64,000 nt of DNA from an uncultured Gemmatimonadota bacterium (GTDB taxonomy: Bacteria > JAAXHH01). Below are positions 1-64,000 of the stretch, one piece after another. The translations under genes were made by a program, and so were the position numbers. Every line of letters begins with the position of its first letter. Position 1 is the first letter of the stretch. The notes beneath the pieces were generated by a model that had not been told where the DNA came from, ran no database searches, and worked only from the letters and a program-made list of their open reading frames with translations. The stretch spans positions 3,616,001 to 3,680,000 of the forward strand of contig OX638340.1 of the NCBI GenBank assembly GCA_951812955.1. The letters run 5' to 3'.

Positions 1-1
1 G

Positions 2-1069
2 GTCCGTTTCCCCTCGGATGATACCGCCCTCGACCGGATCGAACGCTTCATGCAGCGGCTGGGGATACCCGTGGTGGCCTCCGTGGGCGGAGAGGTCGCC
101 GTGTACAGCGCCATGGCGCTGAGTTCACTTTCGGGCCTGGGCAACCTGTTCATCCCCATGGTCGTGGCCGCGCTGATCATCCTGAACACCATGATGAACG
201 CCGTCTATGAACGCTTCAGCGAAATCGGCGTATACAGCGCCGTGGGCCTGGCGCCGGCGCACATTGGCGCGTTGTTCATGGCCGAAGCCGCCATGTACGC
301 CGTGATCGGCGGCATGTCCGGCTACCTCATCGGGCAGACCGTTGCCCGCGGCATCACGGAATACGAGATGCTTGCGGGGTTGACGCTGAACTATTCCTCC
401 CTGTCCGCGGTGGCCTCGACGGCCATGGTCATGGTGGTGGTCATGCTCTCGACGATTTATCCAGCGCGCAAGGCCTCCCAGATGGCCGTTCCGGACGTCA
501 ACAGGCAGTGGTCCTTCCCCGATCCCGAAGGCGACGACTGGCGTTTCGAGTTTCCCTTTACCATCAGCCGCACGGAGACGCTCGGCCTGTGTGCTTATCT
601 GACCCGGTTCTTCGAGTCCTACGGCGAGAGTACGCTGGGGAGTTTCATGACGGACGAGGTGGGCCTGACGGGCAGGAATGGCGGCGCGACCGGCGCAGAC
701 GCGGACTCCGCATCGGGCGCGGCTACTGATTCCGCAGCCGGCGGGAACTTCGAATCGGCAGACGCCGCGGCCACGTACGAAATCACCATGAAGACTTGGC
801 TGGCCCCTTACGACACGGGAGTCAGCCAGCAGGTGACCCTTCACGCGTCGCCCGCCGAGGACGAACACGACCTGTACGCCGTGTGGGTGCACATCTATCG
901 CCTGAGCGGCGACGTGGATTCATGGCAACGACTCAACCGCCGCTTCCTGAACGTGCTACGCAAGCAGTTCCTGGTCTGGCGCACCGTGGACCAGGAGGTC
1001 AAAACGGTCTACGCGGGTGAGGGGCGGGAGATGATTGCATCCGTAGCGGGAGACGCGGTCGAAGCTTGA
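2..1069 (+). CDS. ABC-transporter permease, FtsX/MacB-like, C-terminal part (5' end outside window) with an extra ~190-aa soluble tail
   Basis: Frame is open from base 2, with no stop before the listed Met at 50. It has an FtsX-type block ERFSEIGVYSAVGLAPAHIGALFMAEAAMYAVIGGMSGYLIG and a last TM ending STIYPARKAS. I recognise no motif in the tail. Confidence 0.6.
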   Translation, partial: VRFPSDDTALDRIERFMQRLGIPVVASVGGEVAVYSAMALSSLSGLGNLFIPMVVAALIILNTMMNAVYERFSEIGVYSAVGLAPAHIGALFMAEAAMYAVIGGMSGYLIGQTVARGITEYEMLAGLTLNYSSLSAVASTAMVMVVVMLSTIYPARKASQMAVPDVNRQWSFPDPEGDDWRFEFPFTISRTETLGLCAYLTRFFESYGESTLGSFMTDEVGLTGRNGGATGADADSASGAATDSAAGGNFESADAAATYEITMKTWLAPYDTGVSQQVTLHASPAEDEHDLYAVWVHIYRLSGDVDSWQRLNRRFLNVLRKQFLVWRTVDQEVKTVYAGEGREMIASVAGDAVEA

Positions 1070-1182
1070 GCGTTCCCCGGTCCCGCCGGGCTCGCAAACG
1101 CGCCAGAGCGCTCCCCGTGGCTGCGGCGGTAGAGATATTGGTTTGAGCGCGGTCCTGATTGTCAGGCTGAAGGAGGAATTCC

Positions 1183-1653
1183 ATGGAAGGCGGCGGCAGC
1201 GAAGGCTCCTGGCTCAACACGCTCATGGGACAGAACGTTCGGGTTATGACGCCGGGATCCGCCACGGAGGATCGCGTGACGGTCATCGAGGCCGTCGAGC
1301 CGCCCCACAGCTCGCCGCCCGTCTTCACCCGCCACGCCTTCATCGAGATGTTCCTGGTCGTCAGAGGTGCCCTGACGTTTCAGTTTCTACACGAAAGCGC
1401 CTTTGTGATCGAAGCTGGCCAGATGGTGACCGTACCCGGCTACCGGCCCCATTCCTTCTGGAACGAGGGGGACGACCCGGCGGCGGTCATGCTGATCTGC
1501 ACGCCCGCGGGGTTGGACCGGTTCTTCGAGGCTTCCGATCGGCTGCTTCGGCGCATGCCGCCGGACACGACCGATCCCGATGAGTTGAAAGCGGAGATGG
1601 CACGCCTTCGGAAGGAGTTCGGGCTGGAACACGTGGCGCCGGCGCCGCGGTGA
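1183..1653 (+). CDS. Cupin-domain protein
   Basis: AGGAGG lies 6 nt upstream of the ATG. The 156-aa protein has a single cupin-like beta-barrel core (FIEMFLVVRGALTFQF...GQMVTVPGYRPHSFWNEG). Confidence 0.55.
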   Translation: MEGGGSEGSWLNTLMGQNVRVMTPGSATEDRVTVIEAVEPPHSSPPVFTRHAFIEMFLVVRGALTFQFLHESAFVIEAGQMVTVPGYRPHSFWNEGDDPAAVMLICTPAGLDRFFEASDRLLRRMPPDTTDPDELKAEMARLRKEFGLEHVAPAPR

Positions 1654-1968
1654 GGCTTGATTGTCTTAAGGAGGTAACGCTGTCGTTCAGATATACGTAA
1701 CTTCCCGAAAAGAACGTTACGGTGTCGACGAAACACCGTGGAATAGCACACGATTGAAGGATTTGATGTATCCTATAAACTGAGTTGACCCCGTTTAGTA
1801 CGTATGAATTTTTGTACAACGAGGAGTGTTCGACACAACTCCAAGAAATGTGAATCTGTCTACAAACTGGTAATCTTGGTTTTATGTGCACCGGGTAAAG
1901 TCAGTCCGCGTGGGTATGACAGCGTTTATCGGAAAGCTCGGTCGTATGAGGATCAAGGAGTTGGCGTG

Positions 1969-2768
1969 ATGGCGAGAGTCCGAAAGTCAACTGCAATTGA
2001 ACGATTGCAGAGGTTGGTTGATGAGGCTTCAGAGCTGGATATGGAGGATGATAGCTCTCAGGAAGTTCAAAAATGGATACAGGACGTTTATACCGCTTTT
2101 ATCAACATATTCGGTGAGGATAGTTCTCAGTTTTCACGACTTCCGCAAAGTCACAAAACAACCCCAAGTGGGGTTCGTGAATACCTGAGATCAATGGTTT
2201 CCTGCGTCGCGTCTAGTCTCGATGAGATCAAGTACTTTCGGGAGGATGAAACAGAAACTGTGAAACAACCCTCAGAACAGGGTGACTTAAAAGCACCAGA
2301 TAAGGATTGTTACGACCAGGGATCGGCGACAAAAAAGTCTTTGTCGTTCATGGTCACGACGAGGCCGTCCTGCAGGCGGTTGCGAGATTTCTAGAAAAGC
2401 TGAAACTCGAACCAGTAATCCTGCACGAACAGGCGAATCAAGGCCGCACGATCATAGAGAAATTTGAGGATCATTCGGATGCGAGTTTTGCCGTGGTTCT
2501 GCTGACACCTGACGACATAGGCGCGGCCGTTACGGATAAGGCCGATCTACGGCACCGAGCTCGTCAGAACGTAATTCTCGAACTCGGATTCTTCATTGGG
2601 AAGTTGGGTCGCAACAGGGTCTGTGCTCTGAAATCGCGTTGTGTCGAAAATCCGTCGGACGTCGATGGGATGGTCTATATCAACCTCGACGAGCCAGATG
2701 CATGGAAGACCGGACTCGTGCGGGAGTTAATGGCAGCTGGTTTCGCCATCGACGCTAACTGGGTTTAG
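1969..2768 (+). pseudogene. TIR-like (COG4271 / CAP12-Pycsar-effector-type) nucleotide-binding protein split into two overlapping frames (1969-2394 and 2307-2768); either frameshifted or -1 recoded
   Basis: ORF1 starts at ATG 1969 with AGGAG 8 nt upstream and encodes a helical N-domain. ORF2 in the -1 frame reads KKVFVVHGHDEAVLQAVARFLEKL...FAVVLLTPDD...RARQNVILELGFFIGKLGRNRVCAL, which is the TIR-like domain pattern. The frames overlap by 88 nt and can be joined at A AAA AAG (2331-2337) to give a protein of about 266 aa. Confidence 0.6.
2331..2337 (+). promoter_or_regulatory. Candidate -1 ribosomal frameshift heptamer A AAA AAG, or an A6 homopolymer indel site
   Basis: In the ORF1 frame the codons are acA AAA AAG. 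An SD-like AGGGA sits at 2318-2322. An imperfect hairpin TTGTCGT-N8-ACGACGA sits at 2341-2362. This layout resembles the E. coli dnaX signal. Confidence 0.3.
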
Positions 2769-2773
2769 CAGCC

Positions 2774-3079
2774 ATGAACGCACAGTTGTCGATTTCCAAA
2801 ACCGAATTGTCAGCCTATTGTAAAAATCATGGCATCCGACGATTAGCAATTTTCGGATCGGTGCTCCGGCCAGATTTTGGCCCGGAGAGCGATATCGACG
2901 TACTGGTCGAGTTCGCACCGAGTCACACTCCCGGTCTGCTGGGCATGGCCGGATTGGAGATTGAACTATCCGAATTGTTTGGCGGTCGGAAGGTGGACCT
3001 GCGGACTCCTGAGGAATTGAGTCGTTATTTTCGACAGAAGGTCATTGACACGGCAGAAGTTCTATATGTGCAGGGATGA
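2774..3079 (+). CDS. mntA: MntA-type minimal nucleotidyltransferase (antitoxin of the HepT/MntA type VII TA)
   Basis: It has the NTase motif LAIFGSVLRPDFGPESDIDVLVEF and is 101 aa long. It starts 5 nt after the TIR-like ORF stop. Confidence 0.8.
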   Translation: MNAQLSISKTELSAYCKNHGIRRLAIFGSVLRPDFGPESDIDVLVEFAPSHTPGLLGMAGLEIELSELFGGRKVDLRTPEELSRYFRQKVIDTAEVLYVQG

Positions 3080-3188
3080 CGAAATCCCATTACAGCACAT
3101 GTTGGACGCCGAGCGGGAGGCAGTGTGTTTTTCACGAGGACACAGTTGGTTGCAGCCGCTAAGTCAAGCCTACCATATCGCGCGTGAA
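3066..3188 (+). pseudogene. hepT: Truncated hepT (DUF86 RNase toxin) remnant, first ~40 codons only
   Basis: The ORF overlaps the mntA stop, as in intact pairs. It reads MCRDDEIPLQHMLDAEREAVCFSRGHS, which resembles HepT N-termini, then stops at 3188. The C-terminal Rx4HxY region is absent, and the vapC 3' end overlaps it. Confidence 0.5.
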
Positions 3189-3550
3189 TAGTAATCCAGG
3201 ATGGTGGTGTCCGAAGTCACGAGCAGGCATTTGTTCAATTTGGCCGTGGCCACGATCGTGCGGTCGACAGGATCCCGGTGATCCCAGTCCAGTTCGAGAT
3301 TCCCAATCCATGTCCGCACGTCCACTGGACGTACTTCAATCCGTTCGGTCCGTTCCAGATTTTATGCGAAGTCCTGAATGGACAGGGGCAACACAAGATC
3401 GGCCTTTTTCACCCTAACGCCGATCTCCCAGATCGAGATCGAACTGATGCACACGCGGTCGGCTTGTGTAATCGTCTGGTCGTCGATTTTGGACAGGCGT
3501 TCGGGATCCAGTGTCCAGAAAACAAGCGCGGACGTATCCAGTACGACCAT
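3170..3550 (-). pseudogene. vapC: PIN-domain toxin VapC interrupted by an in-frame TAA
   Basis: The N-part reads MVVLDTSALVFW...ISSISIWEI. A TAA lies at 3362-3364 (minus strand). The same frame then continues ...DWDHRDPVDRTIVATAKLNKCLLVTSDTTILDYY to a TAG at 3170-3172. Total is 127 codons including both stops. Confidence 0.7.
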
Positions 3551-3780
3551 TACGTTTCATCCCATTCGTCGATTGTCGGTGTGTCGATGTCTCCATGATA
3601 GACGATCTTTCCCCGCAGTCCATCGAAGATCCTGTCAACCGATTGCTTTGGCTTTATGGGTTTTACACTGAGAACTGGACTCCGGTTATGCGTTACGATC
3701 AGATCCTCGCCCGATTCCTCGATTTCTCGAAATACCCGAAGCATATTGGCCTTCAGCTTGCTCTTCGATTTGAACAGCAT
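3550..3780 (-). CDS. Phd/YefM-family antitoxin
   Basis: The 76-aa protein has KANMLRVFREIEESGEDLIVTHNRSPVLSV, typical of Phd/YefM. It has an ATGA-type overlap with the vapC start at 3550. Confidence 0.7.
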   Translation of the reverse strand: MLFKSKSKLKANMLRVFREIEESGEDLIVTHNRSPVLSVKPIKPKQSVDRIFDGLRGKIVYHGDIDTPTIDEWDET

Positions 3781-3950
3781 ATGGACTCCAGTCTGTTTAG
3801 TAAAAGACTATGGGCATGACCCTGGTTATATTCGAAGGATTTCCTATGAACCGTCAAGGATTTATCTCATTCTCGGCAACTTAGAAGTCGGATTCCGTGC
3901 GACTATTCCGACTGTATAGGTATGATGTTCAATTCAATGTGTAAGACAGG

Positions 3951-3979
3951 TTGACAATCGACGTCCCGACGTCTAATAT
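3951..3979 (+). promoter_or_regulatory. Sigma70-like promoter of the methyltransferase gene with two GACGTC palindromes in the spacer; predicts a leaderless mRNA
   Basis: TTGACA (3951-3956), a 17-nt spacer atcGACGTCccGACGTC, then TAATAT (3974-3979). The ATG at 3986 lies 7 nt after the -10 element. Confidence 0.5.
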
Positions 3980-3985
3980 TAAAAT

Positions 3986-5122
3986 ATGGCCACTAACACC
4001 GAAAGATACGCTCCTGGTCGAGTACGAGATGCGATAATCCGGGTGATGAGACTAACGACAGAAGGTTTGTCTGCTAAACAGATCGCAGCGAGAGTTGCAA
4101 AGATAGAGGGCCACATGCCTGAGTCCTCGATCAGGTCTTATCTTCGTCTGAACACTCCAGAGACATTTGTTCGTGAAAGGAGGGGGGTATACCGCCTTAA
4201 GGTAGATCATGACAGCAGTCTGCAACGAACGATGTTCAGGAGTCCACCTTGGCAGGAACCCTTCAAGTTTGGATCGGCTACATTGTTTCATAGTGAATGT
4301 TTGGATTGGCTGGACGCAAGAGATGACCAATCAATCCACGCGATAGTTACCGATCCACCTTACGGTCTGCAGGAATACACAGCGAAAGAGCAGACGAAAC
4401 TCCGAAATAGGAAGGGGGGGATCTGGAGGATTCCTCCTGCATTTGATGGCCACGTTCGTTCGCCGTTACCAAGATTCACTACTTTAACCGATGAACAAAA
4501 ACTTTATCTTCGGGAGTTTTTCTATATCTGGTCTCGTCTACTGATCCCCAAGTTGGTACCTGGCGCCAACGTGGTCGTTGCCTCCAATCCACTACTCTCC
4601 CACATTGTCGCCGGCGCTATAGCGGATTCGGGGCTTGAAAGACGCGGCGACATCGTCAGGCTTGTTATGACTATGCGTGGCGGTGATCGGCCAAAAGCGG
4701 CACATGATGAATTCAAGGACGTCAGTGTGCTCCCCAGATCAATGTGGGAGCCATGGCTGATATTCCGTAGGCCTGTGGAGGGAAGAGTACAGGACAACCT
4801 CAGAAAATGGAAAACGGGAGGGTTTCGACGGCCGACTGGACTCAAGCCATTCGGAGATGTTATTCAATCTTCCCCGACCAGAAAAAATGAGAAGGCGATA
4901 GCACCTCACCCCAGCCTTAAGCCACAATCCTTCTTACGACGCCTCGTGAGGGGTGTTCTTCCACTAGGTGAGGGTATAGTTGTCGATCCCTTTGCCGGCG
5001 CTGGCTCTACTCTCGCGGCCGCTGAAGCAGTTGGGTACGAGTCAATCGGAATAGAAAAGGATTCTCTGTACTTCAATATGGCCAAGGAAGCACTACAGCC
5101 ACTAGCCGAGCTCGAAGTGTAG
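3986..5122 (+). CDS. Beta-class DNA methyltransferase (N6-adenine or N4-cytosine) with an N-terminal winged-helix-like domain
   Basis: Motif IV is IVTDPPYG. Motif I, VVDPFAGAGSTLAAAE, lies near the C-terminus (order IV...I means beta class). The N-terminal ~80 aa, GLSAKQIAARVAKIEG...SIRSYL, look like an HTH. Confidence 0.85.
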   Translation: MATNTERYAPGRVRDAIIRVMRLTTEGLSAKQIAARVAKIEGHMPESSIRSYLRLNTPETFVRERRGVYRLKVDHDSSLQRTMFRSPPWQEPFKFGSATLFHSECLDWLDARDDQSIHAIVTDPPYGLQEYTAKEQTKLRNRKGGIWRIPPAFDGHVRSPLPRFTTLTDEQKLYLREFFYIWSRLLIPKLVPGANVVVASNPLLSHIVAGAIADSGLERRGDIVRLVMTMRGGDRPKAAHDEFKDVSVLPRSMWEPWLIFRRPVEGRVQDNLRKWKTGGFRRPTGLKPFGDVIQSSPTRKNEKAIAPHPSLKPQSFLRRLVRGVLPLGEGIVVDPFAGAGSTLAAAEAVGYESIGIEKDSLYFNMAKEALQPLAELEV

Positions 5123-5141
5123 GGACTGAAGGAATCCTCAA

Positions 5142-5672
5142 TTACCTGTCTAGGTAAATCCAGTTCTCGCGAAGTTTACTCACGCCAAAGCGGTCAAGTG
5201 TGGCAGTTCGTGTGCCGAGTTCCCCTCTCGGATTGCGTCTAAAGTCTTCGATGGTTACCCTAGATAGGTAGACTTCCCTAAACGTCATTGGAAGTCTTGA
5301 TGAAGAGGGTTCGGTTTTGTTATCGACCTCGTATACAAATACACACATCCACTGGTCGCGCGCGCCATGTGTATCGACCGCACCGCCTTTTTTCTTCGTG
5401 GTTTTGATTTCAAGACCCTGATCTCCCGACTTAACGGAGTTTTCTGCGTAAACTCCCTGAACGAGAAGGTCAGGATGGCCATTGAAGTAGTTGTTTTCAG
5501 TAAGCACCCTTGAATGTTTAGCCAGACTGGCCGTCAGCATGTCCGATAGCACACCAGACATGATAGCGGGTCTCAACATATCGTCAAGCCGTTCCAGTCC
5601 GCGGTCTACCAGATGAGAATTGACATCGTGGAAGAAATCATAAACGTCCTGCATTGCCGACTCGAAATCCAT
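5142..5672 (-). CDS. Putative type II restriction endonuclease (PD-(D/E)xK-like)
   Basis: It is convergent with the MTase and 19 nt apart. The candidate catalytic core is GHPDLLVQ...GLEIKTTKKK. Family not recognised. Confidence 0.45.
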   Translation of the reverse strand: MDFESAMQDVYDFFHDVNSHLVDRGLERLDDMLRPAIMSGVLSDMLTASLAKHSRVLTENNYFNGHPDLLVQGVYAENSVKSGDQGLEIKTTKKKGGAVDTHGARDQWMCVFVYEVDNKTEPSSSRLPMTFREVYLSRVTIEDFRRNPRGELGTRTATLDRFGVSKLRENWIYLDR

Positions 5673-5864
5673 AATGCGGAGCTGATATGGTAAAGTCGAG
5701 TCAGGATTGAATGATTCTCTTACTACGACATTTCTGGATTGTTTGATCCGTTCGTCTCCTTCATGTTATCTGAATGCATGTTTCAACAAAATGTGATTTA
5801 CTGTGAATTTGTAAACCACTACCTACAATATCATGACCTAGAATCTCATGAAAGTAAAATCAAT

Positions 5865-7019
5865 CTATTCCTCCACGGCCCGCAGATCCAGCGCCAGGTC
5901 GCGGAAGCTCCGCACGCGGTGTAGGGTGACCAGGTTGGTGTCGTGCTGGTTCTTGCCGCCGCGCGCGGTGCGGGCGACGACGAGTAGATCGTCTCCGGAG
6001 ATGACCTGCGAGGCGTAGCTGAAGGACTCCATAATGCTCCTGCTCATGGCCACGCATCCGGCCTGGAACCAGTTGAGGGCGTCCATGCTGTACATAAGCA
6101 TTAGGATACGCCGCTCGTTTCCCGGCGGTCCGCTGAAACCGATTCGCCGAAGGGGTTCCCGGTCCTGCCACGGGTTCGTGGACAGGGTCACCGTGGTCCA
6201 GTAGAGACCGCCTTTATCGTCGTGGACGATCTGAAACTTGCACTGGGCGCCCGGCATGGGGTGGAACTGGAGGAAACGGTAGTCGAGGTTCCGACCGTCG
6301 TCCTCGACCCGTCCGATTGATGCCAGGCTCGACGTCGTGTGGCCATCGACGATCGTGCGCATGACCATCCGGATCTCGCCGTCCACCAGCACGATGTTGC
6401 CCTCCAGGAAGCTGTCGGCCGGCACCTTGTCCTTCAGGCTTTCGGGATATTTCCGCTGCGAGAGCACATCGGGGATACCAGGAAACCGGACGTGATTGGA
6501 CATGCGCCAGGCCGCCGGATCCAGGAGGTCTCGCGCCAGGTCGCCGGCCACCACCAGCGACTTCCAGTCGAAACGGCTGGGCGCGTCGCAGGTCTCGAAG
6601 GCGCGGTAGGCATGCCCGTTGTGGATCAATACCGGCGTCGGTGCGCAGTGGTGCTTCCCTTCGAAGAGCGTGACCGGCCCTTCCCAGGTGAAGCCGCCGT
6701 CCCGGGAGCGGCCGATGACGATGTCCCGGCTTTTGCGCTTGTTTCCGATGAGATAGGCGTCGTCCCCGTAGGCCCAGACGGTCGCCCAGATGAAATCCTG
6801 GCACGACGCGAGGGTCCACGTTGCGCCGTCGTCGTCACTGACCAGTACCTCGGTCTGATCCGGCACGGATTCCTTGAGCGGACTGGGACGGAACCATTCG
6901 TAACTGGCCAGCAGGCGTCCCGAGCGCATCCGCGCGATCGACGGTGAACCGGCGTATACGTTCTCCGGGTCGGGTGACGAGGCCAGTACCTGGTAGTCTT
7001 TGGCGAGCATTCGATTCAT
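5865..7019 (-). CDS. BNR-repeat / sialidase-like beta-propeller protein, no signal peptide
   Basis: It has Asp-box motifs SDDDGATW and SRDGGFTW. The N-terminus is not hydrophobic. Confidence 0.6.
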   Translation of the reverse strand: MNRMLAKDYQVLASSPDPENVYAGSPSIARMRSGRLLASYEWFRPSPLKESVPDQTEVLVSDDDGATWTLASCQDFIWATVWAYGDDAYLIGNKRKSRDIVIGRSRDGGFTWEGPVTLFEGKHHCAPTPVLIHNGHAYRAFETCDAPSRFDWKSLVVAGDLARDLLDPAAWRMSNHVRFPGIPDVLSQRKYPESLKDKVPADSFLEGNIVLVDGEIRMVMRTIVDGHTTSSLASIGRVEDDGRNLDYRFLQFHPMPGAQCKFQIVHDDKGGLYWTTVTLSTNPWQDREPLRRIGFSGPPGNERRILMLMYSMDALNWFQAGCVAMSRSIMESFSYASQVISGDDLLVVARTARGGKNQHDTNLVTLHRVRSFRDLALDLRAVEE

Positions 7020-7286
7020 GTCTAACGACCTCCTGGTGATTGGGATGTAAAAACGATTCTACCCGGGTGCAACGCGCTTGTCAACGGGAAGGTACCCGCT
7101 GGATCCGCTCGAAATCGCGCTACCCGAATACGAGAGCGCGAGACCTTCCCATAGTTCTTTACACGCGGCGCCATATTGCCCTTGATCTGAATCGCCCCCG
7201 ACCTGTATCATAGAACCGATCACCAGGACAACCATTCCAGATACGAACATAGCGCATCGAACCGGGTCCGCCGGGAGGATACACTT

Positions 7287-8468
7287 ATGGCCGGAAAAAC
7301 CAACCTGTCCCGCAGAGACTTGCTGATCAAGGGAGGGCTCGCGACGGCCGGCATGGCGCTGCTGCCATCCCACGTACTGGCCCAGTTGGCCCAACTGGCG
7401 CGGGACGAGACGCCCGTGGACTGGATCGATGAATTCGGGCCGCCGCAAAGCCCCGATTTCGTCCTGCTGGACTGGAACGGACTCGAATCTTGGATTACGC
7501 CCGTAGACCAGTTCTTCTCGGCGAGCCACTATCCCGAGCCCACCGTGGCCGGAGAGGGCTACAGCCTGGAGGTTTCCGGCGCGGTAAGACAGAAGCTCAA
7601 TCTGAGCCTCGACGAAATCAAGTCCATGCCGAGCAAAGACGTTATCTTCACCCTCGAGTGCTCGGGTAACCGGGGCGTCCCCGTTTTCAGGGGCGGCGTG
7701 TACAACGCCCGGTGGACCGGCACGCCGCTGGCGCCGATCCTGGAACGGGCAGGGATGTGGGGGAACGGTATCGAGGTGGTTTTCTTCGGACACGATGAAG
7801 GGGTCGAGAACATCACGCCAATTCGAAGCGAACCGCTGGCGATGAAACAGAATTTCGCCCGGTCGCTGACCACGAAACAGGCGATGGATCCGGACATCCT
7901 GCTGGCCTATGAGGTTAACGGACAGACGCTGCCGCCGAAGCACGGATATCCCCTGCGGCTCATCGTACCCGGCTGGTACGGCATCACCCAGGTGAAGTGG
8001 CTGAAACGCATCGAGGTGCGCACTACCCGGTACATGGGCAGGTTCATTTCGCGGGATTACGTCACGGTCCGCGAGGAGACCCACAACGGGGAGACCGTAT
8101 GGCGCCAGGAATCTGTTGGAAAAGGCAGGATCAATTCCGTCACGGCACGGGTCACGCGGGTCGGTCCCCTGCACCGGATCTACGGCGCGGTATGGGGCGA
8201 ACCGCTCAGGGAGGTCCAGGTGCGCATCGATGACGGAGCATGGCAGACGGCCGAAATCATCGAGGGGCTGGACGCCGAACACGCCTGGAAGTTCTGGCGG
8301 TTGGACTGGGACAGGCCTTCAGCGGGCGAGCATACGATCACTTCACGGGGCGTAACGACGGGCGGCACGATACAGCCCGCGCCGGACGATCCCTACCTGG
8401 CCGGCAAGAAGACTTACTGGGAAAGTAACGGCCAGGTGACCCGGACTATTCAGATCTTCGAAAGCTAG
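7287..8468 (+). CDS. Sulfite-oxidase-family molybdopterin oxidoreductase (SorA/YedY-like), Tat-exported
   Basis: GGAGG lies 8 nt upstream. The Tat motif is SRRDLLIKGG. A Moco-Cys block FTLECSGNRG and YPLRLIVPGWYG are present, followed by a dimerisation-domain-like C-terminus. Confidence 0.75.
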   Translation: MAGKTNLSRRDLLIKGGLATAGMALLPSHVLAQLAQLARDETPVDWIDEFGPPQSPDFVLLDWNGLESWITPVDQFFSASHYPEPTVAGEGYSLEVSGAVRQKLNLSLDEIKSMPSKDVIFTLECSGNRGVPVFRGGVYNARWTGTPLAPILERAGMWGNGIEVVFFGHDEGVENITPIRSEPLAMKQNFARSLTTKQAMDPDILLAYEVNGQTLPPKHGYPLRLIVPGWYGITQVKWLKRIEVRTTRYMGRFISRDYVTVREETHNGETVWRQESVGKGRINSVTARVTRVGPLHRIYGAVWGEPLREVQVRIDDGAWQTAEIIEGLDAEHAWKFWRLDWDRPSAGEHTITSRGVTTGGTIQPAPDDPYLAGKKTYWESNGQVTRTIQIFES

Positions 8469-8485
8469 GGAACGAATCCCGATCC

Positions 8486-9598
8486 ATGGTCATCGATTCC
8501 CACGCTTACTGTTTTCCTCCGGGAGACGCGAAGGCCGGGTACGCGGACGCAGGTGAACACCTCCGTTGGATACAGGCCGAGCACGCGGTCCACCACCAGC
8601 CGGCCTGGCGGGTCCGTGACCGGGCCGCCGCGTCGTCAGATGCGATCGCTCCCGCTTCGCCCGGGGACTGGTCCACGCTTCCCGACGTGGATTTCCGCGT
8701 CGATCGGACCCATGGCCGGGTGGTGTGGACGATCGACGGCGAAGACTGCACCAAGCAGTTCTACCCGCCCCACCTGCGCAACCTGGAATACACCCCCGAC
8801 GGCCTGATCGCCGAGATGGACTATGCGGGCGTGGACGCCGCCCTGCTCCATACCAATCCCATGCTGAACCGGGACAGCGCGTTTCAGGCCGAATGTATCG
8901 CCGCATTTCCCGACCGGCTGTACTCCATGGCGCCCGTGGAAGAGTGGCGCATCGCGGCGGAACCGGACCGGGTGATCAATGAGATTGAACGGGCCGTGCG
9001 CGTTCGCGGGCTGCACGCCGTCAAGTTCAACGCCACGCTGGCATATCGCGAAAGTGACGAACGCTGGTGCGGTGGCGCCTACCGCCCCTTCTGGGATGCC
9101 GTGGCCACGCTGAAGGTCCCGGTTTTCTTTACCCTGGGCGCCGGACCCGTACTCGGCTACCACAGCGATCTGACGCAGGGCTACTTCAACGAACTCCGCG
9201 TGCTCATGGAATGGATGGACCGGTACCCGGATTCGGTCTGCAGTATCACCCACGGTTTCCCCTGGCGCATGTTTCTCGAAGGCGACCGTCTCGTCTTGCC
9301 TGAGGATCTGTGGAAACCCTACGAGAACCGCAATCTCAGCATGGAAGTCTGCTTTCCCGTGCGCATCGGCGACCTCTTCGACTTTCCCTACAGCGAGGCC
9401 CTACCGGCCCTGGAGGAGTTGGTTGGCCGGATCGGTAGCGACAGGCTGCTGTGGGGCACGGACATGCCCTTCCAGAACAGGTTCTGCACGTATCGGCAGT
9501 CCCGGGACTGGATCGAGAAGTACGCGGGTTTTCTCAGCGAAGCGGACCGTGCCGCGATTATGGGCGGCACCGCCGCGCGAATATTGGGTATTGCGTAG
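8486..9598 (+). CDS. Amidohydrolase-2 (metal-dependent hydrolase/decarboxylase) family protein
   Basis: The N-terminus is VIDSHAYCF and the C-terminus has LLWGTDMPF, matching the pattern of that family. Confidence 0.6.
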   Translation: MVIDSHAYCFPPGDAKAGYADAGEHLRWIQAEHAVHHQPAWRVRDRAAASSDAIAPASPGDWSTLPDVDFRVDRTHGRVVWTIDGEDCTKQFYPPHLRNLEYTPDGLIAEMDYAGVDAALLHTNPMLNRDSAFQAECIAAFPDRLYSMAPVEEWRIAAEPDRVINEIERAVRVRGLHAVKFNATLAYRESDERWCGGAYRPFWDAVATLKVPVFFTLGAGPVLGYHSDLTQGYFNELRVLMEWMDRYPDSVCSITHGFPWRMFLEGDRLVLPEDLWKPYENRNLSMEVCFPVRIGDLFDFPYSEALPALEELVGRIGSDRLLWGTDMPFQNRFCTYRQSRDWIEKYAGFLSEADRAAIMGGTAARILGIA

Positions 9599-9675
9599 CG
9601 AGCAGCTGACGCAGTGGGAATGTGACGTTCTCGAAAACTGTTAAAAGAATAGATAACTTTGTGATACTTTAAGTA

Positions 9676-9723
9676 CCCGGACCTGCACCCGCACCCGGCC
9701 CCGCACCCGGCCCCGAGCCCGCA
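9676..9723. repeat. GC-rich hexamer/dodecamer microsatellite (GCACCC/GGCCCC units) in the leader of the next gene
   Basis: The tract cccggacctgcacccgcacccggccccgcacccggccccgagcccgc is intergenic, 25 nt upstream of the 9748 start. Confidence 0.7.
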
Positions 9724-9747
9724 GGTTTACATAACCCGGAGGATTCC

Positions 9748-10734
9748 ATGCACGTCGGTACCCAGCAGTTTAGCACGGCGGACGAAGACCTGGAGTATCT
9801 CGCCCGCCACGGCGTCTTCAACAAGAACGAGAATAACATTACCTTCCACAGGGAATATGGATGGGACGTGGAGGAACTGGCGGCCAAGAAGGAGAAGTGC
9901 GCCCGGTTCGGCATCAACATGGAGATGGTGGCCCTGCCTATCGCCCAGTTCAACGTCGACGGCGGCCAGGTGCCCAATTACATGCTGGGGAAATACGAGG
10001 AAGGCGACAAGGAAATCGAACTGGTGTGCAACATGGTGCGCCAGGCCTCGGAAGCGGGCATCCCCGCGATCAAATACTACCTTTGCGAGATGGAGAACCA
10101 GCGCACCGAGAGCGATCCGCCCGGACGCGGAGGTTCGATCTACAGCACCTGGGACCTGGAGAAGGCGAAGGACCGGCCGCCGCGGTACGACGAACCCGTA
10201 ACGGCCGAGATGAATTGGGCCCGCATAACCTACTTCCTTGAACGGGTGATCCCCGTGGCGACCGAGTGCAAAGTCCGCATGGCCTGCCATCCCTGCGATC
10301 CGTGGCTGCCGCCCGGCTATCGCTGCGTGGACCGCGTGCTCGGCGGCTTCGACGGGTTCAAGCAATTCATTGAGATCTGTCCCAGTCCGTACCACGGCAT
10401 GAATCTATGCCTGGGTTGCATGGCTGAGAGTTCGCTCGACCCGCGCAACGAGGTGCCTGACATTATTCGATACCTGGGATCGCGGAACAAGATCTTCCTC
10501 TGCCATTTCCGAAACATCGTGGGCGGGAGGAACAAGTTCCAGGAAGTCTGGCCCGACGAGGGCGTCATGAACATGCACCGCAACATGCAAGCGCTCAAAG
10601 AAGTCGGCTACGATCACATGTGCGTGCCCGATCACGCGCCTGGGCACAAGGATCCGGACAGCTACCGGCAGGCCTTCGCCTACGAGTTCGGCTATATTCA
10701 GGCGATGATCCAGGCGGTGATGGACGAGGGGTAG
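9748..10734 (+). CDS. Mannonate-dehydratase (UxuA)-like / xylose-isomerase-like TIM-barrel protein
   Basis: GGAGG lies 6 nt upstream. The blocks IFLCHFRNIVG...FQEVWPDEGVMNM...LKEVGYDHMCVPDHAP resemble the UxuA C-terminal region. Confidence 0.55.
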   Translation: MHVGTQQFSTADEDLEYLARHGVFNKNENNITFHREYGWDVEELAAKKEKCARFGINMEMVALPIAQFNVDGGQVPNYMLGKYEEGDKEIELVCNMVRQASEAGIPAIKYYLCEMENQRTESDPPGRGGSIYSTWDLEKAKDRPPRYDEPVTAEMNWARITYFLERVIPVATECKVRMACHPCDPWLPPGYRCVDRVLGGFDGFKQFIEICPSPYHGMNLCLGCMAESSLDPRNEVPDIIRYLGSRNKIFLCHFRNIVGGRNKFQEVWPDEGVMNMHRNMQALKEVGYDHMCVPDHAPGHKDPDSYRQAFAYEFGYIQAMIQAVMDEG

Positions 10735-10813
10735 GGTGCTGTTTGGCCTGGCGCGGGCAATCGACATGAAGTGAGCCAAATTGCATGGCGGTCCTGTCTT
10801 CGACACGCCACGT

Positions 10814-12592
10814 TCAAATCTGCCACTCGATCAGTTGCTGGTCCTGTTTAAGGCGTGCACGCTGATGCTGGGCGGCAATGAAGATGTCTTCCAACCCGGG
10901 CGTATCGACTTCGAGCCCCGGCAGGGAGTACCGCGCTTCCATGAGAAACCGGTCCTCCTGCGGCGATTGGATCCATGCGTGCCGCCACCACTCCAACATG
11001 CGGCCTCTCGCGTCAGCCATGGCGATGGAGGAGGGCAGCCGGTCGCTCTTTCTGAGGTTGATGTTGCCGCGGGCCGGCAGCAGGTTCCAGAGATCGTTGT
11101 TGCGCCAGCGCGCCCACGGAAAACAGTGGTCGATGTGCGGAGCGGTTCGAATGCGCGACGCAGACCATACGCAGGTAAGCGCGAATCCGTCATCGCGCAA
11201 CTGCTTCGCCCGTTCCAGGGCAACGCTGGTGTCGTAGCGGCTCTCGGTCCATTCGAACGGGTCGTTTGATACCGTTTCAGCCCCGCGATCCCGAACCACA
11301 GCGGCAGATTGATCGGTGGGGGTCGTCCACCGCGCGGTGTTGCGCAGGCTTGCCGAGTCATCCCAATTTGTAGTCAGTTGCCGCCATTCCCTTACGATGA
11401 CCGGCTCCAGCCAGCAGGCGAACTGACCGAGTGACTGCCATAGCAATGCGGGAATCCTGAGGCGACCGAACTGCGTCAGATATTCGCGGGAGAGAACGAT
11501 GGGCCGGGCGGTCGCCTGCGCCCTGGTATATCCTGATTCGAACAACTGCCGGTTGCCGGAAGCTGGATAGGTGATGTAGCGTACAGGCATCCGCTCGATG
11601 TTTACGCAGGCGTCGTTTATAGCATGGGTAAGGATGACGGCCCGGTCCGAATCAAACCTGGCACCCAGCCGAAGGTCGGAAGGCGAGACGTTCCCGAGAC
11701 GGTAGAACGCATCCTTTGCCCAGCCGTATCCGCCCGGTCCCGATGGGCGTTGCGGCAGACGATGATGCAGGACCAGGGGAAGGTATTGCTTCAACCAGTA
11801 CAGACCGACAGCGCCGAAGGGGATTTCTACGTAGTCGTCCGTACGATTGATGACTAACCCCGGCGCCGTTTCAGCGAGTCGTACCAGGATCCGAAGCAGC
11901 CCCAGCTTGTAGGTCGAGGACTTGTTGTCATTCACGATCACGTGGCGCAGCAGCGGCAGGCTGCCGGTGCCATCGTCCGGCATAGAGAAAACCAGCGTTT
12001 CCCAATGTATGCCGGGTCGCGTCAGGTCCGGCTGCGTCGAGTGGTTGCGCAGCGCGATGGCTCGGCGGTTGGCAAAACCGATAAGTTCCTCTGCCGAAGT
12101 GTCATGAAATCCCCGGGCGACATTTTCCGCGGCATCTCCGCCGCGTCGCAGCGTGAATACCAGCAGTCCGGATGGATTGAGCAGCTCGGAAAGGATGCGG
12201 AAGGCCCGTTCCCGGACATTCTGCGCCACGTGCATCCACACAGCGCTCAGTAGAATCAGGTCGAACCGCCGACCGAGCGCACGCAGAACCCTTAGATCCG
12301 GTAGGGCATCATCCATCCAAACCACGCCTGGGTGGGAGCGTTCCGCAGCGAGGTTCCGCAACGCGCTCGGTTCCACTGCCACGACTTCCCATCCTCTGGC
12401 CGCGAGCCAGTTGGCATCGCGTCCCGAACCGGCGCCGATGTCGCAGGCGAATCCAGGTTCTTCACGCAGGTGGGTCGGAGCCCAGTCTTCATGGACGTCT
12501 GCAGCATCGACTCCGTCATACTGGGCGAAGAGAGCATCTGAATTGAGGTCGTAGTATCTGGTGCTGTTCATGCGGATAGGCAAGACTGGCAC
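10814..12592 (-). CDS. Fusion protein: class I SAM-dependent methyltransferase (N-terminus), uncharacterised middle region, HNH (His-Me finger) nuclease (C-terminus)
   Basis: The SAM motif I is ACDIGAGSGRDANWLAARGWEVVAVE, followed by LILLSAVWMH. The middle contains NKSSTYKLGLLRILVRL. The HNH core is HIDHCFPWARWRNNDLWNLLPARGNINLRKSD. Confidence 0.7.
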   Translation of the reverse strand: MPVLPIRMNSTRYYDLNSDALFAQYDGVDAADVHEDWAPTHLREEPGFACDIGAGSGRDANWLAARGWEVVAVEPSALRNLAAERSHPGVVWMDDALPDLRVLRALGRRFDLILLSAVWMHVAQNVRERAFRILSELLNPSGLLVFTLRRGGDAAENVARGFHDTSAEELIGFANRRAIALRNHSTQPDLTRPGIHWETLVFSMPDDGTGSLPLLRHVIVNDNKSSTYKLGLLRILVRLAETAPGLVINRTDDYVEIPFGAVGLYWLKQYLPLVLHHRLPQRPSGPGGYGWAKDAFYRLGNVSPSDLRLGARFDSDRAVILTHAINDACVNIERMPVRYITYPASGNRQLFESGYTRAQATARPIVLSREYLTQFGRLRIPALLWQSLGQFACWLEPVIVREWRQLTTNWDDSASLRNTARWTTPTDQSAAVVRDRGAETVSNDPFEWTESRYDTSVALERAKQLRDDGFALTCVWSASRIRTAPHIDHCFPWARWRNNDLWNLLPARGNINLRKSDRLPSSIAMADARGRMLEWWRHAWIQSPQEDRFLMEARYSLPGLEVDTPGLEDIFIAAQHQRARLKQDQQLIEWQI

Positions 12593-12866
12593 GGGTAGCC
12601 AGAATAGGCGTGCTTAGACAGATAAGCGTTTTCCCGCTTCATGCGGGCGGGCATTGATTCTTGCGGGTATCCTGCGCACGTACATGATAAAGGCGGGAAA
12701 ACGGTTGAATATCCCATGTCGAAGTCATTATCTATGATCATGCCATATTAGTCGGAAAACGGTAGATGTCAAGCAATCCAATGCGTCTGCTAACCGCGAC
12801 TGTCGCTTGTGTTTGCCTGCAGCGATGGCCTGACGTGTTCTGTGTACGCGCCAATCCCGACAGGAG

Positions 12867-13670
12867 ATGACTGTGATCTCAAAACGCATACTGCCCGGCG
12901 AGCGTCTCGACGACGCCTGGATGGAAGAAATACTCACGGACTTTTACAGGGACGGTTTCGCCCTTATACCGGGTGTGTTGACCCGGGATGAAATCGATGC
13001 CCTCCGCGAGGTGACGGACCGCTGCTTCAACGATCCCGTGCTGGCCGGCACTGATTACCTGAGCGGGCAGGGGGACGGATTCGTGCTCCGCAATACATTG
13101 GAACTGGACGCCGTATTCGTGGACATGCTGATTCGGGAGCCGATCCTGAGTCTGGCTGAAGCCGTCGTGGGAGAGGACTGTAAGTTCTGCGGGCAGAACG
13201 TGATCCGGAACGCGCCGGGCCAGGCCATTTCGCTGTGGCACGTGGACGACCGGGTGGAGTTCCCGTTGCCGGAAGACGTGCACCGCCACGACCCCCGCAT
13301 CCGCATGCCGGTGCAGTGGTTCACCATCCAGATGGCCCTGACAGATATCGATTCGGTGGAGGATGGTCCTACGCAGTTCGTGCCGGGCAGCCAGTATTCC
13401 GGCAGAGATCCCAACAGCCAGGAAAATCCGGAGTTCGAAGGCAGAGGACCGGTCTCTGCGTTATGCAAGGCGGGCGACGTCTACCTGCAGAACAACCAGT
13501 GCTGGCACCGGGGAGCGCCCGTCACATCGGATCAGATGCGCTATGTCTTCCAGTCCCAGTACGCCGCCCGTTGGGCCCACAGGCGGTTCAACGAGTATAA
13601 CCACGTACCTGTGCCGCCCACGGTTCTAAGCCGGGCCTCGGACAGGCTGCGTGGGGTGCTGGGTGCGTGA
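12867..13670 (+). CDS. PhyH-family Fe(II)/2OG dioxygenase (paralog 1)
   Basis: It has WHVDD (HxD), ALTDIDSVEDGPTQFVPGS and a distal CWHRG. A GTG at 12873 has better SD spacing (GGAG + 6 nt). Confidence 0.8.
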   Translation: MTVISKRILPGERLDDAWMEEILTDFYRDGFALIPGVLTRDEIDALREVTDRCFNDPVLAGTDYLSGQGDGFVLRNTLELDAVFVDMLIREPILSLAEAVVGEDCKFCGQNVIRNAPGQAISLWHVDDRVEFPLPEDVHRHDPRIRMPVQWFTIQMALTDIDSVEDGPTQFVPGSQYSGRDPNSQENPEFEGRGPVSALCKAGDVYLQNNQCWHRGAPVTSDQMRYVFQSQYAARWAHRRFNEYNHVPVPPTVLSRASDRLRGVLGA

Positions 13671-13760
13671 CGACATGTGCTCAGGTCGGCTTGGCTATTT
13701 AACGGGGCATCCGGCCGATTGCGCAGGCCGGTACCTGGCATGGCCTGATGTACGTCTTGA

Positions 13761-14966
13761 TTAGTGCACGATAGTATCGAACCGCGCGGGCAGCGCCACC
13801 TCGAGCAGCTCGAGGTCGTCGGAGCGGTCCGTGAGGGACGTTTTCGTGTGCGGCGGAATCACGTAGGCGTCTCCCGCCTCCAGCCGGTGTGCGCCCTGGT
13901 CATCCCCGTTCAGGGTCACCTCGCCTTCCATGACGAAGGTGAAGAGGATATCGCCAGTGTGGCTCGTGACCTGTTCCGCGCCTGACGGGCTTCCCTGTTC
14001 GCCTCCTCCGCCGGGGCCTGCGTATTCGCCGCTGATCGTGCCTCCTTGCGCGGAGCCATTCGAGCCGCTGTTCGCACGTGCGACCTGCACCGATGCTACG
14101 CCGCCCGTCGCCTCGCCGATCCCTGTTTCCCGGGCTTCGAATCCCGCTAGTCTCCAGGGTTTCCAGACCGCGTCTTTGAGCTGATGGCGGCAGAATGTCT
14201 GACCGCCGAAGACACGATCGGGGTTCAGCACTCCTGTCGGCAACTCGACCTCGTGGTCGATGGTGGTCACGTGGTCCGCGGGCACGCCGATTTCGATCAC
14301 CTGCAGGTTGTCGGAAGATTCGAGCACGCGATGCCGGATTTCCGGGGGTTGGATCACGCAGTCCCCCGCCTTGAGCATGAAAGGTGGCCCCTGGTCCTCG
14401 TAGACGAGCTTCACCTCGCCACGGTAACAGAAGATCAACTGGAATCCCACCGTATGATAGTGTACAACGTCGGGAACGGGACCGGCGTCGGGGATCCGGA
14501 TGTGGGAAGCAATGATGCTCCCACCCAGGCGGCCGGGCACCAGGTCGCGGTAGTGCATGCCGGCACGGCCGATTACCCAGGGCGTGTTGTCCTTCAGCCT
14601 CCGCACGAGGAAGGCGTGCTCCGTCGGCGGGATTTCCAGCGGCGGATCGGCCCGCACGATCTCGACCCGTGTGCCGTTCGGCGCGGTGAGTTCGGTCCGG
14701 CCGCCGGCCAGAACCGCCGGATCTCGACACAGGATTCGTATTGTGCCCGGCGGTTCGGACGCGCCCTGCTCCAGCCGGATGGTGAGCCCGTGGCCGGAAA
14801 GTACGGAAACTGACGGGTAGTCGGCGGGGTAGATCTTGTCCATACGGAAACCCAGGGTCTTCATGAAGAAGGCCAGGTCCGCGGACAAGTCCGAGGTCGG
14901 CAGCCGGATCTCGGCGCCCTGGATATTGTCCTCGCGGTTGGTCTGCTTGTCGTCATGCAATTGCAT
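13761..14966 (-). CDS. VOC/glyoxalase-like N-domain plus two cupin domains
   Basis: I chose the start at ATG 14966 (AAGGGAG 8 nt upstream, 13 nt after the upstream stop) rather than 15005. There are two cupin cores: DVVHYHTVGFQLIFCYRGE... and GDILFTFVMEGEVTL... Confidence 0.5.
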   Translation of the reverse strand: MQLHDDKQTNREDNIQGAEIRLPTSDLSADLAFFMKTLGFRMDKIYPADYPSVSVLSGHGLTIRLEQGASEPPGTIRILCRDPAVLAGGRTELTAPNGTRVEIVRADPPLEIPPTEHAFLVRRLKDNTPWVIGRAGMHYRDLVPGRLGGSIIASHIRIPDAGPVPDVVHYHTVGFQLIFCYRGEVKLVYEDQGPPFMLKAGDCVIQPPEIRHRVLESSDNLQVIEIGVPADHVTTIDHEVELPTGVLNPDRVFGGQTFCRHQLKDAVWKPWRLAGFEARETGIGEATGGVASVQVARANSGSNGSAQGGTISGEYAGPGGGGEQGSPSGAEQVTSHTGDILFTFVMEGEVTLNGDDQGAHRLEAGDAYVIPPHTKTSLTDRSDDLELLEVALPARFDTIVH

Positions 14967-14979
14967 ATCGCCAGCTCCC

Positions 14980-16101
14980 TTATCCTTCGAAACGATACTT
15001 CTCAACGACGTCCATGTTCAGCTCCGTACCCAGTCCGGGTTTCACGGGGAGCCGGAAATAGCCGCTTTCCACGACCGGCGGATCGGTCAGCAGGTCGTCG
15101 CGCCAGGGCGCGTCCCATTTTTCGTCCACGAACTCCAGCACCAGTGCGTTTGGGATATTGGCCATGACGTGAAGGCTCGCCGTCGTGGACACGGCGCTGT
15201 TCGGATTATGGGGCGAGACCTGCATGTAGTAGCTTTCCGCCATGGCGGCGATCTTCTTGGTCTCCATGATGCCGCCCGTGCGCACAACGTCGGGCATGAT
15301 CATGTCCACCGCCTGGGCGGCGATCAGGTCCCGGAAGCCGAAGCGCGTATACCGTCGTTCGCCCACGCAAACGGGCACGTTGACGGACGCGGTCACCCGG
15401 GCCAGGGCGTCGATGTTCTCCGGGTGGACCGGCTCCTCGTAGAACAGCAGGCCGATTTCCTCGAGCCGGTTGCCGATGCGGATCGCGGCGCTCGTGGTGT
15501 ACCGGCATCCCACGTCGGTACAGAGGTCCACCCCGTCGCCCACGGCCTCGCGGCACCGGCGCATGTGTTCCAGGGCCATCTTCTCTTCCTTCAGCGTGAC
15601 AGAGCGAGGCGAGTCAATGCGTTCCCCTTTGACCAGCGGATCCGAGGGGAAGTACGCCTTGATGGCGGTAACGCCCTTGGCGGCCAGTTCTGCGCACTCC
15701 TCCGGGTCGGAGGCATGGCTGTAGAACCGAATGCGGTTGCGGCACGGTCCGCCGATGAGATTGTAGATGGGCTGACCGGTGACCTTGCCCACGATGTCCC
15801 AGAGGGCGATCTCGATGCCGCTGATCGCCGCGATGACCGTACCAGTCTGCCCGATCTGCTCCAGGGCGTAGTACATACGGTGGTACAGGTACTCTATGTG
15901 GAACGGATCCTCGCCGATGATGAGCTTGCTCAGTTCGTCCACGGACTGTGCGATGATGGTGCCGCCCGGCCAGTTCGTCGCGTCCCCCAGGCCCACGACC
16001 CCCTCGTCCGTGTAGACCTGCACGAAGACCCACGGCGAGCCGATGTCCGTCGATTTGCGCCAGGACTCCACCAGGTGCACTTTCACATCGGTGATTTTCA
16101 T
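14980..16101 (-). CDS. Enolase-superfamily (mandelate racemase/muconate-lactonizing type) sugar-acid dehydratase-like enzyme
   Basis: MKITDVKVHLV...VFVQVYTDEGVVGLGDAT...AISGIEIALWDIVGKVTGQPIYNLIGG is the classic N-terminal capping-domain pattern. Confidence 0.85.
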   Translation of the reverse strand: MKITDVKVHLVESWRKSTDIGSPWVFVQVYTDEGVVGLGDATNWPGGTIIAQSVDELSKLIIGEDPFHIEYLYHRMYYALEQIGQTGTVIAAISGIEIALWDIVGKVTGQPIYNLIGGPCRNRIRFYSHASDPEECAELAAKGVTAIKAYFPSDPLVKGERIDSPRSVTLKEEKMALEHMRRCREAVGDGVDLCTDVGCRYTTSAAIRIGNRLEEIGLLFYEEPVHPENIDALARVTASVNVPVCVGERRYTRFGFRDLIAAQAVDMIMPDVVRTGGIMETKKIAAMAESYYMQVSPHNPNSAVSTTASLHVMANIPNALVLEFVDEKWDAPWRDDLLTDPPVVESGYFRLPVKPGLGTELNMDVVEKYRFEG

Positions 16102-16215
16102 GAGATGCCTTTGGACTCTTTCATACAGATTCCGGCCGATTTCGTCGCTGGGCGCGCCAGATCATCTCTCCTGACAGACCGCATCGTGCCCGAATTCGAT
16201 GTCAGCCTGCTGGCT

Positions 16216-17094
16216 TCAGTCCCGTCGCAGGTTGCTGAACTCCGGTTTCGGACCGCCCTCTTCACGGTCCCACTGCCACAGTTCCGTGTAGGGCGACTGG
16301 GCGTGGAAACCGAAGATGACCGGTCCGTCTTCGCCCGCCCGTTCGAGCACGTCCGGATTGACCACGCGGGGCATCTCGTACTCGCAACGGGTCCAACGCC
16401 TCCGCCAGGGGCTCAACACCGCATAGCGCGGCTGGTCGGTCTGGTTCTTCGTCGTACCATGCCAGGTATTCACGTCGAAGAGCACGAGCGATCCTTCCGG
16501 GGCGACGGCAGTCCGGGCGTTGCCATAGGCCGAATCGGGCACGTCGAGGTACTCGTACCGGTGGCTGCCCGGGACGAACTCCGTCGCGCCGTTGGTCTCG
16601 GTAAAGGGGCTCAGGCAGAAGATCGTGTTCAAGGCGATCGAGTGGCTCGTGATCCGCCGGCCCTCGTCGGCATCGGGCATGGATGCGTCCCGGTTGTGAC
16701 CGGTGATACCGCTGTCGGAATGCAGCCCGTGTCCGCCTTCACCGGGCATCACCACCGATCCGTACACGGCGCTCAAAAGCGCGTCGGGGCCCAGGAAGTG
16801 TCTCGTCAGCCTCAGATGGTCGGGAAGCTGGTAGAACCGTTCGAACACCCGCGCCTTGTTGAAGAGCCATTCGAAACTGCCCCGCTCGCGGTTGGGGTAA
16901 CGTGTTTCGAGTTCCCTTCGCGCTTCCGCGCATTCCTCTGCCGTCAACTGGTCCGTCAGGATGGTGTATCCCTCAACCTTCAGGTCCAGCACGTGGGCTT
17001 GAAAGGATTCGTCTGTCATAGGTTGATTCCGGCTCTCATGTGATGCTTGTTCGACCAGCGCAGGGTTTGGCGGATCAACGGCCGGTATGGCCAT
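16216..17094 (-). CDS. PhyH-family dioxygenase (paralog 2)
   Basis: It has GLHSDSG (HxD), CLSPFTETNGATEFVPGSH and a distal NTWHGTTKN. The start is uncertain (17094 or ATG 17019). Confidence 0.75.
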   Translation of the reverse strand: MAIPAVDPPNPALVEQASHESRNQPMTDESFQAHVLDLKVEGYTILTDQLTAEECAEARRELETRYPNRERGSFEWLFNKARVFERFYQLPDHLRLTRHFLGPDALLSAVYGSVVMPGEGGHGLHSDSGITGHNRDASMPDADEGRRITSHSIALNTIFCLSPFTETNGATEFVPGSHRYEYLDVPDSAYGNARTAVAPEGSLVLFDVNTWHGTTKNQTDQPRYAVLSPWRRRWTRCEYEMPRVVNPDVLERAGEDGPVIFGFHAQSPYTELWQWDREEGGPKPEFSNLRRD

Positions 17095-17120
17095 CGCCCG
17101 GTCCGCGGCGTCCGCTCGAA

Positions 17121-17936
17121 TCAGCGTCCGGCCAGGTCGTCTCCGAGGTCGGTTGCGTCCACTTTGCCTTTCTCCAGGCTCACGCCGACGACGAAGAGCT
17201 CGAGGTCATCGTCCGTATGGTTGTAGATTCCGTGAGCACTGCCCAGGTTATTCAGAATGGCGTCCCCGCGGACGACCTCCTCGGTCTCGCCGTCCACCGT
17301 GATCCGGCCCCGGCCGTTCATGATCATGTAGGCTTCGTCCACGATCTCGTGCCGGTGGTAGCCCACGGAAGTACCCGGCGGCAGTAGGATATGGCAGAGG
17401 TATTCGAAATTTGTCGTGAAATCCCGACTTCCCCATACCTCCCGGAAAAGCACTTCGCCCTTTCCACCGTGATGCCGCCGGGGCTTCAGTAAGGCGCGGT
17501 TGAACCGTCCCACGGGCAATCGATCAGCGGACTCCAGCTTGACCTCTATGCGCGGGTCGTCGAAATCCTCGCACATCGGGGTGCGGGTGGGGTCCACACA
17601 GTGGAAGTTGAAGAACCAGGTATCCTGGTCCGAGTGGTTGTAGATGCCGTGGGATTCACCCGAGCGGAGGGGCACCGCCGCGCCGCCGTCGACTTCGGTC
17701 GTGCGGCCGTTGTGGGTGAACTGCATGGCGTTGTCGATGGTGACGAAGATCTCTTCCGAGTGGATGTGCGTGTGTTGCCCGATGCCGCTGCCGGGCGGGA
17801 AGATGACAGAGTGGATGAACGACCAGGGAGACTTGAACGCCGTCGCATCGAACCCCGGGTTGAAATAGCTCGCCGCGGCGCCGCCGTGGCTGACGCCCAA
17901 TCTCATCTCTTCGCGCCTTGTATGGGTTATCCGCAT
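17121..17936 (-). CDS. Bicupin protein
   Basis: Two cupin metal motifs are present: GIGQHTHIHSEEIFVTIDN and SVGYHRHEIVDEAYMIMNGRG. Confidence 0.6.
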   Translation of the reverse strand: MRITHTRREEMRLGVSHGGAAASYFNPGFDATAFKSPWSFIHSVIFPPGSGIGQHTHIHSEEIFVTIDNAMQFTHNGRTTEVDGGAAVPLRSGESHGIYNHSDQDTWFFNFHCVDPTRTPMCEDFDDPRIEVKLESADRLPVGRFNRALLKPRRHHGGKGEVLFREVWGSRDFTTNFEYLCHILLPPGTSVGYHRHEIVDEAYMIMNGRGRITVDGETEEVVRGDAILNNLGSAHGIYNHTDDDLELFVVGVSLEKGKVDATDLGDDLAGR

Positions 17937-17993
17937 GCGGACCGCTCCGGACTCCCCGACGATGGCATCATCCGGGGTGTATCTGTACCAAAG

Positions 17994-18794
17994 CTAAAGG
18001 GCGACTTCCTCGACAGGCTGCGTGCCGGTCTCGTAGGCGGGCCGCCACCGGTCGTGGGCCATGGACTCCTCCTCGCTGAGCCCGCACAGCCAGTTCCAGG
18101 TGTGGATGCGGCGTCTCAGGTCCCGGTAGGATTCCACTCCACTCGTGTATGGCGCGGCCGGCCGGTCGCGGTACACGGGGATTTCTTCCGAATCGATGAG
18201 CCAGTCGCGCTGCGGCGGTGCATTGCGGAAGTAGGAGAATTTGATCATGCTGCGGGGCTTGTGATTGAGCTTCGGGCCCGCCCGGTGCCAGATGCCGTAC
18301 CGGGTGATGGCCACGGTGCCGGCCTTCACTACGAGCGAAAGCTGGCCCGTGAGATCGCCGTAGTGGGCGAGGGCGTCGCGGTTGACCGCCCGGCAGTGGG
18401 AACCGGGCAGGATCATGGTCGGCCCGTCTTCGATCCCCACGTCCTGCGGATAATAGTAGCACTGGAGTTCGTTGATCTCGTAACCCTGGCCGGAAATGCC
18501 GTCCGAATGCCAGTCCTGACCCGCGACGGGCTCGTTTATGAGGTGGTGATGGCCGCCCGTCGGCATCAGGAAGTTGGCACCGAGCAGCGAACGTATCACG
18601 CCTGCCAGCCGCGGATGGAGCAGGACTTCGCGGACGAAATCCGGTGAACCGACCAGTTCCTTCGCGCGGCCGACCTTGACGTTGCGGCACTGCGCGTTGA
18701 AACCGGGATCCACCATTTCTTCAAGCACCGCGTAACCCTTCGCCACGAAATCCATCACGTCGTCGTCGGTCATTGTCGGTCTGATCTCCGCCAT
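17994..18794 (-). CDS. PhyH-family dioxygenase (paralog 3)
   Basis: It has QDWHSDG (HxD), DVGIEDGPTMILPGSH and a distal GIWHRAG. Confidence 0.75.
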   Translation of the reverse strand: MAEIRPTMTDDDVMDFVAKGYAVLEEMVDPGFNAQCRNVKVGRAKELVGSPDFVREVLLHPRLAGVIRSLLGANFLMPTGGHHHLINEPVAGQDWHSDGISGQGYEINELQCYYYPQDVGIEDGPTMILPGSHCRAVNRDALAHYGDLTGQLSLVVKAGTVAITRYGIWHRAGPKLNHKPRSMIKFSYFRNAPPQRDWLIDSEEIPVYRDRPAAPYTSGVESYRDLRRRIHTWNWLCGLSEEESMAHDRWRPAYETGTQPVEEVAL

Positions 18795-18806
18795 CGCAGC
18801 GCCTCC

Positions 18807-19235
18807 TCAGTTCCACTTCTCGAGTATGAAATCGAAACCCACGTAGTCGTTTTCCAGGTCCTTGTACTCGTACAGCTTGGGGATGGGGTACTGCACCACG
18901 CGCCACCCGTCGGCAACGGCCTCCAGCACGGAGTCGTACGGCGGCTCGTCGCCCGGCAGTCTCAGCACGGGCTTCTCGCCGGGAACGAATACCACCCAGC
19001 CCACGATCCCGGACCGCATATTGGTCGACCGTGCGGTCAGGTACATGATCTTCGGCCGGGGCGGGTTTTCCAAGAACGATTCCAGCTTGTCCAGGTCCCG
19101 TTCTTCCAGTGCGCCGTTTTCGAGTTTCCCGCGGCTTTCAGCGATCCACTGCCTGATTTCCGATTGCATTTCGTGATGTCCCTTTGCCGAGTCTGACGTC
19201 GCGGACAATACAGATGCTAAAGGTGTAATGTACAA
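18807..19235 (-). CDS. Hypothetical protein, first gene of the minus-strand PhyH/cupin operon
   Basis: It is co-oriented with the next gene and 12 nt upstream of it. I recognise no motif. An internal ATG at 19169 (MQSEIRQW) is an alternative start. Confidence 0.4.
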   Translation of the reverse strand: MYITPLASVLSATSDSAKGHHEMQSEIRQWIAESRGKLENGALEERDLDKLESFLENPPRPKIMYLTARSTNMRSGIVGWVVFVPGEKPVLRLPGDEPPYDSVLEAVADGWRVVQYPIPKLYEYKDLENDYVGFDFILEKWN

Positions 19236-19533
19236 GGCGTTCTGATTATCGATGTCAGGAGTACGAATGCTCCTGCAATGGTACAGAGGCTACCGGTACC
19301 GTGTCAAGCAGGAATGAACCGTCTTTTTTGAAGGTGGTTTCGGCATGGAAGCCGCTGGTCTTGACAGCGTCCGGCACGCCGCTTAAGTTGCCTTCTGACG
19401 GTCATCGAAATGCGATCATCCAGGTCATTCAGTTCATTCCGACCAGCTGAACAGCGTGCGCAATTCGGGCAGAAACTTCCGGTCCGTCGATTTCCCGTTA
19501 CCAATTTCGATTCTCAGTTTAAAGGTATTCTAT

Positions 19534-20283
19534 ATGTCCCACGCGCAACCCCTGAATGCCCAGCAGATCGCCTACTTCAAGCTAAACGGCTACCTGGTCC
19601 TGAAGAACGTTTTCGACGAGGGAACCCTGGAGGCATGGCGGCGGCAGATCTGGCGGGCGCTCGATGGCTGCCTCGAAGATCCCGCGACCTGGCCCAGGGA
19701 AACGAGCGGTCTAGACGGGTACGATTACGATCCGCCCGAATCGGCCCTTGTGCACCATCCACAGATGATGGCGATCATCGACCAGCTCAGCGGGGGAACT
19801 TTCGTCGCTGGCGACGGCATTCCGATCATTCGGTGGCCCGATCCAGGAAAGTCCTGGGAAATGCCCCAAACGGGACATATCGATGCCTACGGGGGACGCT
19901 GGCTGCCCTTCATGATCGGCGCGACGACCTACCTGTACGACGTGGAACCCGGCGGCGGAGCCTTGATCTACTGGCCGGGAAGCCACCACGCCGCTCACCG
20001 GTACTTTCTCGAGCATCCCTCGCATGTCGACGGCAGCTTCCTGGAGATCGAGGGGTTTTCGTGGGACGTGTTCTGCGACAACCCGGCCACCGGCGGCCAG
20101 GAGTTTACCGCGAAGGCCGGCGACGTGGTGCTCTGGCATGCCTACCTGACCCACAACGGATCGGAAAATACCAGTCATTCGCCGCGCTTCGCCCTCTTCG
20201 CACGCTGGAACCATGAGAAACACCTGGAGCAGTCCTTCAGATACGAGATCCCCGAGGATCTGTGGAAGTATTGGGCGGTGTGA
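19534..20283 (+). CDS. PhyH-family dioxygenase (paralog 4)
   Basis: It begins MSHAQPLNAQQIAYFKLNGYLVLKNVF. It has TGHIDAYG (HxD), GGGALIYWPGSH and a distal YLTHNGSEN. The ORF-track N-extension from 19456 looks non-coding. Confidence 0.75.
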   Translation: MSHAQPLNAQQIAYFKLNGYLVLKNVFDEGTLEAWRRQIWRALDGCLEDPATWPRETSGLDGYDYDPPESALVHHPQMMAIIDQLSGGTFVAGDGIPIIRWPDPGKSWEMPQTGHIDAYGGRWLPFMIGATTYLYDVEPGGGALIYWPGSHHAAHRYFLEHPSHVDGSFLEIEGFSWDVFCDNPATGGQEFTAKAGDVVLWHAYLTHNGSENTSHSPRFALFARWNHEKHLEQSFRYEIPEDLWKYWAV

Positions 20284-20452
20284 GAGAGAACGCCTAAACT
20301 GCGGTTGTTTGATAGAAAACCGTCGTCTCGTGTAATGAGGCATACCTTAGAGCTGAAGATCCGTACAGAGATTCCCGGTTCAAGCCGGTTCGCTGTCTCG
20401 CCGTCGACAATATGATTTCGAGAACAGTCGCTGTTCCCCGACTATACTGTCA

Positions 20453-20863
20453 ATGAGCTCAGTACCGGAACCGGATCAAGAGGAAGATCTTATGGGGAAA
20501 ATCATGAATGATTCCGCGAGCGTATCCGTTTTCGAGGTCGTTGGCAACGCTCTTTGCGTTGCTTCCGACGACGGCCAGAGAGTACACGACCGACTTTCGA
20601 CTGCATTGAAGGATAGCCGCCATGTGAATCTTTCTTTTCGCAACGTGACATCGCTTACTTCGGCTTTTCTGAACACCGCGGTCGGCCAATTGTATGGAAC
20701 CTTCAGCGAAGATCATATACGTACGCAGTTGAACATCGAAGAAATGTCCCTGGATGATCTGGTGTTACTCGAGCGTGTGGTCGACACAGCGAAGCAATAC
20801 TTCAAAGACCCTCAAAGATTCGAACAAGCGCTTCGTGAGGAAATGGATGACTATGACGACTGA
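20453..20863 (+). CDS. STAS-like domain protein (DUF4325-type)
   Basis: The pattern GQRVHDRLSTALKDSRHVNLSFRNVTSLTSAFLNTAVGQLYG matches what I recall for DUF4325 (x-V-x-LDF-x-GV...SSF). It has an acidic C-terminus. Confidence 0.5.
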   Translation: MSSVPEPDQEEDLMGKIMNDSASVSVFEVVGNALCVASDDGQRVHDRLSTALKDSRHVNLSFRNVTSLTSAFLNTAVGQLYGTFSEDHIRTQLNIEEMSLDDLVLLERVVDTAKQYFKDPQRFEQALREEMDDYDD

Positions 20864-21395
20864 TTCCAAGGCGCTCGCGGTGAATGAACACGAATTCAGT
20901 CGTAGAGATAGGTTGTTTCTTGATACTAATATCTGGTTGTATCTATTCGGTCCGCATAAACCCAAGGCAAGAGCGATCGACACGTATTCAAGTGTGCTTA
21001 AGCGGATTCTGGATGCGGGTAGCAGAATCTATATCGACGTTCTGATCGTTTCAGAGTTCATCAACGCATGCGCCAGGTTGAATTGGCATCTTGCAACAAA
21101 CAGGAAAATTGGTTTCAAAGCATTTCGAAATTCGTCATCTTTCAAATCAGTCGCCAGGTCGGTGTCAAGCGACGCCGCGCGGGTTATGTCCCACTGCTTG
21201 CGTGTGGAAAGTGGATTCTCGGACATGGCCGCGACCGAATTGCTCAATGAATTTGTCACCGGAAAATGCGACTTCAACGATCAAGTTATCATAAGACTCT
21301 GTAAAAAAGAAGAACTAACCCTGATTACACACGACGCCGATTTCAAAGGCGCGGGGATTCCGATTTTGACAGCGAACCATCGTCTTCTGAACTAA
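20847..21395 (+). CDS. PIN-domain nuclease (VapC-like)
   Basis: It overlaps the upstream gene by 17 nt (or 11 nt if it starts at 20853). The acidic triad candidates are LFLDTNIWLYLF, VLIVSEFINA and LITHDADF. Confidence 0.65.
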   Translation: MTMTTDSKALAVNEHEFSRRDRLFLDTNIWLYLFGPHKPKARAIDTYSSVLKRILDAGSRIYIDVLIVSEFINACARLNWHLATNRKIGFKAFRNSSSFKSVARSVSSDAARVMSHCLRVESGFSDMAATELLNEFVTGKCDFNDQVIIRLCKKEELTLITHDADFKGAGIPILTANHRLLN

Positions 21396-21399
21396 TCCC

Positions 21400-22227
21400 A
21401 TGCCCGCCTACCCCCGCTACCTCACCAAAGCTCAATTGGAGCAGTTCTGGTCCGACGGCTACCTGGTTTTGAAAGGCACGCTGGATCAAGAAGTGGTAGA
21501 AAAAGCCCGCGAATTCCTGCTGGACCTGATCCCGCGGGACCTGGTCATCCCGGACCACTACCACGCGAACCACGGCCGGTTCAAGCCCCACCACCCCGAC
21601 GGGAATGGCAGCTTTTTTGAACCTGCGATGCTGCCCCTGATGCAGAACGAAGCACTTTACGGCGCTGCCGTGGATATACTGGAGACAGAATACATCCGGG
21701 TGTGGGACGGTTCGGCGGGGATAACGCTAAGAAACCGCGCCATGGAAGGACGGCTCCAGAACCTCCACCTCGACGCTGTACCGGGAGGGCCCGAAGACCT
21801 GAATGAGGGGTTCCTTCGCACGGGAATAGGTATCGGCGGATGTTATTACCTGAACAAGGTTGAAGGTGAGGGCGGCGGCATCCACGTGGTTCCCGGCGGG
21901 CCGAACCGGGTGAGGGATATCATGCTTAACGAACCGGACGGTCTGACGCGCAACAACGGCTGGGGTCATATCACCGATTTTTCGTCGTCCATGGAGGTAA
22001 CCGGTGATGCCGGCGATTTCGTGCTGATGCATCACCTGATGCCCCACTCGGCCAGCGCCAATCACAACGCCGCGCCACGGATCGCCCAGTTCACCCGTCT
22101 GCAGGCCCTGACGGACGATGACGCCCGCCTCGCTCCGGGTCCCGACCGACCCCTGGACCCCGCAGCGCTTGGCGCCCTGACACCCCTGGGACGCAAACTG
22201 TTCCGCCTGGCCCCGTGGATCGGGTAA
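21400..22227 (+). CDS. PhyH-family dioxygenase (paralog 5)
   Basis: It has LTKAQLEQFWSDGYLVLKG, NLHLDAV (HxD), GGGIHVVPGG and a distal LMPHSASAN. Confidence 0.7.
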   Translation: MPAYPRYLTKAQLEQFWSDGYLVLKGTLDQEVVEKAREFLLDLIPRDLVIPDHYHANHGRFKPHHPDGNGSFFEPAMLPLMQNEALYGAAVDILETEYIRVWDGSAGITLRNRAMEGRLQNLHLDAVPGGPEDLNEGFLRTGIGIGGCYYLNKVEGEGGGIHVVPGGPNRVRDIMLNEPDGLTRNNGWGHITDFSSSMEVTGDAGDFVLMHHLMPHSASANHNAAPRIAQFTRLQALTDDDARLAPGPDRPLDPAALGALTPLGRKLFRLAPWIG

Positions 22228-22242
22228 TTTGTAGTTCCGCAA

Positions 22243-24216
22243 TTGGAACGGACGTACTCCATGTCCTCTGAACCTCCCCGGTCCCGTGGCCCTTCGGCCA
22301 TATCCCTGCGGGCCGGGATCATCGGGCTCGCGCTCTCCGCCGTGGTGGCTTTCTGGGGCCAGTTCGCCGCCGATCACGCCGGTTACAACTATACCACCTA
22401 CGCCCATATCCCCTCGGCGCTGCTGATCCCCTTCCTGATCCTGATCCTGGGTCCCCACGTCCTGCTCAAGAGGCTGGCGCCCGGGTACGCCCTGACGACT
22501 TCCGAGCTGATCGTGATTTTCGTCATGGGCCTGATCGGTTCGATGGTGCCCGACTGGGGCATGACGAGATACCTGGTCTCCCTCATCACGGGGCCCTTCT
22601 ACCATGCGAGTCCCGAGAACCGCTGGGCGGAGACTTTTTTCGAGACCTTGCCCGGGTGGCTCGTGATCAGCGGCAAGACGGACGCGGTACGGGTTTTCTA
22701 CGAAGGCGCCGCGCCGGGTTACCGGATCCCGTGGATGGCCTGGATCTCGCCCCTGCTGTGGTGGATGTCGTGTTTCGCCGCCCTGATGTGGACGGGCGCA
22801 TGCATCGTGGTCATCCTGCGAAAGCAATGGGTCAGCCACGAAAGGCTGCGCTTTCCCCTGGGGGAGGTATCGCTCAACCTGATGGGCGTGGCGAAGGACC
22901 CGAACGAGCCGCCCATGGTCCGCACGACTGCCTTTCGTATCGGCGCCGGCCTGTCGCTGGCCGTCGTGTGCTGGAACATCGCCTCCTACTGGGACATCGT
23001 TACCCCTATCCCCATCATGGGGCCGGACCTGCTGTATCTGAAGGTCCATCCGTCGATACCGGATCTTCCCATCCGGCTGAATGTCTTCGTACTGTGTTTC
23101 GCTTTCTTCATAAACGCCGAGATCCTGTTCAGCCTGTGTTTCTTCCTGCTCTTCACCACGCTGCAGCGGGGGCTGATGAACATGCTCGGGATCACGGCGG
23201 CCACGACCATGTCTCCTACCGGGCTCGTGGGCACCCAGTCCATCGGTGCCCTGATCGCCCTGGTGGTGTGGGGATTGTGGATGGCCCGTCGTCACCTGGC
23301 CGGTGTGGCCCGGCGGGCGTTTCGAAAGGATCCGTCGATCGATGACAGCAGTGAGTTCTTCTCGTACCGGGTGGCGGTTTTCGGATTGATCTTCGGCATG
23401 CTCTACCTGCTGGCATGGCTTTACAGCATCGGCATGTCGCTGCCCGTCAGCCTTGTCCTCCTGGCCGTACTCTTCATCGTCTACATCGGAATGGCCCGGA
23501 TCGTTGCGGAGGCGGGTCTGGTCGCCATGGACCTGCCGGTAACAGCCAACAACTTCACCGGGGGCATTATCGGCGCCGACAACCTGGACCCGTCCTCGAT
23601 CACCGCTATGGGCATGACGAACGCCTTCGCCCGGAACTGGCGGACCTTTACGATGATCGGGCTGTCTCACGCCGCCTACCTGCAGCGCTGGATGGGGCCG
23701 TCCACCCGGCACCTCTTCCTCTGGATCTGCCTGGCCTTCGCCGTCAGTGTCGTAACTTCCCTCTACTACTACATCAGCGCGGGTTATGCAGTCGGCGCCG
23801 ATAATCTGCTGTCCAAGCCCGGCGACCTCGTACCCTTCTTCTACAACACGATCATGACGTGGAACAGCAGCGCAAGCAGTGTCTCGGAACTGGAACTGAT
23901 CTTCTTCGGGAACGGTATCGTCCTGTACATGCTGATGATCCTCGGACGCTTCATGTTTCTCTGGTGGCCGCTGCATCCCATCGGCCTGGTCGCCGTGGCC
24001 GCGGACACCGTGCGGTTCATGTTCCTACCCTTCCTGCTGGCCTGGCTCGTCCAGGTAATCCTGCTGCGCCTGGGTGGAGGAGCCCTTTACCGCAGAGCGC
24101 AGCCCCTGTTTCTCGGCATCCTGGTTGGATATGTCCTTGGGATGGCCCTCTCATTCCTGGTGGACAGCCTGTGGTTTCCGGCCGCACCGCACCAGTTCGA
24201 ATCCTTTATCAACTGA
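22243..24216 (+). CDS. Large polytopic membrane protein of uncharacterised family (paralog A), candidate transporter
   Basis: It is 657 aa with many hydrophobic segments throughout. It shares blocks with 28259-30250: RKQWVSHERLRFPL, WWPLHPIGL and LLRLGGGALYRRAQP. From memory it may be DUF6785/DUF6784-type; not verified. Confidence 0.7.
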   Translation: MERTYSMSSEPPRSRGPSAISLRAGIIGLALSAVVAFWGQFAADHAGYNYTTYAHIPSALLIPFLILILGPHVLLKRLAPGYALTTSELIVIFVMGLIGSMVPDWGMTRYLVSLITGPFYHASPENRWAETFFETLPGWLVISGKTDAVRVFYEGAAPGYRIPWMAWISPLLWWMSCFAALMWTGACIVVILRKQWVSHERLRFPLGEVSLNLMGVAKDPNEPPMVRTTAFRIGAGLSLAVVCWNIASYWDIVTPIPIMGPDLLYLKVHPSIPDLPIRLNVFVLCFAFFINAEILFSLCFFLLFTTLQRGLMNMLGITAATTMSPTGLVGTQSIGALIALVVWGLWMARRHLAGVARRAFRKDPSIDDSSEFFSYRVAVFGLIFGMLYLLAWLYSIGMSLPVSLVLLAVLFIVYIGMARIVAEAGLVAMDLPVTANNFTGGIIGADNLDPSSITAMGMTNAFARNWRTFTMIGLSHAAYLQRWMGPSTRHLFLWICLAFAVSVVTSLYYYISAGYAVGADNLLSKPGDLVPFFYNTIMTWNSSASSVSELELIFFGNGIVLYMLMILGRFMFLWWPLHPIGLVAVAADTVRFMFLPFLLAWLVQVILLRLGGGALYRRAQPLFLGILVGYVLGMALSFLVDSLWFPAAPHQFESFIN

Positions 24217-24310
24217 GTACTACCCTCATAAACTCACCAGAACACAGGATCGCGGAACCGTAAATGAAGCCCTGATATCGAAACCGTAAAAGAACGTCTG
24301 ACGAAAGTTC

Positions 24311-24368
24311 GCAATCATCCGAAACGGAAGCGAGACGCAATCATCCGAAACGGAAGCGAGACGCAACC
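24311..24368 (+). repeat. Perfect 26-nt tandem duplication (2 full copies plus a partial third) forming the 5' leader of the sulfatase gene
   Basis: gcaatcatccgaaacggaagcgagac occurs at 24311-24336 and 24337-24362. A third partial copy, gcaaCcatgg, contains the ATG at 24369. Confidence 0.9.
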
Positions 24369-25733
24369 ATGGCCACGAAATCCGGACGCCCCAATCTCCT
24401 GTTTATCATGGACGACCAGCACCGGCACGACTACCTGTCCGCGGCGGGAGCGACCTTCGTGCGCACGCCGAACCTGGACTGTTTGGCGGAACGCGGGGTC
24501 CGATTCAGCCAGTGCATAACCAACGCCCCGGTCTGCGCGCCCGCGCGCATCGGCCTGGCCAGCGGCTACCAGCCCGCGCGGCTGGGGTGCCTGGACAACA
24601 ACTGCTACCTGCCCCGCCATATCACGCCCTATTACGTCCGGCTTCGGGACGCGGGATACCGGGTCGGGTGCGTGGGGAAACTCGACCTGGCCAAGCCGGA
24701 TCCCTACAACGGCCGCCACGGCGACCGAGCCCGGGTGTTCGGTTGGGGTTTCACCCATCCCGTGGAATGCGAAGGCAAGATGCACGCGGGCATGGCGGAC
24801 CAGCCGCGGGGACCTTATGGATTCTGGCTTCAGGAGCAGGGACTCTTCGAACGCTTCCGGACGGATTACGCGGCCCGGGGAGCGCGGGGCTGGATCGAGG
24901 GTGCTTCCCATGATTCTATATTGCCTGAGGACGCTTTCGAGGATGCCTACATTGGCCGCCGCGCCGTGGAATGGATGGACACCGTCCCCGACGATTACCC
25001 GTGGCATCTCTTCGTCAGCTTCGTGGGGCCGCACGATCCCTTCGATCCGCCTACGTCATACGCGGAACGATACCGGGGCGCTGCCGTGCCGCCGGCAATA
25101 CGAAGCAACGAAGAGGGGAAGCCGTCCTGGGTCAACGCCCGTCGGCGCGACCTGTCCGAAGATGAAGTGGCAGTTACGCGCCGGCAGTATTGCGCGGTCA
25201 TCGAACTGATCGACGACCAGGTAGGCCGGATCATCGAAGCCGTAGAACGGCGGGGCATGGCGGAGGATACCATCGTCGTGTTCGCCAGCGACCACGGCGA
25301 AATGCTGGGCGACCATGGCCTGTACACCAAATCCGTTCCCTACGAGGTGGCCCTGCGCGTGCCGCTCATTGCCGCTGGACCAGGCATAGCGGGAGGGCGT
25401 ACTTCCGACGCCCTCGTGGAACTGATCGACGTCAATCCGACCCTGTGCGGTCTGGCGGGTCTGCCCGCCCAGGAAGGGCTCGACGCCAGCGACTTCAGCG
25501 CCGTGCTCACCGGGGATCGTTCGACCCACCGCGAGGAAGCGGCCAGCGCGCTTCGCGAATTCCGGCTCGTACGCACGGCGGATCACAAGCTTGTGGTGCA
25601 CCACACGGGTGAAACGGAGCTATACGACCTGAAAAACGATCCTGAAGAGCTTGAAAACGTGGCGGCCGATCGGCCCGATGCGGTCAACGCGCTGCGAAGG
25701 CGTCTGCAGCGGCGATTTCACTTCCCGCCCTAA
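24369..25733 (+). CDS. Formylglycine-dependent sulfatase, no signal peptide
   Basis: It has PNLLFIMDDQHRHD and the CxPxR signature VCAPARIGLASG. The catalytic domain begins at about residue 8. Confidence 0.85.
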   Translation: MATKSGRPNLLFIMDDQHRHDYLSAAGATFVRTPNLDCLAERGVRFSQCITNAPVCAPARIGLASGYQPARLGCLDNNCYLPRHITPYYVRLRDAGYRVGCVGKLDLAKPDPYNGRHGDRARVFGWGFTHPVECEGKMHAGMADQPRGPYGFWLQEQGLFERFRTDYAARGARGWIEGASHDSILPEDAFEDAYIGRRAVEWMDTVPDDYPWHLFVSFVGPHDPFDPPTSYAERYRGAAVPPAIRSNEEGKPSWVNARRRDLSEDEVAVTRRQYCAVIELIDDQVGRIIEAVERRGMAEDTIVVFASDHGEMLGDHGLYTKSVPYEVALRVPLIAAGPGIAGGRTSDALVELIDVNPTLCGLAGLPAQEGLDASDFSAVLTGDRSTHREEAASALREFRLVRTADHKLVVHHTGETELYDLKNDPEELENVAADRPDAVNALRRRLQRRFHFPP

Positions 25734-25787
25734 CGCCGGCGATTTCACTTCCCGCCGTGACCCTCCGTGACCATGCCGGACATGCCG

Positions 25788-26624
25788 TCAAGACCGGCCG
25801 TAAGGCGCGCCATCGGGCGAGGCATGTTGCGGTGAGACGATCTGGCGTCGTTCGGGCGTAAGACGGTCCAGCAGTTCGGGCGAGGGCTGGTACCCGTGGC
25901 GGAAATTGCCCCAGGAAGGTCCGTACCGGTAGACCACGATACGGCGCGTTCCCGCGTTTCGCCGGGTGGCCGAACCGTGGGAGATGCCATCCACGAACAA
26001 CAGGGCGTCGCCGGCCTCCATAAACAGTTCCGCGGAACCGGTAATGCCCTCCACGGAAGCGCCCTTGGGCTTCATGGCGTGCCGGGCGAATTCTGGGTGG
26101 ATGAAGTTGGATTTGTGACTGCCCGGGATGACCATGGTGGCGCCGTCCCCGGGACCGATGTCGGTCAGGGCCATGAGCACATTGACCTGCCCGCACATGA
26201 ACCGGCCGCCGTGGTAGCGGAAGCCGTTGCGCATGATGGGCGGGTATCCCCCGGAATGCAGCCCGATCGCCTCTCCCGGCTCCCGGAAATTTGCGAAGTT
26301 CTCGTCGATGAACAGCGGGCCGTGTGCGTAGTCGAAGGTACCCTCCCCGCCCACGAAATGCTTGACCCGGTCGAACCACGAAGGATGGTCGATCAGGGCT
26401 TCGAACGGGGCGCCCGCTTCGTAAATCTGCTGGAGGTTCAGGCCGTCCACGGTGCCGTAGGTATGGGCGTTGACGAATCCGTGCCATTCGCCCGGCGACA
26501 GGGCCGGGAATTCGTCCAGGGAGGCGTTCAGTTCCGCCACTTCCGCCCTCGACAGGGCCTGCTTCAGATGGAGGAATCCGTTCAGGTCGAAGAGATAGAC
26601 ATCCAGGTCGTCAAGATTGCTCAT
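25788..26624 (-). CDS. PhyH-family protein (paralog 6) with H-S-G in place of the HxD iron ligands
   Basis: The start is ATG 26624 (MSNLDDLDVYLFDLNGFLHLK). It has GLHSGGY (codons at 26250-26258), ALTDIGPGDGATMVIPGSH and a distal DGISHGSATR. Confidence 0.65.
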   Translation of the reverse strand: MSNLDDLDVYLFDLNGFLHLKQALSRAEVAELNASLDEFPALSPGEWHGFVNAHTYGTVDGLNLQQIYEAGAPFEALIDHPSWFDRVKHFVGGEGTFDYAHGPLFIDENFANFREPGEAIGLHSGGYPPIMRNGFRYHGGRFMCGQVNVLMALTDIGPGDGATMVIPGSHKSNFIHPEFARHAMKPKGASVEGITGSAELFMEAGDALLFVDGISHGSATRRNAGTRRIVVYRYGPSWGNFRHGYQPSPELLDRLTPERRQIVSPQHASPDGAPYGRS

Positions 26625-26808
26625 GGGATTGTACCGTTTCTCCAGGGAAATCCTGTTGATTTGTCCCGCCCGATTCGTTACTCTCTTGATCGGCAATATA
26701 TCTCGCCAACCAGCGATACACAACCCAATTGCACTGGGAACCGCGCGAGACGCCGGCCGGATCCATTCCATCCCGAAATATCCGCGTAGACAGGACGAGG
26801 TAACCTGA

Positions 26809-28182
26809 ATGAAGGCCGTTTCACAGCCCAACGTGCTGATTGTGCTGAGTGATCAACTGCGGCGGCAGGCCCTGTCCACCTACGGCGATCCGAACATCGT
26901 CACGCCTCACGTCGACGACCTGGCCGGCCGGGGTGTTCGATTCGAGAACGCCAGTTCTACCTGTCCCATCTGCGTCCCTTTCCGTTTCACTTTCATGACG
27001 GGGCTGTACGCCCATGACCGGAAGGTACCTGGTATCGAGTACAGGATGTCTCCCGCGGAACGCACCCTGGCCGACGAGTTCAACGAGGCGGGGTACGAAA
27101 CGATCTATACGGGCAAATGGCATCTCGACGGAGGTCACGGCCGCATGGGGTCCGCCCGGCAGTGCGGGCGGATGCCCGTGAAGAAGGCCTACCGGGGCCG
27201 CTGGCAGAAGTGGATGGGTTTCGAACTCAGAAACGGCCCCTTCGATACCTTTTATTTCGAAGACGACGACCCGACGCCAAAACCGGTAGAAGGATACCAG
27301 ACCGACGGGCTTTTCGAGCTCGCCATGGACTACCTCGAGACCCGGGATCCGTCCCGTCCCTTCTGCATGGTGGTTTCCGTCGAGCCGCCCCACGATCCTT
27401 TCGAGGCCCCGGAGGCGATGCAGCGCACCTGGGAGGCGATGGACATCGTGCTTCCGCCCAACGTCGACGCGGCCGACGCCGAGGCCATGGAACGGATCAT
27501 GCTCAACCGGAAGCGGTATTACGCCATGGTGGAAAACCTGGACTGGAACATGGGGCGCCTCGGCGCATTTCTGCTGCGAACCGGCCTCCACGGCGAGACC
27601 GTGGTCGTGTTTCTTTCGGATCACGGAGAACTCGGCGGCGCCCATGGACTCCGGGGAAAGCAGTGGCCTTACGAGGAGTCGACGGGAATCCCCCTGATCG
27701 TGGCGGATCCACGGCACCCGGACCGGGCCGGTGCCTTGATCGAAGATCCGGTCTCCACCGAGGACCTGTTCCCCACCATACTCGGTCTGGCCGGGCTGCG
27801 ACCACGGGACGCCCTTCCCGGCGAAAACCTTGCACCGTTGATACACGGCAACACCGGACGGCTGGAGCGGGAAGGCGTGATGCTCGAGTTCGTGGCTGAA
27901 CTGCGTCAGGGCATGGCCTTCTACGACCAGGTCTGGCGTGGGTACCGATCCGCTCGGTACAAGTATACCGTGTGCGGGGACAACCTCGGCGGCGCCGGGC
28001 CGTGGCAGTTCTTCGATCTGGCGGAGGATCCCTGGGAACAGCGAAATCTCATTGACGATCCCGCTTTCCGGCCGGAGATCACGCGTCACCATGGCCTTCT
28101 CCTGGACAGGATGAAGGAGACCGACGACCACTTCGTACTCCTACCCGCCTTCGGAATGGAAGGATTGAATACCTGGGATTGA
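26809..28182 (+). CDS. Formylglycine-dependent sulfatase, no signal peptide
   Basis: It has PNVLIVLSDQLRR and the CxPxR signature CVPFRFTFMTG. The domain starts at about residue 7. Confidence 0.85.
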   Translation: MKAVSQPNVLIVLSDQLRRQALSTYGDPNIVTPHVDDLAGRGVRFENASSTCPICVPFRFTFMTGLYAHDRKVPGIEYRMSPAERTLADEFNEAGYETIYTGKWHLDGGHGRMGSARQCGRMPVKKAYRGRWQKWMGFELRNGPFDTFYFEDDDPTPKPVEGYQTDGLFELAMDYLETRDPSRPFCMVVSVEPPHDPFEAPEAMQRTWEAMDIVLPPNVDAADAEAMERIMLNRKRYYAMVENLDWNMGRLGAFLLRTGLHGETVVVFLSDHGELGGAHGLRGKQWPYEESTGIPLIVADPRHPDRAGALIEDPVSTEDLFPTILGLAGLRPRDALPGENLAPLIHGNTGRLEREGVMLEFVAELRQGMAFYDQVWRGYRSARYKYTVCGDNLGGAGPWQFFDLAEDPWEQRNLIDDPAFRPEITRHHGLLLDRMKETDDHFVLLPAFGMEGLNTWD

Positions 28183-28258
28183 ACCCCGCGATCCTCGCTA
28201 AGCACCGCACAGGATCCGTCGGCGGCTGTGTCTGAATCCAGAGGAAATCGAAGCATAC

Positions 28259-30250
28259 ATGTCCCAAACCAGCGAGACGACGCCACAGACCGGCGAAACC
28301 GGAAGCGGTGGCGCGGCTAAAACACTGACGACCGGTCTCACCCGCAGGGCCCTGCTGATCGGCATCTTTCTGTCTGTCCTGCTGAACATCTGGACGATTC
28401 ACGCGGGCTACATCAGCCAGTCGTCGTTCATCAGCCTGACCCACCTGCCCGTTTCCGCCCTGTTCCCCTTCCTGCTGGTGCTGCTGGGGCTCAATCCGCT
28501 GTTGAAAGTCTTCTGGCCGTCCAGGGTACTGCACCGCAATGAACTGATAATCGTGTTCTTCCTGGTCTTTACCGCGTCGACCATTCCCGCGTGGCCCTTC
28601 AGTTCCTACTGGATCAGCGGTATCACGGGGCCGTACTATAACGCCACCACGGAGAACCAGTGGGCGGAGCTCTTCTTCCAGTATCTGCCCTCCTGGCTGA
28701 TCGTCCAGGACGAGCAGCGCGCCCTCTCGTGGTTTTTCGAAGGCATCCCTGACAGCCGCCCCCCGGTCTTCGGCATCATTCGCAATGCCTGGACCGTACC
28801 GATGTTCTGGTGGGTCACCTTCTTCCTCGCCATCTTCGTGGTCGGCGCGTCGGCCATGGTCATGCTTCGCAAACAGTGGGTGGAACACGAGCGGCTGTCC
28901 TTCCCGCTCGCCCAGATTCCGCTGATCCTGGTCGAAGAGGAGAAGGGCCGCGCGTTGCCCGCCGTGATGCAATCGAAGCTGTTCTGGTACGCTTTCGGCA
29001 TCACGTTGTTTATTTTCCTCTGGAACATCGTCGGTTTCTTCAACTGGGTCAGCGCCATCCCCATTGGGCCGCTGCACAACTTCCCCGTTGTGATCGCCCG
29101 GGCGTTTCCCGCTATTCCCGTCAAGTTCAATTTCCTGGTTGCGGGCGTTGGATACTTCACGAACCTGAACGTCCTTTTCAGCATATGGGTGTTCTTCGTC
29201 ATCATGACCATTCAGCAGGGCATCATGACCCGCCTCGGCGTGCCCAATGCCTTCGCGGTCGTCAAGTCGCAGCATTCCGGCGGGTTTCTCGTGTTTGCTC
29301 TGTACGCTTTGTGGGCGGCGCGGCGGCACCTGAAGGACGTCGTGATGAAAGCACTGGGCAAGGCGCCCCACGTGGATGATTCGAAGGAGTTCTTTTCCTA
29401 CCGGATGGCCGCGCTGGGCGTCCTGGGTGGCGTTACCTACATCGTGTGCTGGCTTTATGCCACGGGCATGTCCCTCGGAATCATCGCCTTCATGATGGGG
29501 TCGTTGCTGATCATGTTCGTGGGCGTGACGCGCATCGTGGCGGAAACGGGCATCGTGTTCCTTGACCTGCCCTTCGAGACCCACGACTTCACGGTGGCCG
29601 TCATCGGTTCGGGGAGTATCAGTACGCGGGATCTGACAAACCTCGCCATAGCCAATTCCTACGCCCGCAACTGGCGGACGCTCGGCATGTGTTCCATGGG
29701 GCATATCGCCAAGGTCGACGACGAGATGGGCGGTACGGGTAAAGGATCCTTCAAGACGATCACGGCCGTTCTCGCCCTGAGTATAGTCGTGTCGTTGATA
29801 TTCACGATTTACCTGGGATATAACCACGGAGGGGCTTCGCAGTTCTTCGAGCCTGCGTTCACCAACGGGACCAAGCTACCTTACGACAACCTGGTCAAAT
29901 GGATCAATAACAGGGAGGCGATCACCGGGACCGAGTTCTGGTTCATGGTCTTCGGAGGTGTGATTACCACACTGCTGATCCAGGCTCACCACCGGTTCAC
30001 CTGGTGGTCGCTGCACCCCATCGGATTCACCGTTGTGCTGACGCCGGGCATGGCCAGTTCGGCTTTCTCGCTGTTTGTGGTCTGGTGCGTGAAGGCCCTG
30101 CTCCTGAAGATCGGGGGCATCCAGCTGTACAGAAAGGCCGTACCCGCTGTCATGGGCATGCTCGTTGCGTTCGTACTTGGCGTGTTTCTTTCGTACGTGG
30201 CCGACGTCGCCTGGTTTCCCAGGGCAGGCCATCCCGTTCAGAACTGGTAA
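28259..30250 (+). CDS. Large polytopic membrane protein of uncharacterised family (paralog B)
   Basis: It is 663 aa and collinear with 22243-24216. Shared blocks are RKQWVEHERLSFPL, WWSLHPIGF and LLKIGGIQLYRKAVP. Confidence 0.7.
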   Translation: MSQTSETTPQTGETGSGGAAKTLTTGLTRRALLIGIFLSVLLNIWTIHAGYISQSSFISLTHLPVSALFPFLLVLLGLNPLLKVFWPSRVLHRNELIIVFFLVFTASTIPAWPFSSYWISGITGPYYNATTENQWAELFFQYLPSWLIVQDEQRALSWFFEGIPDSRPPVFGIIRNAWTVPMFWWVTFFLAIFVVGASAMVMLRKQWVEHERLSFPLAQIPLILVEEEKGRALPAVMQSKLFWYAFGITLFIFLWNIVGFFNWVSAIPIGPLHNFPVVIARAFPAIPVKFNFLVAGVGYFTNLNVLFSIWVFFVIMTIQQGIMTRLGVPNAFAVVKSQHSGGFLVFALYALWAARRHLKDVVMKALGKAPHVDDSKEFFSYRMAALGVLGGVTYIVCWLYATGMSLGIIAFMMGSLLIMFVGVTRIVAETGIVFLDLPFETHDFTVAVIGSGSISTRDLTNLAIANSYARNWRTLGMCSMGHIAKVDDEMGGTGKGSFKTITAVLALSIVVSLIFTIYLGYNHGGASQFFEPAFTNGTKLPYDNLVKWINNREAITGTEFWFMVFGGVITTLLIQAHHRFTWWSLHPIGFTVVLTPGMASSAFSLFVVWCVKALLLKIGGIQLYRKAVPAVMGMLVAFVLGVFLSYVADVAWFPRAGHPVQNW

Positions 30251-30283
30251 TCTTGCTGCGTCCTGCTGATCTCCAGCAGGCGC

Positions 30284-30688
30284 GTGGGAGCGTTGAAAAT
30301 GTCGGAAGAACAGGATCCCCAGGAAATACTCGACCGCATCCTGGAAAACGACGGCCGATATCCCAGGAGGGCCTACCTCTTCGTCCTTGAGGCGGTTTCG
30401 TATACGGTGGAGAAACTGTCAGAACGCAGGCACATATCGGGGAAGGAACTTTCCATGGGCATCAGGGATCTCGCCCTCGAAAGGTTCGGCATCGCGGCGA
30501 AACTGGTGTTCGAAGAGTGGAACCTCACCAGAACCCGTCACTTCGGCGACATCGTCTTCAATCTGGTCAACGAGGGGTTACTGCGGAAAACCGAAGAGGA
30601 CGACATCGAGGATTTCGACGAGGTGTTCGACTTCACCACCGCGTTCGAAACCGAGTTCCGGATCACCGTGGAATCGAAGGACGGCTGA
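30284..30688 (+). CDS. Small conserved hypothetical, resembles the Minf_1886 family (Planctomycetes/Verrucomicrobia-type)
   Basis: The blocks YPRRAYLFVLEAVSYTV...RHISGKELSMGIRDLALERFG...FGDIVFNLVNEGLLRKTEEDDIEDF match my recollection of that family. ATG 30299 is an alternative start. Confidence 0.4.
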   Translation: MGALKMSEEQDPQEILDRILENDGRYPRRAYLFVLEAVSYTVEKLSERRHISGKELSMGIRDLALERFGIAAKLVFEEWNLTRTRHFGDIVFNLVNEGLLRKTEEDDIEDFDEVFDFTTAFETEFRITVESKDG

Positions 30689-30797
30689 TCACCGTTCCCC
30701 ATGGTGTTGTTTCGGTCTGCTTCGGCATCATCCCCCGGGCCTGAATTAGATGGGGCCTTCAGGCCTCAGCGGAATCCCTGACGCCAGATCTTTGGCC

Positions 30798-32717
30798 TTA
30801 TGCCCTCCGGACCGTGCGCTGCCGTCTCCCGAAAGTAGGTTTCGGCGCCTGAGTTTGCGATTCGGACCCGCTTTGGGTATTCGAACCTTCGTCCCGGGAA
30901 TCCGAGCTTGTCTCCGATTGAATGGATGGTTCGTTCACGGCTTCGGGCTTGTCTCCGGCAGCCTTCGCGGTCCTGGATCCGGGCTTGTCTCCGGCAGCCT
31001 TCCTGGTCCTGGATCCGGGCTTGTTTCCGGCAGCCTTCCTGGTCCTGGATCTGGGCTTGTTTACGGTCGCCTTCACGTCCTTGGTCTCGGGTTCATCTCC
31101 GGCAGCCTTTGCGTCCTTAGCCTCGGGCTCGTTTTCGGCAATCTTCACGGCCTTGGTCTCGGGTTCATCTCCGGCAGCCTTTGCGTCCTTGGCCTCGGGC
31201 TCATTTCCGGCAGCCTTCGCGGTCTTGGTTTCGGACTCATTTCCGGCAGTCTTAGCGGTCTTGGTTTCAGACTCATTGGCCACCGCGGTCTCACCGCCGG
31301 ATTCCTCGGCGGTTTCAGCAATGACTGGTTGCGTTTCCACAGTTTCCGGCGAATCGTCCTTTTTCGGTGCAGCATCCTTGCCTCTTCGGGTTCTGCCGGT
31401 CCTGCTCCCTTGACCGTTACCTCTGGAGGCGCGGCTTTTCTTACCGTCGCCTTTTTCCCCGGCCGCGGATGTGTCGCGGTCGCTTCCATCATCGGGCGTG
31501 AGGGCTTTCTCTTCCTGCTGTACGGTTTCATCCTGCGTGTTCGTTTCGTCGGCCGCGGAGGAAGGTGCACCGTTCGTCTGCTGTCGCGTGCCGCGCCGGC
31601 CTCCTGACTGTCGGGGCTTGCCCGATGAGCGCTTTGAACGGCTCGTGCCGGATCTCGCGGATGAACGGGAAGCGGACGGTTTCGCTTCGGCCGCCACCGT
31701 CTCGTCGCCGGTGTCTCCGTTGGCCGCGGGGGGCAGGGAACGGAAGTTGAGCCGGCCGGAAGCGGTCGGCACGGATTTAAGCTTGTTGATCAGTCGCTTC
31801 GGAAAGACCATGCGGGCCGTGATCAGCGGATTCCCCCACTGGCTGACGCGGAGTCCGCCCCCCAGGCTGACCAGGGCGTAGGCCGTATCGTAATCCAGTC
31901 CCTTGTCCTGCGAGATCCATTTCACCATCTCGGTGATCGCCAGTCTGGCAGCCTGGTCGACCGAGGACGCGGAAGTAATGGTGACCCATTCGCCCTTCGA
32001 TTCGACCCGGGGCCAGGAAAACCGGCCGCCGGGTTGCGTGTCCACCCGGAGCGTGACCTCGGCCGCGACTTCCACGCCCGATCCGGAAATCTGTCCGTCG
32101 CCCATGCAGGCCTTTACATCGCCCAGCGACAGCAGGGCGCCGTTGACCTGGACGGGAAGGTAGACCCTGGACCCGGTCGTGATCTCCAATGTGTCCATGT
32201 TGCCGCCGTGTCTGCCGGGGTAGACGGTTTCGATCTCCCCGTGCTTCGTGGCCACGCCAAGGACGCCGATCACCGGGCGCACCGGAAGGGCAAGCCGGTC
32301 GTCCAGCTTGACTTGATTGTCGTCTACTTCCAGGACACGTACATTGTGATTCTGGATGTCCTGCCCGGGGACGCCCGCTTCCGAACGGACGGCGAACACG
32401 CCGGTATCCGACGTTTTGATCTCCTTCACCTGAATGGAAAGCACGTCGCCGATATGGGCTTCTTCTATGCATATGGGACCGGATACGGGAATACCGTCGG
32501 ACTTGTCAACGTCACCATGGGTTCGGGGTTCTTCCGTAAGGAGACCCCGGAAACAGTCCTGTGTTTCCACGACGACGGTCTCACCGCGGTTCACAGTAAT
32601 GGCGGGTGAGACGTTCGGGCCGAATACCTGGTGTAACTGGTCTCTGGTTACCCGTCTGGTCAGGACTGCTTGCTCGTTCTTGGACGTCCGCGACGTCCTG
32701 GATGATCTGCGAAACAA
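30798..32717 (-). CDS. Acetamidase/formamidase-family domain fused to a ~300-aa low-complexity K/E/A/T/S-rich tandem-repeat tail
   Basis: The N-terminal ~330 aa have GPICIEEAHIGDVLSIQV...GRHGGNMDTLEI...LSLGDVKACMGDGQISGSGVE. The C-terminal half consists of repeats such as AAGDKPGSRTRK and AAGDEPETK. Confidence 0.7.
   Translation of the reverse strand: MFRRSSRTSRTSKNEQAVLTRRVTRDQLHQVFGPNVSPAITVNRGETVVVETQDCFRGLLTEEPRTHGDVDKSDGIPVSGPICIEEAHIGDVLSIQVKEIKTSDTGVFAVRSEAGVPGQDIQNHNVRVLEVDDNQVKLDDRLALPVRPVIGVLGVATKHGEIETVYPGRHGGNMDTLEITTGSRVYLPVQVNGALLSLGDVKACMGDGQISGSGVEVAAEVTLRVDTQPGGRFSWPRVESKGEWVTITSASSVDQAARLAITEMVKWISQDKGLDYDTAYALVSLGGGLRVSQWGNPLITARMVFPKRLINKLKSVPTASGRLNFRSLPPAANGDTGDETVAAEAKPSASRSSARSGTSRSKRSSGKPRQSGGRRGTRQQTNGAPSSAADETNTQDETVQQEEKALTPDDGSDRDTSAAGEKGDGKKSRASRGNGQGSRTGRTRRGKDAAPKKDDSPETVETQPVIAETAEESGGETAVANESETKTAKTAGNESETKTAKAAGNEPEAKDAKAAGDEPETKAVKIAENEPEAKDAKAAGDEPETKDVKATVNKPRSRTRKAAGNKPGSRTRKAAGDKPGSRTAKAAGDKPEAVNEPSIQSETSSDSRDEGSNTQSGSESQTQAPKPTFGRRQRTVRRA
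30945..31304. repeat. About 10 tandem copies of a 36-nt (12-codon) unit inside the 30798-32717 CDS
   Basis: Units start at 30945, 30981, 31017, 31053 and so on, for example gggcttgtctccggcagccttcctggtcctggatcc. They are contiguous with no spacers. Confidence 0.9.
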
Positions 32718-32765
32718 AATAGTATTACCTCTCTTGGATGGGTTGGTGAATCCAACTGGAGCGGC

Positions 32766-33785
32766 TCAACCGAAGAGCTCATCTCCATATGCGAATATGG
32801 CGGGCGTACCTCCCGTGTGCAGGAAGACGATGGTGTCGTCTGGCTGGAAGCGCCCTTCCCTGATGTGTATGGCCAGGCCGTCCATGGCCTTGGCCGTGTA
32901 TACCGGGTCGAGTACGATGCCCTCGGTCCGCGCCACCAGGCGCATGGTCTCGAGGCTGGTGCGCGACGGTTCGCCGAAATCCGGTTTGGCGTATTCGCAC
33001 GTGACATCGAAATCTTCCGGCGTGAACGTTTGTTTCAGTCCGATGACCGAGGCGCATTCGTTGGCCACGGGTGCGAGACGTTCCTGCATTTCCCGGTCGT
33101 CCCCCACCCAGTAGTTGAGCCCGACGGCCTTGAAGCAGGCGGATACGGCGCGCAGTCCGACCACCAGGCCGACGATGGTATAGGTCATGGAACTCGTGTA
33201 GATTGCCTTGGGCGCAATGCCCCGCTGTGCCAGTTGCTCGCACAGTTCCAGGGTGGCGTCCACATAGGCCACGGCGCGCAGGATCGCACCGTCGCTGCTC
33301 GTGTCGTAGGGTTTCGATCCCTTTGTTTCCAGCTCCTTCATCTGCTTTTTCAACTCGTCCTTCACGGTCAGGGGAAAGACGTACTTGATCTGGTCCGCCA
33401 TGAGGTGGTTGAGCAGCAGGTTGCCGGAAACGGGGTAGGATCTATGGTCCCGCGGGATGACCACGATGGACTTCATGCCGAGCCGTGCGGCGGCGGCAGC
33501 GGTCTGCGCGGACTGGTTGGACTGGGAATCGGACCCGTGGAGCAGGCAGTCGCAACCCCTGTCGAGGGCTGGACCCAGCGAGTAGGTGAACTGGCGGGCC
33601 TTGTTTCCGCCCATGGCCAGTCCGGTCATGTCATCGCGTTTGACGAGAATTCGGGGGCCCCCAAGGGCTTTCCCGAGGCGAGGACAGTCCTGTAGCGGAG
33701 TGGGCAGGTGGGCCACCGGCGCTCGGGTGAACCTGCCCAGCAGGTGACGCAGTTTCTGCGCGGCGTCACGGTCGTACAACTTCAA
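32766..33785 (-). CDS. PLP-dependent ACC deaminase / D-cysteine desulfhydrase family protein
   Basis: It has ILVKRDDMTGLAMGGNKARQF, the fold-type II PLP lysine motif. Confidence 0.75.
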   Translation of the reverse strand: MKLYDRDAAQKLRHLLGRFTRAPVAHLPTPLQDCPRLGKALGGPRILVKRDDMTGLAMGGNKARQFTYSLGPALDRGCDCLLHGSDSQSNQSAQTAAAAARLGMKSIVVIPRDHRSYPVSGNLLLNHLMADQIKYVFPLTVKDELKKQMKELETKGSKPYDTSSDGAILRAVAYVDATLELCEQLAQRGIAPKAIYTSSMTYTIVGLVVGLRAVSACFKAVGLNYWVGDDREMQERLAPVANECASVIGLKQTFTPEDFDVTCEYAKPDFGEPSRTSLETMRLVARTEGIVLDPVYTAKAMDGLAIHIREGRFQPDDTIVFLHTGGTPAIFAYGDELFG

Positions 33786-33845
33786 TATGACTGCTCCAAC
33801 AGGCGGTACGCGGGACCTCCGCTTGGAAAGGTCCGTCGCGTTCGC

Positions 33846-35618
33846 CTAATGACCGAATGCAGCGCCCTCGATCCGGGGGTCCGGCGCACCCAGGCGATAG
33901 CCTGTGTCGGGGTCCACCATGATACTGTGGCCGTCACCCTGGCGGTAGGATCCACCGCCGAATCCGCGGCTGCTGAGCTCATGGCCCTTGGCCTGCAGTG
34001 CGTCCGCTGTCTCGCGCCCCACTCCGCCTTCCAACCGAAGGAAGTCCGGAAACCACTGGTGGTGTACACGCGGCGCGTCGACCGCTTCCTGGATGTTCAT
34101 GCCGTGATCGACGACATTCAGGATCAGCTGCATAGTCGTATTTATGATAGTGCGTCCTCCGGGGCTGCCCACGACCAGGTACAGATCGCCGTTACGCGTA
34201 ACGATGGTCGGCGACATCGAACTCAGCATACGCTTGTTCGGTTCGATGATATTCGGCGGCGTGCCGATCTGTCCGGTGGTTCTCGTGATCCCCGGCTGAG
34301 GATTGAAATCGCCCATCTCATTATTCGTGATCATGCCCGTTCCCGCGATGACGATGTGGGAGCCGTACCCGCCTTCGAGCGTGTAGGTGTTCGATACGCC
34401 GTTACCCCACTGGTCGACAACGGAGTAGTGCGTGGTCTGGTCGCTCTCGCTCGGCATCGTCAAATCGGGTCCCAGTTCTTCGCTGGGCGTGGCGAAGAAG
34501 GGATCGATCGTGGACCGGAGCTCTGCCGCGTACTCCTTCGTCGTTAAGTGTTCCGGTATCTCGACGAAGTCCGCGTCTCCAAGGTGCCGGGCACGGTCGG
34601 CGTAAGCCCGGCGCATCGCTTCGGCCATGATATGTAGTGTATTGGAGGAGTTATGGCCCATCCGGCCCAGGTCGTAACCTTCAAGCATGTTGAGCATAAG
34701 CGACATGGTGATGCCGCCGGAGCTCGGAGGGGGCATGGAAATGATCTCGTATTCCCCCCGATACTTGTTTCTAACGGGTTCCCGAATGATCGCCTGGTAG
34801 TTCGCCAGGTCGGTCCGGTCGATCATCCCTCCCCCGGCTTTCATATCCTTTTCAATCAATTCGGCGGTCACACCCTTGTAGAATCCGTCGTGGCCGTCCC
34901 GGGCGATGTGCTTCAGGGTTTCCGCCAGGTCTTTCTGAACCCACCGGTCGCCTGCCTGCCAGGCCTCGCCGTCGCTCCGGAGCATGGCCGCCTTGCTAGC
35001 CGGGATCTGATTGAATATGACCGTTCGGCTGTTCAATCCCCGGGCGATGCGCTCTGTCAGAATGAACCCGTTTTCGGCGAGATCGATGGCGGGCTGGATG
35101 ACTTCCGCCATGGACATGGTGCCGTATTTCTCCAGGGCCAGGGCGAATCCGGCCACTGTACCCGGCACGCCGATGGCCAGGTGGTGTATGCGGTTGGTCG
35201 GAGGATGGTAGGTTGAACCGTCGCGGCGGGTGAGGGTGATGTTCGGGTTCACCGCGCGGTTGCCGTCTTCATCCAGGTACATCCGGGCATGGGCCTTGCC
35301 CGGCGCTTTCTCGCGGTAGTCGACCGCCACGGCCGTTCCGTCGGCCATGCGTATGATCATGAACCCGCCGCCGCCGATGTTGCCGGCGGATGGGTGGGTC
35401 ACCGCCAGGGCCAGTCCGAGCCCCACGGCGGCGTCTACGGCGTTACCGCCCTTCTTCAGGATGTCCGCGGCGATCTGTGTGGCCAGAGGTTCCACCGCGA
35501 CCGCCATGCCTTTCTTGCCGACGACCGGCTTGCGGGACGCCGCATTGGCATCATAGATCGATAAGGCCGAGATAAACAGGCCGCATATTGCGACCAGGAT
35601 TGTCAGGCGATGCTTCAT
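33846..35618 (-). CDS. ggt: Gamma-glutamyltranspeptidase, secreted
   Basis: The start at ATG 35618 gives the signal peptide MKHRLTILVAICGLFISALSIYDANA. It has PSAGNIGGGGFM and the autoprocessing site DQTTHYSVVD. Confidence 0.9.
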   Translation of the reverse strand: MKHRLTILVAICGLFISALSIYDANAASRKPVVGKKGMAVAVEPLATQIAADILKKGGNAVDAAVGLGLALAVTHPSAGNIGGGGFMIIRMADGTAVAVDYREKAPGKAHARMYLDEDGNRAVNPNITLTRRDGSTYHPPTNRIHHLAIGVPGTVAGFALALEKYGTMSMAEVIQPAIDLAENGFILTERIARGLNSRTVIFNQIPASKAAMLRSDGEAWQAGDRWVQKDLAETLKHIARDGHDGFYKGVTAELIEKDMKAGGGMIDRTDLANYQAIIREPVRNKYRGEYEIISMPPPSSGGITMSLMLNMLEGYDLGRMGHNSSNTLHIMAEAMRRAYADRARHLGDADFVEIPEHLTTKEYAAELRSTIDPFFATPSEELGPDLTMPSESDQTTHYSVVDQWGNGVSNTYTLEGGYGSHIVIAGTGMITNNEMGDFNPQPGITRTTGQIGTPPNIIEPNKRMLSSMSPTIVTRNGDLYLVVGSPGGRTIINTTMQLILNVVDHGMNIQEAVDAPRVHHQWFPDFLRLEGGVGRETADALQAKGHELSSRGFGGGSYRQGDGHSIMVDPDTGYRLGAPDPRIEGAAFGH

Positions 35619-35958
35619 TGATCTTATCCTCTGTTCCGCTGTTAGGTACTTAGGGAAGCTTCGAGTTTGATGCGAACTTCGGAGTTTACTACACTTCACC
35701 ACTGGATTTCATGCCTGCCCTTCACACTCGCCTGGAAAGCAGGCACAGGCAATTAAGGCGGGGTTCCCGGTCAAGTCAAGGTCTATATGTTCTAATTTGC
35801 CGAAGAACGATCACTATAAATGTACGCCGTACTGCCTTTTTGCCTTCAGTTTTTCTCTGTTGATCGGCCCGGCTCACCATCGTATATTCGAACGATGTTT
35901 CAAACACAGAAAAACGACGGCTGAACTCATCCGCGAGACCCATCCACAGGTGCCCTTC

Positions 35959-37104
35959 ATGCGTAAACACTACCGTTTGATGATCCCAGGTCCCATCGAA
36001 ATAAGCCCCGACGTGGCGGCCCACATGGGCGATCCGATCACCGCCCACTACGGAGATCGCTGGGTGGAGATCTGGCGCAAGACCATTTCCAATCTTCAGC
36101 GCGTCATCGGGACGGAAGGCGATGTTTTCGTACTCGTGGGATCGGGTCACACGGCCAACGACGTGGTCGTGAACAGCCTGTTCAATCCCGGCGACCGGAT
36201 TCTGACCCTCGACAATGGCCTGTTCGGCCGGCGTCTGGATGATCTCGCCAGGGCGTTCGGCCTTGATTCCGTGGTGTTGGAGAAGCCCTGGGGCGTTCCC
36301 TTCGAAGCTTCCGACATCCACGAAGCGGCCGCGGCCAATCCCGGCCTGAAGGCGGTATTCATGGTGCACGGGGAAACTTCAACTGGCGTGGCCAACCCGG
36401 TACGCGAGCTGGCCGCCGCCGCGAAGGAACACGGCATGCTCGTCCTGGCGGACACGATCGCGTCCCTGGGCGGAGAGCAGTACCTGATGGACGCCTGGGA
36501 CATCGACGTCACGGTCTGCGCCTCTCAGAAGGCACTTGGCGCGCCGCCGGGCCTGGCCCTCGTGGCCGTGAGCGACCGGGCATGGGACGTCATGAAAGAC
36601 CGGCGCGAGCCCCGCGGATTCATGGGCGATCTTCAGAACCTGCGCCATTTCGCCGTTACTCAGGCCGACGTCCATCCCCATCCAGGCACCATGCCCGTCA
36701 ACAACTTCGTCGCCCTGGAGAAGAGCACCGCTTCGATCCTGGAGGAAGGTCTCGAGGCGACCTGGACCCGCCACAGAAAGATCGCCCGCGTGGTGCGGGA
36801 AGGGGTCCGCGCCATGGGACTGAAGATCATGGCCGAGGAACGGGCCGCCTGCGTCAACATGACGGTTATCCTTTCGGAAGACCGGTTCAAACCCGTCGCT
36901 TTTTCCGATTTCATGAAGGCCGAGTACGGCATGCACGTCGGCCTGGGCCTGGGTGACTACGTGAATCGGTCGATCCGAGTGGGCCACATGGCGCACAACG
37001 CCAACCTGGAGGCCGTAACGCCGTTCCTGGTCGGCCTGGAACAATACCTGCGCCGGCAGGGCTTCGACGTGGCGCGCGGAGCGTGTCTGGCCGGCCTTGA
37101 CTGA
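35959..37104 (+). CDS. Class V aminotransferase (alanine-glyoxylate / serine-pyruvate type)
   Basis: The start is ATG 35959 (MRKHYRLMIPGPIEISPDV). It has HGETSTGV and the PLP lysine block VCASQKALGAPPG. Confidence 0.8.
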   Translation: MRKHYRLMIPGPIEISPDVAAHMGDPITAHYGDRWVEIWRKTISNLQRVIGTEGDVFVLVGSGHTANDVVVNSLFNPGDRILTLDNGLFGRRLDDLARAFGLDSVVLEKPWGVPFEASDIHEAAAANPGLKAVFMVHGETSTGVANPVRELAAAAKEHGMLVLADTIASLGGEQYLMDAWDIDVTVCASQKALGAPPGLALVAVSDRAWDVMKDRREPRGFMGDLQNLRHFAVTQADVHPHPGTMPVNNFVALEKSTASILEEGLEATWTRHRKIARVVREGVRAMGLKIMAEERAACVNMTVILSEDRFKPVAFSDFMKAEYGMHVGLGLGDYVNRSIRVGHMAHNANLEAVTPFLVGLEQYLRRQGFDVARGACLAGLD

Positions 37105-37153
37105 GCTGCCGGCCTTGACTGAACTGCCGGTCTGGACTGCCGGCCTGGACCGA
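37087..37153 (+). repeat. 18-nt tandem repeat (about 4 decaying copies) that reiterates the last codons and stop of the aminotransferase gene
   Basis: The copies are ctggccggccttgactga (37087-37104, including the stop), gctgccggccttgactga (37105-37122), actgccggtctggactg and ccggcctggaccga. Confidence 0.8.
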
Positions 37154-37237
37154 CCTCTGGGGCCTGGAAAGAATGCCTCTGGTCGGCTTGTACTGATTCT
37201 ACTTCAATCTCCACCGACGATTCGGGAGAAACCGATC

Positions 37238-37564
37238 ATGATCTACGAAGAACGCATCTATAAAATCATGCCTGGCCGCGTGCCGGACATCCTGGACCGG
37301 TTCACCAACCACGCCCTGCCCCTCTTCGAGAAGCACGGCATGAAGCTGGTGGGCTTCTGGCAGACCGTGATCGGACCCAGCAACCACGAACTCACCTACC
37401 TGCTGGCCTTTGAGGACGCGAACCACCGCGACCGCACCTGGGCGGCGTTCATGGCCGATCCCGCCTGGATCAAGGCCAAGGCCGAAAGCGAAACGAACGG
37501 TCCGCTGGTGGCGGACGTGGCCAACCGGCTCCTCGCGCCGGTTCCTTTCTCTCCCCTGAAATAG
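37238..37564 (+). CDS. NIPSNAP-family protein
   Basis: MIYEERIYKIMPGRVPDILDRFTNHALPLFEKHGMKLVGFW is the typical NIPSNAP pattern. The ORF-track extension from 37097 covers the repeat and looks non-coding. Confidence 0.6.
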   Translation: MIYEERIYKIMPGRVPDILDRFTNHALPLFEKHGMKLVGFWQTVIGPSNHELTYLLAFEDANHRDRTWAAFMADPAWIKAKAESETNGPLVADVANRLLAPVPFSPLK

Positions 37565-37582
37565 ACTGTCCCTTTCGGATTC

Positions 37583-39658
37583 ATGGTAAAATCCCCAAGA
37601 CTCAAAAAAGAACTCGGTTTCTTCGAAGTGTACGCCGTGGCGACGGGCACGACGCTGAGCGCAGGCTTCTTCCTGTTGCCCGGCCTGGCCGCGATGGAAG
37701 CCGGTCCGTCCCTCGTGCTGGCCTATCTCCTGGCGACCCTCCCCCTCATTCCGGCCATGCTGTGCATCGTGGAACTGGCCACAGCCATGCCCCGTGCCGG
37801 CGGCGTGTATTACTTCATCGACCGCTCTCTGGGTCCTTACGTCGGACTGATTACCGGTGTCGGAACCTGGCTTGCGCTCATCCTCAAGGTCACCTTCGCC
37901 CTTGTGGGAATGGGCGCCTATATTGCCCTGTTCTTCCCCGGCCTGCCGCAGAAACCCCTAGCCATTGTCCTGGCCGCTGGCCTCGGCGCGGTGAACTATT
38001 TCGGTGCCCGGAAGAGCGGCCGTCTACAGATCTACCTGGTGTTGGGCCTGTTGCTCCTCCTGGCCGGCTTTATTGGTGGTGGAGTACCGGCATTGGAATC
38101 TGCTGCTTTCGAGGGACTCTTCGACGTCGAGGTTACTACGCTCATGGGGACGGCCGGTATGGTCTACATCAGCTACGTGGGCGTAACCAAGGTCGCAAGC
38201 CTTTCGGAAGAAATCGAAAAACCGGAGAAGACCCTTCCCCTGGGCGTGTTCCTTGCCCTGGCCACCTCCGTCCTGGTATATGGTCTCGGCACGGCTATTA
38301 TGGTGGGTGTGATTCCCATCGAACGCCTTTCGGGCGACCTTACGCCGGCGGCAACTGCGGCCGAAATACTGTATGGCTGGTGGGGAAGCCTGTTCATCTC
38401 GGTCGCGGCCCTGCTCGCTTTCGTCTCCGTGGCGAACGCAGGCATCCTGAGCGCTTCGCGCTATCCGCTGGCGATGAGCAGGGACCAGTTGCTGCCCGGC
38501 AGAATCAGCCACGTAACTTCCCAGGGCGTGCCGGTCATCTCGCTGCTGCTTACCGTAGCAAGCATCCTCGTCATCCTGGTGGCCCTGGACCCCGTGGGCA
38601 TCGCCAAGCTGGCTAGCGCCTTTCAACTGGTCGTCTTCGCGTTCGTGTGCCTCGCGGTCGTCGTGATGCGGGAGAGCAGAATCGTCGAGTACGACCCGGG
38701 ATACCGATCGCCCTGGTACCCCTGGATGCACATCGCGGGCATGGTCCTGCCCTTCTTCGTGGTCTGGCAGATGGGTTGGCCCGCCATACTGTTCATCGCC
38801 GGGTTCATTGTCGCCGGGACCCTGTGGTATTTCTACTACGCACGGTTCCGGGCCGACCGCAATGGCGCCATCTACCACATCTTCGAACGGTTGGGTCGCC
38901 TGCGACATAAGGGCCTGGATTCGGAGATGCGGGATATCCTGAAGGAAAAGGGTCTCCGGGACGAAGACCCTTTCGAAGACATGATCACGCGATGCCAGGC
39001 CGTCGATCTGGAGCATGAAATCGAATTCGGGCGGGTTGCCAATGAGGCGGCAGAGAGGTTGTCGGCCCGTATCGGGCTTTCAGTCAATGATATCAGCGAT
39101 CGATTCATGCAAGGGACCCGTGCAGGCGGAACGCCCGTGGCAAAAGGCGTGATGCTGCGCCATTTTCGAATACCGGATCTCGCCCTGCCTGAGCTGGTGC
39201 TCGTCCGTTCGTTCGAGGGCGCACGTGTGAACTACCAGAACCCCGTGACCGGCTTGCAGGATTCAGACGAGATTCATGCGTTTTTCTTTCTGGTCAGCCC
39301 CTTGGAAAACCCCGCGTTGCACCTGCGCATGCTGGCCAGGATTGCGAATCGGGCCGATGACGAGAACTTCGGCCAGGTGTGGATCGCCGCGGTCGATGAG
39401 CACTCCCTTCGCGACATATTTCTGCGTCATGATCGGTACCTTACCGTCCCGGTCCTCCCCCAATCGCCCGCAAGCGTCCTGATTGGAAAGCGAATCTCGG
39501 AGATAGATATCCCCGAAGGATGTCGAATCGTGTGGATACGCCACTTCGATGAGGTTATCATCCCCAGGGGCGATACCGTGATCCAATCCGGCACGCTGCT
39601 GACCGTTATCGGAGAGCCCAACGACGTGAACGTTTTCCGACGAAAGTACCACGCCTAG
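37583..39658 (+). CDS. APC-superfamily amino-acid permease fused to cytoplasmic regulatory domains (PTS EIIA-2-like and TrkA-C/RCK_C-like)
   Basis: The N-terminus has FFEVYAVATGTTLSAGFFLLPG...ELATAMPRAGGVYYF plus about 12 hydrophobic segments. The C-terminus has HAFFFLVSP...HLRMLARIA and IGKRISEIDIPEGCRIVWIRH...GTLLTVIGEP. Confidence 0.75.
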   Translation: MVKSPRLKKELGFFEVYAVATGTTLSAGFFLLPGLAAMEAGPSLVLAYLLATLPLIPAMLCIVELATAMPRAGGVYYFIDRSLGPYVGLITGVGTWLALILKVTFALVGMGAYIALFFPGLPQKPLAIVLAAGLGAVNYFGARKSGRLQIYLVLGLLLLLAGFIGGGVPALESAAFEGLFDVEVTTLMGTAGMVYISYVGVTKVASLSEEIEKPEKTLPLGVFLALATSVLVYGLGTAIMVGVIPIERLSGDLTPAATAAEILYGWWGSLFISVAALLAFVSVANAGILSASRYPLAMSRDQLLPGRISHVTSQGVPVISLLLTVASILVILVALDPVGIAKLASAFQLVVFAFVCLAVVVMRESRIVEYDPGYRSPWYPWMHIAGMVLPFFVVWQMGWPAILFIAGFIVAGTLWYFYYARFRADRNGAIYHIFERLGRLRHKGLDSEMRDILKEKGLRDEDPFEDMITRCQAVDLEHEIEFGRVANEAAERLSARIGLSVNDISDRFMQGTRAGGTPVAKGVMLRHFRIPDLALPELVLVRSFEGARVNYQNPVTGLQDSDEIHAFFFLVSPLENPALHLRMLARIANRADDENFGQVWIAAVDEHSLRDIFLRHDRYLTVPVLPQSPASVLIGKRISEIDIPEGCRIVWIRHFDEVIIPRGDTVIQSGTLLTVIGEPNDVNVFRRKYHA

Positions 39659-39729
39659 GGCTCGTAGCTGGCAGCCACATCGCGCATGTCGGCGTCGGCG
39701 ATGCCCGCTTCCCGGCGCATGTGCCACGC

Positions 39730-40680
39730 CTAGGGCACGTAGGGCGTCCCTGTCCGGTGCAGTTCCTTGGTTACCGCCATCTGACACGTCACGTAGGCGT
39801 GCACATCCGCGTTGCCGCGGCGGTTCAGCAGGCCGGCGGAGTAGCCCGGGCGGGCATCCGCGATGGTGCCCACGATGAGGTTTGCGTATTCCACGGTAGT
39901 CTCGTACCGGTCCGCGATGAGGGCGTTCATCTCGCTCCAGGCGATCTTGACGGCTTCCTCCCAGTTGTAGCCCTGTCCGCTGGTCAGGTATTCCTCCCGC
40001 GACTCCACGATCCGGGTTTTCTCCACGACCGGCGCACTGCACGGAAACCCCTGCGATTTATCCACCTTCATCGTGATCGTCGAATCGATTTCCACGCCCG
40101 TGCCGGTCAACTCGCCGTCCCCCATCCGCGCATGCACGTCGCCCAGGGTGAGCAGTCCCCCCGGTTTCTGGGCGCGGATGTGCACCGTGCTCCCCGGTTG
40201 GATCGCATTGAAATCCATGTTGCCGCCCGTATCGATCTGGTGGGGAGCTACCGATTCCAGCTGTACGACGCCGATCATGGGCCGGACCGGCACTACGAAG
40301 TCGGGTGGGAAATGAACGAGTCCGTCTCGCACCGGCGCGATCAGTCGCAGGCTGCCCCAGTGCGGTCCGCCGTTGCGGTAGAAGCCGTAGGGACCGACTT
40401 CCATGTCGATGATCTCCACGGACACCCAGTCCCCGGCCTCGATACCCTCGATGAAAAAGGGGCCACACGGACGCGAATGCCGATAGGGGTCCACGTCCAT
40501 GACCGCCCCGGCCCGCAGGTCCTTCTTGGCGAGGTAGTCCTGGTCGTGTCCCCCGTAGGTCTCCACCTGGACCGTCTCTCCAGGCTGGAGCACGCCCCGG
40601 TTTACACGGTATGCCGGGTCTTCGGGGCCGGACAGGTAAGGGGTGCGGGTGAATCGGCGCATGAGATACTCCTTCCTCAC
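39730..40680 (-). CDS. Acetamidase/formamidase-family protein (no tail)
   Basis: GPFFIEGIEAGDWVSVEI...TGGNMDFNAI...LTLGDVHARMGDGELTGTGVE is paralogous to the N-domain of 30798-32717. Confidence 0.75.
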   Translation of the reverse strand: MRKEYLMRRFTRTPYLSGPEDPAYRVNRGVLQPGETVQVETYGGHDQDYLAKKDLRAGAVMDVDPYRHSRPCGPFFIEGIEAGDWVSVEIIDMEVGPYGFYRNGGPHWGSLRLIAPVRDGLVHFPPDFVVPVRPMIGVVQLESVAPHQIDTGGNMDFNAIQPGSTVHIRAQKPGGLLTLGDVHARMGDGELTGTGVEIDSTITMKVDKSQGFPCSAPVVEKTRIVESREEYLTSGQGYNWEEAVKIAWSEMNALIADRYETTVEYANLIVGTIADARPGYSAGLLNRRGNADVHAYVTCQMAVTKELHRTGTPYVP

Positions 40681-40859
40681 TGGGCTGACAGATTATGGAG
40701 TAATAGAAATCATTCTGTATTGCCTTGATGTGTTTTTTGTCACCTTCGGGCGATTGTGCGTTATATTCCGGATTGTATTCGTTCCTTCGACCCCTTACAA
40801 GCCCAAAAACAGCGCCAATGCGCGACCAAATACGCGCTGCGCGCTGCGGAGAACTGCCC

Positions 40860-41711
40860 ATGCGACTGACGGAACAGCAACATGCGTTTGTGGATACCTT
40901 CGGCTACCTCGGTTTTCCTGGGTTATTGAAAGACCGGATCGACGAGATCATCGACGCCTTCGAGTCCGTGTGGACCGAGCGCGGCGGCGGGCACGACGGA
41001 AGGCCCCACGACGGTACGGCGCGGTCCTGCATCGTGCCCTTCATCGATCAGCATCCGGTGCTGTCCTCGCTCATAGACGATCCTCGGGTCAACGGCATCT
41101 TCAGCAGCCTCCTGGGCGATGATTTCGTCTACCTGGGCAGCGACGGCAATTTCTACGTCAGCGATACCAACTGGCATTCCGACACGGACTGGTCGGGCAA
41201 GATGCGTGGCAAGCCGCCCCGCATCTACTTCAAGATGGCCTTCTATCTCGATCCCCTGACGCGGGATTCGGGTGCGCTTCGGGTGATTCCGGGCAGCCAC
41301 CGGTACGGCGACGCCTATGCCGAAGCGCTGGAAACCCGGATCAGGAAGTCGGGGGAAAACTGGGGCGTCGAGGGCTGGGAGGTGCCCGCGGTGGCGCTCG
41401 AGACGCAACCGGGCGACGTCGTCGTATTCAACCAGAACACCAAGCACAGCGCCTGGGGAGGAAGCGACCGGCGCAGGATGTTCACGATCAATTGTACGGC
41501 GCGTTTCGCCGAGAAGGATATGCAACTACTGAAGAACGAGATCGCCGCGGGCGCCCGGTTCTGGCTCGACAGCGTCTACGGCGAAGCCATGCTGGAGACG
41601 GCCGGTCCGGCGCGCATGAAGCACCTGGAGCAGCCCCTGGCCCACCAGGACCACCTGGCGGAGGAAGTGCGGAAGGCTAAACTGCGGATGGCGGAGCCGT
41701 CGAGGGGTTAA
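40860..41711 (+). CDS. PhyH-family dioxygenase (paralog 7)
   Basis: The start is ATG 40860 (MRLTEQQHAFVDTFGYLGFPGLL). It has NWHSDTD (HxD) and DSGALRVIPGSH. It is a close paralog of 53932-54720. Confidence 0.7.
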   Translation: MRLTEQQHAFVDTFGYLGFPGLLKDRIDEIIDAFESVWTERGGGHDGRPHDGTARSCIVPFIDQHPVLSSLIDDPRVNGIFSSLLGDDFVYLGSDGNFYVSDTNWHSDTDWSGKMRGKPPRIYFKMAFYLDPLTRDSGALRVIPGSHRYGDAYAEALETRIRKSGENWGVEGWEVPAVALETQPGDVVVFNQNTKHSAWGGSDRRRMFTINCTARFAEKDMQLLKNEIAAGARFWLDSVYGEAMLETAGPARMKHLEQPLAHQDHLAEEVRKAKLRMAEPSRG

Positions 41712-42712
41712 CGCCAGGTCTGACGGGCGCGGACTTCGGAGAGGAACCGCTTCGCGTTGCCTGAGAAATGGTCCTCGATCTCCCGCGCGGTCAGACCCAG
41801 CATGTCCGCCACCTGTTTTTCCTGCCTGAGCTGCTCGTAGATGACCAGCGTCGCCCTGGAATCGCAGTGGGGCGTCGTTTCCGTCGTGCCCTCGTAGTAG
41901 GTCCACGCACGCCCGTAGGTCACGTACTTGCCGCGTGCGCATCCCGCCACAACGTTGTCCGAGCCAAACATGACGCGCGAGCGGTCCTCGTGTTTCATCA
42001 GCAGGTATTGGGTGTACAGGTCGTTCACGGCCGAGGTGTCGTACCAGATATTGGGCAGGCCGGTCAGGAACTGGATCGCCCGCTCCATCATGAAGCAGTT
42101 GAAGGCCCTTGCGCAGTGGGCAAGGATCCACTGGGCGCGGGGATACCGCTTCGTGTAATCTGCGAGGTCCCGCTGGTTGTCGGGGTCCGCCGGTCCTTCG
42201 GGCTTGGACATGTGCATCGTGATGGCAAGCCCCATGTCGTGGGCCACCTCGATGAAGGATTCGGGCAGAAAATCGCGGATGCGGCAGTAGGTGGGATCCG
42301 GGGCGAAGGTCCGGTACGGCTTCAGGCCCAGGAAGCCGTGTCTTTTTACCTGCGCGGCCACGTATTCCGGCGTCATGTCGGGCGTGACCATCATGTTGAT
42401 CCCCGATACGGGATCCTGCTTCATCTCCTCGGCCATCCAGTCGTTATGCCCTTCCGTGTCGATCCCCCCCGGGATCGGTGTACCGAGGACCAGGTAGTGC
42501 ATCTCGCGGCCGGGATACATTTTATTCGCCCAGTCCAGGTGGTCCTGGTAGTCGATTTCAAGGCGGAGCCCGGAGGGGTCCGGGTCCAGTCTTCCCCTGT
42601 GCCGCTCAGACCACATGTGGACGTGCATGTCGTAGACGGTGTCCGGTACGTAATCGGCCAGTTCTTCGTCCCATATGCCCCGATCGAATTCCTGGTAGTC
42701 CGGCGCTCGCAT
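41708..42712 (-). CDS. Amidohydrolase-2 family protein
   Basis: The start is ATG 42712, with GAGGAGA 5 nt upstream. It has VYDMHVHMW, AITMHMSKP, ILAHCARAF and VMFGSDN. Confidence 0.65.
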   Translation of the reverse strand: MRAPDYQEFDRGIWDEELADYVPDTVYDMHVHMWSERHRGRLDPDPSGLRLEIDYQDHLDWANKMYPGREMHYLVLGTPIPGGIDTEGHNDWMAEEMKQDPVSGINMMVTPDMTPEYVAAQVKRHGFLGLKPYRTFAPDPTYCRIRDFLPESFIEVAHDMGLAITMHMSKPEGPADPDNQRDLADYTKRYPRAQWILAHCARAFNCFMMERAIQFLTGLPNIWYDTSAVNDLYTQYLLMKHEDRSRVMFGSDNVVAGCARGKYVTYGRAWTYYEGTTETTPHCDSRATLVIYEQLRQEKQVADMLGLTAREIEDHFSGNAKRFLSEVRARQTWR

Positions 42713-42936
42713 GTTGTCTCCTCGAGTTTTGGTCGGATCGCGCGGATTTACGCTTCTCGGGCACAACGTCCGGTATGCTTTGTGTGAACCCGAGCCATAC
42801 ATTAGTGGAACACCCATTTTAGTAGAAGTGGGCCGGAGTTTCAAGGCAAAAGAGTCTTTGACAACACCTCGTCCCGTCCACTTATTGCCCACGAGATCAA
42901 CTCCCTTAAATACCGCCATCTACGTTGGAGGCTATC

Positions 42937-44097
42937 ATGGCTGAAACACACGAAATGGACCGGCGGAATTTCCTGCGTAACACCGTCCTGGGCGGCGCGG
43001 GTGTTTCGCTGATCGGCACGCCGGTATGGGAAGCCGCGGCCCAAATGGTCAACGAACCCCAGATGCCGGCAGTAAACGGTGTCGGACTCGATGATCCCCT
43101 GCTGGTCCAGCTCAGCATCAATGAGAATCCCCTCGGCGCTTCGCACCGCGCCATCGAGGCGGTCGCGAGCAAGATGTTCGGCATGAACCGGTATACCATG
43201 CACAACGAGCTCGAGGAAGCCCTCGCCGACTTTCACGGCGTCGATCCCGAGTCGGTCTTCATGGGCGTCGGTTCATCGGAAATCCTGTTGACGGCGACGC
43301 TGGCGGCCTTCTGGGATCAGCCAGGCAATACGGTGACGGCCTTTCCATCCTATCGTTCCATACCGAGGACGACCGAGGAACTCGGACAGGCGGTCAAGAA
43401 AGTGCCCCTGACCGGAGACTGGCAGATGGACCTGTCCGCCATGGCTGCGGCGGTCGATGACCAGACCCGGATCGTCAGTATCTGCAATCCCAACAACCCA
43501 ACGGGCCAGATACTCGATGCCTCGGCGCTGGAGCAGACGATCAGGGCGATGCCGAAGGACGTAATCGTCTGCGTCGACGAAGCCTATATTCAGTTCGTGG
43601 ACGATCCGGACTACCCGTCGATGATTCCGTTGACGAAGGACGTCGAGAACCTGCTGATCTCCCGCACGTTCTCTAAGGCGTATGGACTGGGTGGCATGCG
43701 TGTCGGTTATGGCGTCGCGCACCCGTCGCTGTTGGAGAAAATGCAGCGGTTCAGCATCGGAATGCTCAACAAGAACACCCTATCGACCGTTGCGGCCCTC
43801 GCCGCGCTGGGAGACCAGGAGCACGTGAGGCGTTCGGCAGCGCTTGCACGGGAAGGCAAAGCGTATCTCTACGAAGAGCTCGAAGGCATGGGATACAGCC
43901 CCTTGCGCACGCAGACCATCTTCGTCACCGTCGAGGTCGGCCCCAACGTGCAGACTCTCATAGATCGCCTCTGGGAGAAGAAGGTCCAGGTCCGTCAGGC
44001 TTTCGACATGGAAGGCTTCATGCGGATTTCAGTCGGCCTGCCCCGGGAGAACGAAGCCTTTATCTCCGCCTTCAAGCGGGAACGCAGCGCGTTGTAG
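42937..44097 (+). CDS. Class I/II (HisC-like) PLP aminotransferase with a twin-arginine signal
   Basis: GGAGG lies 6 nt before ATG 42937. The Tat motif is DRRNFLRNTVLGGAG...AAAQ. It has LSINENPLG and a PLP block SRTFSKAYGLGGMRVGY. Confidence 0.7.
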   Translation: MAETHEMDRRNFLRNTVLGGAGVSLIGTPVWEAAAQMVNEPQMPAVNGVGLDDPLLVQLSINENPLGASHRAIEAVASKMFGMNRYTMHNELEEALADFHGVDPESVFMGVGSSEILLTATLAAFWDQPGNTVTAFPSYRSIPRTTEELGQAVKKVPLTGDWQMDLSAMAAAVDDQTRIVSICNPNNPTGQILDASALEQTIRAMPKDVIVCVDEAYIQFVDDPDYPSMIPLTKDVENLLISRTFSKAYGLGGMRVGYGVAHPSLLEKMQRFSIGMLNKNTLSTVAALAALGDQEHVRRSAALAREGKAYLYEELEGMGYSPLRTQTIFVTVEVGPNVQTLIDRLWEKKVQVRQAFDMEGFMRISVGLPRENEAFISAFKRERSAL

Positions 44098-44165
44098 ACA
44101 ACAGTCATTCAGGCAACAGGACCGGAGCGCGTCTTAGGCGCGTTACAGAAAGGTATTTCAATCCG

Positions 44166-44930
44166 ATGAATTACCCGAACACGCTCAAGCGGCGCATCCG
44201 CGACGGCGAACTGCTGCTGGGTACGGTCCTGACCGCCCATAATTCGTTTGACGCCTCGGTGGTCTGCGGTTCGGATATCGACTTCCTCTGGATCGATACC
44301 GAGCACTCCGCGAGTGCCGTAGAAGACCTGGGCATGGTGCCGGTGATCGCCCGCCAGCGGGACGTGGCGCCCATGATCCGGATCGCGTGGAATGATCCCG
44401 CCTTGATCAAGAAGGCCTACGATATCGGTGCCGTGGCGGTCATGATCCCCCAGGTCAACACGGCCGAGGAGGCGGAGCACGCGGTTCGGCACGCCCGGTA
44501 CGCTCCCGAAGGACAGCGCGGGATTTCCCCCTACTGGGCGATGATGGCGGGACTGGACTTCAAGCACGTAGTTAAAACGGCCAACGCGGAGACCGTCACC
44601 GTGCTGCAGATCGAAAGCGTCGAAGCCCTGGATAACCTGGACGAAATCAAGCAGGTGGAAGGAATCGACGTCCTCTTTCTCGGTCCCACGGACCTGTCCG
44701 CGACGATGGGCGTGATCGCTGAGACCGAATCACCCGAGGTACAGGGCGCTATGCGCGAGTTTCCCGGCCGGCTGGAAGGTTCCGGGATCATGGCGGGGAC
44801 GACGCTGGCCGATTTGCAGGATATCCAGCAGAAAATTGAATGGGGTTACCGATTCATCAACGTGGGCAGCCCCATGGGTTACGGTATGCAGGTGCTGAAG
44901 GACAACCTGGATGCGCTGCGGAGTGGATGA
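44166..44930 (+). CDS. HpcH/HpaI-family 2-keto-3-deoxy-acid aldolase
   Basis: It has DFLWIDTEHSA, PMIRIAWNDPALIKKAYDIGAVAVMIPQVNTAEEA and RYAPEGQRG. Confidence 0.8.
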   Translation: MNYPNTLKRRIRDGELLLGTVLTAHNSFDASVVCGSDIDFLWIDTEHSASAVEDLGMVPVIARQRDVAPMIRIAWNDPALIKKAYDIGAVAVMIPQVNTAEEAEHAVRHARYAPEGQRGISPYWAMMAGLDFKHVVKTANAETVTVLQIESVEALDNLDEIKQVEGIDVLFLGPTDLSATMGVIAETESPEVQGAMREFPGRLEGSGIMAGTTLADLQDIQQKIEWGYRFINVGSPMGYGMQVLKDNLDALRSG

Positions 44931-44934
44931 GCGG

Positions 44935-45741
44935 ATGATCAACGAAGAACAGGTCCGGAAATTCCAGGAAATGGGATGGCTGGTGGTGGAGGGCGTCTAC
45001 ACCCACGAGGAAGCCGACGAGGTGGCGCGACTGGCACTGCAGACGGCGGATTCCATGGATGTAGAGGAATCCATGGCCGGCTATCTGCTGGACCGTTCCG
45101 AATCGGGAGAATCCGCGCCCCGGAAGATCGACAGTCCCTACCTGCGGAATCCGCTATTTCGCGATTTTGCCCTGGATGGCAGGCTTCGGGAGATACTCCG
45201 GCGAATCACCGGCGAAGAACCCCTGCTCAAGAGCGACCAGCTTTTCATGAAACCGCCGCGGTTCGGATCGGAGAAACCTTACCACCACGACAATTTCTAC
45301 TTCCGTTGCACGCCGGGCGGCCACGTGATCACGGCCTGGATCGCCCTCGACGACGTGGACGAGGAGAACGGCTGCCTTCGATACATCTCCGGTTCGCACA
45401 AGAAGGGGATCATCGAGCACGTGGAGGTCCCCGGCCAGCCCTACAACCTGGCTCCTCCGGACGACTTGATCGATTGGGAGAACGAGGCCTCAGCGCCGGT
45501 GCGCAAGGGCGGCGTGGTCTTCCACCACTCGGAGACCCTCCACTCGTCGCGTCGCAATACGTCAGATCGATGGCGGCGCGGCTACGCGACGCATTGGGTT
45601 ACCGCTGCGGTGACCAGCGAGACCGACAACCTGGACGGCGCATATTTTCAAAGCGACGAGTACGCGGAGTACGTGCGGGCCGTGGACCGGACGAAGGATG
45701 ACGCGGCGCAAGTTGGTACCGCCGATTCGGGAGGGGCCTGA
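44935..45741 (+). CDS. PhyH-family dioxygenase (paralog 8)
   Basis: It starts 4 nt after the aldolase stop. It has PYHHDNFYF (HxD), AWIALDDVDEENGCLRYISGSH and a distal FHHSETLHSS. Confidence 0.8.
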   Translation: MINEEQVRKFQEMGWLVVEGVYTHEEADEVARLALQTADSMDVEESMAGYLLDRSESGESAPRKIDSPYLRNPLFRDFALDGRLREILRRITGEEPLLKSDQLFMKPPRFGSEKPYHHDNFYFRCTPGGHVITAWIALDDVDEENGCLRYISGSHKKGIIEHVEVPGQPYNLAPPDDLIDWENEASAPVRKGGVVFHHSETLHSSRRNTSDRWRRGYATHWVTAAVTSETDNLDGAYFQSDEYAEYVRAVDRTKDDAAQVGTADSGGA

Positions 45742-45743
45742 CT

Positions 45744-46427
45744 TTGACGACGGCAACGGTGGCCGGAACTATCACCGATCTCATGTGGTCGGAGACGGCT
45801 TCGATCTACGACGCGATCCTCGCGCACCCTTTTATCAAGGGACTAACCTCCGGGGATCTCGACCGGTCTGCTTTCGAGTTCTACACCGTGCAGGACGCGC
45901 TCTACCTGAAGGACTACGCCCGGGCCCTGAGCCTTGCCGCCGTGAAAGCGCCGGATGAGGAGACCATCATCCTCTTCAACGAGCATTCGAAGGGCTGTCT
46001 CGTGGAAGAGCGGGCCATGCAGAAGAACTTCTTCGACGTCTTCGGCCTTTCGGCGGAACAGGTGTGGGCGACGCCCAAGGCACCCGCTTGCCAGGCCTAT
46101 ACGAGCTACCTGCTATCGGTAGCCTACGCCCGGCCCTTCCACGAGGTCGTGGCCGTGGTGCTTCCCTGTTACTGGATCTACTGGGAGGTGGGCAAGGCGC
46201 TGGCCGAGAAGGGATCGCCCGATCCCATGTACCAGCAGTGGATCGACACCTACGCAGGCGAGGAGTTCGCCGAGGCCGTCGTGGCCGTCCTCGAAATCAC
46301 GAACCGGGTCGCACGGGGACTTCCGGATGTGGATCGAGCAGCCATGCTACATCATTACGTCACGACCAGCCGGTACGAGTGGATGTTCTGGGACATGGGG
46401 TATCGGAAGGAAGCCTGGCCGGTGTGA
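45744..46427 (+). CDS. tenA: TenA / thiaminase II family (aminopyrimidine aminohydrolase)
   Basis: It has HPFIKGLTSGDLDRSAFEFYTVQDALYL and VLPCYWIYWEVG. It starts with TTG at 45744; ATG 45783 is an alternative. Confidence 0.75.
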   Translation: MTTATVAGTITDLMWSETASIYDAILAHPFIKGLTSGDLDRSAFEFYTVQDALYLKDYARALSLAAVKAPDEETIILFNEHSKGCLVEERAMQKNFFDVFGLSAEQVWATPKAPACQAYTSYLLSVAYARPFHEVVAVVLPCYWIYWEVGKALAEKGSPDPMYQQWIDTYAGEEFAEAVVAVLEITNRVARGLPDVDRAAMLHHYVTTSRYEWMFWDMGYRKEAWPV

Positions 46428-46462
46428 GGAGGGCACCACGCCGGTGTCTATGGACCCAGTTA

Positions 46463-47245
46463 CTACGCTCGATCGTCGTCGCTAATCAGGTTACGCAGGA
46501 TGTCCACCAGCGCCCGTCCGGGTGCCTTCTCAGCGTATCCAGCAGATTCAAATCCCCGTTGTCCATTTCTCCGCACCTCAATCTCGCCCCACGGGACAAA
46601 GAACCCCTCTTTCAACCGGACTTCCACCAGGTCGCCGATGTCGTACAGCGTCGAGGTGTTGTTGTTAACTAGCCGGTTCGACCGGGTAATGGCCATGCCT
46701 TCTTCTCCTGAACCATCGATATCGTAGAACACCAGCAGGTCGGCCACCGTGGCGGCCACCCCGCGAAACAGGGCGTTGTTCTGAAGCGATACGATGAAGT
46801 TGGCCCCCCTGTCGGCGTCGATATCCGGGTGGATGTATAGACCGGCTCTGGTATTGGTCCAGATCCCGCGGGCGGCCCGTCGTACACGCTGGACAGCCGG
46901 GTCAGTGGATGATCCGTTTCCCGTTCGACTGGAGGCGCCGGTCCGGGCATGCTCTCTCCGTTCATGGGCAGTCTGCGAGGAAGTACGGTAACGAGGCGGC
47001 TGTTGCCGTTGGGAGGACGCCCTGGAAGACGAAGGCATCCGCAGCTTTTCCGGATTTCGGACGAGCCACTGGTAGGCCTCATTGATCTCCGTGAACTTGG
47101 CCGTGGCGCGGTCTTTCACACGGTCGGGCACCTTGTCCGGGTGCCAGATCAGCGCCAGCTCCCGGTACGACTTCTTCACGTCGTCAATAGACGCGCCTGG
47201 AGCGAGGTCGAGCGAATGAAGCGCCCTGTTCGTGGTATCGTCCAT
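46463..47245 (-). CDS. J-domain (DnaJ-like) protein with an uncharacterised C-terminal domain
   Basis: The J-domain has SIDDVKKSYRELALIWHPDKV...FTEINEAYQWL. It is followed by an S/R-rich linker and an unknown ~110-aa domain. Confidence 0.7.
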   Translation of the reverse strand: MDDTTNRALHSLDLAPGASIDDVKKSYRELALIWHPDKVPDRVKDRATAKFTEINEAYQWLVRNPEKLRMPSSSRASSQRQQPPRYRTSSQTAHERREHARTGASSRTGNGSSTDPAVQRVRRAARGIWTNTRAGLYIHPDIDADRGANFIVSLQNNALFRGVAATVADLLVFYDIDGSGEEGMAITRSNRLVNNNTSTLYDIGDLVEVRLKEGFFVPWGEIEVRRNGQRGFESAGYAEKAPGRALVDILRNLISDDDRA

Positions 47246-47375
47246 ACAGGGTTATTTAACCGATACAAAGGGTTGTCTCAAGGTTTTTGTGCCGGTATAT
47301 TCACCTCGTAGATTTTTCTGACCAGTGTGACCACTCTTTCGATTCAATATTCGTTCTTATGAACAAGGTCTAGAC

Positions 47376-48209
47376 ATGCCCATTACCGACGCCCTGCCCG
47401 ATATGAAGCGGGAACTTCGTTTTTTTCCGGCAAGATCCGAAAATCCGAAAGCGCTTTCCCGTGAACAGATCGACTTCTTCAACACGAACGGGTATCTGTG
47501 CCCCCTCGATGTATTTACGCCGCGGGAAGCCGAAGCGAACCGCCTGTATTTCGAGGACCTGATGGCCCGTGCAGAGAAGGAAGGGTACAACAGCTACTCC
47601 ATCAACGGCTGGCATCGGCATTGCGAGGGCATCTACAACCTGGCCATGAACGAGAGGATTCTGGACTACGCGGAGGACCTGGTCGGCGAGACGTTGATCT
47701 GCGAGATGACCCACTATTTCTGCAAGATGCCGGGCGACGTGCAGCGGGTGAGCTGGCACCAGGACGCCTCCTACTGGCCTCTGACCCCGAGCAAAGTGGT
47801 GACGATCTGGCTGGCCATAGACGACGTGGACGGGGAAAACGGACCCATGACGGTCATCCCCGGTTCACACCTTCACGGACAAATCCCCTTCGAGAACAGC
47901 ACGAAAGCCGAACGCAACGTGCTGGGACAGTCCGTCCACGACCCGCTCAGGTGGGGTGGCGATCCCGTGCCCTTTACCATGAAGGCGGGCCAGATCTCCA
48001 TGCACACCGACCTGCTGCTGCACGGTTCCGAGCCGAATGTTTCCGACCGCCGCCGCTGCGGACTGACGATACGGTATCTGCCGCCGGACGTCCGGGGCCG
48101 CTACCCGGAATACCACAGGGCCATCATCTGCCGAGGCAGCGATCCCTCGGGTTATTGGAGACCCATACCCCGCCCGACGGGCGACCAGATTCCTCCACGC
48201 AATCGCTAG
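47376..48209 (+). CDS. PhyH-family dioxygenase (paralog 9)
   Basis: It has SWHQDASYW (HxD), WLAIDDVDGENGPMTVIPGSH and a distal LLLHGSEPN. Confidence 0.8.
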   Translation: MPITDALPDMKRELRFFPARSENPKALSREQIDFFNTNGYLCPLDVFTPREAEANRLYFEDLMARAEKEGYNSYSINGWHRHCEGIYNLAMNERILDYAEDLVGETLICEMTHYFCKMPGDVQRVSWHQDASYWPLTPSKVVTIWLAIDDVDGENGPMTVIPGSHLHGQIPFENSTKAERNVLGQSVHDPLRWGGDPVPFTMKAGQISMHTDLLLHGSEPNVSDRRRCGLTIRYLPPDVRGRYPEYHRAIICRGSDPSGYWRPIPRPTGDQIPPRNR

Positions 48210-48298
48210 TATCTACATTGTATCGACGGCGCATTGTCGGTATCTACGGCAAGAGTGGTATCAACGCCGCAATTGTGGTATCTACGGCGCAATAGTAC
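48209..48298. repeat. Five degenerate ~19-20-nt direct repeats (core GTATCNACGGCGCAATTGTG) between convergent genes
   Basis: Copies start at 48209, 48220, 48240, 48258 and 48278. The first copy abuts the PhyH stop codon (48207-48209). Confidence 0.75.
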
Positions 48299-48335
48299 TC
48301 AAATTCAGCTATCCGCGCCGACTTAGAGACCAAAT

Positions 48336-49226
48336 CTATGCCGAAAGCGGCCTGCAGTTTTTACACGGCCGGCATCCGCCGTTCGTTGCGTCCTCCGTAC
48401 TGCTGAATTCAAGGCGGTGCTCCCGCTTGATGCGCCGCGCATCACGGCAGGTGGGGTAACAGTAAATTCCTGTAGTTCGGCTTCCGATGTAGCGTACACC
48501 CCGCTGCTTCCAATTAGCGAGATCTTCCCTCGGTATTCCTTCCCGTTCCAGCAGCGTCCATTTCATTTCCGGACCGTAGTAGTAGTTTCCCACGCCCCCG
48601 GTCGAGGGTACAAGCCGGTGGCAGGGCACCAGGAAGGGAACGGGATTCCGGGCCATGACCGTTCCAACGGCACGGACCGCCTTCGGTCTGCCCACCTCCC
48701 GGGCCAGCCAGGCATAGGGACGGACCTCTCCAGACGGTATCCTGGCCAGGTGTACCAGCACGGTCTGTTCGAATTCGGTAAGTCCCTCAAGGGTAACCGG
48801 TGGCTGAGCGATCTTTTCTCCTCTTATGGCCCGTCTGACTGCCAGGGCGTAGGTTTCCGGCAAGGAACCACGTACTACGGAACGCCCGAGCCTGTCTTTG
48901 TAAAATGACTCGAAGGCGCCGTCCTCCGCCACGTCGAGTTTAACCGCGGATATGCCCTTTGGCGTGAAACCTACGTGCGCCGGCCCGAAATCCGTGTCGA
49001 TGACATCGTACCGATCTGCAATCCTGATCATAACTTCCTCCATGAGCCCCGCGGGGGCGGTCAGTATCAGTTTGGGAGATGCCGCTGCGAGATGCCCCAT
49101 GAATGCGGCCTCTTCGCGGCATGCGGCACACACTTCCAGGTGTTCCACCACGGCCCGGCTCGCCTTATCGTACGCCTCGCCGGTTCTGATTTGATCCAGT
49201 TGCTGTCTTGCTTCGTTACAGTCCAC
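48336..49226 (-). CDS. Cytoplasmic zinc anti-sigma (zf-HC2) domain fused to O6-alkylguanine-DNA alkyltransferase (Ogt/MGMT) and a C-terminal Ada-type Zn-finger
   Basis: The GTG start at 49226 overlaps the sigma stop (GTGGACTGTAA). The ZAS motif is HLEVCAAC. The MGMT block is TEFEQTVLVHLARIPSGEVRPY...AVGTVMARNPVPFLVPCHRLV. The Ada-like block is YCYPTCRDARRIKREHRLEF...GGCRPCKNCRP. No hydrophobic TM segment is present. Confidence 0.75.
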   Translation of the reverse strand: MDCNEARQQLDQIRTGEAYDKASRAVVEHLEVCAACREEAAFMGHLAAASPKLILTAPAGLMEEVMIRIADRYDVIDTDFGPAHVGFTPKGISAVKLDVAEDGAFESFYKDRLGRSVVRGSLPETYALAVRRAIRGEKIAQPPVTLEGLTEFEQTVLVHLARIPSGEVRPYAWLAREVGRPKAVRAVGTVMARNPVPFLVPCHRLVPSTGGVGNYYYGPEMKWTLLEREGIPREDLANWKQRGVRYIGSRTTGIYCYPTCRDARRIKREHRLEFSSTEDATNGGCRPCKNCRPLSA

Positions 49227-49770
49227 TGGGGTCGTCCTCCATGATTTTGCGAAGTCTGCGTAGCGCCCGGTACACCTTGCCCCGCAGCGCCGATTCCGAC
49301 GAACCGGTGACTGCCGCGATATCCGCATAGGTGTATTGCTCGATGAATCGCAGAATGATCAATTCCCGGCTTTCTCTGCCCAGTCTTTCGAGAGCCTTCC
49401 GGATCGCCCTGGCCTGGTCGTTTTGGGGGACGAAGGCCTGCTCTTGAAGGTCGTCCTTCATCCGCTCTACCGCGCCTGTCATGCGTTTGCGCGACCTCAG
49501 CCTGTTCAACGCCAGGTTCCGCACGATGCGGTACAGCCAGGGACGGATTTCGAGCGTCCGGCACCGCTCCGAGTCGTACTTACCGGAGAGTGTTTCGTAG
49601 GCCTTGACAAAGGCTTCCTGCGTAACGTCGAGGGCATCGTCCGAACCACCGAGCATGTGGAAGGCGTAGGTGAAGAGTCTGTCCTTGTATGCCGCCACCA
49701 GGTTTGCCACCGCGCCTCTGTTGCCGCGATGGATTTCCAGCGCGATGCATCGTCCCTCTTCCTGCGTCAT
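49216..49770 (-). CDS. ECF-type sigma-70 family RNA polymerase sigma factor
   Basis: Region 2 has DALDVTQEAFVKAY...WLYRIVRNLALN. Region 4 has ELIILRFIEQYTYADIAAVTGSSESALRGKVYRALRRL. AAGGA lies 6 nt upstream of the ATG. Confidence 0.85.
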   Translation of the reverse strand: MTQEEGRCIALEIHRGNRGAVANLVAAYKDRLFTYAFHMLGGSDDALDVTQEAFVKAYETLSGKYDSERCRTLEIRPWLYRIVRNLALNRLRSRKRMTGAVERMKDDLQEQAFVPQNDQARAIRKALERLGRESRELIILRFIEQYTYADIAAVTGSSESALRGKVYRALRRLRKIMEDDPSGL

Positions 49771-49972
49771 GCAAAGTCCTTTGTTGTCCTGACTACCGTC
49801 CCAGTCACAGATAAAACACCGTCGAGGCGGATTACGTTCGGATCAAAACGAATTCGAGTATCCTTCTTGACAGCTTCTTTGCTGTTTCTTTCCTTACCAA
49901 TAAGATCCTTGTTTTCTTATCTTACTGCACATCAGTCGCAATTCGGCGAAATTCATTGTCCCATCTACGCCA

Positions 49973-50170
49973 ATGCCTCGAAAAGTCAGAGAGCTGATTA
50001 AGGATTTGGTAGATGCGGGATTTGTTGAAACAGGTGGGAAAGGCAGCCATAGGAAATTCACACATGTACGAGTATCGAAAATCGTGGTCCTATCTGGCCA
50101 CCTTGGAGACGATTCGAAAAGCTATCAGGAACAGGCCATTAACGTAGCAATCAAGGAGTCACAGAAATGA
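49973..50170 (+). CDS. hicA: HicA mRNA-interferase toxin
   Basis: The 65-aa protein has RKVRELIKDLVDAGFVETGGKGSHRKFTH, the HicA signature. Confidence 0.8.
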   Translation: MPRKVRELIKDLVDAGFVETGGKGSHRKFTHVRVSKIVVLSGHLGDDSKSYQEQAINVAIKESQK

Positions 50171-50406
50171 AGACGAGTGCTCAATATGTGAAGATAGTGG
50201 AATGGTCAGAAGAGGATCAGTGTTTCGTCGGCAGCTGTCCCGGCCTGCTCTACGGTGGGTGTCATGGTGATAACGAACAGGAAGTGTTCTCCGAGTTATG
50301 CCGGATCGTAGAGGAAACCATAAATTTGTATAGACGAGACGGCCGGTCCCTTCCTTCACCGACATCGGGAAAAGACTACGCCAATAAAATGCTGGATATC
50401 GTCTGA
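50167..50406 (+). CDS. hicB: HicB-family antitoxin
   Basis: It has an ATGA overlap with hicA. YVKIVEWSEEDQCFVGSCPGL...GDNEQEV matches the HicB/UPF0150 N-domain pattern. Confidence 0.7.
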   Translation: MKTSAQYVKIVEWSEEDQCFVGSCPGLLYGGCHGDNEQEVFSELCRIVEETINLYRRDGRSLPSPTSGKDYANKMLDIV

Positions 50407-50424
50407 TTTGCCTGCAGCTTCTGC

Positions 50425-52215
50425 CTACCCGCCTCCCCCTAGCACCCTCTCCCAGAATCCGGACGATCCAGAGTTCCGATTCCCATCCTCGGCGATGTAG
50501 ATCGTGAAGGCCGTGTTCCCGATCTGCTCGCCCCGCCAGGACCGGAATCCCCTGCGGTTCGGTTCGAGGGCGTCTCCCCGGATGTCCGATTTCCATATCT
50601 GGTTCATCGTTGGGTACCACACGAACAGACCGCCGACCTCCTCCACCAGGATCCGCTCGGCCTGCCGGTAGACGTCCATGCGCTTTCCGTGGTCACCGAC
50701 CACGCCGCCCGCCTGGACCACGAGCCGGTCGAAGAGATCGTGTTTCCAGGCGTGTCGGCCGGAGGATAGCCACAGGTTCATCAGGCTGCTGGGATCGATG
50801 AAGTCGGCCCCGAAACGGACAAGGCCCAGGGGAAGCTGGTGGCTGTTGATCGCGTCCATGAAGATCTTGACCTCCATGTTCCGCACCACCAGTTCGATCC
50901 CCAGGTTCTGCTTGATCATGGCTTGGATCGCCTCGCCCGCCTCGTGTACCGGACGCACGTCGCGCCGGACCCACATTTCCACCCGCGGGAATCCCTTACC
51001 GTCCGGATAACCCGCTTCGGCCAGCAGCTTGCGGCCCAGTGCGGGGTCGTATCGCTGGATGGGCTTCAGCGCTTCCGTCGCATCTGCCGGGAAACCGGGC
51101 GGCAGCATGGAGTAGGCCGGTGTCGCGAAGCCCTGCAGTGCGGAATTGCAGACGGCGTTCCGGTCGATGGAGTGGCTGAAGGCCTGGCGGACCTTGAGGT
51201 TGTTGAAGGGCGGGTTGTACGTGTCCATCGTGAGGTAGTAGGTGGCGAAGTCGGTGTATGAGTGCAGTTCGCCGTTCAGCTTCGGATCGGTCTTAATCCG
51301 GGCGAGCTCCGCGTTGTTTGTGATGAGGGCGAAGTCGATCTCGTCCGCCTCGTAGGAGGCGAGCAGGGGCGGCGGTGTCGACGCGTTGTACAACTTGGCT
51401 ATAATCGTTTCCAGGTAGGGGCGCGCGGCGCCGTGGTACCTCGGATTGGCCTTGAGCACGACGCGGTCGGCCTTGGTCCATTCCTCCAGGTAGAACGGTC
51501 CGCTGGCGATGGAAGTCTCTGAGCTGGTGGACCAGGTGTCGCCGTGCTTCTCGACCGCCTGGCGGGGAGAGACCCAGCTGTCGACCATCAGGTCAGGCAT
51601 GTAGGCGCAGGGTTCGTCGGTCTCGATCAGCAGGGTGTAATCGTCGATCGCGTGCACACCGAGCGAGTCGAGGGGAAGCTCCCGGCCGACTACCCTGCTC
51701 CAGTTTTTGATCGGCCGGTAGTACCACTCCACGTCGTAGGCGTTTTCCGGGTCGGCCCCGCGACGCAGGGTGAAGACCCAGTCGTGGGCGGTCAGCGGTT
51801 TGCCGTCGGAAAACTCCAGGTCGTCGCGGAGATAGAAGTACCAGCCCAGTCCGTCGGCAGTGGGCTCCCAGCTGTTCGCCGCCGCCGGGATCAGGTTGAA
51901 ATCCTTGTCAAATCGAATAAGCGGTTCCGCGATGATCCGGTGGCCGTAGGTGCCCTTGTAGATCGTGCGGAACCATTCCATGTAGGTGTTGTCGAGCTGG
52001 AACAGGCGGACGTACTGCTCCGAAGGAGGCGCCGCGTCGGGGGGCAGCGTAACGCCCGCGGAATTAACGTAGCGCGCGGACTGCCCGGACTGCCCGGACT
52101 GCCCGAACTGCCCGGATGTCCCTGACTGCCGGTCGACTGCCAGGACATGCAGGATCCCTGCCGCGGTGGCGCAGCAAACCAGGATGATAGCAATAGCGCG
52201 GGCAGTTGAGATCAT
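50425..52215 (-). CDS. ABC-transporter substrate-binding protein, family 5 (peptide/opine/nickel type), with no cognate permease or ATPase in the window
   Basis: It has an N-terminal signal anchor. AANSWEPTADGLGWYFYLRDDLEFSDGKPLTAHDWVFTLRR is the SBP_bac_5 pattern. A 9-nt repeat encodes (SGQ)n after the signal anchor. Confidence 0.8.
   Translation of the reverse strand: MISTARAIAIILVCCATAAGILHVLAVDRQSGTSGQFGQSGQSGQSARYVNSAGVTLPPDAAPPSEQYVRLFQLDNTYMEWFRTIYKGTYGHRIIAEPLIRFDKDFNLIPAAANSWEPTADGLGWYFYLRDDLEFSDGKPLTAHDWVFTLRRGADPENAYDVEWYYRPIKNWSRVVGRELPLDSLGVHAIDDYTLLIETDEPCAYMPDLMVDSWVSPRQAVEKHGDTWSTSSETSIASGPFYLEEWTKADRVVLKANPRYHGAARPYLETIIAKLYNASTPPPLLASYEADEIDFALITNNAELARIKTDPKLNGELHSYTDFATYYLTMDTYNPPFNNLKVRQAFSHSIDRNAVCNSALQGFATPAYSMLPPGFPADATEALKPIQRYDPALGRKLLAEAGYPDGKGFPRVEMWVRRDVRPVHEAGEAIQAMIKQNLGIELVVRNMEVKIFMDAINSHQLPLGLVRFGADFIDPSSLMNLWLSSGRHAWKHDLFDRLVVQAGGVVGDHGKRMDVYRQAERILVEEVGGLFVWYPTMNQIWKSDIRGDALEPNRRGFRSWRGEQIGNTAFTIYIAEDGNRNSGSSGFWERVLGGGG
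52078..52122. repeat. 9-nt in-frame tandem repeat (ggactgccc, 3 perfect plus 2 degenerate copies) in the SBP gene
   Basis: The tract is ggactgccc ggactgccc ggactgccc gaactgccc ggatgtccc. It encodes GTSGQFGQSGQSGQS on the minus strand. Confidence 0.85.
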
Positions 52216-52385
52216 GGAGGGACCATCCGTTGGTCACAATGGCCACAATCGTCACTATAGAAGGATTGCAACGTACCTTATCCCCTTTCCTACCCCGCGT
52301 CAAGTATATGACGGTGATTCGGCTTGACCCCCATCGGGCGGTCTTTATTTTGCACGTGGACCTCAACAGGCCGGTGAATCACCCC

Positions 52386-52886
52386 ATGGATTCCTTCCTC
52401 ATATCTCAGGCGCTCGCCGCCGTCGCATTCACCTGCGGCGTGATCTCCTTCCAATACAAGAAGCGACGCAACGTGTTGCTCTGGTTGAGCGCCTCGGCGC
52501 TGACCAATGCGTGCCACTTCTTCGTGCTTGGCAGAAACGGCGCGGGAACCCTGTACGTCGTGATGGGCGTGCGTGTCTTCACGGCGGCTTTCACGACCGA
52601 CCAGCGCCTGATGTACGTTTTCATGGCGCTGATCGTGGCCGGATTCTTCGTGTCCTATGAACGGCCACTGGACATACTGGCGCTTTTCGGATCGCTACTG
52701 CCGACCTACGGGAACTTTCAGAAATCCGACCGCAAGATACGGCTGATCTACATGGCCTGCGCGCTGATCTGGATGATCCACAACTACATCGCCGGCAGTC
52801 CGGTCGCCGTCCTCATGGAAACCACGTTCCTGGTCAGCAACCTGGTCGGATACTACCGGATTTACCGGTTCGCGCTAAAGGCCTGA
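52386..52886 (+). CDS. YgjV-like inner-membrane protein
   Basis: The start is ATG 52386 (MDSFLISQALAAVAFTCGVISFQYKKRR). It has about five hydrophobic helices and IWMIHNYIAGSP, which resembles the YgjV family. Confidence 0.5.
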   Translation: MDSFLISQALAAVAFTCGVISFQYKKRRNVLLWLSASALTNACHFFVLGRNGAGTLYVVMGVRVFTAAFTTDQRLMYVFMALIVAGFFVSYERPLDILALFGSLLPTYGNFQKSDRKIRLIYMACALIWMIHNYIAGSPVAVLMETTFLVSNLVGYYRIYRFALKA

Positions 52887-52946
52887 TCAGGCACACCCGA
52901 TTCACACTGAAGCCTGATAGTAGTTGCCCAGTTGGTCTTTGCGGGA

Positions 52947-53900
52947 TTACCCGTACATCCGGATCGGGGTGGGCTCGGTGGGACGGTTCTTTCGGGGCGG
53001 ACGCTGCGTAGTGACCTTCAGCGCCTCCTCCCAGCCCCGGCTCCACGTGTTGTAGTCCGCTAGCACGAATTCGGGATGGCGCTGGCTGCGGACGATGAAG
53101 TTGGGGTAGAAGGATCGTCCCGTGGGCAGGCCGGTCTGCTGATACCGCAGGTCGAGACTCCACCGGATCGATCCCGATCGGTTGGGGATGGACCGGTGCG
53201 GGATCAGCTTGTGCATGAGCAGCACGTCGCCCTTCTTCATCGGCAAAGACAGGACCTTGCCTTCGGGCAACCCGCTTTCTTCGATGCCGAATCCTTCGCT
53301 CCAGTATACGGTGCCGCGGTGGTGTACGCGGGGGATGATCTGCAGGCATCCGTTCTCTTCGTCGGTATCGCACAGGGGCAGCCAGACGGTGAGAATAAAG
53401 ACCGGATCGGCGTCTTCTTGGTGCACCTGCGCGTCCTGGTGCCAGGGCGCCACATTTTCTTTGACACGCGCAGCCAGGGCGTTCTCGTCGCCGCTGCCGT
53501 TGCCGCCACTATCGCCACTGGCCACGGCCTCCGGCAACTTCGCCCGCAGATGCTGTATGGGGCTGCACGTGATTTCGGGTCCGACGAGAGACCCCACCAG
53601 GTTCAGCATCCGGTCGTTACCGAGAAATCGGAATACCGCTTCGGCACGCATGTGCATGATGTCGATATCGTCATAGATCGAGGGGTTTTCCCGGGTGATC
53701 AGGGCCAGCCGTCGCTCGAAGGGTTCTCCCTCGTGAAGTTCGGTAATTCGTCCTTCTTCATGGAGACTGCGCGCCCGTCCGTCCACGAACGCTTCGATCC
53801 CGGCGATGACGGGATCCAGATCATCACCGGTGAGCGCTCCCTTTACGATGACGTATCCTTCATCTACAAAATGCTGAAACTGATCCTGTGTGAGTGCCAT
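52947..53900 (-). CDS. PhyH-family dioxygenase (paralog 10)
   Basis: It has LTQDQFQHFVDEGYVIVKG, PWHQDAQ (HxD), WLPLCDTDEENGCLQIIP and a distal LIPHRSIPN. Confidence 0.8.
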   Translation of the reverse strand: MALTQDQFQHFVDEGYVIVKGALTGDDLDPVIAGIEAFVDGRARSLHEEGRITELHEGEPFERRLALITRENPSIYDDIDIMHMRAEAVFRFLGNDRMLNLVGSLVGPEITCSPIQHLRAKLPEAVASGDSGGNGSGDENALAARVKENVAPWHQDAQVHQEDADPVFILTVWLPLCDTDEENGCLQIIPRVHHRGTVYWSEGFGIEESGLPEGKVLSLPMKKGDVLLMHKLIPHRSIPNRSGSIRWSLDLRYQQTGLPTGRSFYPNFIVRSQRHPEFVLADYNTWSRGWEEALKVTTQRPPRKNRPTEPTPIRMYG

Positions 53901-53931
53901 GTTATTGTATTCCCCGGTCCGTGTAGTTTGT

Positions 53932-54720
53932 TCAAGCCGCTTTCGGGATGTGAGAGATCAAGTTCTGCAGGTGCCGTAGTCGTTCGGGCGTGGCCGTGGA
54001 AACCAGGGGGCCGTTCTCCCTGCCAAAAACTTCCCGCGTCGTATAGCCGTGTTGACGGATGATCTTCTTGTACGCCTCGAGCGCAGGGCCTTCCGTATGA
54101 TGACCTGTAAATACGATCGTGAACATGCGCCGCCTTGTCCCCCCGCCCCACGCGCTGTGCTTGGTGGAATGATTGAACACGGCCAGGTCGCCGGGTTGGG
54201 TCTCGACGGCGACTGCGGGAACCTCGCTGCCGTGGAGCCCACCCCACCCTCCCTTCCTGCCCGTAAGGTGTTCGTGGACCGATTCCGCGTAGCCTTCGCC
54301 GAACCGGTGGCTACCCGGGATGACCCGGAGCGCTCCCGTGTCCCTCGTCATGGGATCCAGGTAGATCGCCATCTTGAAGAACCGGATCGGTTCGGGCCAC
54401 TGGGTGTCGGAGTGCCATCGCGTGTCGCCCACATACAGATTGCCGTCGCTGTTCCAGTACTGGTATTGATCGCCCAGCAGGCCGGCTGCGATGCCGTGTA
54501 TGCGGGGATCGTCCAGCAGCGTGCACAGGTAGGGATCATGGTTGATAAACGGCACGATGGCCAGCCGCTCCACGCCTGCGTGGTCGTCGCTCCCGTTTTT
54601 TTTCAGCAGCCCATCGAAAGCCGCTGCTATTTCATCGATCCTGTCGTTGAGCAGACCGGGAAAGTGTAGATACCCGAAGGTATCCATGAATTCCTTCTGG
54701 TGTGATTCAAGTTGAAACAT
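53932..54720 (-). CDS. PhyH-family dioxygenase (paralog 11)
   Basis: It has RWHSDTQ (HxD) and DTGALRVIPGSH. It is collinear with 40860-41711. Confidence 0.75.
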   Translation of the reverse strand: MFQLESHQKEFMDTFGYLHFPGLLNDRIDEIAAAFDGLLKKNGSDDHAGVERLAIVPFINHDPYLCTLLDDPRIHGIAAGLLGDQYQYWNSDGNLYVGDTRWHSDTQWPEPIRFFKMAIYLDPMTRDTGALRVIPGSHRFGEGYAESVHEHLTGRKGGWGGLHGSEVPAVAVETQPGDLAVFNHSTKHSAWGGGTRRRMFTIVFTGHHTEGPALEAYKKIIRQHGYTTREVFGRENGPLVSTATPERLRHLQNLISHIPKAA

Positions 54721-54787
54721 CGTAGTTCCTCATATTCGCCAGATGTCCATTGGCGCCAGCCGACAGGCTTCTTTACCTCGGGATCCG

Positions 54788-55867
54788 TCAGTATTCTTCG
54801 AGCACGGATCCCTCGATGCCCCGTGTTCCATCTTCATAAACATAATAGTAAACGACCAGCACCCGTCCATCATTCAATTCGAGCGACCAGGGATACCCGC
54901 AGTCCGGTTCCAGGGAATCGGCGCGCACGACGATTTCCGGCGCGGTATCCAGGTCGCCGGCTTCGGGATCGAGGACACGCGCCAGGCATCCCATCTGTCC
55001 TTCCCACCGGGTTCCCACCGTGGCCAGGATGCGGCCGTCCCGCAGCCCGAGCAGGTGTCCGGGACATCCCCGCATCGTCGTCGACCGCCATGGGGACCAG
55101 GTCTCGCCTCCGTCATCCGAATGGACTTCCACCAGGTGCACGTCCTGTCCTGGTGGTTGGTTCGGATGACAACGGAAGAGTACCAGGATACGGCCGGACG
55201 GCGTCATGTGGATCGCCGGTTCGCTGAAATGAGCGACGTCGTCCACGGCAATGCGCCCGGCATAAGTCCAGGTATGTCCGCCATCGGTCGACGATTGCAT
55301 CATGCCGAAAAAGGGTGGCCTGCCTTCTGGATGATCCGTCGCCTTGCCAGGTAGCAGAAGACGCCCGTCCGGCATCTCCAGCAAACCGCTCCGGCAGACC
55401 CCGGAGTGCGACGCGGGATGGCCGTTCACGGCGTCCGGCATTGGTGGAAAGCTTTCGGGATGTGTCCAGGTCGTCCCATCGTCCAGCGATCGTACGTTGA
55501 AACCCACTCCCGGGCGGGACACCCAGGTATGCTTGGAGACCTCCGGCGGATCGGCGGGTAACAAATCCACCGTGCTGGCGTGCAGGAAGATTTCACCGGA
55601 TGAAAGGGGATGGGTGCCGAAATCGACCACGCCGCCGAAGGGGTAGGCCGTTACCAGTTCAACCGGCCCCCAGGACTGCCCTTCATCTTCGGACCGGCAG
55701 GCCCGCACGTCGAAGAGGGGATGGCTGTGGTGACTGAATCCCGTGGCGGGTGACCGGTGAAATAACGTCAGCAGGTCACCGCCGGGTGTCCGGATAATGT
55801 TCGGATGGGCGCCGTACCAGCCCTCATCGCGGTAGATCGTAATATGATCCGCTACGCGCCAGCTCAT
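54788..55867 (-). CDS. BNR-repeat / sialidase-like beta-propeller protein, no signal peptide
   Basis: It has four Asp-boxes: SEDEGQSW, SLDDGTTW, STDGGHTW and SDDGGETW. Confidence 0.7.
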   Translation of the reverse strand: MSWRVADHITIYRDEGWYGAHPNIIRTPGGDLLTLFHRSPATGFSHHSHPLFDVRACRSEDEGQSWGPVELVTAYPFGGVVDFGTHPLSSGEIFLHASTVDLLPADPPEVSKHTWVSRPGVGFNVRSLDDGTTWTHPESFPPMPDAVNGHPASHSGVCRSGLLEMPDGRLLLPGKATDHPEGRPPFFGMMQSSTDGGHTWTYAGRIAVDDVAHFSEPAIHMTPSGRILVLFRCHPNQPPGQDVHLVEVHSDDGGETWSPWRSTTMRGCPGHLLGLRDGRILATVGTRWEGQMGCLARVLDPEAGDLDTAPEIVVRADSLEPDCGYPWSLELNDGRVLVVYYYVYEDGTRGIEGSVLEEY

Positions 55868-56020
55868 GTGGACTCAGTCCTTCCGGTGTTCGATCCAATT
55901 TGTTCACGTTGGATTGAATTTCAACGAAATCGACGATGGATTCAAGCACAAACCTGTGGCAGCCTTGCGGAAAACGAAAATATGGTCAGATTTCTCGACA
56001 AATCCGGACTGGCGGTTCCG

Positions 56021-56088
56021 TCTCAGGTGGACATCGCGGCAAGCCGCCTGCATGCGTCTGTCTCAGGTGGACATCGCGGCAAGCCGCC
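56021..56088. repeat. 28-nt direct duplication with a 40-nt period that reiterates the 3' end and stop codon of the kinase-like gene
   Basis: tctcaggtggacatcgcggcaagccgcc occurs at 56021-56048 and 56061-56088. The second copy holds the real stop (56063-56065, minus strand). Confidence 0.9.
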
Positions 56089-56791
56089 GGAGCGCGTCGG
56101 GCGCTCGTCCAGTTTCAATATGCCTCAGGATCATGCCGCCACCAGTTTCGGCGCTCATTTCGGATGTATCGATCTCGAGGTCATAGATGCCGGGTTTATG
56201 TACTTCCCGGTCCCAGATCCGTACGAGATCCGGGACAGGCGCGTCGGCCGGTATATCCTCTCCCCTGTGCCAGGTTTCCCTGCGGCGTCGCCACACTTCG
56301 TCAACCGGGCACCGCACGCCTACGAAATACACCCGCAGTCCGTTCAGCCGCTTCGCGCAGTCGTAGAGGATACCGCTCACGGTAGCGTAATCATCATGAT
56401 GCGCGACGTCAGAAACCACGTTCAGGCCCTTGCGAAGCTGGACTGCGATGGAATCGTAGAGCGCTTCGTACATGTTGGGTATCAACGGTTCGAGGTCGGG
56501 CCGTTCGCCGCCTGGCCGGTTCACGATAGCGGCGGGCCGCAGCCCGATCCCTGGGCGAAACCGCGGCGGCGTGATATCTATGAATCGATCGGCGCCGAGG
56601 TTCATCCATGGCTCCCGCGACATCTGCTGGATGGCGGACGCGATACTGGATTTCCCGGATCTGGGCGCTCCGTTGAGTATCACGGCTGTGCCTTGTACGG
56701 TCGTGGAATCAGGCAAGGCGCTCATCTCCTTAATGACGTGCCGCAACACTCCCGAAAGCAACCCCTGTCGCCCTGCTGGAAACAGGTCCAT
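56063..56791 (-). CDS. Chloramphenicol-phosphotransferase-like (CPT family) P-loop kinase
   Basis: The P-loop block is AVILNGAPRSGKSSIASAIQ. The start is uncertain among 56902, 56791 and 56725. Confidence 0.6.
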   Translation of the reverse strand: MDLFPAGRQGLLSGVLRHVIKEMSALPDSTTVQGTAVILNGAPRSGKSSIASAIQQMSREPWMNLGADRFIDITPPRFRPGIGLRPAAIVNRPGGERPDLEPLIPNMYEALYDSIAVQLRKGLNVVSDVAHHDDYATVSGILYDCAKRLNGLRVYFVGVRCPVDEVWRRRRETWHRGEDIPADAPVPDLVRIWDREVHKPGIYDLEIDTSEMSAETGGGMILRHIETGRAPDALRRLAAMST

Positions 56792-56912
56792 CGGCGTCCC
56801 TGTTTCGTTGTGGATTCTCCGGAATATAGGACTTATCTTCGATGAGAGGAATTGGTATTTATCTTCTACGGCCGCGCTGTACAGGTATCCTTGTAACGGC
56901 AATTATCAGCCA

Positions 56913-58283
56913 ATGACGACTCGACTAATAACGGGCAACTACGAACTCAACGCGAGAATCACCGGCGCAGGTTCGGCGCCGGCTGCGACCATCCGTTTTT
57001 CCGGAGGCGAACAGGCAAACGCTGTCCTGGAAATCGACGGCCGTGGCTTTCGCGTAGTCCGGCGGGCCGGGAGAGCTTGCACCGTGCTGAAGGACTATAC
57101 CGGCGGGGGACCGCCCCCCTGGGAGGTACGCGTGCTGAAGAAGGGCAACTTCTTCCGTTTCCGCGTAAACGGAAACACGGGCTGGATCCGGGGCCCAACG
57201 GGCGAATGGGTCGGATTGTACGATCCATGGGAGAACACGCTGGTTCTGGAGGGGTCCGGGGGATGCGGATACGAATCCTGCACGGTCACGACGCTGCCCT
57301 GGCTGAGCCAGATGACGGAACCGGTCATTTCCCTGGGCCCGGCGGGCAGTCACTACGAAAAGCAGATCATTCCAGGCGCGAACATTGAAATAGACGGGCG
57401 CTACTACATGTACTGCATGGCGGGCATGGAAGGCGACCAGGAAGGGTCCTCGCGGCGTACCATCGCCGTGGCGGAAAGCACAAATCTTATAACGTGGAAA
57501 GTGCACCCTTCGCCCGTCCTTTCCCATGCGGACGCGCCGGGAGACAATATCTACGTGAACGGCGCGGTCGTCACGCCCGAGGGGCAGGTTGCCATCATGT
57601 ACGCCGTGCAGCAGTATCCGTCCTGGATCGGATTCATGATCGCCTTGGCCGATGATCCACTGGGCCCATTCACGCCCTTCGCGGGAGATCCCGTCTACCG
57701 GCATTTCAACGACGCCGCACACGAATTCGACCTGCGGCGGGTGGACCATCCGGATTACCGTTACATCATGTTCTACGCGGGTTACACGCCGCGGCAATCG
57801 GGGGGCTGGCCGGGCGGAGACCGGGGCTACCTGCTTTACAGCGACGACCTCGTGGACTGGCGCGAGGACGCGACCAATCCCGTATTCGGTCCGGAGACGA
57901 GGGACGACTGGGACGCCGTGCACGTCCGGCCACGGTCGCTCGATCGTATCGGCGACACGTGGTATCTCTGGTACGAAGGGTGCAACGCATGGACGCCGCC
58001 GGGCACGGCAGGGCGGGAACAGTGGTGCGATTCGGTCGGACTCGCCCGTTCGGCGGACCTTGAAAACTGGTCATACTATCCCCGAAATCCAGCGCTGCCG
58101 GCACTGGGAATCGGAGCTGAGCGTTTCGACAATACCTGGACCGGCTGGCCTCGCATGGTCGTAAAAGACGAGGTAGGATACGTGTTCTACACAGGAAACG
58201 CCCAGGTTGGCCTCAGAACGATTCCGATCCGTCGCCTGGTGGACTGGGAGTCCGAAGGCGGGGAGACGCTTCGGATGTTTTAG
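56913..58283 (+). CDS. Beta-propeller glycoside-hydrolase-like protein (GH43/GH130-type fold) with an N-terminal jelly-roll-like domain, no signal peptide
   Basis: The start is ATG 56913. The blocks YYMYCMAG...IAVAES.NLITW, YIMFYAG...YLLYSDDLVDW and WYLWYEG are the pattern of 5-bladed propeller GHs. The family call is tentative. Confidence 0.45.
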   Translation: MTTRLITGNYELNARITGAGSAPAATIRFSGGEQANAVLEIDGRGFRVVRRAGRACTVLKDYTGGGPPPWEVRVLKKGNFFRFRVNGNTGWIRGPTGEWVGLYDPWENTLVLEGSGGCGYESCTVTTLPWLSQMTEPVISLGPAGSHYEKQIIPGANIEIDGRYYMYCMAGMEGDQEGSSRRTIAVAESTNLITWKVHPSPVLSHADAPGDNIYVNGAVVTPEGQVAIMYAVQQYPSWIGFMIALADDPLGPFTPFAGDPVYRHFNDAAHEFDLRRVDHPDYRYIMFYAGYTPRQSGGWPGGDRGYLLYSDDLVDWREDATNPVFGPETRDDWDAVHVRPRSLDRIGDTWYLWYEGCNAWTPPGTAGREQWCDSVGLARSADLENWSYYPRNPALPALGIGAERFDNTWTGWPRMVVKDEVGYVFYTGNAQVGLRTIPIRRLVDWESEGGETLRMF

Positions 58284-59116
58284 GCGGGTTTTCCTGGGTC
58301 GTTCGGGGAAGATGGCTCGCGCGGGGCGGACGGGGCGCGCGGGGCGGACGGGGCGCGCGGGGCGGACGGGGCGGCCGCCCGCATCTTCCGCGCCTGGTAC
58401 CGGCGCGCCAGGTAAACCGGCAGGTACACCGCGAAGAACATGACAAGCGCCACGGCGTCGAGGATGGGGATGTACCACGGCCACGGCGCGAAGAAGAAAG
58501 GCGACACCGTACCCCAGGGCGGCTTCGAGAGGTACATGTAGTTCGACCCCAGGAGCAGATTGACGATACCCACGGCCATGGCGAATACATTCAGGGCTAT
58601 AAAGGCGCGAAAGAGTCCGGCCAGCGTGGGCCGCATGCCCAGGCCCCAGGTGGCGTAAAGGACGCCCACCACGATACCGGAGTGGACGATGAAGTACTGG
58701 AAGAAACGCCACGAAGGGAAACCGGCATCCATGGCACCCGGCGTGATCACGGCGTTGGCGGAACCGACCAGGCCCCAGAAGTAGGCGATCTCGTAGGTCC
58801 GCCGGCTGCGGAACAACAGGGTAGCGGCCGTGACCAGATTCGCGACACCGCAGATATGCAGCGGCAGGTGATTCCGTATGAAGTAGTCCAGGCCGAACTG
58901 CAGGAGGCGCTGTCCCCCGGCCGAGACTTCATTGATCAACAGCATGGCGGCGAGCAGGTAGCCGATGGCGGCGGCCACACGGCCGTCCGGGTTTCTTCGC
59001 GCCAACTTAGATAGCACGACGGCGAAGATCAGGGTCAGGCCCATCACCACGAGGTGCGGGGTCCCGAATGTCTGGAATTGGGATGGGTTCATGATGTAGA
59101 ATGGGTGAGGTGGCAT
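58280..59116 (-). CDS. Polytopic membrane protein (TIGR02206/YwaF-like) with a C-terminal (APSAPR)3 repeat
   Basis: It has seven or more hydrophobic segments and HLPLHICGV. Its stop overlaps the convergent gene's stop. The start is uncertain (59116 or 59092). Confidence 0.45.
   Translation of the reverse strand: MPPHPFYIMNPSQFQTFGTPHLVVMGLTLIFAVVLSKLARRNPDGRVAAAIGYLLAAMLLINEVSAGGQRLLQFGLDYFIRNHLPLHICGVANLVTAATLLFRSRRTYEIAYFWGLVGSANAVITPGAMDAGFPSWRFFQYFIVHSGIVVGVLYATWGLGMRPTLAGLFRAFIALNVFAMAVGIVNLLLGSNYMYLSKPPWGTVSPFFFAPWPWYIPILDAVALVMFFAVYLPVYLARRYQARKMRAAAPSAPRAPSAPRAPSAPREPSSPNDPGKPA
58318..58371. repeat. Three perfect 18-nt in-frame tandem copies
   Basis: cgcgcggggcggacgggg is present three times and encodes APSAPRAPSAPRAPSAPR on the minus strand. 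Confidence 0.9.
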
Positions 59117-59248
59117 TGCCCGATCTACCGAAGATACATCGCGAAGCATTCCGGTCAAGGCGGCGGGCTGATCAGGCCGGTGCCGCCCCCGGCGATGGAT
59201 CCGGCTTTTCCGGCAGGCATCCATAACCTGAAGAGATGACCATACTCC

Positions 59249-62053
59249 ATGATTACGTTGTTTAAAAACGGACTACCACAGTCACAGATCGTGCTGTCCC
59301 CTTCGTCCGGACCGGCAGAACGGCGTGCCGCTCTCGAGTTCCAGCGCATCGCGAAATGCATGTGCGGTGTTGAACTGCCCATACATAAGGTGTCGGACGG
59401 ACAATCTCCAGCCGGCGCCGATGGATCTCCAGCCGGCGCCGATGGATCAGATCCCGTCCCCGGAGACGCCTCAGGTCGGGTATACATCGGGTGGGCGCCT
59501 CAGGATCTCGCCATCAATCTCTCCGAAACCGCCCTGGGCTACGACGGTTATGTCATCCTGTGCGCCGGCAACATACTGGTGCTGACAGGACGAAAGCCCT
59601 ACTCGGCGCTTTATGCCGCGTACCGCCTGTTCGAAGAACATCTTGGCTGCGGTTTCTTCGAAGAAGGCGAGCAGATTCCCCGGACGGATACCGTCTCGAT
59701 TGGCGAACTGACGGACTACCGCAAGCCCCGGTTCAAGTGGCGGATGTATTTTGCGAACATGCAGGATGCCTACAGCGGCATGCGCTGGTGGACCTGGGAG
59801 GAGTTCAAACCCTGGATCGACTACCTGGTCAAGAAACGGTTCAACATCCTCGAGAGCGGCAACATCGCGGACTGTTGCGGCATCGGCGCGCTGGCGGCCA
59901 ACCGGCTGGGCGTACCGGTGGAACTGACCGACTGGCAGAAAGCGCGCATCGCGTTGCTGCGGCGCGTCTTCGACTATGCCCGGGAGGCCGGAATCCGGAT
60001 CCGGTACCGCATGCAGCTTCACGTGGGCACGCCCGCGGTCAATCCCGGTTTTTCTCCCTACGCTGACGGCCGACAACTCCAGGAATTCGTGGACGGGTAC
60101 GAGGCCATGACCGGCGCGAAGATCCGCGTGGCGCCCCTGGAGTGGTGCGGCGAGTCCGAGATCGTCCTCGACCCGCGGGACCCGGTGACCCGGCGGTTCA
60201 CAACCGCCGTGGTGGAGTCTTACGGACAAGCGCTGGGTACGGACCATCTCTACAGCCTGTGGCTGCCCACGGAGGAGACCTGGGTGGAGGATGACCCGGA
60301 CCGGGCCGCGGAACTGACCCGCGCGTCCGTCGACGGCATGATCCAGGCCATCCGGGAAGGCGACCCGGACGCGGTGCTGTTCAGCCCACGGGTGTGCACG
60401 GACAATCCCACGGCGGCCGCACAGGCGCAGGCGGTCCGGGACGCAGGCCTGCCCGTGATCGGCAACATGTTCCTCAACCACGGCGGCCGCATGTACGACT
60501 TCCTGCGGTGCGACTACTACTGGGGCCTGCCGTGGTCCACGGGCATGTGCGGCCAGTGCGGCCGGGAGACCAACCCCAACGGCGATATCGAAACGGCGAT
60601 CAACAATGCCCGGTCGCTGGCGGATCACCCAAAGGCGCGGAACCTCCAGGGCTTCATGGTGTCGACCGAAACCAACCATCGGAACGTCATGACCATGGAT
60701 CTCTACGCGGAGCTGTCGTGGAATCCAGCGGACCTGGATCCCGACGACTACATCGAACGGTGGAACCGCAGGAGATACGGACCGGCGGCCGAAGGCACCC
60801 GTCCAGCCGTCCGGATATTCGCCGAAACGATCATGGCCTACTTCGACCCGTGCACCCACAACGGTCCGCTTTACCGAAACTGGGACGGCACCCTGCTGCC
60901 CGGTCTCACTTCCGGGTCCGTCAAACGGCTCATCGGATTCCTGCCGTCCCTACACGAGATGCTCGAGATCCTGCTTTCCCCGTACGATAAACTCGGAGAT
61001 TCCCCCATGTACCGCTTCGACCTGGTGGATATCGGACGCACCTACCTGGCGGGCATCTTCAACCATCGCCTGGCTGACGCGCGCAAGGCCTTTCGCGCCG
61101 GGGACAGGGAAAGGTTCGAGCGAATGGCCGGGGAGACGGAGCAGGTAATGCTCGCCATGGCCCGGTACTGCAGTGCCCATGAGCAGTTCAGGCTGAAGAC
61201 CCACGACGAATGGGCGGCGCGGTGGCCCGAGATCGTGCCCGGCCACGCCAACGGCGAAAGCAACTGGATCACCTTCACCGCGCTGATTTCCCTGGAAAAC
61301 TGGCAGGTGCTGCTGGACTACCTGCCGGAAGATTTCGCCGAGATGATCGTCCACTATTTCCTCCCCCGCGTGCGGCAGTACATCGACCGGATGCGGACGA
61401 TGATGGACCGGGGCGAGGATATTTCGGAACGGCTGGTGGACCGGGATTCAGACGTGGATCTGCCGTCCCGCGTGGCGAATTGGTCGACGCCCCAGGGCAA
61501 CACGCCCTGGTCGCCCTACGGGGACACCTGCGAGCCCGAGTTGACCGAAGAGGACGAAGCACTCGCCCTTAGGCTCATCAAGGCCGGATCCGTAAGCGGC
61601 AGCTACGACTATTATGAGGGTCCACTCGATACGCTCGTCCGCGAGATGCTGGACGAGTTCCCGTCCCCCGGGGACATCGAGGAGATCCTCGCGGAGGAAG
61701 ACTACGCGCCGCCGAGTAACCGGCTGGTATTGCACGGCGTCCCCGGTGAGACGATCGAGGGCTTCAACGTGCCCGGTTTCGTGGAAAGGGTCGAGGTCCC
61801 GCGAGAACTCCAGAATCTCATCGCGGTGCGCGAGGTACGCAGGGAGTACAATATCGCCCGGGGTGAGATCGCCCTGTACCAGGTGACCGTACCGCCGGAG
61901 GTCGAACTGACCCGCCTCGAAGACGTATCCGCTTCCTCGGACGGCCACGATGTTGCGGTATTCACCTTCCAGGAGGGAGCAACTGATTACAAGGTATGGT
62001 TCGACAGCGGGACGGACCTGGACGTGGCCTCTTTGGTAGTGAAACGGATTTAG
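59249..62053 (+). CDS. Alpha-N-acetylglucosaminidase (NAGLU, GH89)-like protein with an extra C-terminal region, no signal peptide
   Basis: FKWRMYFANMQDAYSGMRWWTWEEFKPWIDYLVKKRFNILE resembles the start of the GH89 TIM barrel. The protein is 934 aa. A 21-nt duplication lies near the N-terminus. Confidence 0.5.
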   Translation: MITLFKNGLPQSQIVLSPSSGPAERRAALEFQRIAKCMCGVELPIHKVSDGQSPAGADGSPAGADGSDPVPGDASGRVYIGWAPQDLAINLSETALGYDGYVILCAGNILVLTGRKPYSALYAAYRLFEEHLGCGFFEEGEQIPRTDTVSIGELTDYRKPRFKWRMYFANMQDAYSGMRWWTWEEFKPWIDYLVKKRFNILESGNIADCCGIGALAANRLGVPVELTDWQKARIALLRRVFDYAREAGIRIRYRMQLHVGTPAVNPGFSPYADGRQLQEFVDGYEAMTGAKIRVAPLEWCGESEIVLDPRDPVTRRFTTAVVESYGQALGTDHLYSLWLPTEETWVEDDPDRAAELTRASVDGMIQAIREGDPDAVLFSPRVCTDNPTAAAQAQAVRDAGLPVIGNMFLNHGGRMYDFLRCDYYWGLPWSTGMCGQCGRETNPNGDIETAINNARSLADHPKARNLQGFMVSTETNHRNVMTMDLYAELSWNPADLDPDDYIERWNRRRYGPAAEGTRPAVRIFAETIMAYFDPCTHNGPLYRNWDGTLLPGLTSGSVKRLIGFLPSLHEMLEILLSPYDKLGDSPMYRFDLVDIGRTYLAGIFNHRLADARKAFRAGDRERFERMAGETEQVMLAMARYCSAHEQFRLKTHDEWAARWPEIVPGHANGESNWITFTALISLENWQVLLDYLPEDFAEMIVHYFLPRVRQYIDRMRTMMDRGEDISERLVDRDSDVDLPSRVANWSTPQGNTPWSPYGDTCEPELTEEDEALALRLIKAGSVSGSYDYYEGPLDTLVREMLDEFPSPGDIEEILAEEDYAPPSNRLVLHGVPGETIEGFNVPGFVERVEVPRELQNLIAVREVRREYNIARGEIALYQVTVPPEVELTRLEDVSASSDGHDVAVFTFQEGATDYKVWFDSGTDLDVASLVVKRI
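59405..59446 (+). repeat. Perfect 21-nt in-frame tandem duplication
   Basis: tctccagccggcgccgatgga is present twice and encodes SPAGADG SPAGADG. Confidence 0.9.
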
Positions 62054-62195
62054 CGCGGGCCGCATATAACGCCAGCGGTTTGTATGACGCGTAACGGCGG
62101 AGTTTCCTTTTGACAGCCGCTGACCTCGCCGCTTAACATTGCATAGGGTTTAGCATACCGTCTGCACCGCGGAACATTGTCCGGAGCATCGACCT

Positions 62196-63002
62196 ATGAT
62201 GCCTGCACCGGAAGACTACGACCTCGACCTCAAAGTAGCGGAACTCAAGATCAATGGGTTTACGGCCTTTGAAGATCTCATTCCGCCAGAGAAGATCGAC
62301 CGGATTCGTGAGGCGTTCCTGCCCAGACTGAACCGGCTCAGGGATCGCGAGAAAGGCGGGATTCATCCGGAAGAGCGGGGTGAGGTGAGCACGGGAAAGG
62401 GGCGCCAGCAGTTCATCAACCGCTTTACGATGCACGTGCCCTGGGAGACTCCTTTCTCCGATCCGGATATCTACGAGAACCCGGTCGTGCTGGCCTTTCT
62501 CGAGAGATACTGGGGCGCGGACGATTTTCAAATCACCTGCTATCATTCCAACAACCCCTACCCAGGCAGTGAATTTCAACCGTGGCACCGGGACATCCAC
62601 CTGATCACGCCCCACGTGGGCCTGCCGGTCTGTCCCCACTTCGGCATCAAGTTTCCCCTCGTGGACACGAACGAGGAAAACGGCAGCTTCGAGGTCATGC
62701 CCGGCACCCAGTACCTGGCGGACCCGGAAATGGAGAAGGCGTACGACGAGATCCTGTGCAACGGCCATTTCCCGGGCGCGCACCGGATGAACCTGAAGAA
62801 AGGGACCATGTGGGTGCAGGACCCAAGAACCCTGCACCGGGGTACGCCGAACCGGTCCGATCACGCCCGCATGGAACTGGTCATCTGCTATTCCCGGCCG
62901 TGGTTCCGTCCGTCGACCGTAGAGATATCGCAGGCGGAATATGACAAACTATCTGAACGCGGCCGGGCAATGCTGACACGCAGCATCATCACGGCGTCCT
63001 GA
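62196..63002 (+). CDS. PhyH-family dioxygenase (paralog 12)
   Basis: It has PWHRDIH (HxD), PLVDTNEENGSFEVMPGT and a distal RTLHRGTPN. Confidence 0.75.
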   Translation: MMPAPEDYDLDLKVAELKINGFTAFEDLIPPEKIDRIREAFLPRLNRLRDREKGGIHPEERGEVSTGKGRQQFINRFTMHVPWETPFSDPDIYENPVVLAFLERYWGADDFQITCYHSNNPYPGSEFQPWHRDIHLITPHVGLPVCPHFGIKFPLVDTNEENGSFEVMPGTQYLADPEMEKAYDEILCNGHFPGAHRMNLKKGTMWVQDPRTLHRGTPNRSDHARMELVICYSRPWFRPSTVEISQAEYDKLSERGRAMLTRSIITAS

Positions 63003-63044
63003 CCCCTTTCATCTGCCTACCGCGATCTGTATGAGGAGCAGCCC

Positions 63045-63839
63045 ATGTTGACCGAGGCCCAGATCGCCCATTTCCAGACCTTCGGATTCCTGGTCATACG
63101 ACAGGCCTTCACGCGTTCGGAGGTGGAGGCACTGATCCGGGAGGCCGATGCGGCTTACGCGGCGAAATCGGACCGCGAAAAAGACGGCTCGTCTTCGATG
63201 TGGACATCTGAGTTAGTAGAGGAACGCCCGGCCTTGATGAAGCTGATGGAGGACGACCGGATCTACCTGTCCATAGGCGGACTCCTGGGCCGGGATTTCA
63301 TCTGGAACGGGTCCGAAATCATGTGGGGGATCGACCCGACGCTGGCCGATCACACCTGGCATTTCGATGGCCATAAGACCTCGCGGAATCTCGACTATCC
63401 GCGGACCAAGGTCATGCTGTACCTCGATCCCCAGCGGAGGGACACCGGCGCGCTGCGCGTCATCCCCGGTTCCCATCGGGATCCTCTTCACAAAGCGCTG
63501 TTCCCCCTTCAGGACGCCCACCTGGGCGGAGACCCCAACCCTTACGGCGTCGAGGGACCGCAGATTCCCGCCTGCGCCATCGAAACGGATCCGGGCGACA
63601 TCGTCTTCTTCAACCAGTGGCTGTATCACGCGGTGTACGGCAAGGAGGGAAAACGGAGGGTCATCGTCCTCAAGTTCGGACCCCGGCCACGGACGCACGC
63701 CCATCTGGCCATGCTGCGGGACGGCGCACCTGCCGGGTTTGCGCCACATCCGGCTTTAAGCAACAGCAAGCGTCTCCGTATCAGGCGACTGGCCGAGGCG
63801 TGCTCCGAACTCGAAGCGCAGGTTGAAAAACTGGATTGA
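63045..63839 (+). CDS. PhyH-family dioxygenase (paralog 13)
   Basis: It has LTEAQIAHFQTFGFLVIRQAF, TWHFDGH (HxD), DTGALRVIPGSH and a distal WLYHAVYG. Confidence 0.8.
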   Translation: MLTEAQIAHFQTFGFLVIRQAFTRSEVEALIREADAAYAAKSDREKDGSSSMWTSELVEERPALMKLMEDDRIYLSIGGLLGRDFIWNGSEIMWGIDPTLADHTWHFDGHKTSRNLDYPRTKVMLYLDPQRRDTGALRVIPGSHRDPLHKALFPLQDAHLGGDPNPYGVEGPQIPACAIETDPGDIVFFNQWLYHAVYGKEGKRRVIVLKFGPRPRTHAHLAMLRDGAPAGFAPHPALSNSKRLRIRRLAEACSELEAQVEKLD

Positions 63840-63858
63840 AGCGCGGACCGGCCGGCGG

Positions 63859-64000
63859 TCACACCGGCTGCCGGATCCTGGCCACTACGCCCCGCCACCA
63901 GTTCCGGAGGTCTTCGAAGGCGCTGTAGACCAGGGGCAGCGCGACCATGGCGCCAATAGTGGAGAAGATCAGGCCGCCCATAACGGATCGCCCCATGGGA
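63859..64000 (-). CDS. 3' end of an RND-type efflux transporter gene (partial, continues beyond the window)
   Basis: The minus-strand frame reads ...MGRSVMGGLIFSTIGAMVALPLVYSAFEDLRNWW...* with its stop at 63859-63861. It resembles the last TM helix of AcrB/CzcA-type proteins. Only 47 codons are visible. Confidence 0.35.
   Translation of the reverse strand, partial: PMGRSVMGGLIFSTIGAMVALPLVYSAFEDLRNWWRGVVARIRQPV

Follow-up and report, generated by a model that had tools for sequence, protein, structure and literature searches.

A glycine at the metal site of one PhyH protein

The locus considered here raises the question of what an Fe(II)/2-oxoglutarate (2OG) oxygenase of the PhyH family does when the carboxylate of its metal-binding motif has been exchanged for glycine. 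H-x-G and H-x-A commonly serve as a quick flag by which Fe(II)/2OG halogenases are picked out from sequence, H-x-G being the signature of the WelO5- and BesD-type enzymes, and the protein in question carries just such an exchange of the H-x-D/E carboxylate for Ala or Gly, with the residues H-S-G at this site. An initial annotation of this DNA had suggested that it could be a free-standing halogenase, some other non-canonical enzyme, or a catalytically dead variant. Our analysis favours the second of these, with an acidic residue (D212) at the position of a metal ligand in the enzyme HygX, and makes both the halogenase and the dead variant unlikely. The gene and the residues of interest are as follows:

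25788..26624, minus strand: gene of the PhyH Fe(II)/2OG oxygenase family, 278 aa, encoding a variant metal site (the target)
26250..26258, minus strand: H123-S124-G125 codons (CAT TCC GGG), Gly where the canonical carboxylate stands, read directly
25989..25991, minus strand: D212 codon (GAT), proposed relocated carboxylate ligand (D-x3-H), from conservation and alignment to HygX
25977..25979, minus strand: H216 codon (CAC), distal iron-binding His (DGISHGS), from conservation and alignment
25944..25946, minus strand: R227 codon (CGC; H216+11), proposed 2OG C5-carboxylate binder, from conservation and alignment to PAHX

The target open reading frame runs from the ATG at 26624 to the stop at 25788 and its 278-aa product matches the Pfam PhyH profile (PF05721) with 71.8 bits (cut-off 22) over profile positions 1–212 of 213. 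The plus-strand letters at 26250–26258 are cccggaatg, the reverse complement of which, CAT TCC GGG, encodes H123-S124-G125 inside GLHSGGY, so that the canonical H-x-D/E...H facial triad is absent from the protein. This direct reading confirms the motif and codons given in the initial annotation, as do the 29 aa which separate H123 from A152 (the spacing to the conserved strand was put at about this value) and the position of the distal His, H216, in DGISHGS.

The target is one of 13 PhyH genes in the window, by which we mean the whole 64-kb stretch of DNA that was analysed. The 12 further PF05721 genes listed here were found by an all-against-all phmmer comparison of the likely genes, and each was confirmed with Pfam:

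12867–13670, plus strand: PhyH paralog (PF05721)
16216–17094, minus strand: PhyH paralog (PF05721)
17994–18794, minus strand: PhyH paralog (PF05721)
19456–20283, plus strand: PhyH paralog (PF05721)
21400–22227, plus strand: PhyH paralog (PF05721)
40725–41711, plus strand: PhyH paralog (PF05721)
44911–45741, plus strand: PhyH paralog (PF05721)
47376–48209, plus strand: PhyH paralog (PF05721)
52947–53900, minus strand: PhyH paralog (PF05721)
53932–54720, minus strand: PhyH paralog (PF05721)
62196–63002, plus strand: PhyH paralog (PF05721)
63045–63839, plus strand: PhyH paralog (PF05721)

When all 13 proteins were aligned with MAFFT, the column occupied by H123-S-G125 in the target read H-x-D in 12 of the 12 paralogs (WHVDD, LHSDS, WHSDG, GHIDA, LHLDA, WHSDT, YHHDN, WHQDA, WHQDA, WHSDT, WHRDI and WHFDG), in agreement with the earlier statement that the 12 other proteins all retain a carboxylate here. 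The same alignment placed an acid four residues before the distal His in none of these canonical paralogs (0/12). Most of the PhyH genes in the window are mutually distant, with closer groups formed only by those at 40725, 53932 and 63045 and by those at 44911, 47376 and 52947. The presence of 13 PhyH genes in 64 kb is in keeping with the expansion of this family in the sponge symbionts Poribacteria, where a very high abundance of PhyH genes of unknown function has been reported (PMC3909097).

The H-S-G motif and an acidic position near the distal His are conserved

Searches with the target returned 3216 homologs at E ≤ 1e-3 from a protein database clustered at 90% identity, and the representatives of 50%-identity clusters numbered 1277 at this threshold and 75 at E ≤ 1e-30. 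Conservation was assessed in a close set consisting of the target and the best 120 of the 3216 homologs (at least about 70% identical; n = 121) and in a distant set consisting of the best 150 of the 1277 representatives aligned to the family HMM, of which 97 cover the H-S-G site and 48 cover both metal-site segments.

H123, S124 and G125 were each found in 121 of the 121 proteins of the close set, which shows that the motif is no chance or sequencing oddity, and among the distant representatives covering the site 69 of 97 read HSG and 87 of 97 read H-x-G. Where both sites were covered, H-x-G/A was present in 43 of the 48 representatives and H-x-D/E in none (0/48), and together with the conservation of Gly125 this indicates that the glycine is under strong selection. 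The H-S-G motif is a conserved feature of the family, and the free variation at Gly125 among orthologs, which the initial annotation had named as speaking against a halogenase, does not occur. It should be noted that such conservation, which that annotation counted in favour of a halogenase, would be expected equally for a metal site of the HygX type described below.

An acidic position elsewhere in the protein was almost as well conserved. D212, which lies four residues before H216, was present in 120 of the 121 close homologs, while H216 and R227 were both invariant (121/121 each). Among the 48 representatives covering both sites, [DE]-x3-H was found in 41, R227 was likewise retained in 41, and H-x-G/A was combined with [DE]-x3-H in 39. 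The simplest interpretation of such a near-perfect pairing of H-x-G/A and [DE]-x3-H is that one ligand has been swapped for another. Both His residues, the PGSHK strand and many other positions were invariant across metagenome-assembled genomes (MAGs) labelled as several phyla, with D212 nearly so.

Two other residues were considered as metal ligands and rejected. The Glu in FIHPEF (E178) had been put forward initially as an acid that might complete the triad, but the column is variable among the close homologs (H 73, D 17, E 9). The underlying idea that some other acid completes the triad holds in substance, with D212 rather than E178 as the residue we propose. We also rejected H170, since the PGSHK motif containing it occurs in canonical PhyH enzymes too, and these use H-x-D...H.

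The pattern of conservation also bears on whether the target might be a catalytically dead paralog which has lost iron binding and retained a binding or regulatory role. The canonical carboxylate is indeed gone, and inactive proteins of the 2OG-oxygenase fold exist. However, conservation is extreme, with at least 70% identity kept among homologs from MAGs labelled Gemmatimonadota, Latescibacterota, Zixibacteria, Chloroflexota and Poribacteria. The two His residues are invariant or nearly so, as are D212 and the putative 2OG-binding Arg, and the orthologs stand in tight operon-like arrangements with enzymes. We regard a dead protein as extremely unlikely. The conservation of R227 instead suggests that the enzyme is probably active.

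D212 aligns with the relocated ligand of HygX

HygX (PDB 4XC9, 4XCA, 4XCB and 4ZPI) was the best PDB match to the target by phmmer (E 2e-13) and by the family profile (E 2.3e-17), as well as by Foldseek with an AF2 model of the target (E 6e-17). The model has a pLDDT of 81 and a pTM of 0.84, with residues 129–142 just after the motif having pLDDT <50, and the target has the double-stranded β-helix fold of the solved PhyH-type enzymes. In the sequence alignments, D212 falls without gaps on the Glu of the HygX E-x3-H motif (NEALMH). H216 aligns with the distal His in each of HygX, TlxI and human PAHX, and R227 with the Arg of GFRK in PAHX (2a1x), which we take to be Arg275, the residue binding the 2OG C5 carboxylate. 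The residue four before the distal His is Gly in TlxI and Pro in PAHX in the HMMER-printed alignments. The H-x-G stretch itself was not aligned to HygX by sequence methods: when an 86-aa segment around H-S-G was compared with the PDB, the only part to match HygX was the downstream strand, and a 106-aa HygX fragment used against the protein database returned one 133-aa relative (54% identity) and no direct H-x-G alignment.

HygX is described in a 2026 review as having the site H-X-G...E-X3-H in which a relocated acidic residue serves as iron ligand, with Lys137 sitting in the gap left by the Gly and tuning reactivity, and as an oxidative cyclase, not a halogenase, which in vitro converts hygromycin C to hygromycin B by an orthoester-forming oxidative cyclisation (PMC13374393). 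An H-x-G enzyme of the PhyH fold with the E-x3-H motif is therefore already known, and it is an oxygenase. Our assignment of D212 as an iron ligand combines the sequence alignment to HygX with the description in this review.

We think it likely that the target is an Fe(II)/2OG oxygenase with a relocated 2-His-1-carboxylate site of the HygX type. H123 would act as the proximal His and G125 would vacate the usual Asp position, while D212, four residues before the distal H216, would supply the carboxylate in the same way as the Glu in the HygX H-x-G...E-x3-H site, and R227 would hold the 2OG C5 carboxylate. Three protein ligands and bidentate 2OG would leave a single coordination site, for O2, and by analogy with HygX, with one site for O2 and none for a halide, neither halide binding nor radical halogenation would be expected. 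The reaction catalysed would then be the hydroxylation of a substrate or another oxidation such as desaturation or C–O cyclisation.

A true free-standing Fe(II)/2OG halogenase would be built differently, with iron held by H123 and H216 only, the halide bound beside G125, and D212 having a second-sphere or substrate-binding role. The H-x-G motif is that of the WelO5/BesD type and Gly125 is invariant, the host appears from MAG names to live in sponge tissue rich in chloride and bromide, and the site of HygX itself has been called 'reminiscent of halogenases' (PMC13374393). Set against this is a conserved acid located exactly where HygX, the nearest solved relative, has its carboxylate ligand. 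The target scores only 11.2 bits with TIGR01762 (SyrB2-type chlorinating enzymes; cut-off 226.3), and the known halogenases are further from it in fold than are HygX and many hydroxylases. The genetic context is not that of a carrier-protein system or biosynthetic cluster, as no carrier-protein, NRPS or PKS genes were found among the Pfam-annotated neighbours in the window and in eight related loci (L001–L007 and L028), and the neighbouring genes look catabolic. A search of the literature found no report on PhyH halogenases with a glycine facial triad. We consider a halogenase to be very unlikely.

The second coordination sphere gives some room for another reading. The position of HygX Lys137 is taken by N148 in the target, so that the second sphere differs, and this column contains N in 114 and D in 7 of the 121 close homologs and mostly N, S or T in distant homologs. 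The iron might thus be held by a 2-His site which takes its third, anionic ligand (a carboxylate, sulfate or hydroxyl) from the substrate at the position vacated by G125, with D212 acting as a base or hydrogen-bond partner. Apart from this difference from HygX, such a site would be consistent with the room that Gly makes beside the iron, with the invariant S124 next to the vacated position, and with neighbouring genes which suggest anionic substrates (sulfate esters and sugar acids). It is at odds with the near-perfect pairing of H-x-G/A and [DE]-x3-H and with the report that the homologous acid of HygX is a metal ligand (PMC13374393), and we judge it to be rather improbable.

The target lies between two sulfatase genes

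The preferred reading, a HygX-type oxygenase, leads to the matter of what the enzyme might act upon, and for this we considered its neighbours in the window:

22243..24216, plus strand: DUF6785/DUF6784 membrane protein upstream of sulfatase A (Pfam 358.5 bits)
24369..25733, plus strand: sulfatase A, 454 aa, transcribed towards the target in convergent orientation (Pfam Sulfatase 134.6 bits; CAPAR formylglycine motif)
26809..28182, plus strand: sulfatase B, 457 aa, in divergent orientation to the target across a gap of 184 bp (Pfam Sulfatase 162.8 bits; CVPFR motif)
28259..30250, plus strand: another DUF6785/DUF6784 membrane protein, lying downstream of sulfatase B (Pfam 363.8 bits), syntenic in related genomes

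Divergent transcription from a sulfatase had been recorded in the initial annotation, and the sulfatase concerned is B. Sulfatase A has no obvious signal peptide, and both sulfatases begin directly with the catalytic domain, in which the C-x-P-x-R motif reads CAPAR and CVPFR, respectively. Both would therefore appear, judging from these N-termini, to be cytoplasmic enzymes. The two DUF6785/DUF6784 proteins (about 660 aa) are mutual paralogs (E 5e-130) and may be transporters for sulfatase substrates. Each of them adjoins a signal-peptide-less sulfatase, and the arrangement is mirrored around the target.

Further along the window, the genes between 30798 and 37104, which adjoin the sulfatase–target unit, encode an FmdA/AmdA-like amidase, a PALP enzyme, a γ-glutamyltranspeptidase and a class V aminotransferase, and this block is kept together with the unit even in the Zixibacteria MAG L076 (62–69% identity). 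At the other end, 1804–5672 has a low third-position GC of 0.47–0.58 (about 0.8 elsewhere) and contains an N6/N4 DNA methylase at 3986–5122 plus open reading frames without a Pfam match; this patch probably represents foreign DNA in the form of a restriction-modification or mobile island. A PIN-domain open reading frame at 20754–21395 (plus strand; GC3 0.56), located between two PhyH genes, may be a toxin–antitoxin remnant.

Orthologs are found in three recurring contexts

The closest genome loci are from MAGs labelled Gemmatimonadetes or Latescibacterota, beginning with APA_bin_41 (98%) and OY762445.1 (97%) and followed by the IRC, SB and RHO bins, and further matches to the target come from MAGs labelled Poribacteria, Zixibacteria and Chloroflexota. 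The bin names suggest that many of these genomes come from sponge microbiome studies. A comparison of 87 related loci identified three recurring contexts, which we refer to as A, B and C.

Context A is the arrangement seen in the window and was found in 21 loci (L001 and L008–L027), with sulfatase B adjacent to the target at about -185 nt. Sulfatase A lies on the other side of the target in 19 of the 21, the exceptions being L027 and L008, of which L008 stops at the target. In the Zixibacteria MAG mentioned above, a 60% ortholog of sulfatase B adjoins the target. Context B was found in about 30 larger Latescibacterota genomes and consists of an MR_MLE (enolase superfamily) gene, the target and an NTP_transferase gene, with gaps of -13 and +30 nt, and a divergent 2-hydroxyacid dehydrogenase gene upstream (for example, L028 8837–11717); this arrangement points to a pathway for sugars or sugar acids that has no connection with sulfatases. 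In context C, seen in about 16 loci, the target is preceded by a sulfatase, a pair of further paralogs and an O-methyltransferase, and is followed by an RraA-like gene and a gene for a heparinase II/III-like protein (about 1000 aa). We considered sulfatase adjacency as a family-wide rule and rejected it, as orthologs occur in at least three contexts and also alone.

The two paralogs added in context C are situated upstream of the target ortholog (for example, at 5157–6032 and 6074–6937 in L002, and also in L030, L044 and L051) and are 27–30% identical to the target. They carry H-G-A (H-x-A as in SyrB2) combined with E-x3-H, or with a D that is separated from the distal His by one residue more. 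As H-G-A is again accompanied by an acid, the relocated-acid design seems to extend to a wider clade.

Taken together, the signal-peptide-less sulfatases and DUF6785 membrane proteins in the window, and the enolase-superfamily, 2-hydroxyacid dehydrogenase, sugar nucleotidyltransferase and heparinase II/III-like neighbours of the orthologs, lead us to propose tentatively that the substrate might be a small, polar, sugar-derived and possibly sulfated compound which is taken up and then catabolised in the cytoplasm. This is the weakest part of our account, since the context of the gene is not the same in all lineages. A more speculative suggestion, which we regard as improbable, is that the relocated site re-orients the reactive oxo group and so directs non-hydroxylating chemistry on a sulfated or sugar-derived metabolite, either as an oxidative C–O cyclisation, the oxidative cleavage of a sulfate ester, or a true halogenation. 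In the case of sulfate-ester cleavage, it is possible that the ester is one resistant to the flanking hydrolytic sulfatases, with an AtsK-like logic realised in a PhyH fold. Our literature search found no report linking phytanoyl-CoA dioxygenases and sulfatases in sponge symbionts.

Significance and comparison with known systems

The target family is very widespread, with members in Latescibacterota, Gemmatimonadota, Poribacteria, Zixibacteria and Chloroflexota, and its iron site is probably a variant of a kind already known. As such, it would be a large and conserved false-positive under the H-x-G/A halogenase flag, with a compensating acid four residues before the distal His, and H-x-G by itself would be an unreliable flag for halogenases among PhyH-fold proteins. 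To our knowledge, the HygX-type relocated triad has so far been known from one characterised enzyme, and a broad environmental family with a HygX-like arrangement would provide material for comparing the ways in which reactivity is steered by ligand relocation. It could also contribute to an explanation of the expansion of PhyH genes in sponge symbionts, and if the non-hydroxylating chemistry suggested above were true, it would be the first function for part of that expansion.

Among the known systems, the carrier-protein-dependent halogenases SyrB2, CmaB and CurA-Hal differ from the target family in that a conserved acid occupies the position of the HygX ligand in the latter, as well as in the poor TIGR01762 score of the target (11.2 bits for a cut-off of 226.3) and its lack of carrier or NRPS neighbours. 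The free-substrate halogenases WelO5, BesD and HalB are like the target in having the H-x-G motif and in needing no carrier protein. Human PAHX (2A1X), TlxI, EctD and the 12 paralogs in the window differ from it in having H-x-D and no acid four residues before the distal His.

HygX shares with the target a PhyH-type double-stranded β-helix, H-x-G, an acid four residues before the distal His, and the GD..LL..[DE]...HG and PGSHK.NF strands. The two proteins are only 22–24% identical, the relocated acid is Glu in HygX and Asp in the target, and the Lys at the vacated site (Lys137) is replaced by Asn148. They also differ in setting, as HygX belongs to an aminoglycoside biosynthetic cluster of Streptomyces hygroscopicus and the target lies among sulfatase and PhyH genes in a sponge-symbiont genome; no orthosomycin or aminoglycoside cluster surrounds the target or its orthologs, the neighbours of which are sulfatases, DUF6785 proteins, PhyH paralogs, MR_MLE and NTP_transferase. 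By analogy, the target probably resembles HygX at the level of the metal site, a likeness that does not imply the reaction of HygX.

What the first reader, a model, noticed from the sequence alone, without database searches (positions are those of the whole stretch)
48336..49770. ECF sigma factor translationally coupled to an anti-sigma domain fused to Ogt and an Ada-type zinc finger: possible alkylation-sensing sigma switch
Seen:
- The ECF sigma gene (49216-49770) ends inside GTGGACTGTAA, where the GTG at 49226 starts the downstream ORF.
- That ORF begins with a zinc anti-sigma motif (H-x3-C-x2-C: HLEVCAAC).
- It continues into a complete O6-alkylguanine alkyltransferase domain with the active-site PCHR.
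- It ends with an Ada N-terminal-like Cys cluster (CYPTC...CRPCKNC).
- No transmembrane segment is present.

Established: Ogt and Ada are suicide methyl acceptors. In E. coli Ada, methylation of the Zn-bound Cys converts the protein into a transcription activator. ZAS anti-sigmas such as RsrA release sigma when their Zn-thiolates are modified.

Inference: irreversible methyl transfer onto this fusion could release the ECF sigma. That would be an adaptive response to alkylation wired through a sigma/anti-sigma pair instead of an Ada-type activator. I do not know of a characterised example.
Basis: partly seen in the sequence, partly recalled or inferred. Interest (0 to 1): 0.7.

Follow-up and report, generated by a model that had tools for sequence, protein, structure and literature searches.

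The report
Anti-sigma factor fused to alkylation-repair enzyme
A two-gene unit encodes a gene-switching sigma factor and its inhibitor, and the inhibitor is fused to two DNA-repair domains that each take one methyl group irreversibly, so repairing methylated DNA may itself switch the response on; this wiring is widespread but has never been tested.

Summary
An ECF sigma gene (49770-49216, minus strand) overlaps by 11 nt a 296-aa soluble protein with three parts:
- a four-helix zinc anti-sigma domain with ligands C3/H29/C33/C36, whose best sequence and fold match is RsiW bound to SigW;
- a complete O6-alkylguanine alkyltransferase with every catalytic residue of human AGT;
- an Ada N-terminal-type Cys4 zinc domain.

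The fusion is not an assembly error. In the 80 best GTDB loci, 79 have an ECF sigma directly upstream. These fall into a long form like this one (Gemmatimonadota/Latescibacterota, Acidobacteriota, Chloroflexota, Zixibacteria) and a short form lacking helices 1-3 (Chloroflexota, Actinomycetota).

A conserved ECF-type promoter, CGAAC-N16-GTGTT, precedes the sigma gene in 35/40 long-form loci and in the window (49815-49840). That indicates positive autoregulation.

In Streptomyces the short form lies inside the streptozotocin gene cluster, beside a second AGT and an AlkB-like oxygenase. This ties the family to DNA methylation damage.

Release of sigma by alkyl transfer is inferred, not shown. Direct sensing by the anti-sigma zinc site is disfavoured, because close relatives have lost those ligands.

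The literature lists the association only as ECF122, 'unknown mechanism'. I rate it a new variant of a known kind.

The parts
49815..49840 (-). ECF-type autoregulatory promoter CGAACGTAATCCGCCTCGACGGTGTT. The -35 CGAAC is at 49840-49836 and the -10 GTGTT at 49819-49815, 44 nt upstream of the sigma ATG.
   Evidence: The exact CGAAC-N16-GTGTT lies within 200 nt upstream of sigma in 35/40 long-form loci from several phyla, or 38/40 with one relaxed base. Only about 3 stray hits occur in 1 Mb of loci. No sigma-70-type promoter was found upstream of the sigma gene (49771-49972). Function is inferred from conservation.
49216..49770 (-). ECF sigma factor gene (184 aa), with regions 2 and 4 only.
   Evidence: Pfam Sigma70_r2, Sigma70_r4_2 and Sigma70_ECF; NCBIfam TIGR02937 at 83.8 bits against a cut-off of 42.9. 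The closest solved relative is SigW, 5wuq_A, at 62 bits.
49216..49226 (-). 11-nt overlap GTGGACTGTAA: the start codon of the anti-sigma gene lies inside the end of the sigma gene (translational coupling).
   Evidence: The -11 overlap recurs in most long-form loci; short-form loci use an ATGA (-4) overlap.
48336..49226 (-). Anti-sigma/alkyltransferase fusion gene (296 aa, soluble).
   Evidence: AF2 model pLDDT 91, pTM 0.74.
49002..49226 (-). Residues 1-75: class I zinc anti-sigma domain. Helices span 3-14, 20-32, 34-53 and 61-69 (61-73 in the N-domain-only model); Zn ligands are C3, H29, C33, C36.
   Evidence: A profile of 33 N-domains against PDB sequences gives RsiW 5wuq_C at 3.9e-7, RslA at 7e-4, DdvA at 2e-3 and ChrR at 5e-3. 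Pfam zf-HC2 matches 32/33 homologues. Foldseek gives RsiW at TM 0.64-0.74 and MucA-cyto as the only real fold hits.
48786..49019 (-). Residues about 70-147: N-terminal (RNase-H-like) domain of the alkyltransferase.
   Evidence: Aligned to E. coli Ada-C (1sfe) from residue 69. Foldseek 1sfe TMt 0.79. The beta-beta-beta-alpha pattern appears in the AF2 model.
48534..48776 (-). Residues 151-231: catalytic/DNA-binding domain of the O6-alkylguanine-DNA alkyltransferase. The acceptor Cys202 codon is at 48623-48621.
   Evidence: Pfam PF01035 at 1e-25. All equivalents of human AGT Y114, R128, N137, C145, H146, R147, Y158 and E172 are present, as Y171, R185, N194, C202, H203, R204, Y215 and E229. All are invariant in 83 homologues.
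48348..48500 (-). Residues 243-293: Ada N-terminal-type Cys4 zinc domain. C256 corresponds to Ada Cys38, the methylphosphotriester methyl acceptor. C260, C288 and C291 correspond to Cys42, Cys69 and Cys72.
   Evidence: Pfam PF02805 at 8e-10, profile positions 15-64 of 65. N-Ada 1adn/1u8b at 5e-7, residues 247-294 against 29-75. Foldseek 1u8b_A at 42% identity, rmsd 2.3. The four Cys are invariant.

Best explanation
This is a self-contained, positively autoregulated ECF sigma/anti-sigma module. Its anti-sigma factor is a soluble 'Ada without its DNA-binding output'.

**Architecture.** An RsiW-like zinc anti-sigma domain holds the sigma factor. It is fused directly to a complete O6-alkylguanine alkyltransferase and to an Ada-type Cys4 zinc domain, the methylphosphotriester acceptor.

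**Proposed working.**
1. Without damage, the fusion protein sequesters sigma one-to-one. Translational coupling helps to set that ratio.
2. When DNA is methylated, the fusion repairs it by suicide transfer onto Cys202 and/or Zn-bound Cys256.
3. The irreversibly alkylated protein can no longer hold sigma. Either the alkylated transferase fold opens or is proteolysed, or the neutralised zinc site changes the protein's interactions.
4. Free sigma transcribes from CGAAC-N16-GTGTT, at least its own operon. This replaces the consumed repair protein and re-captures sigma, so the response resets itself.

**Status of each step.**
- Shown here: the anatomy, the conservation of the pair, the conserved promoter and the intact catalytic residues.
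- Shown by context: the family's link to alkylation damage.
- Inferred: the sigma-to-anti-sigma binding and the alkylation-triggered release.
For: - **Anti-sigma domain.** Profile and fold matches go to solved sigma-bound anti-sigmas: RsiW, RslA, ChrR and MucA. The sigma's own best solved relative is RsiW's partner SigW.
- **Pairing.** 79/80 loci have the ECF sigma directly upstream on the same strand, with overlapping stop and start. From the sigma side, 4/4 cultured actinomycete homologues are followed by the Ogt+Ada_Zn gene.
- **Autoregulation.** The ECF-type promoter is conserved across phyla at a fixed N16 spacing.
- **Real methyl acceptors.** PCHR, the full AGT catalytic network and the Ada Cys4 are invariant in 83 homologues.
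- **Sensor is not the anti-sigma zinc site.** Those ligands are lost in many close relatives, and helices 1-3 are absent in the short form. The acceptor cysteines are never lost.
- **Output is alkylation repair.** In L029 and L031 an ASD-less Ogt-Ada paralogue follows in the operon. In Kutzneria and Streptomyces a second AGT follows, and in Streptomyces also a PF09859 nucleic-acid oxygenase. The Streptomyces locus is the streptozotocin cluster: its neighbour is SznF itself, 6m9r at E=0, and that cluster's AGT and AlkB homologues are regarded as self-resistance genes (PMC8264950, PMC9040887, PMC12224297).
- **Precedent.** Alkylated AGT 'opens up' and is degraded in several organisms (PMC10779285). 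Methylation of Ada Cys38 switches Ada's activity (established knowledge of E. coli Ada).
Against: - No experiment or complex model links alkylation to sigma release.
- The regulon is unknown. The 64-kb window holds no second credible promoter copy, and no neighbouring gene is conserved across phyla.
- The short form lacks helices 1-3, which normally bind sigma region 4. Binding in that form must differ or be weak, so the ancestral link between sigma and the Ogt-Ada protein need not be sequestration.
- All long-form carriers found here are uncultured.
Confidence: 0.5

Rival explanations
1. RsrA-type sensing. The zinc anti-sigma site itself (C3/H29/C33/C36) is the sensor. Thiol-reactive electrophiles or oxidants modify it directly and release sigma. 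The Ogt-Ada part is only a repair enzyme made together with the regulator.
For: - The window protein keeps all four ligands, with the same spacing as RsiW and RsrA.
- They are invariant in the 74-sequence set outside the closest clade.
- Zn-thiolates are good nucleophiles, and RsrA-type anti-sigmas respond to thiol modification (established knowledge).
Against: - About 14 of 23 close relatives have lost one or more ligands in different ways, yet retain the sigma coupling and the promoter.
- The short form has no such site.
- In many anti-sigma domains, such as RsiW, the zinc is structural rather than a sensor.
- The NCBIfam RsrA model scores 16 bits against a cut-off of 62.5.
Confidence: 0.15
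2. No damage sensing by the fusion. The anti-sigma domain is a constitutive brake that sets a fixed, homeostatic level of the repair protein. Any induction comes from elsewhere: general proteolysis, another regulator, or transcription read-in.
For: - Autoregulated sigma/anti-sigma pairs can act as simple feedback loops.
- No regulon beyond the operon was found.
- Standalone Ogt-Ada_Zn proteins exist without sigma (L028), so the enzyme does not need a regulatory role.
Against: - A pure brake would not explain why this particular suicide enzyme, and only it, is fused or coupled to the sigma in at least six phyla.
- It would also not explain why additional unfused AGT copies sit downstream in the same operons.
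Confidence: 0.2
3. The N-terminal domain is not a functional anti-sigma domain. It could be a zinc finger used for DNA binding or oligomerisation, with the adjacency to sigma reflecting co-expression only.
For: - The window sequence alone scores below the Pfam zf-HC2 threshold: 13.8 bits against a cut-off of 22.2, E=0.066.
- Foldseek E-values for a 75-residue helical domain are weak, 0.03-0.3.
Against: - The family profile hits RsiW at 3.9e-7 over all four helices, plus four other solved anti-sigmas.
- 32/33 homologues hit zf-HC2, the best at 1e-9.
- The only meaningful fold hits are sigma-bound anti-sigmas.
- 79/80 loci show stop/start overlap with an ECF sigma.
Confidence: 0.05
4. Artefact: two or three separate genes fused by an assembly or frameshift error.
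For: None found.
Against: The same uninterrupted ORF of about 296 aa occurs in 42 independent GTDB genomes and over 100 metagenomic clusters from different projects. The AF2 model is confident across the domain junctions.
Confidence: 0.01

Closest known systems
E. coli Ada (adaptive response to alkylation)
   Same: It has both kinds of suicide methyl acceptor: the Cys4-zinc methylphosphotriester domain (Cys38/42/69/72 correspond to C256/260/288/291) and the O6-alkylguanine transferase with PCHR. The logic is the same: a repair reaction as the signal, and autoregulation of its own gene.
   Different: - The domain order is reversed, with Ogt first and the zinc domain last.
- The AraC-type HTH is absent, so it cannot be a DNA-bound activator.
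- An anti-sigma domain is present instead.
- NCBIfam Ada equivalog: 99 bits against a cut-off of 345.
- Output would be release of a sigma factor, and the signal would be loss of an inhibitor rather than gain of an activator.
B. subtilis SigW-RsiW (PDB 5wuq)
   Same: It is the best sequence and fold match for both partners. The ASD profile hits RsiW at 3.9e-7 over residues 1-69, with the same C3/H30/C34/C37 zinc site. The sigma hits SigW at 62 bits.
   Different: RsiW is a membrane protein, inactivated by regulated proteolysis from the outside. This protein is soluble, and its C-terminal part consists of two DNA-repair domains.
Soluble zinc anti-sigmas with their own sensor: S. coelicolor SigR-RsrA and R. 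sphaeroides SigE-ChrR
   Same: These are cytoplasmic ZAS anti-sigmas that release sigma after a chemical event. In RsrA the event is covalent thiol modification. ChrR, like this protein, carries a separate C-terminal sensor domain. The ChrR profile hit is at 5e-3 and the RsrA hit at 0.15. The promoter GAAC-N18-GTT resembles the SigR-type GGAAT-N18-GTT (my knowledge).
   Different: The sensor here would be an enzyme active site that takes an alkyl group from DNA. It would not be the zinc site (RsrA) or a cupin (ChrR). RsrA model: 16 bits against 62.5.
ECF122 of the ECF classification 2.0 (Casas-Pastor et al. 2021, as summarised in PMC8999054)
   Same: An ECF group whose conserved neighbour is a '6-O-methylguanine DNA methyltransferase', with mechanism unknown. 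The actinobacterial short-form loci found here fit that description.
   Different: ECF122 is listed as having no anti-sigma factor, and its example is actinobacterial. The window's partner has a complete, recognisable class I anti-sigma domain and comes from a Gemmatimonadota/Latescibacterota-like MAG lineage. The window sigma is only 29-39% identical to short-form sigmas over the BLAST-aligned segments. Membership could not be tested, because no ECF Hub models were available and the supplement is not held.
Sigma + two MGMT + 2OG-oxygenase genes of the streptozotocin (szn) biosynthetic cluster
   Same: The same sigma/Ogt-Ada_Zn unit in its short form, with the same promoter type (GCAAC-N16-GGTGTT), beside SznF. 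The literature treats the AGT and AlkB homologues there as self-resistance to a DNA-methylating nitrosourea.
   Different: It lacks helices 1-3 of the anti-sigma domain and is embedded in a toxin-producing cluster. The window's unit stands alone between unrelated genes. I found no published role for that sigma.

Membership tests
ECF (group IV) sigma-70 factors | Regions 2 and 4 only, about 180-200 aa | tested here: met
   Pfam r2, r4_2 and Sigma70_ECF. TIGR02937 scores 83.8 bits against a cut-off of 42.9. Length 184 aa.
ECF (group IV) sigma-70 factors | Own promoter of the GAAC / GTT-CGT type, with autoregulation | tested here: met
   CGAAC-N16-GTGTT is conserved upstream of sigma in 35/40 long-form loci. 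Activity was not tested.
Class I anti-sigma domain, ZAS subtype | H-x3-C-x2-C plus an upstream Cys/His ligand | tested here: met
   C3, H29, C33 and C36 match RsiW C3/H30/C34/C37.
Class I anti-sigma domain, ZAS subtype | Four-helix fold (three-helix bundle plus helix 4) | tested here: met
   The AF2 helices span 3-14, 20-32, 34-53 and 61-69. Foldseek matches RsiW at TM 0.64-0.74, then MucA-cyto.
Class I anti-sigma domain, ZAS subtype | Binds and inhibits the adjacent sigma | not testable with these tools
   Supported only by adjacency and overlap in 79/80 loci.
O6-alkylguanine-DNA alkyltransferase (Ogt/AGT) | PCHR acceptor cysteine, the Glu-His-water network, the Tyr114/Arg128/Asn137 equivalents and the two-domain fold | tested here: met
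   Y171, R185, N194, C202, H203, R204, Y215 and E229 are all invariant. TIGR00589 scores 85.8 bits against 46.4. 1sfe TMt 0.79. It is not an ATL, because the cysteine is present.
O6-alkylguanine-DNA alkyltransferase (Ogt/AGT) | Alkyl transfer activity | not testable with these tools
   Needs a biochemical assay.
Ada N-terminal zinc (methylphosphotriester) domain | Cys4 zinc site equivalent to Ada Cys38/42/69/72 | tested here: met
   C256, C260, C288 and C291 are invariant. PF02805 scores 39 bits against a cut-off of 23. 1u8b gives 42% identity at rmsd 2.3.
Ada N-terminal zinc (methylphosphotriester) domain | Complete domain, including the N-terminal helix | tested here: inconclusive
   The Pfam match starts at profile position 15 of 65. 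A short helix (233-242) precedes it in the model.
Full-length Ada regulator (NF011964) | AraC-type HTH between the two acceptor domains, and the equivalog score | tested here: not met
   It scores 99 bits against a cut-off of 345, and no HTH_18/AraC hit was found.
RsrA (TIGR03988) | Equivalog score | tested here: not met
   It scores 16.4 bits against a cut-off of 62.5.
ECF122 | Match to the ECF Hub group model | not testable with these tools
   The models and the supplement were not available.
ECF122 | Conserved PF01035 neighbour | tested here: met
   The window's +1 gene contains PF01035 at 1e-25. This is the only part of the published ECF122 description that could be checked here.

The most novel reading that the evidence does not exclude
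This would be a sigma/anti-sigma switch whose input is a DNA-repair reaction. The anti-sigma factor is itself the suicide acceptor, so each methyl group removed from DNA, as O6-methylguanine or as a methylphosphotriester, irreversibly inactivates one inhibitor molecule and frees one sigma. The cell would thereby count its consumption of repair protein and replace it. This is an Ada-like adaptive response rebuilt on a different transcriptional principle. It is spread over at least six phyla and has been recruited as the regulator of self-resistance in streptozotocin producers.
Probability: 0.4. Interest if true: 0.8.

Novelty: new variant of a known kind. Interest (0 to 1): 0.65.

Why it matters
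**Biology.** The adaptive response to alkylation is a textbook case built on one protein, Ada, acting as a methylation-activated DNA-binding activator. Here the same two acceptor domains are joined to an anti-sigma domain instead. The coupling to an ECF sigma is conserved in Gemmatimonadota/Latescibacterota, Acidobacteriota, Chloroflexota, Zixibacteria and Actinomycetota.

If the inferred mechanism holds, three things follow:
- It would be the first anti-sigma factor inactivated by its own enzymatic turnover.
- It would explain an ECF group currently filed under 'unknown mechanism' (ECF122).
- It would give a role to the unexplained sigma gene in streptozotocin-type clusters.

**Design.** The switch turns itself off, because newly made inhibitor replaces the spent one. 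Ada has no such built-in reset.

**Application (speculative).** AGT is the chemistry behind SNAP-tag. A sigma held by an AGT fusion might therefore be releasable with benzylguanine-type compounds, giving an orthogonal chemically triggered transcription switch or an alkylating-agent biosensor.

Tried and rejected
- **Source of the window.** An exact-sequence look-up of the window protein found nothing on record. The source is known only by similarity: 94% to L001 (OY762445.1), and about 90% to a Gemmatimonadetes bin from a metagenome.
- **ECF122 description.** The term does not occur in the main text or the preprint of the ECF reclassification paper, and its supplement is not held. Group membership could therefore not be tested.
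- **Ng et al. 2019 (szn cluster).** The paper is not held. I relied on later papers that describe the cluster.
- **Conserved operon partners or regulon genes.** Neighbour clustering over 80 loci found only lineage-level synteny: PhyH, DnaJ and SBP in the close clade, an EamA transporter in Chloroflexota, and a LigD-like gene in Acidimicrobiia. Nothing is shared across phyla.
- **Promoter motif elsewhere in the window.** There is one further exact hit (1216-1241, minus strand). It lies inside a plus-strand ORF with no downstream minus-strand gene, so I treat it as chance.
- **Sigma-70 promoter and terminator scan of the locus.** Nothing informative.
- **Longer ORF from ATG 49328.** Rejected, because homologues begin at MxC and the 11-nt overlap is conserved.
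- **Assembly-error fusion.** Rejected.
- **Literature searches for a characterised example.** Four searches found none. The 2023 AGT family review does not mention sigma or anti-sigma fusions.
- **Sigma/anti-sigma complex model.** Not attempted.
Full report
**What is in the sequence**

On the minus strand, an ORF at 49770..49216 encodes a 184-aa ECF sigma factor. It matches Pfam Sigma70_r2, Sigma70_r4_2 and Sigma70_ECF, and the NCBIfam ECF superfamily model above its cut-off. The gene ends ...AGT GGA CTG TAA. The GTG at 49226 inside that sequence opens a second frame that runs to 48336.

The mechanical ORF list extends this frame back to an ATG at 49328. However, all homologues begin at M-x-C, and the same 11-nt overlap recurs in most related loci. 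The product is therefore 296 aa.

Pfam finds the O6-methylguanine transferase domain (151-231, 1e-25) and the Ada zinc domain (243-293, 8e-10). NCBIfam adds a weak RsrA anti-sigma hit at residues 2-70. There is no hydrophobic segment: the maximum 19-residue Kyte-Doolittle mean is 1.08.

**The three domains are real and intact**

*N-terminal domain.* A profile of 33 N-terminal domains, searched against all PDB sequences, hits the cytoplasmic domain of B. subtilis RsiW at E=3.9e-7 over residues 1-69. It then hits RslA, DdvA, ChrR and RsrA, all of them solved anti-sigma factors. Pfam zf-HC2 matches 32 of 33 homologues. The zinc ligands are C3, H29, C33 and C36, matching RsiW C3/H30/C34/C37.

AlphaFold2 with 83 homologues gives pLDDT 91 and pTM 0.74. 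It predicts four helices (3-14, 20-32, 34-53, 61-69) that run straight into the first strand of the transferase.

Foldseek of the whole model against the PDB finds each domain separately:
- Ada-C (1sfe) at E=9e-12, TMt 0.79
- methylated N-Ada on DNA (1u8b) at 42% identity
- RsiW in its SigW complex (5wuq) at TMt 0.74, rmsd 2.4-2.6

With the N-domain modelled alone, the only meaningful PDB hits are RsiW and MucA-cyto, both sigma-bound anti-sigmas. The sigma's own closest solved relative is SigW.

*Alkyltransferase.* Aligned to human AGT, every catalytic residue is present: Y171 (Y114), R185 (R128), N194 (N137), C202-H203-R204 (C145-H146-R147), Y215 (Y158) and E229 (E172). All are invariant in 83 homologues.

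*Ada-like domain.* It aligns to Ada residues 29-75. C256, C260, C288 and C291 correspond to Cys38, 42, 69 and 72, and all are invariant. The extra cysteine in 'GGCRPC' (C285) is not conserved.

**The fusion and its pairing with the sigma are conserved**

The protein search returned 1656 relatives. The best 120 include many at about 296 aa with zf-HC2 + DNA_binding_1 + Ada_Zn_binding, from Gemmatimonadetes, Acidobacteriota and Zixibacteria MAGs.

A scan of one genome per GTDB species found 439 relatives, and I fetched the best 80 loci. In 79 of them an ECF sigma lies directly upstream on the same strand. The exception, L028, is a version without the N-domain.

There are two forms:
- **Long form** (42 loci, about 296 aa, with the anti-sigma domain). 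It occurs in Gemmatimonadota/Latescibacterota-type MAGs, Acidobacteriota (Thermoanaerobaculia), some Chloroflexota and Zixibacteria. It usually has the 11-nt overlap.
- **Short form** (37 loci, about 255-290 aa). It occurs in Chloroflexota (including cultured Thermogemmatispora), Acidimicrobiia and other Actinomycetota. It aligns to the window protein only from about residue 40-55 onward. It therefore keeps the end of helix 3 and helix 4 but lacks helices 1-2, and it overlaps sigma by ATGA.

An assembly artefact is excluded.

**Autoregulation**

Aligning the sigma upstream regions shows a conserved ECF-type promoter.
- In the window it is CGAACGTAATCCGCCTCGACGGTGTT at 49815-49840, 44 nt before the ATG.
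- The exact pattern CGAAC-N16-GTGTT lies within 200 nt upstream of sigma in 35 of 40 long-form loci from all phyla, or 38 of 40 with one base relaxed.
- Only about three stray copies occur in 1 Mb of fetched DNA.
- Short-form loci have the related GCAAC-N16-G(G/T)GTT in 31 of 33 cases, mostly 10-12 nt before the start codon. That spacing suggests leaderless transcripts.
- No sigma-70-type promoter is seen upstream of the window's sigma gene.

The sigma thus almost certainly transcribes its own operon. The related promoters, and 29-39% identity between the sigmas over the BLAST-aligned segments, indicate that the two forms belong to one wider family.

**What the module is for**

No neighbouring gene is conserved across phyla, and the window holds no second credible promoter copy. 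The window's unit sits between a HicA-type toxin gene and a convergent PhyH dioxygenase gene, with DnaJ-domain and TenA genes beyond. This synteny is shared with a relative at 53% identity and gives no functional clue.

Three contexts elsewhere are informative.
1. In two Chloroflexota loci (L029, L031) an Ogt-Ada_Zn paralogue without the anti-sigma domain follows in the operon.
2. The short-form sigma has homologues in cultured actinomycetes. In all four that I looked up, the next gene is Ogt+Ada_Zn with a 4-nt overlap. In Kutzneria and Streptomyces a second plain AGT follows. In Streptomyces a PF09859 'Oxygenase-NA' 2OG oxygenase also follows.
3. The Streptomyces locus is the streptozotocin cluster.
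   - The adjacent haem-oxygenase-like/cupin protein is SznF itself (PDB 6m9r, E=0, full length).
   - Published descriptions say that cluster was found by looking for DNA-repair genes, and that it encodes AlkB and AGT homologues (PMC8264950). These are regarded as self-resistance genes (PMC9040887).
   - Streptozotocin clusters are reported to hold a 2OG oxygenase, two MGMT genes and a sigma factor gene (PMC12224297).

The family is therefore tied to protection against DNA methylation.

**Most likely mechanism**

What is shown:
- a sigma and an RsiW-like anti-sigma domain encoded with overlapping genes;
- two intact suicide methyl-acceptor domains on the same polypeptide;
- a conserved self-promoter.

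What is inferred: methyl transfer from damaged DNA onto Cys202 and/or Zn-Cys256 makes the protein unable to hold sigma. Free sigma then re-expresses the operon, which replaces the consumed enzyme and re-captures sigma.

Two arguments favour the acceptor domains over the anti-sigma zinc site as the sensor.
- In the window's closest clade, about 14 of 23 relatives have lost one or more of C3/H29/C33/C36, in several different ways.
- The short form lacks the site entirely.

In both cases PCHR, the Ada Cys4, the sigma coupling and the promoter are never lost.

Precedents exist for each route. Alkylated AGT opens up and is degraded in humans, mice, yeast and archaea, but this has not been established for bacteria (PMC10779285). 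Methylation of Ada Cys38 switches Ada's behaviour (established knowledge).

The steps from alkylation to release are untested. I put the whole model at about 0.5. The rivals are direct RsrA-like sensing (0.15), a constitutive homeostatic brake (0.2), a non-anti-sigma role for the N-domain (0.05) and an artefact (0.01).

**Comparison with what is known**

- **Works like Ada, but is not Ada.** A repair reaction is the signal, as in E. coli Ada. However, there is no AraC HTH, the domain order is reversed, and the Ada equivalog scores 99 bits against a cut-off of 345.
- **Built like other ZAS anti-sigmas.** It resembles RsiW, ChrR and RsrA, and like ChrR it carries a separate C-terminal domain. 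It does not reach the RsrA model.
- **Only one literature trace.** I found a single line in a review: ECF122, conserved '6-O-methylguanine DNA methyltransferases', no anti-sigma factor, mechanism unknown, with an example from Cellulomonas (PMC8999054). That description fits the actinobacterial short form.
- **What is not covered.** The long form, with its complete anti-sigma domain, is not described in anything I could search. The 2023 AGT family review does not mention it. I could not test ECF122 membership of the window sigma.

**Verdict**

The pair, the domains and the alkylation context hold up. The release mechanism remains a hypothesis, and its ZAS-thiolate version is disfavoured.

I rate this a new variant of a known kind: a cytoplasmic ZAS anti-sigma with a new, enzymatic input module. 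Equivalently, it is an Ada-type sensor with a new output. Interest 0.65.

Noticed in passing
L089:6001-12597 and L090 (Streptomyces sp.); L087 (Kutzneria albida CP007155.1): The short-form sigma/Ogt-Ada unit lies inside or next to the streptozotocin-type N-nitrosourea cluster. Its neighbours are SznF (identical to PDB 6m9r), a PRMT-like methyltransferase, Rieske and ATP-grasp genes, a second AGT and a PF09859 oxygenase. A further copy of the sigma-type promoter lies before the ATP-grasp gene (L089:12125-12150). Another lies before an amidase gene (L087:122-147, minus strand). The sigma may therefore also drive biosynthetic genes.
   Followed up: partly
L046:5664-5689, L048:5637-5662, L049, L056, L058, L060, L065, L069, L071, L075 (Chloroflexota short-form loci): A second full copy of the promoter motif GCAAC-N16-G(G/T)GTT lies about 300 bp downstream of the first, inside the sigma coding region. 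It may be an internal promoter that expresses the Ogt-Ada gene without full-length sigma, or it may be a single inherited chance match.
   Followed up: no
L004-L006, L008-L016, L023 (closest clade to the window): The anti-sigma zinc ligands (C3, H29, C33, C36) have been lost in several different combinations. Examples are HLERCADIRE, QLEASADCRE and HLEGRADSRE. The window and about nine other close relatives keep all four.
   Followed up: yes
L029:6898-7698 and L031 (about 6596-7678): A second Ogt+Ada_Zn gene without the anti-sigma domain follows the fused one in the same orientation. This looks like a sensor copy followed by an effector copy. Pfam confirmed this for L029 only.
   Followed up: partly
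L028:5983-6681: This is a Gemmatimonadota Ogt+Ada_Zn protein with no anti-sigma domain and no sigma gene upstream. The two-domain repair protein therefore also exists on its own.
   Followed up: no
window 49973-50406 (+): A HicA-type toxin gene (Pfam 6e-10) overlaps by 4 nt a 79-aa ORF with no Pfam hit, presumably the antitoxin. The pair is divergent from the sigma promoter. This pair was not seen at the corresponding position in the P0050 loci L081-L086.
   Followed up: partly
window 48220-48293: A 20-nt tandem array of 3.8 copies (consensus GTATCTACGGCGCAATTGTG, core GCCGTAGATACC) fills most of the 126-nt gap between the convergent anti-sigma and PhyH genes. Its function is unknown, and no terminator-like hairpin was found there.
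   Followed up: partly
L081-L086 (loci of P0050, 53% identical fusion): These loci share synteny with the window (convergent PhyH, DnaJ-domain gene, TenA). They have in addition an Endonuclease V gene next to PhyH. AGT-EndoV fusions are known from archaea (PMC10779285).
   Followed up: no
L044, L045, L047, L052, L057, L061, L072, L080 (Acidimicrobiia): A gene resembling the LigD primase-polymerase domain lies one to three genes downstream of the short-form unit, on the same strand. This was judged by eye from the sequence and was not checked against Pfam.
   Followed up: no
window 50425-52215 (-): A family-5 solute-binding protein carries a short SGQFGQSGQSGQS repeat just after its signal/anchor segment.
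   Followed up: no
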